Position numbers and translations under genes: made by a program. Of a DNA stretch of 52,282 nt, positions 1-52,282 are shown in pieces. The stretch comes from Desulfobacteraceae bacterium (GTDB lineage Bacteria > Desulfobacterota > Desulfobacteria > Desulfobacterales > Desulfosalsimonadaceae). The DNA is taken from assembly GCA_021162325.1 (NCBI GenBank), contig JAGGYV010000299.1:1-52282 (forward strand), in the 5' to 3' direction. The notes beneath the pieces were generated by a model. That model worked only from the letters and a program-made list of their open reading frames with translations, did no database searches and was not told where the DNA came from. Positions within the stretch are counted from its first letter, which is position 1, and each line of letters opens with the position of its first letter.

Positions 1-728
1 CCTAACGCAATACCTGCATCAGCCAGGACCGCACAGGCGGCCTCAGAGTGAGGCGTAATTTCATTTGGATGATTAAACTGGATATTCATATACAATGGAT
101 GATACTTTTTTAACATATCACCCAAGGATTTATCGACACGTTGAGGCAGCGCACAGGGTATCCGGGTATGAATACGAATAATTTCAACATGCGGTATCTG
201 GCGGATTTGACTTAAAATGTGTTCTAGCCGGTCATTGCTCAGCATCAGGGGATCGCCGCCGGAAAGAATCACATCCCGAACCGCCGGGGTTGACCGGATA
301 TATGCAATGCCTTGATCAATGACACTTTCGGGAACCTGTTTTTCCTGGCCAAGCCTTCGTTTGCGCATACAATGCCGACAATAGATGGCGCACTGATTAG
401 ACACCATAAAGACCACCCGATCCGGGTACCGGTGAATCAAATTCGGCACCGGGGACTGGGGTTCTTCCCAAAGCGGATCGGGTGTTAAAAAAATTTCCTG
501 ATCCAGTTCTGCAATATCCGGGATCACCTGTTTGCCCAGAGGATCACCGGCTTTTTTAATCAGGGTCAAAAAATACGGATTAATGCGCATGGGATACTTT
601 CGCGTGACCCGCATGACTGCGTTTGGGTCAATCGAAAATATCTCTGCAAGGGATTCTGGCGTTACAAGACTCTCTAAAAAAAAGTCTTTTTCAGATTCAT
701 TATGATGACATGAGGCTATTTTTAACAT
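1..728 (-). CDS. KamA-family radical SAM protein (lysine 2,3-aminomutase-like); 3' end runs off the window
   Basis: Hand translation from the ATG at 726-728 gives MLKIASCHHNESEKDFF... It contains an in-frame CxxxCxxC motif (FMVSNQCAIYCRHCMRK, about nt 362-419) and VILSGGDPLML (about nt 243-275). It is absent from the ORF track because it is open at the window edge. Confidence 0.8.
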   Translation of the reverse strand, partial: MLKIASCHHNESEKDFFLESLVTPESLAEIFSIDPNAVMRVTRKYPMRINPYFLTLIKKAGDPLGKQVIPDIAELDQEIFLTPDPLWEEPQSPVPNLIHRYPDRVVFMVSNQCAIYCRHCMRKRRLGQEKQVPESVIDQGIAYIRSTPAVRDVILSGGDPLMLSNDRLEHILSQIRQIPHVEIIRIHTRIPCALPQRVDKSLGDMLKKYHPLYMNIQFNHPNEITPHSEAACAVLADAGIAL

Positions 729-900
729 ATTGAATTTTCAATTTCCGGATACGATCATAATTGAGATTAAATTTAAGTTTTTTTGGTTAAAGATAGACTG
801 AACCTTGTTGTCGCAAGTTTGATTCGTTCATTTGCAAGGCATCAAGGGTGAAGCTGTAGTGTGCTACCGCGATCCCTTTATAACAAAGCAAATGGACGAA

Positions 901-1500
901 TCAAGCTTGTGGCCAGCGCGGTGACAGGGCATGGTCGATATCCAAATGATCCAGCACCCTTGCCACAATTGAATTCACAAGATCATTAATCGTTTCAGGC
1001 CGGGTATAAAATCCCGGTGACGGGGGCATGATGGTGGCTCCGGCTTTTGCGGCTCGGGTCATGTTTTTTAAATGAACAAGACTCAACGGCGTCTCGCGCG
1101 GCAGCAGGATCAGGGGGCGTTTTTCTTTTAAGCAAACGTCTGCGGCACGATGGATCAAATTATCCGTGATACCGTTGGATATGGCAGCCAGGGTGTTCAT
1201 AGAGCAGGGGGCAATCACCATGCCGTTGTGCTGAAAAGACCCGCTGGCAACAGGGGCAAAAAAGTCAGATGAATCGACTTCAGTCAAAGTTGCCTGTGAA
1301 TGAAATATCTCATTGTTTTTCCTAAAATAACTATCAATGGGACCAGATAAATAATCCGTTTCATGGGCGGCAACCGCCCGGCCGGATTCAGACATCAGTA
1401 CAAACACCTCAACCGGGTATTTCATCAACGCAGAAACAAGATGAAAACCGTAAATACTGCCGGATGCGCCGGTGATTGCCACAATAAATTTTTTCTTCAT
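901..1500 (-). CDS. ubiX: Flavin prenyltransferase UbiX
   Basis: Taken from the 202-aa ORF. MKKKFIVAITGASGSIYG...MVIAPCSMNTLAAISNG is typical of UbiX/Pad1. The preferred start is the ATG at 1498-1500, which overlaps the upstream TGA stop (ATGA). Confidence 0.9.
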   Translation of the reverse strand: MKKKFIVAITGASGSIYGFHLVSALMKYPVEVFVLMSESGRAVAAHETDYLSGPIDSYFRKNNEIFHSQATLTEVDSSDFFAPVASGSFQHNGMVIAPCSMNTLAAISNGITDNLIHRAADVCLKEKRPLILLPRETPLSLVHLKNMTRAAKAGATIMPPSPGFYTRPETINDLVNSIVARVLDHLDIDHALSPRWPQA

Positions 1501-2408
1501 ACCATCCACCGCCGAACCAGTTCATCCGCCAGAATACCAACAAATAAAAGCACTGAAATCACACTATTAACATGAAAAAACGCGATATTGATATTTTTTA
1601 AATCATGTGGGTTAACCAGCTTGTGTTCAACAACAAACAGGAAGCCGATCACACACACCGTTATCAGGAAAACCGCCTGCATATCAAATATAGAATAGAC
1701 CAATAAAAAAAACACAAAAGATACTGCATGCAGGACAGAGGAGAGGTTCAACGCATTTTGAATCCCTATTTTTGACGGCAGGGAAAACAGCTTTTGACCC
1801 TGATCAAACGCCGCGTCCTGGCACGAATAGATAATGTCAAAACCGGCGATATACGTCATCAAAGCCAGAGACAGGCATAAAATCCCCCATGAAAACGTGC
1901 CGGTGGCCGCAATCCATGCCCCCATAGGTGCAAGGGAAATGGCAAACCCCAGGTACAGGTGGCACCACCGGGTAAAGCGCTTGGTATAGGAATACCCGAA
2001 CAGAACACCAAGCACGGGGATTGACAGATAAAAGCAAAGTTTACTGAGCATGGCAGCGCAAAGGACAAAGACCGCCGATGATAAAATCACAAAACCGATG
2101 GCCGATGCCATGGACAATTGGCCGGACGGAATTTCACGGTTCATGGTTCTCGGGTTTTCACGATCAAAACCAACGTCCGCGATCCGATTGAACCCCATGG
2201 CTGATGAACGGGCACTGACCGCCGCTACAATAATCCAGACAATATCGGCAAGCCCAGGAGAATAATCCCGAAATGCCAGCACCACGGCTGACAGAACAAA
2301 CGGCAACGCAAAAATGGTATGCGAGAACTTGATCATCCGGCCGTAAGTTTTTATCTTTTCAATCATTGACGGCACGGATGTGAAGTATTTTGAATTGTTT
2401 GTCATCAT
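1497..2408 (-). CDS. UbiA-family aromatic polyprenyltransferase (UbiA/MqnP-like), polytopic membrane protein
   Basis: Both Asp-rich motifs are present: NRIADVGFDRENPRT and DIIYSCQDAAFDQGQKLFS. Multiple hydrophobic segments. The start ATG at 2406-2408 overlaps the upstream TAA stop (TAATG). Confidence 0.85.
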   Translation of the reverse strand: MMTNNSKYFTSVPSMIEKIKTYGRMIKFSHTIFALPFVLSAVVLAFRDYSPGLADIVWIIVAAVSARSSAMGFNRIADVGFDRENPRTMNREIPSGQLSMASAIGFVILSSAVFVLCAAMLSKLCFYLSIPVLGVLFGYSYTKRFTRWCHLYLGFAISLAPMGAWIAATGTFSWGILCLSLALMTYIAGFDIIYSCQDAAFDQGQKLFSLPSKIGIQNALNLSSVLHAVSFVFFLLVYSIFDMQAVFLITVCVIGFLFVVEHKLVNPHDLKNINIAFFHVNSVISVLLFVGILADELVRRWMV

Positions 2409-3424
2409 TAAGATAGTCCGACGCCATGGATAAAAGCACCGCAGTCCGGGCATTTGTTATCAATAATTTTGTTTTCCGACACATGATAGCCCCTTCGGTC
2501 GATCAATTTACCGCCGCAACTGTAACAGAATGTATTTTCACTGGTCTCGCCGGGAACATTGCCGGTATAGACATATTTCAAACCGGCGGTGATCCCGATA
2601 TTCCGGGCCATAAGTAACGTCTCCACAGGCGTAGGCGGACGGTCTGTCAGCTTATAAGTTGGATAAAACCGGCTGACATGCCACGGGGTATCACTCCCAA
2701 GTTCGGTGACGATAAATGCCGCCAGGTCTTTTAATTCTTTTGGATCATCATTTAAGCCGGGAATCAAAAGGGTGGTCACCTCCACAAAAATATCCATCGC
2801 CTTCATCTTTTTTAATGTTTCTAAAACCGGAGATAATCTGGCATTGCACATTTTTTTATAAAAATCATCGGAAAATGCCTTTAAATCCACATTGGCCGCA
2901 TCCAGAAACGGGCTGAGCATCTCAATGGCTTTTCCAGACATATATCCATTGGACACAAAAACATTTTTAATATCTTTTGTATGTGCCAGTTTTGCGCATG
3001 CCAGGGCCAATTCAAAAAACACCGTAGGCTCGTTGTATGTATATGCGATGGACTTGCAGTTTCCTTTTATCGCCTCGTCAACGATCTCCTCGGGCGAAAA
3101 AGACTTTCCCGCAATCCGGCCGTCATGGTCTGCCGGCATATGTGCAATGTCCGCGTTCTGGCAAAAGCGGCATTTTAAGTTGCACCCCACAGTCCCAACC
3201 GAATATGACAACGTGCCAGGATAAAAATGATACAGCGGCTTTTTTTCAATAGGATCAATATGACTGGCAATAACTTTGTCATAGACCAGGGTTTTGAGAT
3301 ATCCATTTTTATTTTCCCGCACACCACAAATACCCCGGCGACCGTCTTTTATCACACACTGGTGGCTGCACAAAAGACACTGGACCATTTTATCGTCTAA
3401 CGGTGTGTAAAGCAATGCTTCCAT
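2408..3424 (-). CDS. AmmeMemoRadiSam-type (PflA-like) radical SAM enzyme
   Basis: Contains the CNLKCRFCQN radical SAM motif and a C-terminal CxxC...CxxC ribbon (CYSCGG...CPDCG). The start is set at MEALLYT (ATG 3422-3424), preceded by AAGGAG. The longer ORF-track start at 3475 reads through a heptad repeat. Confidence 0.8.
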   Translation of the reverse strand: MEALLYTPLDDKMVQCLLCSHQCVIKDGRRGICGVRENKNGYLKTLVYDKVIASHIDPIEKKPLYHFYPGTLSYSVGTVGCNLKCRFCQNADIAHMPADHDGRIAGKSFSPEEIVDEAIKGNCKSIAYTYNEPTVFFELALACAKLAHTKDIKNVFVSNGYMSGKAIEMLSPFLDAANVDLKAFSDDFYKKMCNARLSPVLETLKKMKAMDIFVEVTTLLIPGLNDDPKELKDLAAFIVTELGSDTPWHVSRFYPTYKLTDRPPTPVETLLMARNIGITAGLKYVYTGNVPGETSENTFCYSCGGKLIDRRGYHVSENKIIDNKCPDCGAFIHGVGLS

Positions 3425-3443
3425 GGTGGGCTCCTTGGGATTA

Positions 3444-3466
3444 GGTAGAAGGTAGAAGGCTGAAAA
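3444..3466. repeat. Heptad repeat GGTAGAA-GGTAGAA-GGCTGAA (dispersed family)
   Basis: Directly visible. The same motif family occurs inverted at 4226-4247 and 52113-52195, with a short trace at 50613-50622. Confidence 0.85.
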
Positions 3467-3483
3467 TAAATACAACCACTCAT

Positions 3484-3807
3484 TTATTGTTTTTGATAAA
3501 ACAATACGCCTACCCGGTCAATATGACTTTTCAATTCAGGATGTTTTAGCGTATAATAATTTATTAAATCAACGGTATATGGCAGACTGCTCTCCTCAAA
3601 ATCGCTTTTTATATTGCCGATAACTGTCTCTTTCACTCCGGCGTTCATCACTGCCAAATCAATATCGCTGCCGAATTTGTATGTTCCCCTTGCCCGACTG
3701 CCAAAGATGAAAACGATTTCAGCATCGGGATACTTTTTAAAAACATTCTGCAATGTCTGCATATCCCGATCTGTAAGCCCAAACGTATTTCTTTCTTGAT
3801 GGCGCAT
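3484..3807 (-). CDS. MNT-type nucleotidyltransferase domain protein (Pol-beta superfamily)
   Basis: 107 aa. FIFGSRARGTYKFGSDIDLAV matches the G-S-x(n)-D-x-D minimal nucleotidyltransferase signature. Confidence 0.8.
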   Translation of the reverse strand: MRHQERNTFGLTDRDMQTLQNVFKKYPDAEIVFIFGSRARGTYKFGSDIDLAVMNAGVKETVIGNIKSDFEESSLPYTVDLINYYTLKHPELKSHIDRVGVLFYQKQ

Positions 3808-4014
3808 TTAATATAATCTACCGCAATGTTTTTTCCACTTCATTGACACAAATCGGATATCATTTTCCTTCATTTAAACCTCCGCTTGCCGATACATATC
3901 GAGGCGACAAATCATTTTCACGGAAAGCATCCCGGACTTCTACAACCATTTAATTTTTAGATTCTTTCTGATTCTTGTGTTTTTTTAGCAAACTTTTTTA
4001 AAAACTCAAACCGT

Positions 4015-4150
4015 GTGAAGTGACTAAAGTGATCTAAAGTGCCGAAAGTTGTGGACTGCGCGAAACGCGCGATCATTTTTACATAAAAATTGAAAATGCC
4101 GAAGGCATTAACCATAACTTTAGCTCACTTCAAACTTTAGTTCACTTTTA
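4015..4150. repeat. Imperfect inverted repeat built from (C)TAAAGTGA units, with central mini-hairpins
   Basis: The left arm gtgaagtgactaaagtgatctaaagtg (4015-4041) pairs with the right arm aactttagctcacttcaaactttagttcactttt (4117-4150). Internal GCGCG-AAA-CGCGC and ATGCC-GAA-GGCAT hairpins. Confidence 0.7.
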
Positions 4151-4225
4151 ACTTTTCCGGTTTATCCGGGTTAAGTATTTTCAAAAGGACGGGTTTCTCG
4201 CCACAACGCTGGACCACATCCTTTT

Positions 4226-5011
4226 TTACCTTCTACCTTCCACCTTCTTTTCCGCACAACTGACCGGCCGGCTGTTTGACGCAACCGAATTAGCGGAGAG
4301 GGACTTTAATTTCAAGGGCGTTGTCTTAAACCGGGGTACCGGCTGCGCCAGAATACCGGCAAATGCACCAAAAGGGCTTTTCCTGACAAACCTTGATTTC
4401 TCAAAATTATCGACCAGCTGGCTTGTCATGCCGGGAAAGTGACAGGTTGTCTGCCAGGTAATGGGCACATCTCCCAGAAGAGAGGTAAATAAATATTTAA
4501 TTTCATTAATACTGAAAAACCGGGCCCGATTATAAACGGTTGATTTAAAAATCCCCTTGATCCGGCGCTGCAACGCTTTTAAGGCATATTTGTTCAAGAC
4601 ACCGACAAACACGCCGTCTTTTGCCACCCGGCAGGCCTCTGCCAGAGCCTTTCGGGGATCATCCGCGAATTCAAGGGACAGGCAAAGTGTGGCATACTCA
4701 AACGAATTGTCCTCAAACGGCAAATCTTCTGCATGCGCACGATGCAGATCCACGCGGTGCCCGACATTTTTTTTGGCAATATCAAGCATATAAGGAGAAG
4801 GGTCCACGCCGGTAAGCTGAATCCCTTTGCCGATAAACGGCATCAGACTGGCACCCGCACCGCAACCGATATCAAGAAGCCGTTCCCCGAATCGGGGGTG
4901 CAGCATCTTGAGCATCAGCCGGGTCTCCAGATCAATGACTCTCTGGTTGCCAGCTTTATTCAGCCATTGATCGTATGCAACAGCATCATTAAAATCAAAT
5001 ACATAGCCCAT
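4226..5011 (-). CDS. Class I SAM-dependent methyltransferase
   Basis: 261 aa. The LLDIGCGAG motif I and the overall layout resemble Methyltransf_11. The last roughly 7 codons (KKVEGRR) are encoded by the heptad repeat at 4226-4247. Confidence 0.8.
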   Translation of the reverse strand: MGYVFDFNDAVAYDQWLNKAGNQRVIDLETRLMLKMLHPRFGERLLDIGCGAGASLMPFIGKGIQLTGVDPSPYMLDIAKKNVGHRVDLHRAHAEDLPFEDNSFEYATLCLSLEFADDPRKALAEACRVAKDGVFVGVLNKYALKALQRRIKGIFKSTVYNRARFFSINEIKYLFTSLLGDVPITWQTTCHFPGMTSQLVDNFEKSRFVRKSPFGAFAGILAQPVPRFKTTPLKLKSLSANSVASNSRPVSCAEKKVEGRR

Positions 5012-5264
5012 GGAATTGTTGTAATTAAATAAAATAACTTTTTCAAGGAGAAAGCAGAAACAGCAGGCATTTAATGCAGGATATAAAATAACCGGTTTTA
5101 TTTCAGGCCTTTTCCCCGCTCCATAAAACCAATTTTCTCTTCAATTTTTTATGCCCATTTTTATGAATCAATGATATAATATTTTTTTATCTTGTTCACA
5201 TGAATACGGATTGATAGATTTTAGAAACCGGTAACCACGATAAATAAAATTAACACGGATAAAA

Positions 5265-6122
5265 ATGAAATTTTATAAATACCATGGCCTGGGAAATGAT
5301 TATATTGTTATCGACCCGGCTGACCAACCCAGAGACCTGACGGAATCTGACATTTCAATTATCTGCCACCGGAATTTCGGCATTGGTTCCGATGGGATCC
5401 TGCTGGGTCCGATTCACACGAAGAAAGCTGATTTTGCGGTCCGGATATTCAACCCGGACGGCAGCGAAGCGGAAAAAAGCGGCAACGGTTTAAGAATTTT
5501 TTCCCGGTATTTATGGGACAAAAAGCTGGTTTCAAACACGCCGTTTACCATCTCAACCATCGGCGGTCTTGTTGAATCCCGAATTCATAAGAATGGATTA
5601 ATATCAGTGGATATGGGAAAAGTCAGTTTTGACAGTGAAAAAATCCCAGTCATAGGTCCCAAACGCCAGGTGTTAAATGACAACATTGAAATTGACGGAC
5701 AGGAAATTACGTACTGCGGAGCCACCATTGGAAATCCCCACTGCGTGATCATTTCCGATGACATATCACCCGAACTGGCCAAAAAGCTGGGACCGAAACT
5801 GGAAACCCATCCGAATTTTCCCAACCGGACCAATGTTCAGTTTATGAAAATCATTAATCGGTCCAATATTTCCCTTGAAATATGGGAACGCGGGGCCGGG
5901 TACACTCTGGCATCCGGGAGCAGCAGTTCCGCATCCGCTGCCGTTGCCTTTGCGCTGGGATATACGGATCAGGATATAACCGTTCACATGCCCGGTGGGA
6001 CACTGGAAATCCGTGTTCACAAAGATTTATCCATTACATTAAAAGGACCGGTGACCCGGGTCGGTGAAGGAAGCATTGATGCTGAAATATTTAACCAGAC
6101 AAAACCAAGAAGCAAAAAATGA
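5265..6122 (+). CDS. dapF: Diaminopimelate epimerase
   Basis: 285 aa. MKFYKYHGLGNDYIV, NPDGSEAEKSGNG and IGNPHCV are DapF hallmarks. Confidence 0.9.
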   Translation: MKFYKYHGLGNDYIVIDPADQPRDLTESDISIICHRNFGIGSDGILLGPIHTKKADFAVRIFNPDGSEAEKSGNGLRIFSRYLWDKKLVSNTPFTISTIGGLVESRIHKNGLISVDMGKVSFDSEKIPVIGPKRQVLNDNIEIDGQEITYCGATIGNPHCVIISDDISPELAKKLGPKLETHPNFPNRTNVQFMKIINRSNISLEIWERGAGYTLASGSSSSASAAVAFALGYTDQDITVHMPGGTLEIRVHKDLSITLKGPVTRVGEGSIDAEIFNQTKPRSKK

Positions 6123-7351
6123 AAGATTTTTTTACCGTTACACCACTTAAACAAGTATTTGAATATATTGCGGCGTTTCCGGTGGTTGCCGCTGAAACCA
6201 TTTCCATTAATCAGGCAACGGGAAGAATTCTTGCACAAGATATCCGCTCAGATGAAGATGTTCCCGGATTTTCAAGATCCACCATGGACGGTTACGCGGT
6301 TTACGCGGCATCGACCTTCGGTGCATCTGAGGGGAACCCGGCCTATCTGACCCTTGACGGCGCCATTCCCATGGGAAAAAATCCATCCGCCTGCGTTGTT
6401 CCAGGAAAAGCTATACGCATATCCACCGGCGGAATGCTGCCGAAAGGTGCCGACAGTGTGGTGATGTTGGAATATGCCACGGAAATTGATGAAAACACAT
6501 TAGAAGTTTATAAAAGCGTGGCACCCGGCGGCAATGTGATCACCAAAGGCGAGGATATTCAAAAAGACCAGTCACTGCTTTCTGCCGGTTTAATGCTCCG
6601 GCCCCAGGAAATCGGCCTGCTGGCCGCACTGGGACGTGAACAGGTAAACGTATACAAAAAACCAGTGGTCGGCATCATCTCAACCGGTGATGAAATTGTT
6701 CCGATTCAGAACATTCCGGGTCCGGCACAGGTTCGTGATATCAATTCCTATTCCATCAGCAGCCAAATCGTTCAGGCCGGGGGAATCCCCTTAAGTTTCG
6801 GTATTATCAAAGACAATTACGATGCATTAATTGAAACGTACAAACAGGCCCTACAAAAGACGGACATGCTCATCCTATCCGGCGGCAGTTCCGTGGGCAC
6901 CCGGGATTTGACCATAGAGGTTTTAAAATCCTTAAATGATTCAAAAATCCTTGTGCACGGAATCCCCATCAGCCCGGGAAAACCAACAATCCTGGCCCGT
7001 GCCGGCAATAAACCGGTCTGGGGGCTGCCCGGCCATGTCACATCTGCCATGGTTGTTTTCAACCGGGTGGTTCAACCCTTTATTAAACATATGACAGGCA
7101 CGGATATAGCCAGAAAAAACCATATTCAGCGCATTCCCGCAAAAATATCCAGAAATATCGCATCCGCCCAAGGTCGCACGGATTTTATCAGGGTCCGGTT
7201 ACAGGAATCAGATGACGGGCTATGGGCGGAACCCGTACTGGGTAAATCCGGGCTAATCAATACCATGATCCAGGCCGATGGCCTGATTGAAATTGATATG
7301 AATACTGAGGGGCTGGACAAGGGAACAGACGTATCGGTGATTCCTTTATAA
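6119..7351 (+). CDS. moeA: Molybdopterin molybdenumtransferase MoeA
   Basis: 410 aa. Contains SxMDGYAV, ISTGG and GLPGHVTSAMVVF motifs. The ATG overlaps the dapF stop (ATGA). Confidence 0.9.
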   Translation: MKDFFTVTPLKQVFEYIAAFPVVAAETISINQATGRILAQDIRSDEDVPGFSRSTMDGYAVYAASTFGASEGNPAYLTLDGAIPMGKNPSACVVPGKAIRISTGGMLPKGADSVVMLEYATEIDENTLEVYKSVAPGGNVITKGEDIQKDQSLLSAGLMLRPQEIGLLAALGREQVNVYKKPVVGIISTGDEIVPIQNIPGPAQVRDINSYSISSQIVQAGGIPLSFGIIKDNYDALIETYKQALQKTDMLILSGGSSVGTRDLTIEVLKSLNDSKILVHGIPISPGKPTILARAGNKPVWGLPGHVTSAMVVFNRVVQPFIKHMTGTDIARKNHIQRIPAKISRNIASAQGRTDFIRVRLQESDDGLWAEPVLGKSGLINTMIQADGLIEIDMNTEGLDKGTDVSVIPL

Positions 7352-7393
7352 CTCAACCATATATGGATTAAGCGAAGCCTCTTAAATACTAAT

Positions 7394-7504
7394 TGTCATT
7401 ACGAGAAGTGAGGAACGAACGACGACGTAATCTCTTGGCTTTTATGAGATTGCTTGACGTCGTGTCCGTCCCTGCGACGCCAGCGGCAGGCTCGCAATGA
7501 CAGG
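7394..7504. repeat. Palindromic GTCATT(A/G)CGAG...CTCG(C/T)AATGAC element, copy A
   Basis: Ends gtcattacgag / ctcgcaatgac are inverted. Its left arm (7395-7434) matches 38 of 40 nt of the reverse complement of 11879-11918. Confidence 0.85.
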
Positions 7505-7520
7505 TGATCTTTAAAACATT

Positions 7521-7696
7521 TTGGCCTTGATCATCGTTTCGGCCAAGGCAAATTCGTCATTCCCGAACGTTTCTATCGGGAATCCAGTTATCTGTTATTC
7601 CGGACATAGATTCCGGCTAAGCTTGTCCTCGGATATTTCTATCGGGGAAGCATACCGGAATGACATTGTGCTGGCCGAAACGATGACTAAAGCCAA
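7521..7696. repeat. Nested inverted-repeat (MITE-like) element
   Basis: Outer arms are ttggccttgatcatcgtttcggccaa (7521-7546) and ctggccgaaacgatgactaaagccaa (7671-7696). Inner GTCATTCC(C/G)G / CGGAATGAC hairpins. The 67-aa ORF here is probably spurious. Confidence 0.75.
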
Positions 7697-7728
7697 TATT
7701 TTCTATTTAGGCACGAATTATTAAAACA

Positions 7729-9711
7729 ATGTGGAACAAAACAAATTATCAATATAAACCAACCGATATTAAAAAAATGACTAACAAACGAAATATTTAC
7801 CTGAAAATGAAAACATTGGAAGAAGCCAAAAACATCCTGCTTGAGGCCTTTCCGGAATTTGACCGGCTTCGTTCCGAAACGATTGATGTGACAGATGCCG
7901 TTAACCGGGTGCTGTCTGAACCGGTTTTTGCTGCCATGTCATCTCCGAATTATCATGCCGCCGCCATGGACGGTATTGCCGTTGCTGCGGAATCCACGTT
8001 TGGGGCTGCTGAAACAGACCCAAAAACACTTTTGATCGGTAAAAACGCGCATTATGTGAATACCGGCCATGTGATGCCGGAAAATACCAATGCCGTCATC
8101 ATGATCGAAAATATCAATATACTAAATAAACAGCAGGTGGAAATCATTGCGCCGGCGTTTCCCTGGCAGAATGTCCGCCGGATGGGAGAAGACATTGTTG
8201 CCACGGAACTGGTATTTCCAAGAAACCACAAGATCACCCCTTACTGCCTGGGTGCCCTGATATCCGCCGGCATTTTTCACGTTAATGTCTACAAAAAACC
8301 CAATGTGTTTATCCAGCCCACCGGATCGGAGCTGGTCGATCATAGCCAACTCGCTCAAAACGGATTAACCCCCGGCCAGGTTCTGGATTCCAACTCGCAT
8401 ATGCTGGGAAAACTGGTGGATACCTGCGGAGGATATTATTTTAAAAACAAAATTGTTATAGATGAATTTAAACTGATTGCCACCCCCATACAAGCTGCTG
8501 CTGCCGGGGATTATGATATGCTTTTCATCACCGGCGGGTCTTCTGCCGGATCTAAAGATTTTACCCGGGAAATCATTTCCGAACTGGGAGAAGTGCTGAT
8601 TCACGGGGTGACCATGATGCCGGGGAAACCCGTTATTGTAGGTAAAATTAATGAAAAACCGATTTTCGGCATACCGGGTTATCCGGTATCGGCAATCATC
8701 GCATTTGAACAACTGGTCCGGCCGCTGATCAACCGAATGCTGAACCAGCCGGATATCCCGGACCATGAAATCCAGGTTTTCCCCACCCGAAAAATCCCCT
8801 CAAAACTCGGACTTGAAGAATTTTTAAGGGTAAAGTTAGGCAATGTGGGGAACCAAATTGTGGCGACCCCCCTGCCCCGGGGCGCCGGATGCATCACCAG
8901 TTTTACGGAAGCAGACGGCATCATCCGGATTCCTAATCATATCGAAGGGATCGCGGAGAACAAACCGGTCACCGCCACCCTGCTCCGGCCGCTGCCTGAA
9001 ATCAACAATACGATTGTGGCTGTGGGAAGCCATGACAATACCATGGACGTGCTAGCCGATCTGATCCGGGGCGAAAGCTGCCGGGTATCGCTGTCGTCCA
9101 GTCATGTGGGGAGCATGGGCGGGCTTATGGCCATCAAAAAAGGATTGGCCCATATCGCAGGGACCCACCTTTTAAACCCGGATGACGGCAATTACAATAT
9201 TTCCTATATCCAAAAATACCTGCCGGATACACCCGTAAAATTGGTTCATCTGGTTCAAAGGGAACAGGGCCTGATCATTGCAAAAAATAATCCGAAAAAT
9301 ATAAAGGGCATAAAAGATTTAAACCAAAAAGGCATATCCTTTATCAACCGCCAAAGCGGTTCCGGCACCCGGATTCTTCTGGATTTCAAACTCGGCCAGA
9401 TGGGTTTAAATCCGGCAGATATTAACGGTTATGTAAATGAAGAATTTACCCATATGGCTGTGGCGGTCGCCGTTCTGAGCGGAAGTGCCGATGCCGGCTT
9501 AGGAATCTATGCTGCGGCCAAAGCATTAAATCTTGATTTTCTTCCGGTGGTAACAGAGTCTTATGATCTTTTAATTCCTGCCAATGTGTTTGACACAAAA
9601 AATATTGCCCTTCTTCTGAAAATCATTAAATCAGATGAATTTAAATCCCGGGTCGAACAGCTTGGCGGATATCATACCCAAAACACCGGTGAAATTTTGT
9701 GGAGTAACTGA
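7729..9711 (+). CDS. moeA: MoeA fused to a C-terminal periplasmic-binding-protein-like (PBP) domain
   Basis: The N-terminal roughly 420 aa are MoeA-like (AAMDGIAV, FITGGSSAGSKDF, GIPGYPVSAIIAFE). The C-terminal roughly 230 aa (VAVGSHDNTMD...GSGTRILLD...) resemble a PBP or anion-binding fold. The start is uncertain: 7729, 7777 or 7810. Confidence 0.8.
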   Translation: MWNKTNYQYKPTDIKKMTNKRNIYLKMKTLEEAKNILLEAFPEFDRLRSETIDVTDAVNRVLSEPVFAAMSSPNYHAAAMDGIAVAAESTFGAAETDPKTLLIGKNAHYVNTGHVMPENTNAVIMIENINILNKQQVEIIAPAFPWQNVRRMGEDIVATELVFPRNHKITPYCLGALISAGIFHVNVYKKPNVFIQPTGSELVDHSQLAQNGLTPGQVLDSNSHMLGKLVDTCGGYYFKNKIVIDEFKLIATPIQAAAAGDYDMLFITGGSSAGSKDFTREIISELGEVLIHGVTMMPGKPVIVGKINEKPIFGIPGYPVSAIIAFEQLVRPLINRMLNQPDIPDHEIQVFPTRKIPSKLGLEEFLRVKLGNVGNQIVATPLPRGAGCITSFTEADGIIRIPNHIEGIAENKPVTATLLRPLPEINNTIVAVGSHDNTMDVLADLIRGESCRVSLSSSHVGSMGGLMAIKKGLAHIAGTHLLNPDDGNYNISYIQKYLPDTPVKLVHLVQREQGLIIAKNNPKNIKGIKDLNQKGISFINRQSGSGTRILLDFKLGQMGLNPADINGYVNEEFTHMAVAVAVLSGSADAGLGIYAAAKALNLDFLPVVTESYDLLIPANVFDTKNIALLLKIIKSDEFKSRVEQLGGYHTQNTGEILWSN

Positions 9712-10124
9712 TGGCTTATGAACTGATTGATCATACGGCCGACATCGGTATCCGAGTCACCGAAACCTCGATAAAGAATCTGTTTGAAACCGCGGCCCAT
9801 GCCATGTTTGAACAGATCACGGAACCGGCAAAACTCAACGGCACGCATACCAAAAAGATACACGTAAAAGGAATCGACCCACCGGACCTGCTGATCAACT
9901 GGCTGAGGGAACTGCTGTGGTGCTGGACCATCGATAATTGCCTGGTCCGTAAAGTCGCTATCAATGTCATAAATAACAACCACCTTTCAGCGAAAATCTC
10001 CTATGATAAATTTGACCCGAAAACACATGAAATTTTAAAAGATATCAAGGCGGTGACCTATCACGATGCGTCTGTTGTGCAGACGGATGCAGGGTGGGAA
10101 GCGACGATAATTTTTGACGTATAA
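9711..10124 (+). CDS. Archease (RtcB activator)
   Basis: 137 aa. MAYELIDHTADIGIRV and KAVTYHD are typical of archease. The ATG overlaps the upstream TGA by 1 nt (TGATG). Confidence 0.85.
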   Translation: MAYELIDHTADIGIRVTETSIKNLFETAAHAMFEQITEPAKLNGTHTKKIHVKGIDPPDLLINWLRELLWCWTIDNCLVRKVAINVINNNHLSAKISYDKFDPKTHEILKDIKAVTYHDASVVQTDAGWEATIIFDV

Positions 10125-10180
10125 TAAAATTTTTGGAAAAAATTTTATGTTTTCCCACGGAGGACCGTGGAAACGAGATA

Positions 10181-10260
10181 AATATCGAATAACGAACAAG
10201 GAATTTTGAACCGCAGAGGTAGAGACGTTGCATGCAACGTCTCTACTTCGAAATTCGATA
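10181..10260. repeat. Perfect 28-bp palindrome GTAGAGACGTTGCATGCAACGTCTCTAC (10218-10245) inside a larger hairpin
   Basis: Directly visible. Flanking arms are atatcgaataacgaa (10181-10195) and ttcgaaattcgatat (10246-10260). Further pairings are tgaaccgcag (10206-10215) with ctgtggttca (10276-10285), followed by a T-run. Confidence 0.85.
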
Positions 10261-10348
10261 TTCTTGATTCAAAATTCTGTGGTTCATTTTTTCAAAAATA
10301 TCTTAAAGTAATGGAATTAAATTACAACATTTATTAAGGGCCATTACT

Positions 10349-11782
10349 ATGGAATTGATTCAAATCGATAATTTTCGATGGGAAATACAAAAACAAGGCC
10401 CCATGCGGGTGCCGGCCCGAATTTACTCCAGCGGGGCCATGATCGAGGCCATTAAAAAGGAAGAGACCTTTAAACAGCTAGTTAATGTGGCACAACTTCC
10501 CGGAATTATCACGGCAGCCCTGGCCATGCCGGACATTCACTGGGGGTACGGCTTTCCCATTGGCGGAGTCGCCGCATTTGACTGTGACGAAGGCGTAATT
10601 TCACCGGGCGGGGTGGGATATGACATTAACTGCGGCGTTCGACTGGCTGTCACAAATCTAACAGAAAAAGAAGTCCGCCCGCACCTTGAAAACCTGATAA
10701 ACGCCCTCTTCAGCGCCATTCCCGCAGGCGTCGGCTCTATGAGCGACATCAAACTGTCTTATCCGGATTTAAAAAAAGTGCTGAAAACCGGCAGCGACTG
10801 GGCGGTTAAAAACGGTTATGGAGAGGACACAGATATACTCCATACGGAAGACCACGGCTGCATGGAAGACGCTGACCCGAGTGCTATCAGTCAGCGGGCT
10901 TTAGATCGGGGAAAAAAGCAACTGGGCACCCTGGGATCCGGCAATCATTTTCTGGAAATCGGTGTGGTGGATAAAATCTATGATGAAACAGCCGCTCAAA
11001 TATTCGGACTCTTTGAAAATCACATTACCGTGATGCTCCATACCGGATCACGGGGGATGGGGCACCAGGTATGTGATGATTTTCTGGCTTCTATGACTAA
11101 AAAATTACATAAAGGCGGAATTCCGGTTCCGGACCGTCAGCTTGCCTGCGCGAAAATAAAGTCACCGGCCGGGGAACAGTATTACCGCGCCATGAGTTGT
11201 GCCGCCAACTTTGCCTGGGCCAACCGGCAGGTGCTCATGCATCATGCCAAAAATGTTCTGATGCGAATTTTCAATATCAGCCCGAGAGATCTTGCCATGC
11301 GGCTGGTTTATGATGTATGTCATAATATTGCCAAATTTGAATCTCATGTGGTAGAAGGGAAAAAACAGCGGGTGTGTGTTCACAGAAAAGGGGCGACCCG
11401 GGCATTTGCTCCAGGCCATCCGGCGCTGAGTCCAGATTATCGGGATACCGGACAGCCGATCCTGATCCCCGGGGATATGGGGACCGCTTCTTATGTCTTG
11501 TCCGGCACGCAAAAATCTATGGATGAAACCTTCGGCTCCACCTGTCATGGTGCCGGCCGGGTACTCAGCCGGACAGCGGCTAAAAAGGCGGCAAAAGGAC
11601 GTTCCTTAAAACGGGAACTCGAAGACAAAGGCATTTTTGTCCGGTGGGCCGGGCGATCTACCATGGCTGAAGAAATGCCGGATGCGTATAAGGATATCTC
11701 CCAGGTGGTGAATGTGGTGCATGGATCAGGGATATCAAAGAAGGTGGCAAAATTACGCCCCATCGCCGTTGTTAAAGGCTGA
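10349..11782 (+). CDS. rtcB: RNA 3'-phosphate/5'-OH ligase RtcB
   Basis: 477 aa. Contains GYDINCGVR, GSGNHFLE, HTGSRGMGHQV and HGAGR motifs. Confidence 0.95.
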   Translation: MELIQIDNFRWEIQKQGPMRVPARIYSSGAMIEAIKKEETFKQLVNVAQLPGIITAALAMPDIHWGYGFPIGGVAAFDCDEGVISPGGVGYDINCGVRLAVTNLTEKEVRPHLENLINALFSAIPAGVGSMSDIKLSYPDLKKVLKTGSDWAVKNGYGEDTDILHTEDHGCMEDADPSAISQRALDRGKKQLGTLGSGNHFLEIGVVDKIYDETAAQIFGLFENHITVMLHTGSRGMGHQVCDDFLASMTKKLHKGGIPVPDRQLACAKIKSPAGEQYYRAMSCAANFAWANRQVLMHHAKNVLMRIFNISPRDLAMRLVYDVCHNIAKFESHVVEGKKQRVCVHRKGATRAFAPGHPALSPDYRDTGQPILIPGDMGTASYVLSGTQKSMDETFGSTCHGAGRVLSRTAAKKAAKGRSLKRELEDKGIFVRWAGRSTMAEEMPDAYKDISQVVNVVHGSGISKKVAKLRPIAVVKG

Positions 11783-11829
11783 TTCGCTTATTTCGTGCCT
11801 GAATAAAAAGTCTTTAAATTGCACTTTTT

Positions 11830-11918
11830 CTGTCATTGCGAGAGAGGTACGACCGAAGCAATCCCATTAAAAACAGGAGATTACTTCGTCGTTCGTTCCT
11901 CACTCCTCGTAATGACAG
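11830..11918. repeat. Palindromic GTCATTGCGAG...CTCGTAATGAC element, copy B
   Basis: The ends ctgtcattgcgag and ctcgtaatgacag are inverted. Same family as 7394-7504. Confidence 0.85.
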
Positions 11919-12016
11919 TCTGGATTTCAAGATTTTCGATTAAACACTATTTAATAACAATAATAAACATATTATAAAAACAAATCTTTATAACCCATAA
12001 AAATAAGGAGGAAAAT

Positions 12017-13363
12017 ATGACGCCCGATATTTTCAGAGAATACGATATCAGAGGAATTACCGGATCTCAAATCACGGAAGATGATGTAATTAAAATCGGC
12101 CAGGGCATCGGCACCTTTTTGGTGAGAAACGACTGTTTTAATCTGACCGTCGGGCGCGACTGCCGCATCACGTCAGACCGGTATTCAGAACTGCTGATTA
12201 AAGGGCTCCTGTCAACGGGATGCAATGCCACGGATATAGGTGTATGTCCGACACCGATCCAGTATTTTTCCATCCGGCATTTAAATAAACAAGGCGGTGT
12301 CATGGTAACAGCAAGCCATAACCCGCCGGAATACAACGGGTTTAAAATCTGCCAAAATCTGGATTCCGTTTTTGGTGAGCAAATTCAGAAAATTAAAAAG
12401 CTCATCGAGCAAAATGATTTTGAGCAGGGAAACGGCTCCAGGGATGAAGCTGATGTGGTTACCCCTTATAAACAATATATTATCGAAAATATCCACATTA
12501 AAAACCCCATAAAGGTGGGGGTTGATGCAGGAAACGGCACATCCGGGGTAATTACCGTTCCAATTTTGAAACAGCTCAATTGTGAAGTCCATGACATTTA
12601 CTGTGACATGGACGGCAATTTCCCGAATCACGAAGCAGACCCCACAGTGCTTAAAAACATGGCAGACCTGATCAAACTGGTAAAAGATAACAAGCTGGAC
12701 ATAGGGATCGGGTTTGACGGTGACGGTGACCGGATCGGCGTTGTGGATGAAAAAGGAAACCTGATTTACGGCGATCAGCTCATGATCATCTTTTCCAGGG
12801 AAATTCTTTCCAGAAAGCCGGGAGCCACTTTTATCTCTGAGGTCAAATGCTCAAAAACCATGTATGATGATATCAAGGCCCATGGCGGCAATGCCATTAT
12901 GTGGAAAACCGGACACTCCCTGATCAAGAAAAAAATGAAAGAAGAAAAAGCCGAACTGGCCGGAGAAATGAGCGGGCATATGTTTTTTGCAGACCGGTAT
13001 TTTGGATATGATGATGCCACCTACGCCGCCTGCCGGCTTCTGGAAATCTTATCCGACACCGGCAAAACCATTTCCGAATTGCTTTCTGACATCCCCAAAA
13101 CCTATAATACGCCTGAAATCCGGGTGGACTGCCCGGATAATATCAAATTTTCAGTGGTTGACAAAGTGACTGAAATCTTTCGTAAAAACTATGATGTGAT
13201 AGACATTGACGGCGTACGGATTGTTTTTGAAGACGGCTGGGGACTTGTCAGGGCTTCGAATACACAGCCGGCCCTTGTGCTGAGGTTTGAAGCATTATCT
13301 AAAAACCGACTGGATGAAATCAGACACCTTGTGGAATCCACGCTGGAAAGCGTCAAAAAATGA
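12017..13363 (+). CDS. Phosphomannomutase/phosphoglucomutase (alpha-D-phosphohexomutase)
   Basis: 448 aa. Contains the TASHNPPEYNGFK active-site loop, the GFDGDGDR metal loop and GEMSGH. Confidence 0.9.
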   Translation: MTPDIFREYDIRGITGSQITEDDVIKIGQGIGTFLVRNDCFNLTVGRDCRITSDRYSELLIKGLLSTGCNATDIGVCPTPIQYFSIRHLNKQGGVMVTASHNPPEYNGFKICQNLDSVFGEQIQKIKKLIEQNDFEQGNGSRDEADVVTPYKQYIIENIHIKNPIKVGVDAGNGTSGVITVPILKQLNCEVHDIYCDMDGNFPNHEADPTVLKNMADLIKLVKDNKLDIGIGFDGDGDRIGVVDEKGNLIYGDQLMIIFSREILSRKPGATFISEVKCSKTMYDDIKAHGGNAIMWKTGHSLIKKKMKEEKAELAGEMSGHMFFADRYFGYDDATYAACRLLEILSDTGKTISELLSDIPKTYNTPEIRVDCPDNIKFSVVDKVTEIFRKNYDVIDIDGVRIVFEDGWGLVRASNTQPALVLRFEALSKNRLDEIRHLVESTLESVKK

Positions 13364-14460
13364 TATCCGTAACCCCGAAAAATGACAGAAAGCAGGCTCT
13401 AAGAATCCGCCGTTTTTTCATCGGTGCGGCATCCTATGTCATGTGGTTCATACTGATTCTGTATTGCCATCACCTGGGATTTTTACGCCTGTCTTTTAAA
13501 TGGGCATTGCTTGGATGTGGAATCGCTGCAGGAATCAATGTCATTTTATATCTCATTTTTCGAACCGGATTAAATAAAAAATTTAACGACCCAAGCCTGA
13601 CCTTCCTCCAGATGGCTCTTGCGGCCCTGGCAGCCATGGTGGGCATCTATTATACGGATAATATCCGGGGAATCATGCTTGTTGCCTACATTGTAACAAT
13701 TTTGTTCGGCGTGTTTCGTTTTAGCATTATTCAGTATTTAATTTTTACCATATTCTCAATAACATGTTACGGAACGGTAATCCTGTTGCTCTTAAACAAT
13801 CATCCGGAGACCATCACCCTTCAAATTGAAGTTCTGCAGCTGGTCGTATTTGCAACGGTTATGACCTGGTTTTCGATGGTCGGCAGCTATATGCGAACCA
13901 TACGGAAAAAATTATCCTCCACAAACTACCGCTTAAATAATGCACTGAGCACCATCCGGGAGCTGGCCATCCATGATGACCTGACCCAGGCCTATAACCG
14001 GCGGCAAATGTTTGAAGAGCTCAAACGGGAAAAAACCAAGGCAGACCGAATCGGCGATATTTTTTCAATCGCATTGTTTGACATAGATCACTTCAAAAAA
14101 GTGAATGACACCTATGGTCATTTAAAAGGAGATGATGTCTTAAAATACTTGATTCATTCGATACGTCATGAAATAAGAGAGATCGACAGCATTTCCCGGT
14201 ACGGGGGAGAAGAATTTATCATTATAATGAGCGGCACGGATACAAAAGGTGCTGAAGAGGGTGCTTATCGCATCAAAAATAATATTGAAAATTTAAAATT
14301 TCCGGGATTTTCGGATTCATTTCGTATGACAATTTCAACAGGCATTGCAACGTATCAGCCGGTGGAAAGTATAGATGATCTGATTGCCCGATCCGATTCG
14401 GCAATGTATAAAGCAAAATCAATGGGCAGAAATCAGGTGGTGGCTGAAAACACAAAATAA
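13360..14460 (+). CDS. Membrane-anchored diguanylate cyclase (GGDEF)
   Basis: The N-terminal roughly 180 aa are multi-TM. The C-terminal GGDEF domain has GGEEF and an RxxD I-site (REID) five residues upstream. The ATG overlaps the upstream stop (ATGA). Confidence 0.85.
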   Translation: MISVTPKNDRKQALRIRRFFIGAASYVMWFILILYCHHLGFLRLSFKWALLGCGIAAGINVILYLIFRTGLNKKFNDPSLTFLQMALAALAAMVGIYYTDNIRGIMLVAYIVTILFGVFRFSIIQYLIFTIFSITCYGTVILLLLNNHPETITLQIEVLQLVVFATVMTWFSMVGSYMRTIRKKLSSTNYRLNNALSTIRELAIHDDLTQAYNRRQMFEELKREKTKADRIGDIFSIALFDIDHFKKVNDTYGHLKGDDVLKYLIHSIRHEIREIDSISRYGGEEFIIIMSGTDTKGAEEGAYRIKNNIENLKFPGFSDSFRMTISTGIATYQPVESIDDLIARSDSAMYKAKSMGRNQVVAENTK

Positions 14461-14612
14461 ATTCGAAAATCGTAACTTCTCAATAAAGGCGGGAATTCAG
14501 TGGTAGTATCACAATACATGGGGTGCCCGGACTTTTTGAGAACATACCAAAAGTCTTATTAAATACTATATTTATACAATATTATTAATTTTTATACATA
14601 GAAGGAATATTT

Positions 14613-16196
14613 ATGAAAGTATTAATCAGTGATGTCCTGGGGGAAGCAGGAATCAAAATTTTTGAAGAAGAAAATGGCATCGATGTGGATGTGAATACCG
14701 GACTTACTCCTGAAGAACTTAAAGCAATTATAGGCAATTATGACGGACTGGTCATTCGCAGCGCCACAAAAGTAACCGCAGGCCTGTTAGAGGCGGCCAC
14801 CAACTTAAAGGTCGTGGGCCGGGCGGGTATCGGTCTGGATAATGTGGATATTCCCGCTGCTACCAAAAAAGGGGTTGCGGTCATGAACACCCCCGGCGGC
14901 AATGTGGTCACCACCGCCGAACATACCCTTTCGTTGATGATGGCACTGACCCGGAACATTCCCCAGGGGACCTCGTCATTAAAAGATGGCCGTTGGGATA
15001 AAAAGAAACTCCAGGGCCGGGAAGTTTTTAACAAAACGCTGGGCGTCATTGGTTTTGGAAATATTGGATCCGTGGTTGCCGATCGTGCCCGGGGCCTGAA
15101 AATGCGAGTGATTATTCATGATCCTGTCGTTCAGGCTGAAGTCATTGAAAAAGAAGGTTTTGAATGGGTTTCTTTAGACAAACTATACCAGGAAGCCGAT
15201 TATATTACCGTCCATGTTCCAAAAACCAAGAACACCACCGGCCTGCTCAACAAAGCAGCCTTTGATCAGATGAAAACAGGCGTCATGGTCATCAATTGTG
15301 CCCGCGGCGGGATTATTGATGAAGACGATCTTTATGAGGCAATGGCCTCAGGAAAAGTAGCCGGGGCGGCTTTAGACGTTTTCACCACCGAACCCCCGCT
15401 GGCGGATATGCCGCTGATCAAACTGAACAACCTGATTGCCACCCCCCACCTCGGTGCCTCCACCAAAGAAGCCCAAACCAACGTCGCAGTGGCCGTTGCC
15501 GAGCAAATTATCGAATATTTAAAAAACAACAACATTATTAATGCAGTGAATGTACCGGCCGTATCCGGTAAACTTCTCGAACAATTAGGCCCGTTTCTGA
15601 CACTGGCAGACCGAATGGGCTGCATGCAGGCCCAATTAATAACCGGCCAGTTAAAAGAAATCCGCATTGAATATAACGGGGATTTCCATGGCCTTGACCT
15701 AAAACCCGTGACCACCGCCTTCTTAAAAGGCGTTCTCGATTCACTGGTTTCCGATGGGGTAAACTCCGTTAATGCCCCTATGCTGGCCAAAGAGATGGGC
15801 ATTAAAGTGTCTGAAACCAGCACGGCTGATTCAGAAAAATTTTTAAATCGCATCTCTGTAACGGTTGTCACCACTGAAATGGAATGCACGATTGCCGGCA
15901 GCGTTTTCGGTAAATCAGACACAAGAATTGTCCGAATTGACGATTTTATTATAGAAATCATTCCGGAAGGCTACCTGGCGATAATCCACAACCTTGACGA
16001 ACCCGGTGCCATCGGCAGTATCGGTAACGTTCTGGGAAAAAACAATATCAATATTTCACAGATGCAGGTCGGAACCGCCGTTGGCGGGGAAAACAATATT
16101 ATCCTGATTAAAACAGATCTGCCGCTGACCGATGAAGTTAAAAATAAAATTCAGAGACTTTCGAAAGTAAAGACCATCCAAACCTTAGAACTATAA
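14613..16196 (+). CDS. serA: D-3-phosphoglycerate dehydrogenase (long form with ACT domain)
   Basis: 527 aa. Contains the GVIGFGNIGS NAD fold and a 2-hydroxyacid dehydrogenase core, with a C-terminal ACT-like segment. Confidence 0.95.
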   Translation: MKVLISDVLGEAGIKIFEEENGIDVDVNTGLTPEELKAIIGNYDGLVIRSATKVTAGLLEAATNLKVVGRAGIGLDNVDIPAATKKGVAVMNTPGGNVVTTAEHTLSLMMALTRNIPQGTSSLKDGRWDKKKLQGREVFNKTLGVIGFGNIGSVVADRARGLKMRVIIHDPVVQAEVIEKEGFEWVSLDKLYQEADYITVHVPKTKNTTGLLNKAAFDQMKTGVMVINCARGGIIDEDDLYEAMASGKVAGAALDVFTTEPPLADMPLIKLNNLIATPHLGASTKEAQTNVAVAVAEQIIEYLKNNNIINAVNVPAVSGKLLEQLGPFLTLADRMGCMQAQLITGQLKEIRIEYNGDFHGLDLKPVTTAFLKGVLDSLVSDGVNSVNAPMLAKEMGIKVSETSTADSEKFLNRISVTVVTTEMECTIAGSVFGKSDTRIVRIDDFIIEIIPEGYLAIIHNLDEPGAIGSIGNVLGKNNINISQMQVGTAVGGENNIILIKTDLPLTDEVKNKIQRLSKVKTIQTLEL

Positions 16197-16221
16197 TAAA
16201 TAATTTTTCAAAGAGGGCCAA

Positions 16222-16509
16222 ATGACAGAAAATAATCAACCACCGGGCGACTTTGCGATGCCTGCAATTAATTTTTCAACATTTATTCTATCATTAAACT
16301 CCTCTGCGCTGGTGCATCTCGGCATACAAACAGATCCCACATCCGGAAGCACGTCTGAGAATCTTCTTATCGCAAAACAGACCATTGATATTCTTGCCAT
16401 GCTGGATGAAAAAACCAAAGGGAACCTGTCAGAAGACGAAAAACGGCTTTTAACGCATGTGCTTTACGAATTAAGAATGCTGTATGTAAAACAGAAAGAA
16501 AAAAAATAG
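16222..16509 (+). CDS. DUF1844-like small protein
   Basis: 95 aa. FSTFILSLNSSALVHLG...IDILAMLDEKTKGNL resembles DUF1844, recalled from memory. Confidence 0.6.
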   Translation: MTENNQPPGDFAMPAINFSTFILSLNSSALVHLGIQTDPTSGSTSENLLIAKQTIDILAMLDEKTKGNLSEDEKRLLTHVLYELRMLYVKQKEKK

Positions 16510-16521
16510 ATATTTTTTTTC

Positions 16522-17364
16522 ATGAAGATTCAATCACCGGCGAAAATCAATCTATTTCTGGAAGTTTGCAGCAAACGTCCGGATGGATATCATAATCTCA
16601 ATACCCTGATGTGCTGTATCGAACTTTCCGATACGATCCGATTAACATTTGGACAAAAAAAAATATCCGTTCACTGCGCCCACCCGGATGTACCTGAAGA
16701 CGAAACCAACCTTGCCTGCCGGGCCGCCCGATTATTTTTTGACACCACCCGCATTCACGAAGGTGTCCATATTGATATTGAAAAAAATATTCCTATCGGC
16801 GCAGGCTTAGGCGGCGGCAGCAGCAACGCGGCAGCCGTTCTGAAAGGTCTGAATTCCTTTTACGGGTTCCCTGTTTCCACCACGTCCCTGATAACTGCCG
16901 GAAAATCCATCGGAGCAGATGTACCTTTCTTCATCTACGGGAAACCGGCCGTTGCCACCGGAATCGGAGACATTTTAACCCCCTGCGATTGCATTCAATC
17001 CTGTCCGATCTTACTGATTTATCCCGCCATACCGATCTCTACCGCCATAGTATATAAAAAATTGAATTTAAGATTGACAAAAACCAAAAAAATCAATACA
17101 AAATTTCTTTTTAAGTTAAACTTGGGCAAAGATGCTGCGAAACAATTATTCAATGATCTTGAATTGGTTGCGTTTGAAATTTGTCCCGAAATTCAGGAAG
17201 CCAAAGCGTCTTTGCTGGCGCACGATGCTTCCGCAGCCTTGATGACCGGTAGCGGGTCGGCTGTTTTCGGGCTTTATGAAAATATTAAAAATGCAAAAAA
17301 AGCATACAACGCCATATCGCAAAACCGTACGTGGCGAATTTATCTGAGCCATTTGGTTGTTTGA
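16522..17364 (+). CDS. ispE: 4-diphosphocytidyl-2-C-methyl-D-erythritol kinase
   Basis: 280 aa. Contains SPAKINLFLEV and the GHMP kinase loop IPIGAGLGGGSSNAAA. Confidence 0.9.
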   Translation: MKIQSPAKINLFLEVCSKRPDGYHNLNTLMCCIELSDTIRLTFGQKKISVHCAHPDVPEDETNLACRAARLFFDTTRIHEGVHIDIEKNIPIGAGLGGGSSNAAAVLKGLNSFYGFPVSTTSLITAGKSIGADVPFFIYGKPAVATGIGDILTPCDCIQSCPILLIYPAIPISTAIVYKKLNLRLTKTKKINTKFLFKLNLGKDAAKQLFNDLELVAFEICPEIQEAKASLLAHDASAALMTGSGSAVFGLYENIKNAKKAYNAISQNRTWRIYLSHLVV

Positions 17365-17406
17365 TATGACGTTAGCCCAATTGTACTTTTTTTAAAAAAA
17401 TAATTA

Positions 17407-17481
17407 TGGGGCGTCGTCAAGTGGCAAGACACAGGATTTTGATTCCTGCATTCGGAGGTTCGAACCCTCCCGCCCCAGCCA
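17407..17481 (+). tRNA. tRNA-Gln (anticodon TTG)
   Basis: Hand-folded cloverleaf. The acceptor TGGGGCG pairs with CGCCCCA. The anticodon stem is CAGGA/TCCTG with loop TTTTGAT. The T-arm is GGAGGTTCGAACCCTCC, and the 3' CCA is encoded. Confidence 0.9.
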
Positions 17482-17515
17482 ATCATTAAACATTTAAATT
17501 ATAAGAATTAAAACC

Positions 17516-18463
17516 ATGCATCAGGAAAGCGGATACATTGTTTTTTCAGGAAACTCCAACCCAGTTCTGGCCAAAGCGATCTGTGGGTACCTGAAAAGAG
17601 AGATTGGCGGCGCTAAGGTCAAACGCTTCAGCGACGGGGAAATTCAGATTGAAATTGATGAAAACGTCCGGTCAAAAGATGTTTTTATTATCCAGTCAAC
17701 AAGCAGTCCGGTCAATGACAATCTTGTTGAACTCTTACTCATGATTGATGCACTGAAACGGTCATCCGCAAAACGGATTACTGCGGTTATCCCCTATTTC
17801 GGATATGCCCGCCAGGACAAAAAAGTGGCACCCCGCGTACCGATCAGTGCCAAGCTGGTAGCGGATCTGCTGACCACTGCCGGCGCCAACCGGATCATTA
17901 CAATGGACCTCCATGCCGGACAAATTCAGGGGTTTTTTAATATTCCGGTAGACAACCTGTATGCAGCGCCGGTATTTATCGATTATATGCGCAAAGAATT
18001 TAGTCAGGATACAGTAATTGTTTCACCGGATGCCGGTGGTGTTGAAAGAGCCAGAGCTTTTGCCAAGCGGCTCCATTGCGATCTTGCAATTGTTGACAAA
18101 CGCCGGGATGCGCCGAATAAAGCCAGAGCAATGGCCGTCATCGGTAATGTAACCAATAAACGGGCAATTATTCTGGACGATATGGTGGATACAGCCGGCA
18201 CGCTCACGGAAGCCGCAAAAGCAATTTCAAAAAACGGCGCCAGTGAAGTGCACGCCTGCTGCGCCCACCCGGTCCTTTCCGGACCTGCAATTGACAGGAT
18301 TACGGACTCCGTACTGAAATCCGTTGTCGTTACCGATACCATACCGTTATCCGATAAAGGCCGTACCTGTAATAAAATAAAAATTCTCTCCATTGCCAAC
18401 CTGATCGGAGAAGCAATTATCCGGAGTCACACAGGGGATTCTGTCATATCATTATTCGTATAA
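17516..18463 (+). CDS. prs: Ribose-phosphate pyrophosphokinase
   Basis: 315 aa. Contains FSDGE, the PYFGYARQD loop and the [13 protein letters not shown]-binding loop. Confidence 0.95.
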
Positions 18464-18492
18464 TAAAAAAACATTAATAAGGAGAAAAACTT

Positions 18493-19170
<678 letters not shown>

Positions 19171-19227
19171 ATCGACTGGCATGCCACTCCGGGGGATTTA
19201 TACCGCCGGCGCACCCGGCTCGCTGAT

Positions 19228-19803
19228 ATGACGAATAATACGTTATGGATGATTGCGGGTCTCGGAAACCCGGGGCGGGAATATGCCAGAACGCGGCACA
19301 ACATCGGCTTTATGGTGATTGAGCATCTTGCTGAGAAATATAATATTTCATTGACCCAGAAAAAATTTGATACTCATTTTGGGTTGGGTGAAATGGAGAA
19401 GATTAAGGTCATTTTAGCAGAACCCATGGCCTATATGAATCTCAGCGGTCCGCCGATCATGCAGCTGGCAAAATATTACAAATTGGCATTAGACCATATA
19501 CTGGTCATCCATGATGATATTGACCTTTTATTTGAAAATTTAAAAATTAAGGCAAAAGGAGGGCATGGGGGGCATAATGGGCTAAGATCCATTATCGGTG
19601 TTGCAGGTGATAATGCGTTCCCCCGTATTCGAATCGGCATCGGGCGTCCTGACACACATATTGATGTTACAGGTCATGTTCTTGGAAAATTTGCCGCAGA
19701 AGAGATAAAACGACTAGACCCCGTGCTGAATTGTGCTGTAGAAGCGGCTCATACAATAATAACAAAAGGGGTAACCTTAAGTATGAATAGGTTTAATAGA
19801 TAA
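19228..19803 (+). CDS. pth: Peptidyl-tRNA hydrolase
   Basis: 191 aa. Contains GLGNPGREYARTRHNIGF, HDDIDL and GGHNGLRS. Confidence 0.9.
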   Translation: MTNNTLWMIAGLGNPGREYARTRHNIGFMVIEHLAEKYNISLTQKKFDTHFGLGEMEKIKVILAEPMAYMNLSGPPIMQLAKYYKLALDHILVIHDDIDLLFENLKIKAKGGHGGHNGLRSIIGVAGDNAFPRIRIGIGRPDTHIDVTGHVLGKFAAEEIKRLDPVLNCAVEAAHTIITKGVTLSMNRFNR

Positions 19804-19854
19804 TGATGTAAGGTTTTGTTAATCTATAATTTTTTTTACTAAGGGAGGGAAAAT

Positions 19855-21915
19855 ATGGACGCATTATTGCAGAACATTCCACTAACGTGCACAGTTGTTG
19901 GGTTGGTGGGGATTCTTTACTCACTGCTCATCGCCGGAATGATTAGTAGGGCTCCGGCTGGAAACGAAAAAATGGTGGAAATCGCCACCGCCATTCAGGA
20001 AGGCGCCATTGCCTATCTGAATCGTCAGGCAAAAAGTATGGCAGCTGTCGGTATCGTAATTTTTGGTGTCATCATTTTCACGCTTGGCACCAAAGCCGCC
20101 ATCGGTTTTTTAGTGGGTGCTCTGGCATCTTTTATGGCCGGCTATATTGGCATGAGAGTTTCCGTTATTGCCAATGTCAGAACGACTGAGGCAGCCAGAG
20201 ACGGCATGGCAGCCGGCCTCAAAATGGCTTTTCGAGGTGGTTCCGTTACCGGTATGCTGGTTGCAGGCCTTGGCCTGACCTCATTGGCCGGTTTCTTTTC
20301 TTATCTAATTGCAACTGCCCCTGAAGGCGCCTCAATGATTGACAACGTGATTCCCCTGGTTGCCCTTGGTTTTGGCGGCAGCCTGATTTCCATCTTTGCC
20401 CGTCTGGGCGGTGGTATCTTTACCAAAGGCGCTGATGTCGGCGCTGACCTTGTCGGTAAAGTCGAAGCCGGTATTCCTGAAGATGATCCAAGAAATCCGG
20501 CAACAATCGCTGATAATGTGGGTGATAATGTAGGTGACTGTGCCGGTATGGCAGCTGACCTTTTTGAAACCTATGCCATTACACTGATTGCCTCAATGCT
20601 TCTGGGTACATTACTTTTCCCGGGAACTGACGTGGTTGTTATGTATCCTTTGGTTCTGGGTGCGGTTTCAATTGTTGCATCAATTATTGCCATGTTCTTT
20701 GTTCGTCTGGGTAAAAGCGAATATGTCATGGGCGCTCTGTACAAAGGCATGTTCGGTGCGGCAATTATTGCCGGTGTTGTATTCTATTTTGTAACCAACC
20801 ATATGTTATCTGCCGGCCTGACCACTGCAGCCGGTGTTGCAATTACCGCCATGGATATTTACTATGCCTCGCTGGTCGGTCTGGTGCTTACCTTATTACT
20901 CGTTGTTATTACTGAATTCTACACAGGTATTTACGCACCGGTTAAACATATTGCCGAAGCATCAACCACCGGTCATGGAACCAACATCATTGCCGGTCTC
21001 GCCGTCGGCCTCCAGTCAACCGCTCTTCCGGTTCTGTCTATCTGTGCAGCGATTTACATCTCACATGACCTTGCCGGACTTTACGGCCTTGCCATTGCTG
21101 CGGTTTCCATGCTGTCCATGACAGGTATGGTTATTGCTATTGACGCTTACGGTCCGATCACAGATAATGCCGGCGGTATTGCTGAAATGGCGGGACTCGA
21201 TGACAGTGTTCGTGCAGTCACCGATCCTCTGGATGCTGTTGGAAACACCACCAAAGCGGTTACCAAAGGGTATGCCATTGGTTCTGCTGCTCTGGCTGCA
21301 CTGGTTCTTTTTGCCGCGTATACCCAGGAATTTGCCCTGCACGGTGCGGGTGAAGCCATTGCATTTGACTTGAGTGATGTAAATGTCATTATCGGCCTTT
21401 TCATTGGTGGCCTGTTGCCGTTCCTGTTCGCATCCATGGCAATGAGCGCTGTTGGTAAAGCGGGCGCTGCGGTTGTTGATGAAGTTCGTCGTCAGTTCCG
21501 TGAAATCCCGGGAATTATGGAAGGTACGGCTAAACCGGATTACAAAGCATGCGTTGATATCGTCACCAAATTTGCATTAAGTCAAATGATGATTCCGGCC
21601 CTTCTTCCGGTAATCACACCGCTGCTGGTTGGTTTCTTCCTGGGCAAAGTTGCTCTGGGCGGTCTCCTCATCGGTAGTATCTTAACCGGTCTGTTCGTTG
21701 CTATTTCAATGACAACGGGTGGTGCTGCATGGGATAATGCAAAAAAATACATCGAAGACGGTTTCTTCGGCGGCAAGGGCAGTGATGCTCATAAAGCTGC
21801 GGTTACCGGTGATACAGTCGGCGATCCCTACAAAGATACAGCCGGACCGGCTATCAACCCGATGATTAAAATTCTTAATGTTGTTGCGTTGCTGATGGTT
21901 CCTTTTCTGATGTAA
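19855..21915 (+). CDS. hppA: Membrane-integral ion-translocating pyrophosphatase
   Basis: 686 aa and polytopic. Contains [29 protein letters not shown] and [14 protein letters not shown]. Confidence 0.95.
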
Positions 21916-21943
21916 TACTGTTACAATTTACGAATTAAGTCCC

Positions 21944-21980
21944 AAAGGGGATTGGCGGAAATCGTCAATCCCTTTTTTTG
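21944..21980 (+). terminator. Probable intrinsic terminator after hppA
   Basis: A hairpin aaaggggattg...caatcccttt with one bulged G, followed by a T7 run. Confidence 0.6.
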
Positions 21981-22058
21981 TTGATTTAATGCTAATTAGG
22001 TGATATTTTATATTTTTTAAATCTGATAATAATTAGAAAAATGTAACACGGTGTTAAA

Positions 22059-22619
22059 ATGGTAAAAAAAATAAGTAATGCAATTGTTAAGGAAGAAAGT
22101 GAAGAAGCAAGTATCAAGGTATTTCATGTGGGGGATTTGGCCGTCTACCCAGCCCATGGGGTGGGGAAAATCGAATCTATCGAGTCCCGGACGATCAATG
22201 GTGAAAAACATGATTTTTACATTTTAAAAATACTTGAAAACGGTATGGTGATTATGATTCCGACCTGGAACGTGGATTCTGTTGGATTACGAAATACCAT
22301 CGCCGCCACACAGGTGCCGGAAATATATGATCTGTTGAAAACAAAAAAAGATGACCTCTTTGACAATCAGACATGGAACCGTCGATATAAAGAATATATG
22401 GACAAGCTGAAAACCGGTTGCCTGTTTGATGTTGCAGAAGTATTCAGGGATTTATTCCTTCTTAAACTCATCAAGGATCTATCTTTTGGAGAGCGTAAAT
22501 TGCTGGATACGGCCAAAGGACTGCTGATAAGAGAGCTTTGCACGGCAAAAAATTTGGATGAAGAAACCATTTGGGCAGAAATTGAAGCTCTGTTTGATCA
22601 ACCCATAACTGAAGCTTAG
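22059..22619 (+). CDS. carD: CarD/CdnL-family RNA polymerase-binding regulator
   Basis: 186 aa. FHVGDLAVYPAHGVGKIESIE matches the CarD_CdnL_TRCF N-terminal domain. Confidence 0.85.
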   Translation: MVKKISNAIVKEESEEASIKVFHVGDLAVYPAHGVGKIESIESRTINGEKHDFYILKILENGMVIMIPTWNVDSVGLRNTIAATQVPEIYDLLKTKKDDLFDNQTWNRRYKEYMDKLKTGCLFDVAEVFRDLFLLKLIKDLSFGERKLLDTAKGLLIRELCTAKNLDEETIWAEIEALFDQPITEA

Positions 22620-22630
22620 TCCCCATATAA

Positions 22631-22781
22631 AAAGTCGGATTCCGATGGCAAAGAAAAAAGCTCCACCACTCTTATAAAAAATGGCAAGGCGCGAAAATTC
22701 TGAGTGATGATTCGTACTTATCGTACCATGAAAAAACGAAGAAAGCATCGCAACGCAGAAGTTGGACTTTTTACAAAGCCA
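22631..22781 (+). repeat. Dispersed ~150-nt element, copy 1 (carD-rluD spacer)
   Basis: Hand alignment to the reverse complement of 38251-38399 shows about 23 differences, including a 2-nt indel. Short terminal inverted repeats: TAAAAAGTC ... GACTTTTTA. Confidence 0.85.
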
Positions 22782-22797
22782 TCAATAGCTACCTGCC

Positions 22798-23772
22798 ATG
22801 CATGACAATAGTAACAGGTCGTTTGCCATCCGAATAGATAGCGATGATATCGGCAAACGACTTGATACATTTATCACAACCACCTTTCCCAAAATATCAC
22901 GCAGCAGGGCATCCCGTTTCATCCGAAATGGCGACATCACCGTTTCCGGCACAATAAAAAAGCCGGGATACAGGGTCAATGGCGGAGACTTTGTATCCGG
23001 CTGTATTCATGAATTATCTTCTTTCCAATTTAAACCCGAACCCATCGATATTCAGATAGTATTCGAAGACGCCTTATTTCTGGTTATTAATAAAAAACCC
23101 GGTATCGTTGTACACCCTTCACCCGGCCATGACCATGGAACCATCGCCAACGGGCTTGCCTTTCTTCGTCCTGAAATCAAAGACGTTGGCGTGGACCCGA
23201 CTCGACCCGGAATTGTTCACCGTCTGGATAAGGATACTTCCGGTATAATGATTATTGCCAAAACAGACTCTGCATATAATTATTTAGTATCACAATTTAA
23301 AGAAAGACAAATCACTAAAACATATTTGGGGATTGTGCATGGAATTCCGGACCGGAAAAACGGTCAGATTATATTAAAAATTGGCCGGCATGCCAGCCAT
23401 CGGAAAAAAATGACCGTAACCGATCACGGCAATGCAAGATACGCTGAGACCCACTGGAAAATCAAAAAAACGTATGATCGACTATCTCTTTTAGAATTTG
23501 ATATTAAAACCGGCAGAACCCATCAAATCCGGGTCCATTGTGCGGCAGTCAGGCATCCGATCGTCGGAGATCAAACCTACGGCTTTAAAAAGCCTTATAA
23601 ATTATTTGAGGACGTACCGATATTAAAAAAGATCATCCGCAGTGTCCCCAGACAAATGCTGCATGCCTGGCAACTTCGATTACGTCATCCGGAATCCGGT
23701 GAGATATTGAAATTTGAAGCGCCGCTGCCGGGCGACATAACTTCTTTTTTAAAAAATTTAAATGCGGGTTAA
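22798..23772 (+). CDS. rluD: 23S rRNA pseudouridine synthase, RluD/RluA family
   Basis: 324 aa. N-terminal S4-like domain, with HRLDKDTSG and GRTHQIRVH catalytic motifs. Confidence 0.9.
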   Translation: MHDNSNRSFAIRIDSDDIGKRLDTFITTTFPKISRSRASRFIRNGDITVSGTIKKPGYRVNGGDFVSGCIHELSSFQFKPEPIDIQIVFEDALFLVINKKPGIVVHPSPGHDHGTIANGLAFLRPEIKDVGVDPTRPGIVHRLDKDTSGIMIIAKTDSAYNYLVSQFKERQITKTYLGIVHGIPDRKNGQIILKIGRHASHRKKMTVTDHGNARYAETHWKIKKTYDRLSLLEFDIKTGRTHQIRVHCAAVRHPIVGDQTYGFKKPYKLFEDVPILKKIIRSVPRQMLHAWQLRLRHPESGEILKFEAPLPGDITSFLKNLNAG

Positions 23773-23865
23773 TTCCTTATCTTTAATTTTAATTTTAATT
23801 TTTTGCCAAAATATTGCAAGGCTCGAAAAGTGTTAAGTGAACAAGCCTTAATCCGAGCCCTTGCG

Positions 23866-24432
23866 TTATTTTATATCCAGCTTGCAATGTTTCGAATCCT
23901 TGTCAAACGTCAAGATAATCTCTTGATTCTCTTTTTTATCCTGATTCAACTTTTTATATTCCTTAAGCATCCGTTGCTTAAATGCCGATTTAGTCTCTTT
24001 TGCATCAGACTGTCCATATGCCCTGAGTTTTTCCTTTTGAATTTCCCAAAGCGTGTCCACGGAATATTGCGGCGTAGAACCCCCCATGCCGTTATTTTGA
24101 ACAGATTGGATATTTTCAGTGACAGGAACAGCATTTGGCTTTTCCTTTCGCCGCTGGGCCTCTGCATTATCCCAGAACTGTTTCCAGGCTCTTTTGCTGT
24201 AATGCACTTTCCATTGCAGGTTATCCAGGAGTGTCACCAAATAGTTGGTTGATATGCTGGGAGGCACTCGATATCCCTGTATTCTTTCAATAAGATCCAG
24301 GTGCCTGGGATGGGGCTTATTCTGACGATCCGCCAGATACGCCCTGATTTTACTATCCATCTCCTCCACCTGACGACTCAACACACCTATCTCCGCCACC
24401 ACCTGTGTGCGCCTTTGATCTTTTGAATTCAC
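23866..24432 (-). CDS. Hypothetical protein (charged, K/E/Q-rich, no TM segment)
   Basis: 188-aa ORF convergent with rluD. I recognise no family. Coding status is supported only by length and by the lower-complexity antisense ORF. Confidence 0.5.
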   Translation of the reverse strand: MNSKDQRRTQVVAEIGVLSRQVEEMDSKIRAYLADRQNKPHPRHLDLIERIQGYRVPPSISTNYLVTLLDNLQWKVHYSKRAWKQFWDNAEAQRRKEKPNAVPVTENIQSVQNNGMGGSTPQYSVDTLWEIQKEKLRAYGQSDAKETKSAFKQRMLKEYKKLNQDKKENQEIILTFDKDSKHCKLDIK

Positions 24433-24608
24433 GCTTTAACTCCCTAAATCATCCATCCCGACCCAATAATGATGGCTTCGTAAAACAAAAAAACTCCATA
24501 TAACTATATTTTAAAACAGCATACCTGAAAATTTAACAGCTATGACACCTCTTGTAAAGTTATCATAAAAAAAATATTATAGAATAATTCAATGCGGTAA
24601 AATAAAAA

Positions 24609-24649
24609 AGTCACGTCATTTCCTGCCCGGAAGTGATGTGACTTTTTTT
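24609..24649. terminator. Hairpin with flanking A/T runs, a possible bidirectional terminator
   Basis: agtcacgtcatttcc-tgccc-ggaagtgatgtgact forms a 15-bp stem, with two G-U pairs on the plus-strand RNA. It is flanked by A-rich sequence (ataaaaa) upstream and T7 downstream, about 45 nt past the cNMP-binding gene stop. Confidence 0.5.
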
Positions 24650-24691
24650 ATTATTCTAAAACAAATTTGAATTAATTTAATGAGCGGCCCC

Positions 24692-25189
24692 TTACCAGGA
24701 ATGCATGATATCGTGACCTTTCTGCTTAGCCAGTTCATCCTGAAACTGGTGAAAACGGAAGCCTAAAACTTTTACGAGATAGGACATGACCTGATATCCC
24801 ATCAATATATCTTTCTCAAATAAGGCCAGCATATCCGTTTTAGCAATCTTAATCACGCTACAGGAACGGGTCACACAATAAGCTGAAAGCATCAACCGAA
24901 ATGGCGGCACAAAGCACGACCAGCCCAATGTTCTTTTTTTATCATCTTCCGCCGCAAGAGATGAAATCGTATTTTCATCAGACGCCGAAATATTACCGGG
25001 AAGTTCAAACCGAAGATCGACTTTACCATCGGTAACAATCCACAAATGATCTGCTGAATCGCCTTCTTTAAAAAGTCTGTCGCCGCGGCTATAGTTGTCC
25101 TTAATGCAAAACTTCCGAAGAGACGCCAGTTGCTCGTTTGTTAATTCTTTAAATGCCTGAACATAATCTAATTCTTTTAACGTAATCAT
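24692..25189 (-). CDS. Stand-alone cyclic-nucleotide-binding domain protein
   Basis: YSRGDRLFKEGDSADHLWIVTDGKVDL fits the cNMP-binding beta-barrel. The start is set at MITLKEL (ATG 25187-25189), preceded by AGGAGA. Confidence 0.75.
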   Translation of the reverse strand: MITLKELDYVQAFKELTNEQLASLRKFCIKDNYSRGDRLFKEGDSADHLWIVTDGKVDLRFELPGNISASDENTISSLAAEDDKKRTLGWSCFVPPFRLMLSAYCVTRSCSVIKIAKTDMLALFEKDILMGYQVMSYLVKVLGFRFHQFQDELAKQKGHDIMHSW

Positions 25190-25332
25190 AATTTCTCCTA
25201 AAAAGCTTTTCATGGTGACGCATCACCACTGTTTGAGAAAATAACTTGTCAATCATTTCAAAAGATTATGGACGAGTTATTTGGAAGAGCCTTAAGGAAC
25301 ATTATAGTTACCAAAAGACGAATTAAAAAAAT

Positions 25333-27393
25333 CTATTGATCTGCATTATAACATAATCTGCAGCAATTCAAGCACCTGTTTGCCTCATATAACGCATCCG
25401 CTTCGGTAATCACCAAATCGACCTCACTCAGATTGTTGATACGCGCTTCAACCGGGAGTTCAGGCATCTCAGTTCGTTTTTTGGGAACAATGCCCTCGAC
25501 AGACTCAAATATAGTGCCGGGGATATGCTTATTCAACAAAAATTCCGGATGAGAGACCACCGGTTTGCCGTTCAAAAACAAATCGATTGACCGAGCCGCT
25601 TTTCGGCCGCCACCGATGGCTGTCACCACCAGGGATGGACCGGTCGCTGCATCACCGGCGGCAAAGATATAGGGTACATTGGTCTGACACGTAGCAGGCT
25701 CTACTTCAATTGTTTTCCACCGGGTGATTTCCAATTCATCTAACCGATCCCCCTTACCACGGAATGCCAGCAAAGGTGACTGGCCGATGGCGGTTATAAT
25801 CATATCCACATCAAGAACCGTCTCAGACCCTTCAACCGGAATAGGTCGCCTTCGTCCACTGGCATCAGGTTCTCCCAGTTCCATTTTCAAATACTCAAGG
25901 CCCGTTACCTGATTTTTCTCATCCCCGACAACCTTATTCGGAGCTGCCAAAAATACGAAATCGATCCCTTCATGCTCGGATGCGATAATTTCAACTTCAT
26001 TGGCCGGCATTTCTTTGCGTGTTCGCCGATAAACCAGATAGACCTTGTCTACCCCTTTTCGCAGCAGGGTCCGGCAACAGTCAATGGCTGTATTTCCACC
26101 GCCGATGACCGCTACCCGTTGACCGATACGGACATTTTCATTATTTCCAATTTTAGCCAAAAAATCAATCCCGGTAAAACATCCGGTCAGGTCTTCTCCG
26201 GGAATCCCCAGATTATAATCATTCCACGCACCGACACTAAAAAAGACGGCGTCAAAACCAGAAGCGATCAATGAACCAAAATCAAAATCAACCCCCAGGC
26301 GGACATTGGTATGAGCGTTTATACCTAAGTTTATAATCCCCTCTATTTCCCAATCCAGTACTTTTTTCGGTAAACGATATTCAGGAATGCCATATCGCAG
26401 CATGCCGCCCAACTTCGGCATGGCTTCAAATATTTCAGGACGATGTCCGATGCGTCTTAAAAAATAAGCACAACTCAGACCAGCCGGCCCACCACCAATG
26501 ACAGCCACTCGATTACCGGTATCCGGCGCACATTCGATGGGAAAGCGCTTGCCTGAATTCATTTCATAGTCGGCGACAAATCGTTTCAACTGGTTAATTG
26601 AAACCGGTTCATCTTCAACCCCGCGACGACAATAAGACTCGCAGGGATGCGGGCATACCCTTCCGCAAGCCAATAACAGGGGGTTTCGCTCCCTGATGGT
26701 ATTGACCGCTGCTTCGTATTCTCCATTACGGATATGCCCAATATATCGAGGGATATCGATTTCCGCAGGACAGGTTTGCGCACATGGTGCCAGAGCATCA
26801 TCATAGGCATTTAAATGCAGAAGACGCTGAGAAACAGTCCGCACTTCCAATATGGATTTAGGGCATGCCGCTTCACAGGCGCCGCAACCGACGCATTTTT
26901 CCCTGTCGACTTCCGGATACCCATCAGGTCCTAAATGAAGCGCATCAAAACCACAGGCACGAACACAATCGCCAAACCCCAAACAACCGATGGTACAATC
27001 CCGTTTCCCGCCATAAAATGACGTCACGGCACGACAGGTATTTAATCCGTTATAGATAAACCGATCCGTCGCCCGATTGCCGCCATTGCAATTATTATAT
27101 GATTTCAATGGTTCGGCCGTGCCGGCTTCAGACCCCATAATAATCGCAATTTCAGATATATTTTCCGTACCGATCAGGATACACGCATTGGCAGGGGCGT
27201 CTTCATTGACGATGGCTTCGGCCGCCGCTGAACAACCGGCAAAACCACACCCGCCGCAATTTGCGCCTGCTAAAAGATTTTCGACTCTGGCAATTCGCGG
27301 GTCTTCATACACATAAAATATTTTGGAAGCAAAACTTAAAATTAAGCCACAAACAGCACCAAGGCTGAAAGTAAATAGTATTGATTCAACCAC
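25333..27393 (-). CDS. rnfB: RnfB fused to a GltD/NfnB-like NAD(P)H-dependent FAD/FeS oxidoreductase
   Basis: 686 aa. Residues 1-190 have a TM anchor, CGGCGFAGC and ferredoxin-type CxxCxxCxxxCP motifs. Residues 195-686 carry GRVCPHPCESYC, VAVIGGGPAGL, VAVIGGGNTAIDC and AAGDAATGPSLVVTAIGGGRKAA. Confidence 0.85.
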   Translation of the reverse strand: MVESILFTFSLGAVCGLILSFASKIFYVYEDPRIARVENLLAGANCGGCGFAGCSAAAEAIVNEDAPANACILIGTENISEIAIIMGSEAGTAEPLKSYNNCNGGNRATDRFIYNGLNTCRAVTSFYGGKRDCTIGCLGFGDCVRACGFDALHLGPDGYPEVDREKCVGCGACEAACPKSILEVRTVSQRLLHLNAYDDALAPCAQTCPAEIDIPRYIGHIRNGEYEAAVNTIRERNPLLLACGRVCPHPCESYCRRGVEDEPVSINQLKRFVADYEMNSGKRFPIECAPDTGNRVAVIGGGPAGLSCAYFLRRIGHRPEIFEAMPKLGGMLRYGIPEYRLPKKVLDWEIEGIINLGINAHTNVRLGVDFDFGSLIASGFDAVFFSVGAWNDYNLGIPGEDLTGCFTGIDFLAKIGNNENVRIGQRVAVIGGGNTAIDCCRTLLRKGVDKVYLVYRRTRKEMPANEVEIIASEHEGIDFVFLAAPNKVVGDEKNQVTGLEYLKMELGEPDASGRRRPIPVEGSETVLDVDMIITAIGQSPLLAFRGKGDRLDELEITRWKTIEVEPATCQTNVPYIFAAGDAATGPSLVVTAIGGGRKAARSIDLFLNGKPVVSHPEFLLNKHIPGTIFESVEGIVPKKRTEMPELPVEARINNLSEVDLVITEADALYEANRCLNCCRLCYNADQ

Positions 27394-27504
27394 GACAATC
27401 CTCTTGATTTTTTCTATTCATATCAATTGACGTTGACTATCAATATCAACTACGCCTTCAATAAATTAAAAGCGTTGAATGTCACTAACGTTTAAAAAAA
27501 CGTT

Positions 27505-28077
27505 CTACACCATTCCCTGGAATGCAAAAAAAGCAAGGGAAATCATGCCGGCGGTAATCAGCGCAATGGATGTATCCTGAAGCGGTTTCGGAACCCGTGC
27601 AAGAAGAATCCGTTCACGGAGTCCTGCAAAAAGAATCAGTGCCAAGGCGAACCCGACCGCATAAAAGAACGAAGCAACCAACGCCTGAAGAAATGTAAAT
27701 TCCTTATCAATATTCAGTACGCATACTCCCATAACCGCACAGTTTGTTGTAATCAGCGGTAAAAAAATGCCGAGACCGGCATACAATGCGGGAATACTTT
27801 TTTTCAAAAACATTTCAACAAATTGAACCAAAGAGGCGATGACCACAATAAAGGCGATGGTCCTCAGATATACCAGACCAAATTTCACGAGAATAAAGGT
27901 ATAAATAACCCAGGTAATCGTTCCTGCCAGGACCAGCACAAAAATTACTGCCATTCCCATACCCACAGCGGTTTCCATTTTTTTCGAGGTTCCCAGAAAC
28001 GGACAATTTCCAAGAAACTGAGCAAGCAGAATATTATTAACAAAAATACATGCGATGATAAGTTCAAAATAACCCAT
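27505..28077 (-). CDS. rnfA: Rnf complex subunit A
   Basis: 190 aa, polytopic, typical RnfA/NqrE sequence (NCAVMGV). Confidence 0.9.
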   Translation of the reverse strand: MGYFELIIACIFVNNILLAQFLGNCPFLGTSKKMETAVGMGMAVIFVLVLAGTITWVIYTFILVKFGLVYLRTIAFIVVIASLVQFVEMFLKKSIPALYAGLGIFLPLITTNCAVMGVCVLNIDKEFTFLQALVASFFYAVGFALALILFAGLRERILLARVPKPLQDTSIALITAGMISLAFFAFQGMV

Positions 28078-28089
28078 TATGTTCTCCTG

Positions 28090-28701
28090 TTAATCCCCTA
28101 TCGCATTTATGAAACAGAGCATCAGACCAAGACAGATAAACGCACCCGGCGCCTGAACCATAAACGAAAACGGCTGAAAAGACGGAAATGCCGACGATAA
28201 ATTGTATGAAAGGTCGCCCCAAACCGTTACCGACCCATTCCCCAGCAATTCTCTGACAGCTCCAAGGGCGCCGAGTGCTAACGTATAGCCGATCCCGATT
28301 CCCAAACCGTCCGCCATGGAATATAATACTTTATTTTTATATGCAAATGCTTCCGCCCGCCCCAAAACAATACAGTTGACAACAATCAACGGGATAAATA
28401 CCCCCAGCTTCAGGTATAATGGATACGTATACGCCTGCATCAACAGCTCCACAATCGTCACAAATGATGCAATAATGATAATAAAACAAGCGATTCTCAC
28501 TTTTTGCGGAATGATGCTTCTTAACAGAGAAACCAGGAAATTTGACCCAAACAGAACAAATGTTGTTGCAATCCCCATTCCAAGTCCGTTTTCCATTGAG
28601 GTGGTAACCCCAAGCACAGGACATAAACCCAGCACCAGTCGGAACGGCGGGAGTTCTTCCCACAATCCTTTTGTAAATTCCTGAACTAACGTCTTAGGCA
28701 T
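28090..28701 (-). CDS. rnfE: Rnf complex subunit E
   Basis: 203 aa, polytopic, RnfE/NqrD-like (LGLCPVLGVTT, VVNCIVLGRAEAFA). Confidence 0.9.
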   Translation of the reverse strand: MPKTLVQEFTKGLWEELPPFRLVLGLCPVLGVTTSMENGLGMGIATTFVLFGSNFLVSLLRSIIPQKVRIACFIIIIASFVTIVELLMQAYTYPLYLKLGVFIPLIVVNCIVLGRAEAFAYKNKVLYSMADGLGIGIGYTLALGALGAVRELLGNGSVTVWGDLSYNLSSAFPSFQPFSFMVQAPGAFICLGLMLCFINAIGD

Positions 28702-28710
28702 ATTGATCTC

Positions 28711-29322
28711 CTATTTGCCGAACTGCTGAATTTCTTGTTGTAACTGCGGTTTGATTTTCTGATAAGATTTCAATGCCTTATCAACAGCAACGCATACTGC
28801 ACGGGATGTAATCGTCGCACCACTGATGGCGTTAATCTGTCCGCCGTCCTTGGTTACGGAGACAGATTCCTTAACAGACAGCCCTTTAAACTGAGACACC
28901 AGATCGGGTTTATCTTTGGCGTTTGCACCCAGACCAGGGGTCTCCGTATGAACGGTAACCGCTACACCGACCAGTTTATCTTCATTCACATTAACACCGA
29001 CCATCACGCCAATATCGCCACCAAATCCTTTACCGAATTCCTCAAATGCAATGGTCGTCGCTTTGCCGTCAAACACACCAACAAAAAAACTCGTTTCAGC
29101 GTCACCATCTGCAATTTTAAAGCGGTCTTCAATCGGATTATTGGTCGATCCTTCCAGGATGGACATAATTGCGGGGCCTTTGACAAATGTCAACTGCTGC
29201 GCCTCAATCTGACTGGCCGTCCCTTTATTTACAGCAGCCAGTACGCCGCCGGCAACAGAGCTTAAAACCGTTAAAACAACAACCATTTTTACCATATCAT
29301 TCATGTTAGACACCCTTTCCAA
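28711..29322 (-). CDS. rnfG: Rnf complex subunit G (FMN-binding)
   Basis: 203 aa. N-terminal anchor and the covalent-FMN motif SGATITSRAV. Confidence 0.85.
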   Translation of the reverse strand: MERVSNMNDMVKMVVVLTVLSSVAGGVLAAVNKGTASQIEAQQLTFVKGPAIMSILEGSTNNPIEDRFKIADGDAETSFFVGVFDGKATTIAFEEFGKGFGGDIGVMVGVNVNEDKLVGVAVTVHTETPGLGANAKDKPDLVSQFKGLSVKESVSVTKDGGQINAISGATITSRAVCVAVDKALKSYQKIKPQLQQEIQQFGK

Positions 29323-30265
29323 GTGCTTTGGGTCTAATTTTATCTACAATCGGATTGACCAGGTTTATAATCAGAATCGCATACAGCACCCCGTCAATAT
29401 GGGTACCAATGTTTCTGATCAATACCGTCAGCGCCCCTCCGAGTAGCCCATATATCAACATGGGTATAAAATTTACCGGGGAAGAAGAATCTTCGGTAGC
29501 AAGAAAAAATGCACCGATCAGGGTATATCCGGTTAATAAATGAAAACCGGGACCGGCATAGGCTTCAGGATTTAAAATATTGAAACACAGGGCTGACACA
29601 AATATCCCAACAAGAAAAGAAAATGAAATTTCCCATCTAACAAACCCCCTGAGAATTAAATAGACACCGCCGGCAATCAAACCAATTCCAAAGGTTGATC
29701 CAATGCCGCCGATTTGTTTCCCGAAAAGCAGGTCCATTAAAGCGAAAGGGTCTACCGCCGACGCACCGAAGGTCTTTGACAAAACCAATGGATAGACCGC
29801 TTTAAAATCAAATTGATAATTCAGCAGCGCGGCATTAAAATCAAATAAATCCGCCCAGGACAACATCAAAATCGTCATTGCCAGAACTGCCGGATTAAAA
29901 GGATTGGCACCGATGCCGCCAAAAATTTCCTTACCAATGACCACCGCAAAAAAGGTTCCGGTGATCACTGCCCACCATGGCATAGTTGCCGGAAGCATCA
30001 TCGCAAACATCATGCCGATCAACGCGGCATTGCCATCTCCCACGGATATGGGACGCCGGGAAATAAAATTGATCAGCAACTCCCAGAGTATTGCCGAGGC
30101 AATAGAAAGAGTAACCACCCCGACAGCAGCCATGCCATACTGATAACAGCCGGGGATAACTGCCACAAGGCTGGCCAGAAGAATGTTACGGCTTTTTGTA
30201 GAAATACTGCTCCCGTTATGCCAGAACGGGGCATGCGAAACAGTTAGTTTTAAAGTGCTATGCAT
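29306..30265 (-). CDS. rnfD: Rnf complex subunit D
   Basis: 319 aa, polytopic, RnfD/NqrB-like (GANPFNPAV, FLATEDSSSP). Confidence 0.9.
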   Translation of the reverse strand: MHSTLKLTVSHAPFWHNGSSISTKSRNILLASLVAVIPGCYQYGMAAVGVVTLSIASAILWELLINFISRRPISVGDGNAALIGMMFAMMLPATMPWWAVITGTFFAVVIGKEIFGGIGANPFNPAVLAMTILMLSWADLFDFNAALLNYQFDFKAVYPLVLSKTFGASAVDPFALMDLLFGKQIGGIGSTFGIGLIAGGVYLILRGFVRWEISFSFLVGIFVSALCFNILNPEAYAGPGFHLLTGYTLIGAFFLATEDSSSPVNFIPMLIYGLLGGALTVLIRNIGTHIDGVLYAILIINLVNPIVDKIRPKALGKGV

Positions 30266-31541
30266 TACTTTCCTCCGCTGCTTTCATACTTTCCAGAGTA
30301 TGCTTCGCCAGCTTGATATGCTGAAAAACAGGTATCCTTGATTCACAAACATAACTACAGAATCCGCATTCAATGCAGGAAAACAGATCATGTTGATCTG
30401 CGGCTTCCTCATATTGTCCGGCTTCGAGAAATCGAATCAATTGATTAACCTGTATATTTGCTGGACATACCCGAACACATTCACCGCAATTGATGCAGGC
30501 GATGTCAGAACCTTCCGTAATCTGACGTTTATCCTGAATAATGATTGTATCAGTGTCCGGCATGACAGGAGTGTCTGTTGAAAAAACAGAAACCCCTTTC
30601 ATTGGACCACCAAAGACCACCCGATCGCCATCATTTAATGTTTCATTGAATTCATTTAAAATATCCTGTAACGGGGTCCCGATAGGAACGGAAACCAGCC
30701 GTTTATTTCCGTCTTTTGAAACAAACGTAACCATCTTTTCCAAAAAAAACTTACCGGTAGTATATGCGGCACCAATGGCACAAACCGCTTCTGAACTAAA
30801 AAATGCGATCCCGGATTTTGACTTTGCGTCAACATCTTCAGAAGCAAGCATATGTTGCATAATCAATTCCGGATGGGCAGACGGATATTCCGAATCCACC
30901 GTTTTAATAATTGCACCCGATGACCCGGCCACCTGCTCAAGTTGTTGGGGAACAATCAGAATCGCATGGGAAATTCCGGTAATTTTACAAAGCAACTCAA
31001 TACCTGTTTTAATAGCGATAATATTGTTTTTTACAAAATATTGATTGGTGATGCCGAGTAAATCATCATCCGCCCCAAGTACCACAATAGCCTTGACCGG
31101 TTTTTCGGAATCAAAAAACACATTAAAATCCGGTTTTCCAGGAAGGCCGGCCAGAAAATCCCTTGCATTTTCAAGGGAAGGTGCCTGACAGGCACTTTTG
31201 AAACTTTCATCGCGGGATTGAGAGGATTCACCATCCACATCAATGGTCAACGATGTGGATTTTTTCCCGAGAATACCGACAAATGGAGAAATTTTTGATA
31301 TTTGTCCGGATTTGCTGGAAAGGAGATAATCAGCGGAACCATCCGACAGGGTGACTTTTTGACCGCTTTTGACGGGATCGCCGATTTTAAACAAAGCATT
31401 GCCGGCATTTTCATCGGGCTGATCAATATAAAGCATGATCTGTTTCCCGGGTTTAATGCGGACAGGTTCTGCCTGTGCTTCATCAATAATTTCATATTGT
31501 AGTTTCGGTTTTACGAGTCCGAAGAATGATCTTTTAATCAT
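30258..31541 (-). CDS. rnfC: RnfC-like subunit with apparently degenerate FMN/NADH-binding motifs
   Basis: 427 aa. The RnfC N-terminal barrel region, GGPMKG and two C-terminal 4Fe-4S motifs (CINCGECVRVCP, CIECGFCSYVCE) are present. The expected GLGGAGFP and ECEPY positions read AGLPGKPDF and GADDDLLG. Confidence 0.8.
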   Translation of the reverse strand: MIKRSFFGLVKPKLQYEIIDEAQAEPVRIKPGKQIMLYIDQPDENAGNALFKIGDPVKSGQKVTLSDGSADYLLSSKSGQISKISPFVGILGKKSTSLTIDVDGESSQSRDESFKSACQAPSLENARDFLAGLPGKPDFNVFFDSEKPVKAIVVLGADDDLLGITNQYFVKNNIIAIKTGIELLCKITGISHAILIVPQQLEQVAGSSGAIIKTVDSEYPSAHPELIMQHMLASEDVDAKSKSGIAFFSSEAVCAIGAAYTTGKFFLEKMVTFVSKDGNKRLVSVPIGTPLQDILNEFNETLNDGDRVVFGGPMKGVSVFSTDTPVMPDTDTIIIQDKRQITEGSDIACINCGECVRVCPANIQVNQLIRFLEAGQYEEAADQHDLFSCIECGFCSYVCESRIPVFQHIKLAKHTLESMKAAEESNA

Positions 31542-31632
31542 GGATCAACCTATAACTGCTTGACTTATAATTAATTCATTTCCTCAAAAACTTGAGAATC
31601 TTCCGTCTTTTTGACTATAAAATGAGCGCTTT

Positions 31633-32274
31633 TTAAAAACCATGACATTTTTTACAGTCTGCGTCCGTCCTGCCCGGACGGACCCCGAAGTCTTCATGAC
31701 AGCCGATACACTGATCATGAAATGCTTCCGTTCTTTTTCGTGGCGAATGACAGCTTGCGCAGTCATCCTTTCCGGGCACGACACCGGAATCTTCATGACA
31801 GGCGATACACTGTTTATGAAATGCCTGTGTACGTCCCGGCATAAAATCATCTTCAACACCGGGTTCATGGCAATCACTACACAATTGCGGTTCACCGCCA
31901 TCTTCTTCATCATAATCGTGATGGCAGTCATTACATGAAAGCCCCATATCCATACTGTGCATACCATGATCAAATGTACCGTTATCTCCAAAGACCGGGA
32001 TAGATTCACTATCGGACTGATGGCAACTACCGCATGAACCCGGGACATCGGACCGGCTGTCGTCATGGGCATGATGACAGTCAATACATTTTTTCCCATA
32101 CGCATCACTATGGGTCTGATGGTCAAACAAAACATTTCCGCCAACTGTCTTAAACATCAGCCGAACGGGTGGCTCCGGCGACTTTGCAGGCACGGAACTG
32201 TAACAAAACACACCAACAACCAAACAGACAATCGCAAGGGCATAAACAAATTTAAGTTCATTCTTTGAAGACAT
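31633..32274 (-). CDS. Membrane-anchored octahaem c-type cytochrome
   Basis: 213 aa. N-terminal hydrophobic anchor and eight CxxCH motifs: CIDCH, CGSCH, CNDCH, CSDCH, CIACH, CASCH, CIGCH, CKKCH. Confidence 0.85.
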   Translation of the reverse strand: MSSKNELKFVYALAIVCLVVGVFCYSSVPAKSPEPPVRLMFKTVGGNVLFDHQTHSDAYGKKCIDCHHAHDDSRSDVPGSCGSCHQSDSESIPVFGDNGTFDHGMHSMDMGLSCNDCHHDYDEEDGGEPQLCSDCHEPGVEDDFMPGRTQAFHKQCIACHEDSGVVPGKDDCASCHSPRKRTEAFHDQCIGCHEDFGVRPGRTDADCKKCHGF

Positions 32275-32534
32275 CTATTGAGATTCCTTTCAATTGGGCC
32301 TGATACTTATACACAACCGATCACACGCTTCTATGAGAAGGCATCAACGATTAATCTTTCTAAGCCGCCCTTTGCCTTTCATTCATTACGGACACAAAAA
32401 AGACTAACATTTTATACAAATTTAAATTCAAAAAAAAAAATTATTATTATTTTACATAATTTTTGTCAAGATATTTATATCACATTGTTAATGACCCCAA
32501 CAGGTATACTTTTGATATATTTTATTAACTGCCC

Positions 32535-33782
32535 TTAATCTGCTTTTCGCCTTAAAAATGTCGGTATATCGTAATCAATATAAGGTTCTCTTTTAGCAGC
32601 CTTTTCATTTTTAAATTTATTTATTTTCTTTACTTTGTGCGCTCCCTGATCAATCTTTCGTCCCTGGGCTTCTTCTTTTTTGCGAATATATGCCGGACGG
32701 ACCAGTTCCGCGTCAAAATTTTTTAATTCTTCCGGGGTCGGATTCCGAACAACACCCCTTACCGCCTCACTGGGCCTGGAAACATCCCTGAAGGATGATC
32801 GCGGTCTCTGCATTTGGCCCTTTCCGTCTCCAATGCCGGTGGCAATAACCGTTACCCGAAGCTCATCACCAAGACTTTCATCAACCGCTGTACCCCAAAT
32901 AATTTCCACGTCATCATCACCGATTTCATTATAAATTCTTTCAGACGCCTCGATGGTTTCCTCCATGGTCAACTCTGAATTACAGGTGATGTTCATCAGC
33001 ACACCCCGCGCGCCCACAATAGAGTTGTCTTCAAGAAGCGGGTGAGAAATGGCTCTTTCCGCTGCTTCAATGGCCCGATTTTCACCACTTGCAACACCAA
33101 TTCCCATAATCGCCATACCCGCCTTGGACATGGTCGCCTTAACATCCGCAAAATCGAGATTAATCAGACCTGGACGTAAAATAAGATCGGTTATGCCTTT
33201 TACCGAATGATTCAATATTTCATCCGCCCGTCTAAACATTTCGATCAATGTCGACTTTCTGGATGCCAATCCCCTTAATCGATCGTTGGGTATTGTAATT
33301 ACGGTATCGGCCATTTCCTTTAACCGGTTGATTCCTTCTTCGGCCTGCTTACTTCTTTTTTTGGCTTCAAAGGCAAACGGTTTTGTGACCACTGCCACAG
33401 TTAACGCCCCAAGCTCTTTACAGATTTCCGCGATAACCGGTGCTGCGCCAGTTCCGGTACCACCGCCTAAGCCGGCAGCAATAAATACCATGTGACTGTC
33501 TGCCAGTGCTTCCCTTAAAACATCGGCTGACTCCAGTGCCGCATCCCTTCCGATATTCGGATCTGCTCCCGCCCCCAGGCCTTCAGTCAATGTCTCACCC
33601 AGCTGAATCTTCGTTTCCGCTTTTGCATAGGCCAGCGCCTGGCCATCCGTGTTGGCGACAATGAACTGAACCCCCTGAAGATTTGAATCAATCATGTTAT
33701 TTACTGCATTACACCCTCCTCCGCCGACACCGATAACCTTAATTTTTGCCGAACTTTCTGCCTCTACATAAGTAAAGTCCAT
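32535..33782 (-). CDS. ftsZ: Cell division GTPase FtsZ
   Basis: 415 aa. Contains GVGGGGCNAVN and GGGTGTGAAPVIA, with a conserved C-terminal DIPTFLRRK peptide. Confidence 0.97.
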   Translation of the reverse strand: MDFTYVEAESSAKIKVIGVGGGGCNAVNNMIDSNLQGVQFIVANTDGQALAYAKAETKIQLGETLTEGLGAGADPNIGRDAALESADVLREALADSHMVFIAAGLGGGTGTGAAPVIAEICKELGALTVAVVTKPFAFEAKKRSKQAEEGINRLKEMADTVITIPNDRLRGLASRKSTLIEMFRRADEILNHSVKGITDLILRPGLINLDFADVKATMSKAGMAIMGIGVASGENRAIEAAERAISHPLLEDNSIVGARGVLMNITCNSELTMEETIEASERIYNEIGDDDVEIIWGTAVDESLGDELRVTVIATGIGDGKGQMQRPRSSFRDVSRPSEAVRGVVRNPTPEELKNFDAELVRPAYIRKKEEAQGRKIDQGAHKVKKINKFKNEKAAKREPYIDYDIPTFLRRKAD

Positions 33783-33849
33783 ACTGCCGCCTCCTTGTAT
33801 GTGTGTTTTTGGCTGTTCTCCTTAAGCCTTCAATATACTATAACGCTGA

Positions 33850-35076
33850 CTAAATTATTTCCTTAAACCAGGTTTTCATCCGGATCATTATTCTGTTAAA
33901 AATATTGGCGTCCCGTATTCTGAATTTCTTTTTGGACTGATGTTTAGCGCCATACAGCACCAGGCCGACGCCAGTGGCATACATAGGACTGTTCACAACA
34001 TCCACCAGCCCACTAATCCCCTGAGGGCTTCCCAATCGTACCGGCAGCTCAAACGTGGATTCCGCAATTTCTGCGATACCATCCAGCAGAGAAGCGCCGC
34101 CGGTGAGGACAATTCCGGAAGATACATAATCCTTCATCCCGGCCCGATAGATCTCCCTTTTCATTAACGTAAACACCTCTTCTACCCGGGGTTCTAAAAT
34201 TTCCGCCAGGATCTGACGGGGGAGTTGCCGGGCGCCGCGACCACTGATATCAGATATTTCGATGGTTTCATCATTTTTGACCTTATCCGCCACGCAGGTA
34301 CCATATTTTAATTTGATTTTTTCAGCTTCAGCCATTGGCGTCCGAAGCCCGACGGAAATATCATTGGTCATGTTATTACCGCCAAGGGATAAAACGAATG
34401 TATGCTTTATGTTATTTCCGGCAAAAATCGCCAGATCAGTGGTCCCTCCACCAATGTCAATAATCCCCGTGCCAATCTCTTTTTCCTGTGCGCTCATCAC
34501 CGCTTCACTGGACGCGATCGGTTCCAGAATAATATCGCAAATATCCAGACCCGCCTTGTGCCCGCATTTGATAATATTCTGGGCAGATGTCACCGCCCCC
34601 GTCACGATATGGATTCTTGCTTCAAGCCTGACACCGGCCATTCCAACCGGGTTATGAATGCCCGCTTCGCCATCCACAATAAACTCCTGAGGAAGCACAT
34701 GAATAACCTCCCGATCCATGGGTATAGCGACCGCCCGTGCCGCCTCAATTACCCGGTCCACATCTGCCTGGATAATTTCATCACCCTTGATCGCAATAAT
34801 GCCGTTACTGTTAAAACCGGTAATATGCCCCCCGGCGATACCGGCATAAACGGCTGAAATCTCGCACCCGGCCATCATTTCGGCTTCCCTGACAGCCTTG
34901 TTGATTGACTCAACCGTTGACTCAATATTTACCACAACCCCCTTGCGCAGACCCACCGATGGATGCGTACCGACTCCGACAATATTGACATTATTATCCG
35001 ATAATTCCGCGACAACGGCACATATCTTTGTTGTACCGATATCCAGTCCCACAATAATTTCTTCATGGTTTTTCAC
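33850..35076 (-). CDS. ftsA: Cell division protein FtsA
   Basis: Actin-like GLDIGTTKI and DIGGGTTD motifs. The start is set at GTG 35074-35076, six nt after AAGGAGG. The ORF-track start at 35130 overlaps ftsQ. Confidence 0.9.
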   Translation of the reverse strand: MKNHEEIIVGLDIGTTKICAVVAELSDNNVNIVGVGTHPSVGLRKGVVVNIESTVESINKAVREAEMMAGCEISAVYAGIAGGHITGFNSNGIIAIKGDEIIQADVDRVIEAARAVAIPMDREVIHVLPQEFIVDGEAGIHNPVGMAGVRLEARIHIVTGAVTSAQNIIKCGHKAGLDICDIILEPIASSEAVMSAQEKEIGTGIIDIGGGTTDLAIFAGNNIKHTFVLSLGGNNMTNDISVGLRTPMAEAEKIKLKYGTCVADKVKNDETIEISDISGRGARQLPRQILAEILEPRVEEVFTLMKREIYRAGMKDYVSSGIVLTGGASLLDGIAEIAESTFELPVRLGSPQGISGLVDVVNSPMYATGVGLVLYGAKHQSKKKFRIRDANIFNRIMIRMKTWFKEII

Positions 35077-35077
35077 G

Positions 35078-35938
35078 TTAAACCTCCTTTTTATCCTTAT
35101 CGGACAATTTCTCATTTCCGGGTCTTGCAACGATATGGTCCGGATTTCTCAGATCTATCTCTTTGATGAACGAAATTTCTTCATTCTGCTCAACATAAGA
35201 TAAAATTTTTTTCAACCGGCTGTATTTCTTCCGATAGTCGCCGTATCCGAGCTGAATTATCCGTACCGGGCCATCTGTTTCAAGCGTTAATCCAATTTCC
35301 CGATCAACATTAATCTTTTTTATAATCGTATTCGGCAAAATCGCGTCTGATGATCTCCCGATATTCAATATTTCAAGCACTGAAACAAATACCGGCGAAC
35401 CCGGTGTTTCCAGTGTTTTCCAGTCGGAATAGTCAATTCCGGACATTACCGGCATACCGGTAATGTCGGATGCCTGCGCTTCCTTAAAAATGACGCCGTC
35501 TTTGTTGATAAGAAACTGTTTGCCGAAATCAAGAACGGCCAAACCTTCCTGTTCCCTGATGCGGATAAAAATGCTCCCCGGAAATGTCCTGCGAATATCT
35601 GCTTCAGCAATCCAGGGATGGGCCAGCAATCTTTTTCTAACTATTTTTAAATTCAACGATACGAGATTGACCCCTTCTTCTATATCCGCTATTTTAAGAA
35701 TCCGGTCACGGGTCAGCCGCTGGCCCCCTTCCACGGTGATTGTTTCAGCTTTGAAATAATCACACTGGGTGAACACATCATGGATAAATATAAACACCAG
35801 GCTCATGCCGATGACCATAAGCGCCAGAAATGTGCTTTTAAAAAGAATGCGTATGCTCTGTCTAATTGTCATGGCACGATTTTTAACAGGCTCTTTCTTT
35901 TTATACCGATTTTTTCTTGGTTGATTAATCCCCAACAA
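35078..35938 (-). CDS. ftsQ: Cell division protein FtsQ
   Basis: 286 aa. Single TM segment followed by a POTRA-like domain. Positioned between murB and ftsA. Confidence 0.85.
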   Translation of the reverse strand: MLGINQPRKNRYKKKEPVKNRAMTIRQSIRILFKSTFLALMVIGMSLVFIFIHDVFTQCDYFKAETITVEGGQRLTRDRILKIADIEEGVNLVSLNLKIVRKRLLAHPWIAEADIRRTFPGSIFIRIREQEGLAVLDFGKQFLINKDGVIFKEAQASDITGMPVMSGIDYSDWKTLETPGSPVFVSVLEILNIGRSSDAILPNTIIKKINVDREIGLTLETDGPVRIIQLGYGDYRKKYSRLKKILSYVEQNEEISFIKEIDLRNPDHIVARPGNEKLSDKDKKEV

Positions 35939-36875
35939 TTTTAACTTCCGGCTCCAGCATGATATTGAATTTTTTTAAAACCGCTTCCTGAATAAGATTC
36001 ATTAAGCAAAGAATATCTTCGGCAGATGCCCTGCCCTGGTTGACAATAAAATTTGCATGTTTTTCGGAAACCGCTGCATCCCCCACCCGTAAGTCTTTTC
36101 CTCGGGCCAGATCAATCAGCCTTCCTGCTGATTCCCGGCTATCCGGATTCCTAAAAAAACAGCCGGCTGAAGCAAACCCCGCAGGCTGTGTTTTTTTCCG
36201 TACGTTTAACATGTCATCCGCTTCTGCCTTTAAGCGCTCCGAGCGCTGAAGTGAGAGGGAAAACCGCCCCTCCAGAATCACACAGGAGGCTAAGTCCATG
36301 CTTTTTTCTTCGACAAACGAAAGGGACCGGTATGAAAACGTTAACTCACGTTTATCCACAAATTCGATGCAACCGGCCGGATTAATGATTCGGATGCTGT
36401 CCAGGACATTGCTCATATCACCTTTCCAGGCACCGGCATTCATCCGGAGAGCACCGCCGACCGTCCCAGGAATCCCCAATGCAAAATTCAACCCGGCAAG
36501 GCCTTGCTTAATTGCAAATCGGCAAAGCGTACTTAAACCGGCACCGGCCATCGCAGAAAGAATTGTTGAACCATGCTGAGAAATCGTTGCCAGATCCTTT
36601 GCCAGGCAAATCACGACCCCGCGAATCCCCTTGTCTTTAACCAGCAGATTGGTTCCCCCGCCGACGATAAAAAACGGCAGATCATTTTCTTTCAGCCACT
36701 GGACCAGCCAGGTTAATTCTCTTTCTTCAGTCACTGTTACAAAAGCATCTGCCGGCCCACCGACACGAAGGGTGGTATGGGCAGTCATCGGTTCATCAAA
36801 TCGAACCCGATCGAAAAATCGATTTTTTAATTGTTGTTTAAACTTAGATTGTAGTGCCATAATACCCGCCATCAA
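35925..36875 (-). CDS. murB: UDP-N-acetylenolpyruvoylglucosamine reductase
   Basis: 316 aa. Contains TTLRVGGPAD, GGGTNLL and AGCFFRNP. Confidence 0.9.
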   Translation of the reverse strand: MMAGIMALQSKFKQQLKNRFFDRVRFDEPMTAHTTLRVGGPADAFVTVTEERELTWLVQWLKENDLPFFIVGGGTNLLVKDKGIRGVVICLAKDLATISQHGSTILSAMAGAGLSTLCRFAIKQGLAGLNFALGIPGTVGGALRMNAGAWKGDMSNVLDSIRIINPAGCIEFVDKRELTFSYRSLSFVEEKSMDLASCVILEGRFSLSLQRSERLKAEADDMLNVRKKTQPAGFASAGCFFRNPDSRESAGRLIDLARGKDLRVGDAAVSEKHANFIVNQGRASAEDILCLMNLIQEAVLKKFNIMLEPEVKIVGD

Positions 36876-38238
36876 GCGCTTTAATCAATGATTCTCCGCA
36901 CTTCCAGACATCCCCCGCGCCAAGCGTCAAAACAATATCTCCTTGTTTTGCAACTTTTGCCAGATAATCCACTGCTGCCGGCATTTCATTAAAACACGTT
37001 ACATCCTTGTGCCCGTGACTTTTAATACCTTCGCACAGCATCACGTTATTAATCCCTTTAATCGGTTCCTCGCCGGCAGCATAAACCGGCAATAGAACCA
37101 GCAGATCCGACTGATAAAAAGACCGGGTAAACTCATCATACAAAGCCTTTGTCCGCGAAAACCGGTGGGCCTGAAAAATCACGATCAACCGTCGGCCAGG
37201 CCAGCTTTTTTGAATAGCATCAAGGGTGATTTTGATTTCCGTGGGATGATGCCCATAATCATCCAGCACTTTGATACCGGCAATGTCCCCCTTGACTTCC
37301 AGACGCCGGGCCACACCCTGCAGATTTTCCAGGGCATACTGGATCTTCTTAAAAGGGATTTCGAGTTCAAATCCCACTGAAACAGCTGCCAGTGCATTGT
37401 AAATGTTATGGATGCCCGGCATATTCAATTCAACCTCACCGGAAAACGCATCATTGCGAAATACTTTAAAACGGCTCTGCATCCCGTCAAACGCAACATC
37501 CCGCGCCTGAATATCCGCCTGGGCACTCAATCCGTAGGTAACAAACCGTTTTTTTATTTTCGGAATAATTTCCTGAATAGACTCATTATCCAGGCACAAC
37601 ACAGCCAGCCCGTAAAACGGGATGCGATCGATAAAAGTTAAAAAAACCGACTTAATATTTTCAATATTTTCATAAAAATCAACATGCTCCAGATCAATAT
37701 TGGTCACCACCGCAATGGTCGGAGAAAATTTTAAAAAGGAGCCATCACTTTCATCCGCTTCAGCGACAATAAAATCACCTTCCCCTAAAACCGCGTTGGT
37801 ATTGATACTTTTTAATTTACCGCCGATAACCACGGTGGGATCAAGCCCCCCTTCGGCAAGAACACTGGCTACCATAGAAGTCGTAGAAGTCTTGCCGTGG
37901 GCACCGGCCACGGCAATGCTGTATTTTAACCGCATCAGTTCGGCCAGCATTTCCGCTCGCGGAATGACCGGCACGGAAGCTTCCAAAGCGGCCAGCACTT
38001 CTGGATTTTTCTGCCCAATGGCCGATGATGTCACCACGACATCCACGTCCCTGATATGATCAGCATGATGTCCTTTAAATATTGTACCCCCCAACTTTTC
38101 AAGCCGTTGGGTGACATCAGACATGGCAATATCAGAACCGGAAACACGATATCCCAGTGTCAGCAACAGTTCGGCGATGCCGCTCATTCCGATGCCGCCG
38201 ATGCCGACAAAAAATATGTGGTATTGTTTTCGATACAT
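36844..38238 (-). CDS. murC: UDP-N-acetylmuramate--L-alanine ligase
   Basis: The start is set at MYRKQYHIFFVGIGGIGMSG (ATG 38236-38238). Contains the GAHGKTSTTSM P-loop. The ORF-track extension to 38328 reads through the repeat element. Confidence 0.9.
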   Translation of the reverse strand: MYRKQYHIFFVGIGGIGMSGIAELLLTLGYRVSGSDIAMSDVTQRLEKLGGTIFKGHHADHIRDVDVVVTSSAIGQKNPEVLAALEASVPVIPRAEMLAELMRLKYSIAVAGAHGKTSTTSMVASVLAEGGLDPTVVIGGKLKSINTNAVLGEGDFIVAEADESDGSFLKFSPTIAVVTNIDLEHVDFYENIENIKSVFLTFIDRIPFYGLAVLCLDNESIQEIIPKIKKRFVTYGLSAQADIQARDVAFDGMQSRFKVFRNDAFSGEVELNMPGIHNIYNALAAVSVGFELEIPFKKIQYALENLQGVARRLEVKGDIAGIKVLDDYGHHPTEIKITLDAIQKSWPGRRLIVIFQAHRFSRTKALYDEFTRSFYQSDLLVLLPVYAAGEEPIKGINNVMLCEGIKSHGHKDVTCFNEMPAAVDYLAKVAKQGDIVLTLGAGDVWKCGESLIKALDGGYYGTTI

Positions 38239-38250
38239 AATTACCCTTGC

Positions 38251-38399
38251 TGGCTTCGTAAAAAGTCCAAATTCTTTGTTTCGCTGCATCCTTCGTGTCT
38301 TCATAGTACGATAAGTACAAATCATCACTCAGGATTTGCGCGCCTCGCCAGTCTTAAGATTTGGTGGAACTTTTTTCTTTGCCATCGAAATCCGACTTT
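38251..38399 (-). repeat. Dispersed ~150-nt element, copy 2 (murG-murC junction)
   Basis: Reverse complement of copy 1 (22631-22781). It overlaps the last roughly 24 codons of the murG ORF and is in frame with the upstream extension of murC. Confidence 0.85.
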
Positions 38400-39606
38400 C
38401 TACGAGTTTATCATTTTTAATAATCCGATAAATATCATCCACTATTGTTTCTGCCGCATCCGGGCGGCCAAACTTTTGAATTCTTGCTTCCATTTTTTCC
38501 TTTATTTCGGGATTTTCAAAATAGTACGCTATTCTTTGCGCAAGAATTTTCCCGGACAGATTTTTTTCAAAAATCATTTCAGCGGCACCCCCATCGACAA
38601 GGGCTTGTGCGTTGACAACCTGATGGTCATCTGTTGCAAATGGAAACGGTATAAACACAACTACTTTTCCGGTCACAGTTAATTCCGCAACGGTGGTCGC
38701 GCCCGATCGGCAGATGACCAGATCCGCCGATTGGTATCGCTCTGCCATGTTATCAAAAAAAGGGGCTACTTCGGACATGATGTGATGCTGCTGATAACCG
38801 TTGCCGACCGCATCCGCATCTTTTATTCCGGTCTGGTGAACAAACCGGAATTTTTCGGGATTTTTTAAGTAACGCAGACTTTCCAGCACAGCCTTGTTAA
38901 TACTATGCGCCCCCTGGCTGCCGCCAAGAATCAAGACGTTGAACAACCGTTTTTCATTTTGCCGCCCTTTATGATTATTTTGATTAATCTCTGATGCTTG
39001 AACAATTTCATCCCGGACCGGGTTTCCGGTAAAAACGATTTTATGGTTACACGACGGGTTAAATCCTGTATCCGGAAAAGACACATAAATCTTTTCCGCC
39101 AATCCCGATAAAAGCCTGTTGGTTAATCCCGGGATACTGTTCTGTTCATGGATCACCCGATGAATCCGTAACATCCAGGCTCCGGCAATAACCGGTCCGG
39201 CGGAATACGCCCCCATTCCGATAACGATATCCGGTTTATACCCGATTAACAGCTTGAGCGAATCGATCATCCCTTTTGGGAGTCTGCACATGGCAACGAG
39301 TTTGGCAAAAATACGTTTACCTTTAATGCCTTCAACAGAAATCAGTTTTTTTTCAAATGCTGTTTTACCCAAAACCGTTTCTTCAATTTTTTTACCGCTG
39401 GTAACGAACAACACACGAGTTGCGGGCTGTCGTTTCATAAATACTTCTGCAATGGCAATACCAGGGAACAAATGCCCGCCGGTCCCGCCGCCGGCAATAA
39501 CAATGCGCAGGTCTTTAAATGAACCCATATCCGGACTTTCTATCTCTTGTCCAAAATTGGTCACGGTCGCATCACCGTTTTTTTTTATTGTTTCTGAGAT
39601 GCCCAT
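38329..39606 (-). CDS. murG: Lipid II glycosyltransferase MurG
   Basis: Contains GGGTGGHLFPGIAIAE and LGGSQGA. An alternative start is M27 (39528). The C-terminal tail SRISMAKKKVPPNLKTGEARKS derives from the repeat element. Confidence 0.9.
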   Translation of the reverse strand: MGISETIKKNGDATVTNFGQEIESPDMGSFKDLRIVIAGGGTGGHLFPGIAIAEVFMKRQPATRVLFVTSGKKIEETVLGKTAFEKKLISVEGIKGKRIFAKLVAMCRLPKGMIDSLKLLIGYKPDIVIGMGAYSAGPVIAGAWMLRIHRVIHEQNSIPGLTNRLLSGLAEKIYVSFPDTGFNPSCNHKIVFTGNPVRDEIVQASEINQNNHKGRQNEKRLFNVLILGGSQGAHSINKAVLESLRYLKNPEKFRFVHQTGIKDADAVGNGYQQHHIMSEVAPFFDNMAERYQSADLVICRSGATTVAELTVTGKVVVFIPFPFATDDHQVVNAQALVDGGAAEMIFEKNLSGKILAQRIAYYFENPEIKEKMEARIQKFGRPDAAETIVDDIYRIIKNDKLVESRISMAKKKVPPNLKTGEARKS

Positions 39607-40703
39607 ATATTCATCAACACGCCGATTAATGCCAGGTTTATGACCAGCGAAGACCCGCCATAGCTCAAAAACGGCAGCGTCAGTCCTTTGGTCGGCAAAA
39701 GACTTAAGTTCACACCCATGTTGATCACTGCCTGCAATGCAATGGAAATGGTAATCCCCAAGGCAAGCAGGGAACCAAAAAAATCACGCTTTGATTGTGC
39801 AATCCCCAGGCCCCGCCACAGGATAACGAGGTAAAGGGACATCACGATAAGTATCCATCTTAAACCGCCTTCTTCCCCGATCACTGAAAAAATAAAATCC
39901 GTATGCGGATCCGGCAGATAAAACAGTTTCTGGTATCCCTGACCAAAGCCTTTACCCCAGATCCCCCCTGAGCCGAAACCCATTAACGAGTGAATCACCT
40001 GGTATCCCTCATCTTTGGGATATTTCCACGGGTCCAGAAACGACAGGCACCGTTTCAGACGATAATCGCTTGAAAAAATCAAAACAACCGCTGCCGGTAA
40101 TACAAAAACCAGCGCGGACAGGCTCAAATGAGAAAACCGCACACGACCGGCAAACATGATCAGCCATGCCAACATCCAAAAAATGGCAACAGATCCGTAA
40201 TCCGGCTGAAAAAGGATGAGTACGGAAAACACCAGTAAAATCAGTACATGCGGCATAAACCCGACAGAAAAACTTTCAATATCATCCTGTTTTTTGGTGA
40301 GGGAATATCCCATAAATACGATTAATGCGAACCGTGCAAACTCGACCGGCTGAAACCGGATACCACTGAACTGAATCCACCGGATGGCGCCTTTCGCCTC
40401 ATGGCCCATGCCTTTAATTAAAACGATCCCCAACAATGCAAGAGCACCTGCGACCATGACATATGTCATGCTGCGATACAGCCGATAGGGGATATAACGG
40501 CATACCAGCATGCCAAATAAACCGAGTCCGGCAAATTTCAACTGTTTTGTAAAAAAATAATATTCATTGCCGTAATCATGCAATGCGATGGCGCTGCTGG
40601 CGCTGTACACCATGGCCACACCAATCCCCGTCAGAAAAAGAACCGGCAGAAGAATAGCCACGTCATAGGAAAGATAATTGCTTTTATGGTGTCTTCTTCT
40701 CAT
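39585..40703 (-). CDS. ftsW: Lipid II flippase/peptidoglycan polymerase FtsW (SEDS)
   Basis: 372 aa, polytopic SEDS sequence (PTKGLTLPFLSYGGSS). Confidence 0.9.
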   Translation of the reverse strand: MRRRHHKSNYLSYDVAILLPVLFLTGIGVAMVYSASSAIALHDYGNEYYFFTKQLKFAGLGLFGMLVCRYIPYRLYRSMTYVMVAGALALLGIVLIKGMGHEAKGAIRWIQFSGIRFQPVEFARFALIVFMGYSLTKKQDDIESFSVGFMPHVLILLVFSVLILFQPDYGSVAIFWMLAWLIMFAGRVRFSHLSLSALVFVLPAAVVLIFSSDYRLKRCLSFLDPWKYPKDEGYQVIHSLMGFGSGGIWGKGFGQGYQKLFYLPDPHTDFIFSVIGEEGGLRWILIVMSLYLVILWRGLGIAQSKRDFFGSLLALGITISIALQAVINMGVNLSLLPTKGLTLPFLSYGGSSLVINLALIGVLMNIWASQKQ

Positions 40704-42085
40704 GACTTCTCACCTTTCGCCAGATCATGAGCGCCCCTTGTTAACTCGTCAATCGATCGCGCAAAATCCCGGCCCCGCTGGGCATAACTGTCGTACATAT
40801 CAAAACTTGAACAGGCGGGAGACAGCAATACCGAATCTTGAGGCGCTGAAAACGAGGCCGCCATTTTCACTGCATGGGCCATGTCCACTGCCTTTACTGT
40901 CGGCACCATATCCGCAAACACGGTTTTTATTTTATCCGCGGCTTCCCCCATAACAATCAACTGTTTAACGCATTGGGCGATCCGGGGTCTCAGACTTTCA
41001 TATCCGCCGCCTTTGTCCCGGCCGCCCATAATCAGGACAACTGGCGAAGAAAACGATTCTAAAGCCCTTGCCACCGCATCTACGTTGGTGGCTTTTGAAT
41101 CATCATAGAAGGCAACCCGGTTGACGGTATCAATATATTCCACGCGGTGAGCCAGGCCCTTAAATTTTTTCAACGCCCCGTTGATTCCAGAAATGGTGCC
41201 GCCGACAGATAAAACCGCAAGACCGGCGGCAGACGCATTCTCCAGGTTATGGCAACCCGTCAGAGGGATATCCGTACAATCCACATGCTGATCACCACCA
41301 TCCGGTGTATGAAAACAAATGGTTTGGTCCGATATCCATGCGCTGTATTCATTAGACTGCCGGCAGTTAAACGCATACCGCCGGGCAATCAGATTCTCTG
41401 AAATAGACAGAATGACGGCATCTTTTTCATTTATCACACAAATATCATTTGCCTGCTGATTTTCAAAGATTCTGGCCTTGGACCTTGCATACGCGGCAAA
41501 GTCCGGATATCGATCCAGATGATCATCCGTAATATTCAAAATAATACTGACCAGCGGCCTGAATTTGTTTATCGTGTCAAGCTGAAAGCTGCTGATTTCC
41601 GCGACAATAAAATCGGCGGCTTTCTGTTGATCGACCAACTCAATTAGCGGCGGGCCGAGGTTTCCCCCGGTCAGTGACTTAAAGCCGGACTGATTAAGCA
41701 TTTCGCCGATCAGCAGTGTCGTGGTCGATTTACCGTTGGTTCCGGTAACCGCAATAATCGGTATGTTAATAAAATGATGGGCCAGTTCAATCTCCCCGAT
41801 AACGGGTATATCTTTTTGCCTGGCCCGATGTACCGGTGCAATCGTATGCGGTACCCCGGGACTCAGCACGATGAGATCACAATTTTCAAATATTTCATCT
41901 TTATGCGGCCCCAGCTCAATGGAAATTCCAAGGCTTCTGATTTCAGACAGCAAATCGCCAAACGCATCTTCACTGCGATTATCAGCAGCAGTGACACGGC
42001 ATCCCCGGCTGGTCAGAAATTTAGCCACGGAAATTCCCGATCTTCCCAGTCCAACCACCAAAATATGTTTATTTCTCAAATCCAT
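40700..42085 (-). CDS. murD: UDP-N-acetylmuramoylalanine--D-glutamate ligase
   Basis: 461 aa. Contains GLGRSG and GTNGKSTTT. Confidence 0.9.
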   Translation of the reverse strand: MDLRNKHILVVGLGRSGISVAKFLTSRGCRVTAADNRSEDAFGDLLSEIRSLGISIELGPHKDEIFENCDLIVLSPGVPHTIAPVHRARQKDIPVIGEIELAHHFINIPIIAVTGTNGKSTTTLLIGEMLNQSGFKSLTGGNLGPPLIELVDQQKAADFIVAEISSFQLDTINKFRPLVSIILNITDDHLDRYPDFAAYARSKARIFENQQANDICVINEKDAVILSISENLIARRYAFNCRQSNEYSAWISDQTICFHTPDGGDQHVDCTDIPLTGCHNLENASAAGLAVLSVGGTISGINGALKKFKGLAHRVEYIDTVNRVAFYDDSKATNVDAVARALESFSSPVVLIMGGRDKGGGYESLRPRIAQCVKQLIVMGEAADKIKTVFADMVPTVKAVDMAHAVKMAASFSAPQDSVLLSPACSSFDMYDSYAQRGRDFARSIDELTRGAHDLAKGEKS

Positions 42086-42104
42086 TGAATTGTTTCTACA
42101 ATAC

Positions 42105-43184
42105 CTATCTCAGTTTCAGCGTACTGATTGATATCAACGCCAGAATAATAGCGATAATCCAAAACCGGACAATGACCTTGGATTCCGCCCATCCTTTTAG
42201 TTCAAAATGGTGATGCAAAGGTGCCATTAAAAATATTCGCTGTCCTTTGCTCATCTTGAAATACCCCACCTGAAAAATTACCGACACCGCTTCGATCACA
42301 AAAACCCCACCCACAATGATCAACAAAATTTCATGTTTGGTAATCACGGCAATGATGCCCAGCAGAGCGCCCAACGGCAAAGAGCCTACATCTCCCATAA
42401 AAATCTGGGCCGGATACGTGTTGTACCATAAAAACCCCAACCCGGCACCGGCCATGGCCCCGCAAATAATCGTGACCTCACCGCAACCGGCCAAATAATT
42501 AATCTGAAGATACTCCGCGAGTTTAATGTGACCCGTCACATAGGCAAACAACATATATGTTGCCGCAGCAATGATCACCGGGCCAATGGCCAGACCATCA
42601 AGCCCGTCGGTTAAATTAACCGCATTGGATGCCCCCACAATCACCACGATGGCGAAGAGGATATACCCCGGACCCAAATCCGGTGTAATGGTTTTAAAAA
42701 ACGGCACCGTGACGTGGGTGTTAAATTCCGGATAAACATAAATCATCCCCCCGGCAATACCGGCGATGAGAATCTGAAGACAAAACTTGGCCCAACCACT
42801 TAATCCCAGATTGCGTTTCTGGATCTGTTTTAAATAATCATCGACAAAACCAATGGCAAAATAACCGGCTCCCACAAATAAAATAATCCATATATATAAA
42901 TTCGTTAAATCTACCCACAGAATCACCGACACAAAAATTGCCAGCAGAATCAGCACGCCGCCCATGGTGGGTGTGCCGGCTTTATCCTGATGGCTTTCCG
43001 GGCCGACTTTCCGGATGAACTGACCGATCTGTTTTTCGCCAAGCATGCGGATCACCCATGGACCGAACACAAAACAGATCACCAGAGCGGTTAAGCTCGC
43101 ACATATGGTTCGAAACGTAATATATCGAAATACGTTTAAAACCGTTATTTCCGGCTGCAGCATATTAAAAAGATGATAAAACAT
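42105..43184 (-). CDS. mraY: Phospho-N-acetylmuramoyl-pentapeptide transferase
   Basis: 359 aa. Contains [20 protein letters not shown] and MGDVGSL. Confidence 0.95.
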
Positions 43185-43202
43185 TAGTTTTTTATTTCCG
43201 GT

Positions 43203-44609
43203 TTATGCACCGATCGCCTCCAGCTGTTCAACGATTTCTTCCATCCCTGCGCCTCTTGACCCTTTCACCAGCACCCAGTCTTTGGGACCGAGAAATTTGA
43301 CCAGGGATTCCACTAATTCCGGTTTTTCGCCGATGATGATATCCTGACCCGGCATACCCTGCTGCTGCGCTCCTTTTTTTACGGCATCTGCATAATCACC
43401 CGTCAGGAAAAGCCTGTTAACCCCTGACTGGACAGCGAACTGCCCGATACTTTCATGCAATCGCTGGGCGTCCCTGCCAAGTTCAAGCATGTCCCCGGCC
43501 ACCAGGGCCCCTTTTCCCCGACCTTTTAAGGATGCCAACGTTTTTATGGCTGCTTTCATAGAACCGGGATTCGCATTATAGGAATCATCAATAATAAAAA
43601 ATCCCGATTTCGACGCTTTGATATCCATCCGGCCTTTGACCGGCTTAAATGACTCAAGGCCTGCCTTTATTTCAATGGCGCTGAGACCGGCCAAATATCC
43701 GACCGCAGAAGCGGCCAGGGCATTTGACACCATGAACTGACCGGGAGCATTGAGTTTAACCGAAATTTTTTCATTGGGCAGCTCAAGCGTAAAAACCGTT
43801 GTATGTTCTTTTTTGGCAATATCCATGGCCCGGATATCAGCGCAAATCGACTGACCAAAATAGGATACCTTCCGGCGGGCCGTACCGCCGAGCTTCAGGC
43901 TGTAGGTGTCATCGCCATTTAATATAATCACGCCGTCCTGCTTGATATTTTCAATCAACTCCCCTTTGGCAGACATAATATTTTCCATGCTGCCCAGGCC
44001 TTCAAGGTGGGCCGGCCCGATATTCGTGATGACGCCAAGATCCGGGCGGCAGATTTGTGAAAGTCGCCGGATTTCACCGGGATGATTCATTCCGAGTTCC
44101 AGGACCGCCGCATCATGGGATTGATTCATCCGGAAAATCGTTAACGGAACGCCAAATTCATTATTTAAATTACCCTGAGTTTTAAGGGGGTTGAATTTCT
44201 GCCCCAAAACCTGCGCCGTCATCTCCTTGGTCGTTGTTTTGCCATTTGACCCGGTGATGCAAATGATCGGGATGGAAAACCGCTGCCGGTGAAATGCGGC
44301 CAAATCTCCAAGCGCGGCAATGGTATCTTCCACCAGAATACAGAAAACGTCATTTAAAACCTGATCTTTAATTTCCTGGGTAAACTTTTGCCGGTCAATG
44401 ACAATGCCCCGGACACCCTTTTTGATAACATCTTCGATAAACCGGTGACCGTCATGATTCTGCCCATTGACCGCCACAAACAACTCATTTTTGGTTATAC
44501 TTCTGGAATCAATGGATATTGTCTCAAAATGGACAAATTCTTTCCCAGCCACTAATTCCCCATCCGTGGCTGTCAGAATTTCATCAATTGTCCAGAAAAT
44601 TGCGTCCAT
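43203..44609 (-). CDS. murF: UDP-MurNAc-tripeptide--D-Ala-D-Ala ligase
   Basis: 468 aa. Contains GSNGKTTTKEM and DDSYNANP. Confidence 0.9.
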   Translation of the reverse strand: MDAIFWTIDEILTATDGELVAGKEFVHFETISIDSRSITKNELFVAVNGQNHDGHRFIEDVIKKGVRGIVIDRQKFTQEIKDQVLNDVFCILVEDTIAALGDLAAFHRQRFSIPIICITGSNGKTTTKEMTAQVLGQKFNPLKTQGNLNNEFGVPLTIFRMNQSHDAAVLELGMNHPGEIRRLSQICRPDLGVITNIGPAHLEGLGSMENIMSAKGELIENIKQDGVIILNGDDTYSLKLGGTARRKVSYFGQSICADIRAMDIAKKEHTTVFTLELPNEKISVKLNAPGQFMVSNALAASAVGYLAGLSAIEIKAGLESFKPVKGRMDIKASKSGFFIIDDSYNANPGSMKAAIKTLASLKGRGKGALVAGDMLELGRDAQRLHESIGQFAVQSGVNRLFLTGDYADAVKKGAQQQGMPGQDIIIGEKPELVESLVKFLGPKDWVLVKGSRGAGMEEIVEQLEAIGA

Positions 44610-46186
44610 TAATTCACTTTCTGTAAAAGTCCGTCCAATGCTGCGGTTGCCTTTTTTTTATCATCAAACGGAATAGTCTTTGTTCCGATGATCTGATAAT
44701 CTTCATGCCCTTTACCGGCAATCAATAGGGTGTCATCCGGTTTAGAAATCTTAATACCCAGATTAATCGCTTTTTCCCGGTCCGGTTCAATGACATACCC
44801 TTTTCCCAAAAATCCATTTTCAAGCTCGGACGGCCTGGATTCTTTCAGTGAGGCGGTCAACACCCCGTTGCGGATTTCTTCTATGATGGCATCCGGGTCT
44901 TCTGTCCGGGGGTTGTCAGACGTAATCACCACAAAATCGCTTAATTCGCCCGCGATTATTCCCATCTGGGACCGTTTCGCCTTGTCACGGTCGCCCCCGC
45001 ACCCGAAAACACAGATCAATCGCCCGGGAATGACTGCTTTTAAGGTGGACAAAACATTTTCCAGTGCATCCGGGGTATGGGCATAATCTATAAATACGTG
45101 CCGGCCGGATTCATTGAAAATACGTTCCAGTCTTCCCGGGACATTTTCAAACGACGCAATTGCCTGACTGACTGATGCCGGAGAAATATTTAACGCCATG
45201 CCGGCGCCTGCCGCACAGATAATATTTTCAAGATTATAACGACCGATTAATCCGGACTTAAATTGAACATCATTCTCCTGAAACCGGATTTCGCCGCTCA
45301 TACCATACTGATCAAACCGGATGTGTCGGGCACAGACATCACTGGAAGCATTCGAGCCCACGGAGATGACTTTGAAATTTTTCATCGCATCCAAAAATTC
45401 CATTCCCTTCGGGTTGTCCGTGTTGATCACCGCAACCGCATTGTTTTGCTTCGGACCTACCATTAAATAATCGGTAAAAAATCTTTTTTTACACAACCCG
45501 TATGCTGCCATATCTCCATGAAAATCCAGGTGATCCTGGCTCAGGTTGGTGTAGATACCCATATCAAACCAGCAGTGATAGATACGATTCAGGGCAACGC
45601 CGTGAGAAGACACTTCCATCACCACGTGGGTTACGCCAGCTGCCGCCATTTCAGCAAGAATCCTTTGAAGCTCCAGGGACTCCGGAGTCGTCAGCGGATT
45701 ATCATAAACTTTTCCGTGATACCGATAATTAATGGTGCTGATCACACCGACATCCATGCCGCTTTCCAGCAAAAGGTGCTCGACCAGATACGCCGTTGTT
45801 GTTTTACCATTTGTGCCGGTTATTCCGATCAAATATAAATTTTCAGACGGACGATTGAAAAACATTGCCGAACCGGCTGCCAGTGCCTTTCGCGTATCTT
45901 CGACGGATATGACCACAGCCTCATCCTCAAGCGTTTGCCTGGCATCCCTTTGTTGAGCAGCATCAACCACAACAACCGCAGCGCCTCTTGAAACGGCATC
46001 CCGGATATACCGGTGACCATCTGTATGCTGCCCTTTAATCGCAAAAAACATCCCGCCCGGGCGCACGTCATTTGATCGATAGTGAATTGATGTAATTTCA
46101 GAGCGCGATAAGGCATTCCACTGATCCGCAGAAAATCCGTTAATTCGGGCAGTTTTCATCGAATCGATTAACCGTGAAAGCTTCAT
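44609..46186 (-). CDS. murE: UDP-MurNAc-L-Ala-D-Glu--meso-DAP ligase
   Basis: 525 aa. Contains GTNGKTTT and the DNPR motif (TSDNPRTEDP). Confidence 0.9.
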   Translation of the reverse strand: MKLSRLIDSMKTARINGFSADQWNALSRSEITSIHYRSNDVRPGGMFFAIKGQHTDGHRYIRDAVSRGAAVVVVDAAQQRDARQTLEDEAVVISVEDTRKALAAGSAMFFNRPSENLYLIGITGTNGKTTTAYLVEHLLLESGMDVGVISTINYRYHGKVYDNPLTTPESLELQRILAEMAAAGVTHVVMEVSSHGVALNRIYHCWFDMGIYTNLSQDHLDFHGDMAAYGLCKKRFFTDYLMVGPKQNNAVAVINTDNPKGMEFLDAMKNFKVISVGSNASSDVCARHIRFDQYGMSGEIRFQENDVQFKSGLIGRYNLENIICAAGAGMALNISPASVSQAIASFENVPGRLERIFNESGRHVFIDYAHTPDALENVLSTLKAVIPGRLICVFGCGGDRDKAKRSQMGIIAGELSDFVVITSDNPRTEDPDAIIEEIRNGVLTASLKESRPSELENGFLGKGYVIEPDREKAINLGIKISKPDDTLLIAGKGHEDYQIIGTKTIPFDDKKKATAALDGLLQKVN

Positions 46187-47961
46187 GCGCCTGCTTCTCC
46201 GACACGATTTGAGACGTTTAGCTGTTCTTTGGGGATGCTCGGGGGGATATTCAAATAATTAAATGCCTCATGAACGATCTCCCTGAATACAGGGGCTGCC
46301 ACGACCCCGCCATAATGATGTTTCTGGGGCTCATCGATAACGACCAGGACTGCCAGTTCCGGAGACTGTGCCGGCGAGAACCCGACAAATACTCCGTTAT
46401 ACTCACAATTTCGATACGTTCCGTTCGCATTGATTTTCTGTGCGGTCCCGGTCTTACCGCAAACTGTGTAACCGGCCGGGACTGCCTGGCCACCGGTCCC
46501 ATCCGGTTCTGTTACTGCATTCATCATTTTCATCAACACCCTGGCCGTCCCGGGCATAATCACTTTTCGTTTCTCTCTGGGATTAACGCTTTTTATAATA
46601 TTACCGTTTACATCCGTAATCGCCTGGACGACATAAGGCGTCATCAATACCCCGTGGTTGGCGACTGCTGAAATTGCCGCAATCAGCTGAATCGGTGTCA
46701 CGGTAACGCCCTGGCCGAAAGCAATGGTGGCATTATCAATTTTTTTCCACCCCTGATAATGCCGTAAAAGCCCCTTTACTTCACCCGGGCAGTTAATTCC
46801 GGTTTTTTCCCCAAATCCGAAATCAATCAGCGTATCATATAATATCTTTGGGCCGATCATCTCCGCTATTTTTACCGACCCGATATTACTGGAATATTTC
46901 AGCACATCGTGAACCGTCAAAAAGTCATACGCATGCGTGTCATTAATCGTATTCCGCCCGATTCTATACTTTCCGTTTTCGCAATTAATAATCGTATCCG
47001 AATCACACAGACCGGACTCCAAAGCGGCAGCAACCAAAAAAACTTTCAAAGCAGACCCCGGCTCAAAGGTATCTGTCACCGATCGGTTGCGCCATGTTTG
47101 AATGGGAAACGAATTAAATGAATTCGGGTTGTATGTCGGATAATGTGCAATGGCCTTTACCGCACCCGTTTCCGGAACCATCACAATAGCAAGGCCACAT
47201 TTGGCATTATTTTCTTCCACTGATTTCTGCAAAGCGGTTTCCGCGATATACTGGATGGTCATATCAATGGTTAATATGATGTTATTCCCTTCGTATCCCG
47301 AAGAACACATCTCCTGGTGGTCAAAAATCCGCCCCATGCGGTCCTTGATAATCGTCCATTGACGCAGATCCCCCTGCAATTCATCATTAAAATACTGCTC
47401 CAGACCATCCAGGCCGTATCCATCGACCCCCACAAATCCAATTAACTGTGCTGCCAATGTTTTACAGGGATAAACCCGTAAATAGGACGGGTCATATTCA
47501 AATCCTGACAGCTTCAGGGACCTGAGCGTCGCTTCCCGCATCGGCGTCACTTTACGATCCAGCCATATAAAATCCTTGTCCGCAGAAAACTTTTCATACA
47601 GCACATGTTCATTCAAATTCAGTGCCTTAGCCACTTCCCGGGCCAATTCCTGTTTGGCCGGTGTTGCTGTTTCATCTTCACTTTCTATATCCCTGGGATG
47701 CACACCGACTTCAACAACGCTGGTGCTGATCGCCAGTTCACGATAATTGGCATCAAATATGGCACCGCGTTTTCCCTGGCTTTTCTTTGATTCTTGATAT
47801 TGTTGAGAGGCTCGCCTGGAGAGCATGTCACCTTTGATGACCTGCAAATAAAAAACCTGAATCCCCACGATCACATACAAAAAAGTCAAAAATCCGCCGA
47901 TGACAACAATGCGCCGGTTTCTGAATTTATTTCTATGCTGCTCAACTTTTGTCGAATTCAT
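46183..47961 (-). CDS. ftsI: Division-specific transpeptidase FtsI (PBP3)
   Basis: 592 aa. N-terminal TM segment and a KTGT box (CGKTGTAQ), within a penicillin-binding transpeptidase layout. Confidence 0.9.
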   Translation of the reverse strand: MNSTKVEQHRNKFRNRRIVVIGGFLTFLYVIVGIQVFYLQVIKGDMLSRRASQQYQESKKSQGKRGAIFDANYRELAISTSVVEVGVHPRDIESEDETATPAKQELAREVAKALNLNEHVLYEKFSADKDFIWLDRKVTPMREATLRSLKLSGFEYDPSYLRVYPCKTLAAQLIGFVGVDGYGLDGLEQYFNDELQGDLRQWTIIKDRMGRIFDHQEMCSSGYEGNNIILTIDMTIQYIAETALQKSVEENNAKCGLAIVMVPETGAVKAIAHYPTYNPNSFNSFPIQTWRNRSVTDTFEPGSALKVFLVAAALESGLCDSDTIINCENGKYRIGRNTINDTHAYDFLTVHDVLKYSSNIGSVKIAEMIGPKILYDTLIDFGFGEKTGINCPGEVKGLLRHYQGWKKIDNATIAFGQGVTVTPIQLIAAISAVANHGVLMTPYVVQAITDVNGNIIKSVNPREKRKVIMPGTARVLMKMMNAVTEPDGTGGQAVPAGYTVCGKTGTAQKINANGTYRNCEYNGVFVGFSPAQSPELAVLVVIDEPQKHHYGGVVAAPVFREIVHEAFNYLNIPPSIPKEQLNVSNRVGEAGA

Positions 47962-48260
47962 GGGATAATGATTACCTGTCCGGGTTTCGGAATTATCAGT
48001 TCAAATTTTTCTTTGGCTATTTTCATCAGGATCTGTGGCGAGCGAAGGTGAACCAATTCAATTTTTAAATTCTTCTGCATATTCATCAAGTTTTGCTGTT
48101 TATTCATTGCGACCGAAATTTCATAACCGGTTTGAATGCACTGCACGCCGCACCACGTTTTTAAAAAAAATGCCACAATGAAAATCGAAAAAAAAACAAA
48201 GCTCACCACAATCACTCGCGGCGTCAATAGATTGGGTTTTGATTTTCTATTGAACTTCAT
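47958..48260 (-). CDS. ftsL: Cell division protein FtsL
   Basis: 100 aa. Single TM segment followed by a coiled-coil-like segment. Canonical position between rsmH and ftsI. Confidence 0.75.
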   Translation of the reverse strand: MKFNRKSKPNLLTPRVIVVSFVFFSIFIVAFFLKTWCGVQCIQTGYEISVAMNKQQNLMNMQKNLKIELVHLRSPQILMKIAKEKFELIIPKPGQVIIIP

Positions 48261-48435
48261 CGTGGGAATCTATAACAATACAGTCGTTGCAGCATGAGGT
48301 GGACGATGCAATACAACCGGTACGGCAACTGTCCGGCACGACAAACCGATCAATGCATATTCCCGGCGCGAAAGCACATAAAATAAGCATAGAAACCACA
48401 AGGCCCATTACAAAAAAGACTTTTAATCTACCCAT
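48247..48435 (-). CDS. Candidate small secreted Cys-rich protein (62 aa)
   Basis: Has an n-region (MGRLK), a hydrophobic core and an AFA|PG cleavage-like site, followed by six Cys in 39 aa. It fills an otherwise 187-nt rsmH-ftsL gap and overlaps the ftsL start by 14 nt. A G10 tract lies directly 5' of the ATG. Confidence 0.4.
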   Translation of the reverse strand: MGRLKVFFVMGLVVSMLILCAFAPGICIDRFVVPDSCRTGCIASSTSCCNDCIVIDSHDEVQ

Positions 48436-48447
48436 CCCCCCCCCCTG

Positions 48448-49425
48448 TCATAGATACCTCAATCCCATGCGCCCCGTCGTCGGGTATCCCAGTTTTTCTG
48501 CGGCTCTCAAGCATGCACTTCTCGCCATTGGATTGATATTGACTTCTTCTTCTGTTGGACGAATCACTTTACGGGTCAAAATCCTGACAATTTGTTTCTT
48601 TTTGCAGACACATTTCGGAAAATCCGGCGGGCAGGTGCATTTGCCCTCCAGGCCCTTGAATTGTCTTTTTACAATACGATCTTCAAGGGAATGAAAAGAC
48701 AGGAAACAGATTCTCCCACCAGGATTTAAAAACTCGACGGCACCCGCTATAAACGATTCCAGGACTTCCAGTTCATTGTTAACTGCGATGCGAAGGGCCA
48801 TGAATACTTTTGTGGCAGGATGTTTCCGTCGTTTATGCATCGATCGATTCGGAATCGCACCACATACAATTTCAGACAGATCCGTACTGGTTCGTATTCT
48901 TTGCCCGGTGCGTACGGTAACAATCCGACGGGCAATCTTTTTTGCCCATCGTTCCTCGCCGTAGCTTTTGAAAATTCTTTCGAGACTTTCTGCGGTCTCA
49001 TTATTGATTATATCTGCTGCGGTGACGCCGGAGGCGGCATCCATTCTCATATCAAGGGGCTCGGACTTTAAAAAGCTGAAACCACGACCACTGTTTTCAA
49101 TCTGGTTGAATGAAAGGCCGAGGTCTGCAATGATTCCATCGACCTTGCAGATATTTAATTGTGAAAGGATATTCGGAAGGTTGACATAATTATCATGAAT
49201 CAGGCGAACATTTGAGGAATAAGGCTTAAGCACCTGCACTGCGTTTTGGATTGCATCGGCATCCTGATCAATTCCGATTAACAATCCATCCGGTTTTATC
49301 TTTTCCAGTATGGCACGGGAATGTCCTGCACCGCCGACCGTGCAGTCCACATAGCATTTTCCCGGCTTGCAATTCAGATACGCCATCACTTCACTGCGCA
49401 TCACGGGTATATGTCGATAAATCAC
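48448..49425 (-). CDS. rsmH: 16S rRNA m4C1402 methyltransferase
   Basis: 325 aa. Contains DCTVGGAGHS and SFHSLEDRIVK. Confidence 0.95.
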   Translation of the reverse strand: MIYRHIPVMRSEVMAYLNCKPGKCYVDCTVGGAGHSRAILEKIKPDGLLIGIDQDADAIQNAVQVLKPYSSNVRLIHDNYVNLPNILSQLNICKVDGIIADLGLSFNQIENSGRGFSFLKSEPLDMRMDAASGVTAADIINNETAESLERIFKSYGEERWAKKIARRIVTVRTGQRIRTSTDLSEIVCGAIPNRSMHKRRKHPATKVFMALRIAVNNELEVLESFIAGAVEFLNPGGRICFLSFHSLEDRIVKRQFKGLEGKCTCPPDFPKCVCKKKQIVRILTRKVIRPTEEEVNINPMARSACLRAAEKLGYPTTGRMGLRYL

Positions 49426-49427
49426 GA

Positions 49428-49883
49428 CTATAGCCCTAATTTTGCTATTTCGTTTCGGACCTCCTCTATGTTCATATCCTCATCTTCCATCAGCTTATTT
49501 TCAGCATCCCACTTATCCAAATCCCAGATTTCAAAATGATCTGTCACGCCGGCAAGCACTATATCTTTCTCCAGCGCCGCATAAGTTCTTAGCTTCGGCG
49601 GAATCAAAATCCGCCCCTGCTTATCAAGGGGACATTTTGCCGCATTCCCAATAAAAAAGCGCCTGAAACGGCGCATAGATTCACTTTTTTCAGCCTGAGA
49701 GTCCATCTTCCCCACAACCTCGCCCCACCGACCATAGGAATAAACGAACAGTGCCTTGTCCATACGGGAAACCACCACACCATCACTACCCATAACCTCC
49801 AGCACCTGCCGGAACCTGGAAGGGACAATGATTCGCCCCTTTGCGTCAATAGTATGATCTGAAGCCCCAAAAAAACCGTCCAT
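49428..49883 (-). CDS. mraZ: Transcriptional regulator MraZ
   Basis: 151 aa. FFGASDHTIDAKGRIIVPSRFR and a second DKQGRILIP repeat give the duplicated SpoVT/AbrB-like motif. Confidence 0.95.
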   Translation of the reverse strand: MDGFFGASDHTIDAKGRIIVPSRFRQVLEVMGSDGVVVSRMDKALFVYSYGRWGEVVGKMDSQAEKSESMRRFRRFFIGNAAKCPLDKQGRILIPPKLRTYAALEKDIVLAGVTDHFEIWDLDKWDAENKLMEDEDMNIEEVRNEIAKLGL

Positions 49884-49908
49884 GAAACAAGCCTTCCCCC
49901 ATTAGCAT

Positions 49909-49960
49909 CCACTTTAACCCACTTTTGTTCCAATAATATAGAAAAAGATAAAAATGTCAA
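49909..49960 (-). promoter_or_regulatory. Candidate mraZ promoter plus two phased AAAGTGG boxes (putative MraZ operator)
   Basis: On the minus strand, TTGACA (49960-49955) is followed by a 16-nt spacer and TATTAT (49938-49933). AAAGTGG then occurs at 49925-49919 and 49915-49909, with 10-nt phasing, just upstream of the GGGGGAAGG RBS. Confidence 0.45.
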
Positions 49961-50138
49961 GCAAAATAGTAATATTAATTTTATTTTTTTCTAATAATTA
50001 TTGAATATTAAAAAGTTAAATCTCAAAGTGGAGCTTTGTGGATGGATATTTCAAATAACCATACAAACACCACAAATTCAACCCCAAAACAAAAGAAATT
50101 AGAATCAGACCCGACGCACCTCAAGTAGAGAATTAAAT

Positions 50139-50568
50139 TATCTGGTTATCCACTTCAATTAAGTTCCATAAAAATCTTACTCAACACCATCGTATCTCAT
50201 CAACTCTGAACTGACGCATTTTGCAAAATACGAGATACCAGAAAGTATTTTGCCCTGTAGGGGCCGCACATTTCAGCCCAGGGCAACGCCCTGGGTCTTT
50301 GGTTAATTGAGTTTAGCCCTGAAAGGGCGTGACATGATTTTGCCAAGCCCTATTAATTCATTTCATTAACATTTTGTCACGCCCTTTCAGGGCTGAATCT
50401 ATTTTCGATCTGTTCCCAGGGCGTCGCCCCGGGCTGATATATCATGCCCCTTCAGGGCTTTTCCTCTAACTCCCGGATAACCATTGAAAATTCAATCAAT
50501 ACATTTCAATATATTATACAATATCAAAAAGTTGAGACGACAACTGAAGCGAAGTGGATAACCAGATA
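50139..50568. repeat. 430-bp non-coding element bounded by perfect 18-bp terminal inverted repeats, with nested internal palindromes
   Basis: The ends are TATCTGGTTATCCACTTC (50139-50156) and GAAGTGGATAACCAGATA (50551-50568). Inside is a perfect 20-bp inverted repeat, agccctgaaagggcgtgaca (50315-50334) with tgtcacgccctttcagggct (50375-50394). A second inverted pair lies at 50274-50295 and 50415-50436. Confidence 0.7.
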
Positions 50569-50650
50569 AATCATTTTTAAAAGCAGTCTATTCTGCCTGC
50601 CCTGATTCCCCTCAGCCTTCAGTCTATATACCTGAGTAGTTATTTGTTAT

Positions 50651-51934
50651 TCATGATGCCATCGGAAGATGATTCCAGTTGGTGGTATATGCCGGAGAGC
50701 GCTGTCGGGAGAGGGGCTGCCATTTCTGGTTCGATAGCAGACCGGCTGCCGCATATTTAATTGTGCCGCGGCCCATTTCCGAATTGATCGTGTCTACTGC
50801 TTGCATGAGATGTCGGGATCGCTTCCGGTTTCGTGTATCAAAAAGACCGGTCTGTATCGGAGATTCGCAGACAAGGTCTTTGAAGATGATTCCTGCCTTT
50901 TTATATAAAATTCCGGGTTTATGAATTTCCCGCAGACACTGGTTCGCATAATGGATTAATTCGGGTGTGTCATTGGTAGGGACCGGCAGGTGAGCGGTTG
51001 CGGTATGAAAAGTGTAGTGTGCTCTAAACCGGTTGCTTGCGGCAAATACAAGCATCATGTTGGCCGCAGATCCTTGTGCCCTCAACTTTTCAGCTCCCCT
51101 GGAGGTGTACGCAGCAATCGCGGTTTTTAGATCTTCAAAACAATCGAGTTCCGTGCGAAAGGTCTGGGATACGGTAACTCCTTTTCTGGGGGTCGGCTGA
51201 TTTTCGAGCAGATAACAGGGAATGCCCCGCAGTTCTTGTACCACCCGAACGCCGTTAATTCCCATTATTTTCTGTATCCATTGTTCATCCATACGGGACA
51301 ATGCCAGGGCAGAGGTGATGCCGTATTTGTTGAGCCGGGCGGCATACTGATGTCCGATTCCCCAGATATCATTAATACTGACTGCTTTAAGCGCTTCTTT
51401 AATATCCGGCGTGGTGGCTAGTTTCAACACGCGTCTGCTGCGGTTCCGGGTTTCGATAGTTGATTTTTTGGCCAGGCGGCTGGCGATTTTTGCCAGGGTT
51501 TTGGTCGGTGCAATGCCGATGGCGACCGGAATCCCGGTCCGTTGCTCCACAGTGGCGGCGATTTGCTGGCCGCGATCGGCCAGGGTATTTTGCGGGAAAT
51601 CGGAAAGATCCAGAAACGCTTCGTCAATGGAATAGATTTCAATTTGGTCTGTAAACCGGGACAACGTCTGCATGACGCGTCGGGACATGTCCCCGTAAAG
51701 TGCGTAGTTGGATGAGAAGACCGCAACCTGGTGGGCGTTGATCAGGTGACGGATTTTAAAAGCCGGCGCGCCCATTTTAATCCCAATGGCTTTTGCTTCT
51801 TCTGAACGGGCGACCGCACAGCCGTCGTTGTTTGAAAGGACAATTACAGGTCGGTCCGAAAGTTTTGGGTTAAAAACCCGCTCGCAGGATACATAGAAGT
51901 TGTTGCAGTCGACCAGTGCGAACATGGATTTCAT
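50651..51934 (-). CDS. umuC: Y-family translesion DNA polymerase, UmuC-like (Pol V catalytic subunit)
   Basis: 427 aa. MFALVDCNNFYVSCERVFNPKL...VLSNNDGCAVARSEEAK is UmuC-like. Confidence 0.85.
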   Translation of the reverse strand: MKSMFALVDCNNFYVSCERVFNPKLSDRPVIVLSNNDGCAVARSEEAKAIGIKMGAPAFKIRHLINAHQVAVFSSNYALYGDMSRRVMQTLSRFTDQIEIYSIDEAFLDLSDFPQNTLADRGQQIAATVEQRTGIPVAIGIAPTKTLAKIASRLAKKSTIETRNRSRRVLKLATTPDIKEALKAVSINDIWGIGHQYAARLNKYGITSALALSRMDEQWIQKIMGINGVRVVQELRGIPCYLLENQPTPRKGVTVSQTFRTELDCFEDLKTAIAAYTSRGAEKLRAQGSAANMMLVFAASNRFRAHYTFHTATAHLPVPTNDTPELIHYANQCLREIHKPGILYKKAGIIFKDLVCESPIQTGLFDTRNRKRSRHLMQAVDTINSEMGRGTIKYAAAGLLSNQKWQPLSRQRSPAYTTNWNHLPMAS

Positions 51935-52014
51935 GGGATGTAATCCTTGACGGATTCGTAAAAAAGTTTTGTGACGCCGCAGCGCGGTGTTGTTTCAAAA
52001 AACAATTTTTATAG

Positions 52015-52080
52015 TGTAGGCCGGGTTTCTTACCCGGCGCTTGACATGTTCCATTTGTCGGGAAAGAATCCCGACCTACA
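52015..52080. repeat. Inverted pair of TGTAGG(C/T)CGGG...hairpin units
   Basis: tgtaggccgggtttcttacccggc (52015-52038) and gtcgggaaagaatcccgacctaca (52057-52080). Each unit is itself a small hairpin. Confidence 0.75.
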
Positions 52081-52112
52081 TTTTATTCCACTGGCAAGAA
52101 TGAAGTTATTTT

Positions 52113-52182
52113 AGCCTTTAGCCTTCAGCCTTCAGCCTTCAGCCTTCAGCCTTCAGCCTTCAGCCTTCAGCCTTCAGCCTCT
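52113..52182. repeat. Tandem heptamer array (AGCCTTC)n: 8 perfect plus 2 degenerate units
   Basis: Perfect units span 52120-52175. Degenerate units are agccttt (52113-52119) and agcctct (52176-52182). The array continues into cttaccttctacc, which is the GGTAGAAGG motif inverted. Confidence 0.95.
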
Positions 52183-52201
52183 TACCTTCTACCTGTCTTA
52201 A

Positions 52202-52282
52202 TCAAAGTGAATGCACCACATGGACCACCACCCCCCAGATTTCACAGTCCATGCCATCGGTGAGTTCGATTGCATTATACGC
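52202..52282 (-). CDS. umuD: UmuD/LexA-type S24 peptidase, C-terminal fragment (5' part outside the window)
   Basis: Hand translation gives ...AYNAIELTDGMDCEIWGVVVHVVHSL*. This resembles the UmuD C-terminus (..FGVVIHVV..), and it lies upstream of umuC. Confidence 0.6.
   Translation of the reverse strand, partial: AYNAIELTDGMDCEIWGVVVHVVHSL

Follow-up and report, generated by a model that had tools for sequence, protein, structure and literature searches.

The window analysed here is a 52,282-nt stretch of DNA from a Desulfobacteraceae bacterium (contig JAGGYV010000299.1, assembly GCA_021162325.1). Its minus strand carries an rnf operon in which a cytochrome gene is followed by rnfC, rnfD, rnfG, rnfE, rnfA and rnfB. 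All seven ORFs were found where the initial annotation had placed them, and every motif it had quoted is present in the translations. The features are as follows:

24604-24648, both strands: predicted terminator-like 20-bp hairpin with A/T runs on each side (pattern match only)
24692-25213, minus strand: stand-alone cNMP-binding protein (PF00027, 29.4 bits)
25333-27393, minus strand: rnfB, 686 aa, GTG start
25333-26811, minus strand: rnfB, residues ~195-686, permuted NfnL-like module
26824-27393, minus strand: rnfB, residues 1-190, with TM helix, PF04060 [4Fe-4S] domain and 2x[4Fe-4S] ferredoxin domain
27505-28077, minus strand: rnfA (TIGR01943, 245.6 bits, cut-off 229.3)
28090-28701, minus strand: rnfE (TIGR01948, 255.9 bits, cut-off 213.4)
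28711-29322, minus strand: rnfG, DVU2794 subfamily (NF045876, 244.2 bits, cut-off 205)
29306-30265, minus strand: rnfD (PF03116, 272 bits)
30258-31541, minus strand: rnfC, 427 aa, Rnf2 type
30345-30497, minus strand: RnfC residues 349-399, two 4-Cys motifs for two [4Fe-4S] clusters
31038-31154, minus strand: RnfC residues 130-168, former glycine loop LAGLPGKPDFNVF and former ECEPY motif VLGADDDLLGITNQY
31633-32274, minus strand: cytochrome gene, 213 aa, first gene of the operon
32440-32469, minus strand: predicted promoter, TTGACA, 18-nt spacer, AATAAT (11 of 12 matches; consensus match only)

Overlaps of 8 nt (rnfC/rnfD) and 17 nt (rnfD/rnfG) were observed, and the remaining intergenic gaps measure 9-111 nt. 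The promoter-like site lies within the 260 nt that separate ftsZ from the cytochrome gene, while the hairpin is likely the 3' end of the transcription unit. The cNMP-binding gene noted downstream of rnfB is indeed there (cNMP_binding Pfam match) and is probably co-transcribed with the rnf genes here. Homologues were found behind rnfB at just 16 of 80 loci and at locus L086, so that the gene is no conserved part of the system.

Operons of this type are real and widespread. The top 120 RnfB relatives from the database measure 652-702 aa, share at least 67% identity with the query over 94-100% of its length and have the same domain set as the window protein. Among contigs from one genome per species, 479 stretches matched the long RnfB; 80 were retained as loci, with alignments spanning residues 1-685/686 at 65-94% identity. 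The order cytochrome-rnfCDGEAB was found at every locus with sufficient flank. In assemblies made independently, among them complete genomes and those of cultured strains (Desulfocicer vacuolatum, three Desulfobacter species and Pseudodesulfovibrio indicus), the gene is again one ORF of 686-702 aa, and 25 cysteines of RnfB are invariant in 79 orthologues. Furthermore, proteomics of cultured relatives detected all Rnf2 subunits (PMC5109826, PMC11887813). All of this speaks against an assembly or frameshift artefact that fused rnfB with a distinct gltD-like gene, and against a pseudogene cluster in decay; we found no supporting point for either and regard them as vanishingly improbable. A joined-gene origin of the 686-aa RnfB is ruled out by the recurrence in 479 stretches together with the conserved synteny.

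The operon is not new. It is the already published Rnf2 of sulfate-reducing Desulfobacterales, or Desulfobacula toluolica Tol2-type Rnf (Woehlbrand et al., 2013, as relayed by Doerries et al., 2016; PMC5109826), which was treated again by the Rabus laboratory in a Sci Adv 2025 paper and its supplement (PMC11887813). The papers from that laboratory describe three features of the window operon and already infer that the pyridine-nucleotide site may have moved from RnfC to RnfB (PMC5109826, PMC11887813). The operon had been called atypical; for its lineage it is normal, as Rnf2 belongs to the Desulfobacteraceae core genome (PMC5109826, PMC11887813) and was found at high, constitutive levels in six strains (PMC11887813). 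The fused architecture has thus been published, but not as a functionally demonstrated complex, and a search of the literature on Rnf2-type complexes returned no biochemical or genetic data. The window shares with Rnf2 of Desulfobacteraceae the Desulfobacterales lineage, the order cytochrome c then rnfCDGEAB, an RnfC without NADH-ubiquinone-oxidoreductase (FMN) and SLBB domains, and an NADPH-type flavin module fused to RnfB. The differences are matters of detail. Eight haems are predicted for the cytochrome of the window's clade compared with four or five in the Desulfobacter, Desulfobacula and Desulfobacterium clades, D. multivorans has a 15-kDa protein, and in the window the cNMP-binding gene lies 3' of rnfB.

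The N-terminal part of RnfB (residues 1-190) is that of an ordinary, if minimal, RnfB. It matches the PF04060 FeS and Fer4 profiles and TIGR01944 (73.5 bits, cut-off 68.7), and structure 7zc6_B with an E value of 4e-49. The PF04060 cluster ligands C46, C49, C54 and C71, two extra cysteines (C102 and C120) and those of the single ferredoxin domain (C133-C177) are all invariant in the 79 orthologues. Residues ~195-686 match Fer4_20 and Pyr_redox_2. The initial annotation described this part as a complete GltD/NfnB/SudA-type module. A complete FAD/NAD(P)H module it is, but its type is that of a circularly permuted NfnL-like domain as in Bfu-type NfnA and StnC. The best structure-database matches were NfnA of C. 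saccharolyticus (9bov_A, 454.5 bits), NfnA of T. sibiricus (9n5u_A, 429.6 bits) and StnC of S. ovata (8oh5_C, 387.7 bits), followed by NfnB (4ylf_B, 336.4 bits), a second NfnSL large subunit (5jca_L, 307 bits) and GltD (228 bits). With NfnA and StnC the module shares the permuted order, an 'RCL.C' helix segment behind the Rossmann domains, a proximal cluster with three Cys and one Lys, and YRRTxxEMPA, a motif of NADPH enzymes; its C-terminal segment (residues 637-681) is the counterpart of the NfnB N-terminus. In NfnA and StnC the domain continues into an Fdh/NuoG-like domain within the soluble bifurcating NfnABC complex, whereas the version in the window is joined to a membrane-anchored RnfB and terminates at the C-terminal Cys motif.

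By analogy with C. saccharolyticus NfnA, we propose C208, C247, C251 and K270 as ligands of the proximal [4Fe-4S] cluster, and C204, C255, C674 and C677 as those of the distal one. VAVIGGGPAGL would form the FAD fold, and VAVIGGGNTAIDC with YRRTRKEMPA the NADPH fold. Every expected cofactor ligand is kept in the 79 orthologues. The fourth ligand of the proximal cluster would be K270, which is at least 95% conserved, in contrast to the Glu of NfnSL NfnB; Lys and Cys ligands are likewise listed for cluster A7 of NfnA (PMC11829005). The invariant cysteines C102, C120, C243, C681 and C439 have no cluster assignment.

RnfC of the window matches only the RnfC_N and Fer4 families; a Pfam profile search detected neither Complex1_51K nor SLBB in it, and its TIGR01945 score (176.8 bits) stays under the cut-off of 245.95. 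NCBIfam NqrA models match residues 46-323 at 88 bits. The motif loss claimed for this protein was confirmed: AGLPGKPDFNVFF, VVLGADDDLLGITN and EYPSAH are all present, and an alignment with structurally solved RnfCs places them opposite GLGGATFPTHVK, NGAECEPYLT and KYPQGAEK. In the four canonical sequences used as reference (RnfC of A. woodii, C. tetanomorphum and A. vinelandii, and E. coli RsxC), G..G.GGA.FP..VKL and N..ECEPY.T.D are invariant. At these sites the window protein and 64 orthologues have L..lPG.--P.f, in which the glycine loop is shorter by two residues, and G.D.DLl.T.Q. The four motif blocks invariant in canonical RnfCs are absent from the window protein and its 64 orthologues, and likewise from the RnfCs of 10 more operons with a long RnfB. 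The loss is family-wide, and long RnfB and altered RnfC co-occur in 74 of 74 operons examined. Although the canonical motifs are gone, the label "degenerate" is misleading, as the replacement segments are themselves conserved (55-61% within the family compared with a domain mean of 45%). In the alignment of the window protein with the 64 orthologues, no conserved Cys or His was found in the former FMN pocket. Conservation within RnfC is highest in the Fe-S domain (0.69), and C349, C352, C355, C359, C389, C392, C395 and C399 do not vary among 53 sequences. The AF2 model (pLDDT 72.8) suggests that the RnfC fold is kept, with a TM score of 0.69 to RnfC (9eri_C) compared with 0.56 to NqrA.

To the extent that sequences can tell, the canonical FMN/NAD(H) site has been lost from RnfC, and RnfB has acquired a full FAD/NAD(P)H module. 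The proposed shift of the pyridine-nucleotide site from RnfC to RnfB is hence supported by motif loss in 74 of 74 operons and by the retained RnfB ligands. That the module would prefer NADPH over NADH is suggested by homology only.

The Rnf2 papers call the remaining subunits "very similar" to canonical ones, yet RnfD lacks the threonine that attaches FMN covalently. Y158 (codon 29792-29794) occupies the position of A. woodii T156, where C. tetanomorphum RnfD and E. coli RsxD also have threonine. The residue is Y, A, F or D in 68 of 68 orthologues, and the threonine is also absent from the nearest ~25 RnfD clusters at 50% identity, while more distant canonical RnfDs have [ST]xATP. This is a third departure from canonical Rnf, overlooked in the initial annotation. 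The riboflavin-ligand positions are retained, with N124 (N in 55 of 68 orthologues) and Glu for Asp at the position of A. woodii D249 (68 of 68). In RnfG, the FMN-attachment threonine T170 (SGAT) is conserved in 70 of 71 orthologues, and the ligands of the RnfA/E iron-sulfur centre are invariant (RnfE C27 and C110, 72 of 72; RnfA C25 and C113, 74 of 74). The initial half of the Rnf electron route, with RnfB clusters, RnfA/E Cys4 centre and RnfG FMN-threonine, is fully intact in sequence.

The cytochrome has exactly eight CxxCH motifs, as had been noted, and a Cytochrom_CIII match (PF02085, 58.9 bits), which points to an octahaem c3-family cytochrome c. Its N-terminal hydrophobic segment is a signal peptide or membrane anchor, and weak similarity was detected between its two halves (E 1e-4). 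A cytochrome gene lies upstream of rnfC in 64 of 64 GTDB loci with sufficient flank, and one is also found in loci of Pseudodesulfovibrio, Aminicenantes and Eisenbacteria and in loci L089-L091. The P. indicus operon adjoins genes for cytochrome c3 and a periplasmic NiFe hydrogenase. Within the long-RnfB loci L084, L086 and L088 no cytochrome gene was found, so that the cytochrome is not obligatory for the design.

Compared with canonical Rnf (A. woodii 9eri, C. tetanomorphum 7zc6, A. vinelandii 8ahx), the window has all six subunits and shares the RnfA/E Cys4 centre, the RnfG FMN-threonine, the RnfB membrane anchor, PF04060 cluster and ferredoxin domain, and the RnfC fold with two [4Fe-4S] clusters. 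It differs in an RnfC without FMN/NADH motifs that falls below the TIGR01945 cut-off, an RnfD without FMN threonine, an extra FAD/NADPH module on RnfB and an extra cytochrome c gene. The layout matches Na+-NQR (NqrABCDEF), where an NAD(P)H-oxidising FAD/Fe-S subunit at the RnfB/NqrF position feeds RnfAE/NqrDE (PMC9588780, PMC11889175) and the subunit at the RnfC/NqrA position is without flavin, as predicted for the window RnfC. However, the flavoprotein is an NfnL-type RnfB fusion where Na+-NQR has the FNR-like NqrF, RnfC retains the two [4Fe-4S] clusters that NqrA lost, NqrB keeps the covalent FMN for which the window RnfD lacks the threonine, and a quinone site is only a candidate in Rnf2. 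In fold, the window RnfC is nearer to RnfC than to NqrA. The likeness to Na+-NQR is a parallel solution and does not make the operon a member of that group. The archaeal ferredoxin:methanophenazine system of Methanosarcina acetivorans also has a multihaem cytochrome c in its rnf operon. This protein, MmcA, is thought to draw electrons from Rnf at the outer membrane face (PMC12174285). Its family, compared by description, differs from that of the window cytochrome, and no NfnL fusion is reported for M. acetivorans RnfB.

Our best explanation, held tentatively, is that Rnf2 acts as an ion-translocating NADPH(/ferredoxin):periplasmic cytochrome c oxidoreductase with a further partner at RnfC. Entry of NADPH at RnfB is favoured by an RnfC without FMN/NADH motifs and by the NfnA/StnC-like RnfB module. 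It is very improbable that Rnf2 is an ordinary Fd:NAD+ Rnf in which the divergent RnfC pocket still binds FMN/NAD(H) and the RnfB extension is an accessory NADPH input. The RnfC-like fold, precomputed Complex1_51K Pfam matches in some family members and public annotations (RnfC, "ferredoxin:NAD+ oxidoreductase") would fit this, but members with such matches likewise lack the motifs, all motif blocks invariant in the four canonical RnfCs are replaced, the glycine-loop deletion included, and RnfD lacks the FMN threonine required to feed RnfC in the canonical path. An Nfn-like bifurcating site, also raised in the initial annotation, is disfavoured and quite improbable. Here the RnfB FAD would split NADPH electrons between a low-potential branch to ferredoxin via the RnfB clusters and a high-potential branch to RnfC or the cytochrome. 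Homology to the large subunit of bifurcating NfnSL, the tight association of RnfB and RnfC in solved Rnf structures (PMC9588780) and the unassigned invariant cysteines of RnfB are consistent with it. However, the module is nearer to NfnA and StnC, with which it shares the permutation and in which this FAD is explicitly non-bifurcating; in C. saccharolyticus NfnABC it is the terminal NADPH entry that passes single electrons to the Fe-S chain (PMC11829005). The Lys ligand in place of the NfnSL Glu and the lack of an NfnS-like [2Fe-2S]/FAD partner gene in the operon also argue against bifurcation.

A closed loop is possible, if doubtful. Electrons from NADPH at RnfB would pass via RnfA/E, RnfG and the RnfD riboflavin to the RnfC clusters and an acceptor of higher potential than NADPH. 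Candidates for this acceptor are menaquinone, reduced at the RnfD/RnfC interface as in Na+-NQR, and cytoplasmic proteins such as rubredoxin, flavodoxin or thiol/disulfide carriers; the cytochrome would be a side branch, or a relay that replaces the missing RnfD FMN. The eight invariant cysteines in the most conserved part of RnfC, the kept fold, the constraint on its replaced motifs, the NqrA model matches and the kept RnfD riboflavin-ligand positions all favour such a return. So do the cytochrome-free long-RnfB operons, two of three with Thr at the RnfD FMN position, and Desulfovibrio alaskensis G20, in which dhcA mutants had no fitness defect where rnf mutants had one (PMC4215793), with the G20 Rnf not necessarily an Rnf2; both points also argue against electron exit through the cytochrome, as does the small potential difference between NADPH and low-potential c3-type haems. 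On the other hand, without the RnfD FMN the hop from RnfG FMN to riboflavin would exceed that in any solved Rnf or Nqr, the operon encodes no candidate acceptor, and the former FMN pocket lacks a conserved Cys/His that would hint at a new cofactor. Retention of the cytochrome gene in nearly all operons and in several phyla, and the position of the P. indicus operon next to cytochrome c3 and NiFe hydrogenase genes, support exit through the cytochrome.

In the cytochrome c oxidoreductase reading that we prefer, NADPH would reduce the FAD and Fe-S chain of RnfB, with ferredoxin probably a second donor at the RnfB ferredoxin domain. Electrons would cross the membrane via the RnfA/E iron-sulfur centre, and this would be the Na+/H+-export step as in A. 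woodii Rnf, where Na+ translocation is assigned to RnfA/E and not to RnfD (PMC11889175). A second cytoplasmic partner probably exists at RnfC, since RnfC keeps two conserved clusters, and by thermodynamics its potential would be higher than that of NADPH; the conserved Fe-S domain and the kept riboflavin-ligand positions, which count against this reading, suggest that the return branch is probably still in use. From RnfA/E, electrons would reach the periplasmic FMN of RnfG, the octahaem cytochrome and the periplasmic cytochrome c pool, and then Qrc and menaquinone, a route proposed for Rnf2 by the Rabus laboratory (PMC11887813), to end at Qmo/Dsr in sulfate reduction. The path would be reversible, so that NADP+ may be reduced from periplasmic H2 or formate.

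The operon of one cytochrome c gene followed by rnfC-D-G-E-A-B belongs, as a typical case, to a class of Rnf complexes that has been published but not characterised in function, and its architecture is already known. Doerries et al. (2016) describe, citing Woehlbrand 2013, a "D. toluolica Tol2-type" Rnf with an RnfB of about 700 aa carrying NAD-binding sites, a cytochrome in the cluster and subunits found by proteomics (PMC5109826); Woehlbrand 2013 and Pereira 2011 are taken as cited in PMC5109826, PMC4841214 and PMC11887813. A 2025 study in Science Advances names the class Rnf2, places it in the Desulfobacteraceae core genome, describes it as abundant and constitutive in six strains and lists it also for Desulfarculus baarsii and Dv. 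salexigens (PMC11887813). The window fits the definition in these sources (PMC5109826, PMC11887813): an RnfB some 700 aa long that joins a small-RnfB-like N-terminus to a pyridine-nucleotide oxidoreductase domain binding NAD(P), an RnfC without the NADH-ubiquinone-oxidoreductase/FMN and soluble-ligand-binding domains, and a cytochrome c3-family gene in the cluster. The initial annotation had presented the operon as an atypical Rnf; it belongs instead to this core-genome class. Its proposal that the nucleotide site had shifted from RnfC to the RnfB module is reasonable and identical to the published inference, and the observation as written was therefore already known. We found no enzymology, structure or genetics of Rnf2-type complexes in the literature, and a 2025 review of Rnf and Nqr nowhere in its text uses the words Desulfo, sulfate, fusion or fused. 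The additions made here are modest refinements read from sequence, namely a probable NfnA-type, Lys-ligated NADPH module, the absence of the FMN-carrying threonine from RnfD and a clade-specific haem number.

Re-reading of the ORFs returned all seven genes where they had been placed, on the minus strand, and Pfam and NCBIfam profiles gave family-level matches to six Rnf subunits in one operon. The features are as follows.

32469-32440, minus: strong promoter-like site in the gap after ftsZ (pattern match only)
31633-32274, minus: cytochrome gene, 213 aa, eight CxxCH, class III (c3) family PF02085, 58.9 bits
30258-31541, minus: rnfC, 427 aa
29306-30265, minus: rnfD, PF03116, 272 bits
28711-29322, minus: rnfG, NF045876, 244.2 bits, subfamily RnfG_DVU2794
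28090-28701, minus: rnfE, 255.9 bits, cut-off 213.4
27505-28077, minus: rnfA, 245.6 bits, cut-off 229.3
25333-27393, minus: rnfB, 686 aa
24692-25213: stand-alone cNMP-binding gene, 3' of rnfB
24604-24648: 20-bp hairpin with a T-run on either side, past the cNMP gene (pattern match only)

By family score RnfD, RnfG, RnfE and RnfA are ordinary; RnfG clears its cut-off of 205, and RnfD lies barely under that of TIGR01946 (206.3 against 207.05 bits). The count of eight haem motifs was confirmed, and the cNMP-binding gene reported behind rnfB is present. Since the terminator-like hairpin lies past this gene and not past rnfB, the two may be co-transcribed, and a regulatory tie between the cNMP-binding protein and Rnf2 is possible. 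The gene follows rnfB in only 16 of 80 loci from the one-genome-per-species (GTDB) collection; a 150-aa cNMP_binding gene was also seen at 12027-12479 of a distant, cytochrome-less locus (L086).

Directly upstream of the rnf operon lies a division and cell-wall cluster with ftsZ, ftsA, ftsQ and murB (32535-36875, minus strand, translations read), and co-directional ORFs extend past these four as far as 49883. This neighbourhood argues for a core chromosomal site and not for a mobile element. On the other side, 3.4 kb from rnf, the plus strand encodes a membrane-bound H+/Na+-pyrophosphatase (19855-21915, PF03030, 860 bits) whose length of 686 aa coincides with that of RnfB by chance; the AT skew of this region is unusual (-0.19). 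Such pyrophosphatases are ion-motive enzymes typical of Desulfobacteraceae energy metabolism. A 188-aa ORF with the cNMP gene on one side and a pseudouridine synthase gene on the other (23866-24432, minus) had no Pfam match at E<=1e-5 and is possibly no real gene. A second, canonical rnf cluster, as in D. multivorans, was found neither in the window nor in the 80 loci.

The long RnfB is a single real ORF. Its best 120 protein relatives measure 652-702 aa, with at least 67% identity, 94-100% query cover and an identical domain set. In the one-genome-per-species collection 479 stretches matched RnfB, and 80 loci were kept, whose alignments span residues 1-685/686 with 65-94% identity. The nearest relatives are Desulfococcaceae and Desulfobacteraceae MAGs (91-94%), and cultured carriers among the 80 belong to Desulfocicer, Desulfobacter and Desulfonema. 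Full synteny together with an RnfB identity of 65-68% was seen in Desulfocicer vacuolatum, Desulfobacter latus, D. curvatus, D. vibrioformis and Desulfonema limicola; orthology rests on these five cultured species, D. toluolica and D. multivorans being compared by published description. The order cytochrome, then rnfC-D-G-E-A-B, holds wherever a locus extends far enough upstream. Full-length relatives, locus synteny and conserved ligands rule out assembly or frameshift joining as the origin of the 686-aa frame.

Profile searches of RnfB returned the expected sequence of domains. Residues 1-190 are a minimal RnfB with the PF04060 FeS domain and one ferredoxin domain (Fer4; 7zc6_B, E 4e-49; TIGR01944, 73.5 bits, cut-off 68.7), followed from about 195 to 686 by Fer4_20 and Pyr_redox_2. 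This extension had been annotated as a GltD/NfnB-type module, and it does share Fer4_20 and the two Rossmann folds for FAD and NADPH with those proteins. Its top structure matches are, however, not GltD or NfnSL NfnB. They are NfnL-like domains of the Bfu-type (NfnABC/Stn) bifurcating enzymes: NfnA of C. saccharolyticus (9bov_A, 454.5 bits), NfnA of T. sibiricus (9n5u_A, 429.6 bits) and StnC of S. ovata (8oh5_C, 387.7 bits), ahead of NfnB (4ylf_B, 336.4 bits; 5jca_L, 306.9 bits) and GltD (228 bits). The tail at aa 637-681 (...EANRCLNCCRLC) aligns to the NfnB N-terminus, with aa 637-676 covering NfnB residues 3-42, which indicates that the module is circularly permuted like NfnA and StnC. In NfnSL NfnB the first Cys pair is N-terminal and the proximal cluster is held by three Cys and a Glu, whereas in the window this segment is C-terminal and a lysine, K270, takes the Glu position of T. 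maritima and P. furiosus NfnB. In NfnA of C. saccharolyticus the cluster beside the FAD is ligated by C108, C147, C151 and K170, and this FAD is the terminal NADPH entry, not the bifurcation site (PMC11829005). Window RnfB C208, C247, C251 and K270 occupy these positions. Across 79 orthologues K270, YRRTRKEMPA, the two GGG folds and 25 cysteines are kept, and YRRTRKEMPA is common to the module and its NADPH-dependent relatives.

Judged from the NfnA/StnC homology, K270, YRRTRKEMPA and this conservation, the nucleotide of the module is likely NADP(H), and its chemistry likely a simple, non-bifurcating entry or exit. The Nfn-like bifurcating site, initially suggested as an alternative, is therefore disfavoured. 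NfnA and StnC share the permuted order, the Lys-ligated cluster and the NADPH motif with the window module. They differ in continuing into an Fdh/NuoG-like domain and in having NuoF/NuoE-like NfnB/C partners, whereas window RnfB ends at aa 686 and its operon holds no NuoF/NuoE-like NfnB/C genes. Six further RnfB cysteines (C102, C120, C243, C439, C678 and C681) are invariant or nearly so and surplus to the five [4Fe-4S] clusters that homology assigns. Half of the "fifth cluster" known from C. tetanomorphum RnfB has its counterpart in C102 and C120. A cluster bridging the RnfB core and the NfnL-like module could be built from these two with C243 and C681.

In RnfC, Pfam matched RnfC_N and ferredoxin-type models only; neither Complex1_51K nor SLBB was found in the window protein, which scored 176.8 bits on the NCBIfam rnfC model, under its cut-off of 245.95. 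We aligned the window protein and 64 orthologues to RnfC of A. woodii, C. tetanomorphum and A. vinelandii, for which structures are solved, and to E. coli RsxC. Four blocks invariant in the references are replaced in the window and its orthologues:

Block 1: G..G.GGA.FP..VKL becomes L..lPG.--P.f, with a two-residue deletion
Block 2: N..ECEPY.T.D becomes G.D.DLl.T.Q
Block 3: E...DNK becomes vP
Block 4: YP.G..KQL becomes YP.a.P

The NuoF-like glycine loop and ECEPY, which form the non-covalent FMN/NAD(H) site, are thus replaced in the window and in all 64 orthologues, and the loss noticed in the initial annotation stands, as does the intactness of the C-terminal motifs: all eight Cys of the two four-Cys motifs, for two [4Fe-4S] clusters, are invariant. 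The replaced segments are not in decay: they are 55-61% conserved within the family against a domain mean of 45%; the Fe-S domain is the best conserved part (69%). An AlphaFold2 model (pLDDT 72.8) matched RnfC chains best (TM 0.65-0.69), with NqrA next at about 0.56. Ten further long-RnfB operons likewise lack the canonical RnfC motifs, extending the co-occurrence of both features beyond the window and its orthologues. RnfC relatives of about 50% identity with precomputed Complex1_51K matches, and four of the further operons with unmarked matches (L086, L088, L089, L090), were considered as intermediates retaining the site and rejected. GGAxFP and ECEPY are missing there too, and the Complex1_51K matches hence reflect the fold only.

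With canonical Rnf the window shares the six subunits, the two RnfC [4Fe-4S] clusters, the Cys4 centre (RnfA C25/C113, RnfE C27/C110) and the FMN attachment residue of RnfG (T170 in SGAT); what it lacks are the RnfC FMN/NAD(H) site and the threonine for the covalent FMN of RnfD. The four RnfA/RnfE cysteines and RnfG T170 are also conserved among the orthologues. This FMN is attached to T156 in A. woodii (PMC11889175), and T occupies the same column in C. tetanomorphum RnfD and E. coli RsxD. Window RnfD has Y158 there (29792-29794), and the column reads Y in 38, A in 25, F in four and D in one of 68 orthologues, never S or T. When representatives at 50% identity were searched exhaustively, the roughly 25 nearest RnfD clusters were without [ST]xATP; remoter canonical RnfDs keep it (T in 80/116 sequences). 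The riboflavin-ligand positions are retained, as N in 55/68 and with D replaced by E in 68/68. The missing threonine is unmentioned in the Rnf2 descriptions of PMC5109826 and PMC11887813, which call the other subunits "very similar".

A profile of this non-canonical RnfD clade, followed by inspection of the genomic contexts of its matches, provided a wider sample. The operon cytochrome has ten haems in Pseudodesulfovibrio indicus (L082, CP014206; RnfB of 700 aa) and in an Eisenbacteria contig, eight in an Aminicenantes MAG (L083) and 4-12 in several metagenome contigs, with twelve in L091. Haem number follows clade: eight in that of the window (RnfB at least 72% identical), four or five in Desulfobacter, Desulfobacula and Desulfobacterium. 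The two halves of the window cytochrome are weakly alike (E 1e-4), which suggests tandem c3-like modules. Directly 3' of rnfB, P. indicus carries genes for cytochrome c3 and a periplasmic NiFe(Se) hydrogenase (12304-14978). After rnfB in L083 (11966-14966) and L091 (10863-12987) we observed NuoE-like genes and a NuoF-GltD fusion of about 1020 aa, in L083 also a NuoG/Fdh-like gene; these are Bfu-type bifurcating-enzyme genes. Two operons (L089, 7597-10829; L090, 6937-9066) are interrupted by a MazE-antitoxin-like gene between rnfG and rnfE, and L089 also has short-chain dehydrogenase, NUDIX and cupin genes between rnfE and rnfA.

In three cases with a long RnfB (L084, L086, L088) the whole locus is devoid of a cytochrome gene. 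Only L084, L085 and L088 carry Thr at the FMN position of RnfD. In L085 a six-frame scan revealed a 125-aa tetrahaem ORF directly 5' of rnfC (1111-1486, plus) that the gene caller had missed. A strict rule equating the cytochrome gene with RnfD Thr loss is broken by this locus, which has both tetrahaem ORF and Thr, so that the link is a tendency: Thr is found in one of about 71 cytochrome-positive and in two of three cytochrome-negative operons, which are phylogenetically non-independent.

Likeness to Na+-NQR is in layout only, a flavoprotein taking the place of RnfB/NqrF and RnfC/NqrA being without flavin. NqrF is an FNR-like FAD/2Fe-2S protein, NqrA has no cofactors and NqrB carries covalent FMN, whereas window RnfC keeps its eight Cys. 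No NqrF homologue was found, and all NCBIfam Nqr equivalog scores were far under their cut-offs.

For Rnf2, it has been proposed that oxidation of ferredoxin, and perhaps of NADH, reduces the associated cytochrome and, via Qrc, menaquinone (PMC11887813). The model for A. woodii couples Na+ export to the RnfA/E cluster, which is reduced and re-oxidised while electrons travel from RnfB to RnfG, and has RnfD as a conductor of electrons only (PMC11889175). With the coupling step at RnfA/E, NADPH entering at RnfB would pump outward, its electrons exiting into the periplasm by way of RnfG and the cytochrome; in reverse flow, the ion gradient would drive NADP+ reduction from periplasmic H2 or formate. 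On these pumping directions we favour a cytochrome-linked NADPH(/ferredoxin) oxidoreductase, to which we give not quite an even chance. Ferredoxin at RnfC with NADP+ at RnfB was considered and rejected for thermodynamic and mechanistic reasons. The electron flow through RnfA/E would be reversed, so that either the ion gradient would be spent by an exergonic reaction or its build-up would fall to an endergonic one.

The main uncertainty of the cytochrome-linked reading concerns an acceptor at the RnfC/RnfD end, either cytoplasmic or a quinone, which might be used as well. The strict conservation of the RnfC clusters and the existence of cytochrome-less long-RnfB operons speak for such an acceptor, which we regard as possible but rather unlikely. 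In D. alaskensis G20, dhcA mutants did not show the phenotype of rnf mutants (PMC4215793), which would be a caution for the cytochrome-linked reading if the Rnf of G20 were of this type. A bolder version of the cytochrome-linked reading, which we put forward with little confidence, is a half-loop pump in which electrons of NADPH (and ferredoxin) would cross once, from RnfB over RnfA/E and RnfG to the multihaem cytochrome c. The complex would then be an NADPH:cytochrome c oxidoreductase that translocates Na+/H+; the RnfD FMN would have been lost since the cytochrome took over the periplasmic face, and the FMN-less, cluster-bearing RnfC may have been re-purposed for a new cytoplasmic partner.

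Desulfobacteraceae oxidise a large part of marine sediment carbon. At stake is how NAD(P)H and ferredoxin electrons reach the membrane sulfate-reduction machinery in hydrogenase-poor complete oxidisers. The residue-level points, a putative non-bifurcating, NADPH-type, Lys-ligated NfnL domain, an RnfD without the FMN Thr and Nqr-like wiring, allow sharper predictions. They predict that the nucleotide is NADPH and not NADH, that RnfG and not RnfD gives the sole fluorescent flavoprotein band, that RnfC is flavin-free and that activity depends on the cytochrome. If the half-loop pump were true, the Rnf scaffold would have been re-wired independently in an Nqr-like manner, and the complex would be the missing link by which completely oxidising sulfate reducers connect their cytoplasmic pools of NAD(P)H and ferredoxin to the periplasmic route over cytochrome, Qrc and menaquinone.
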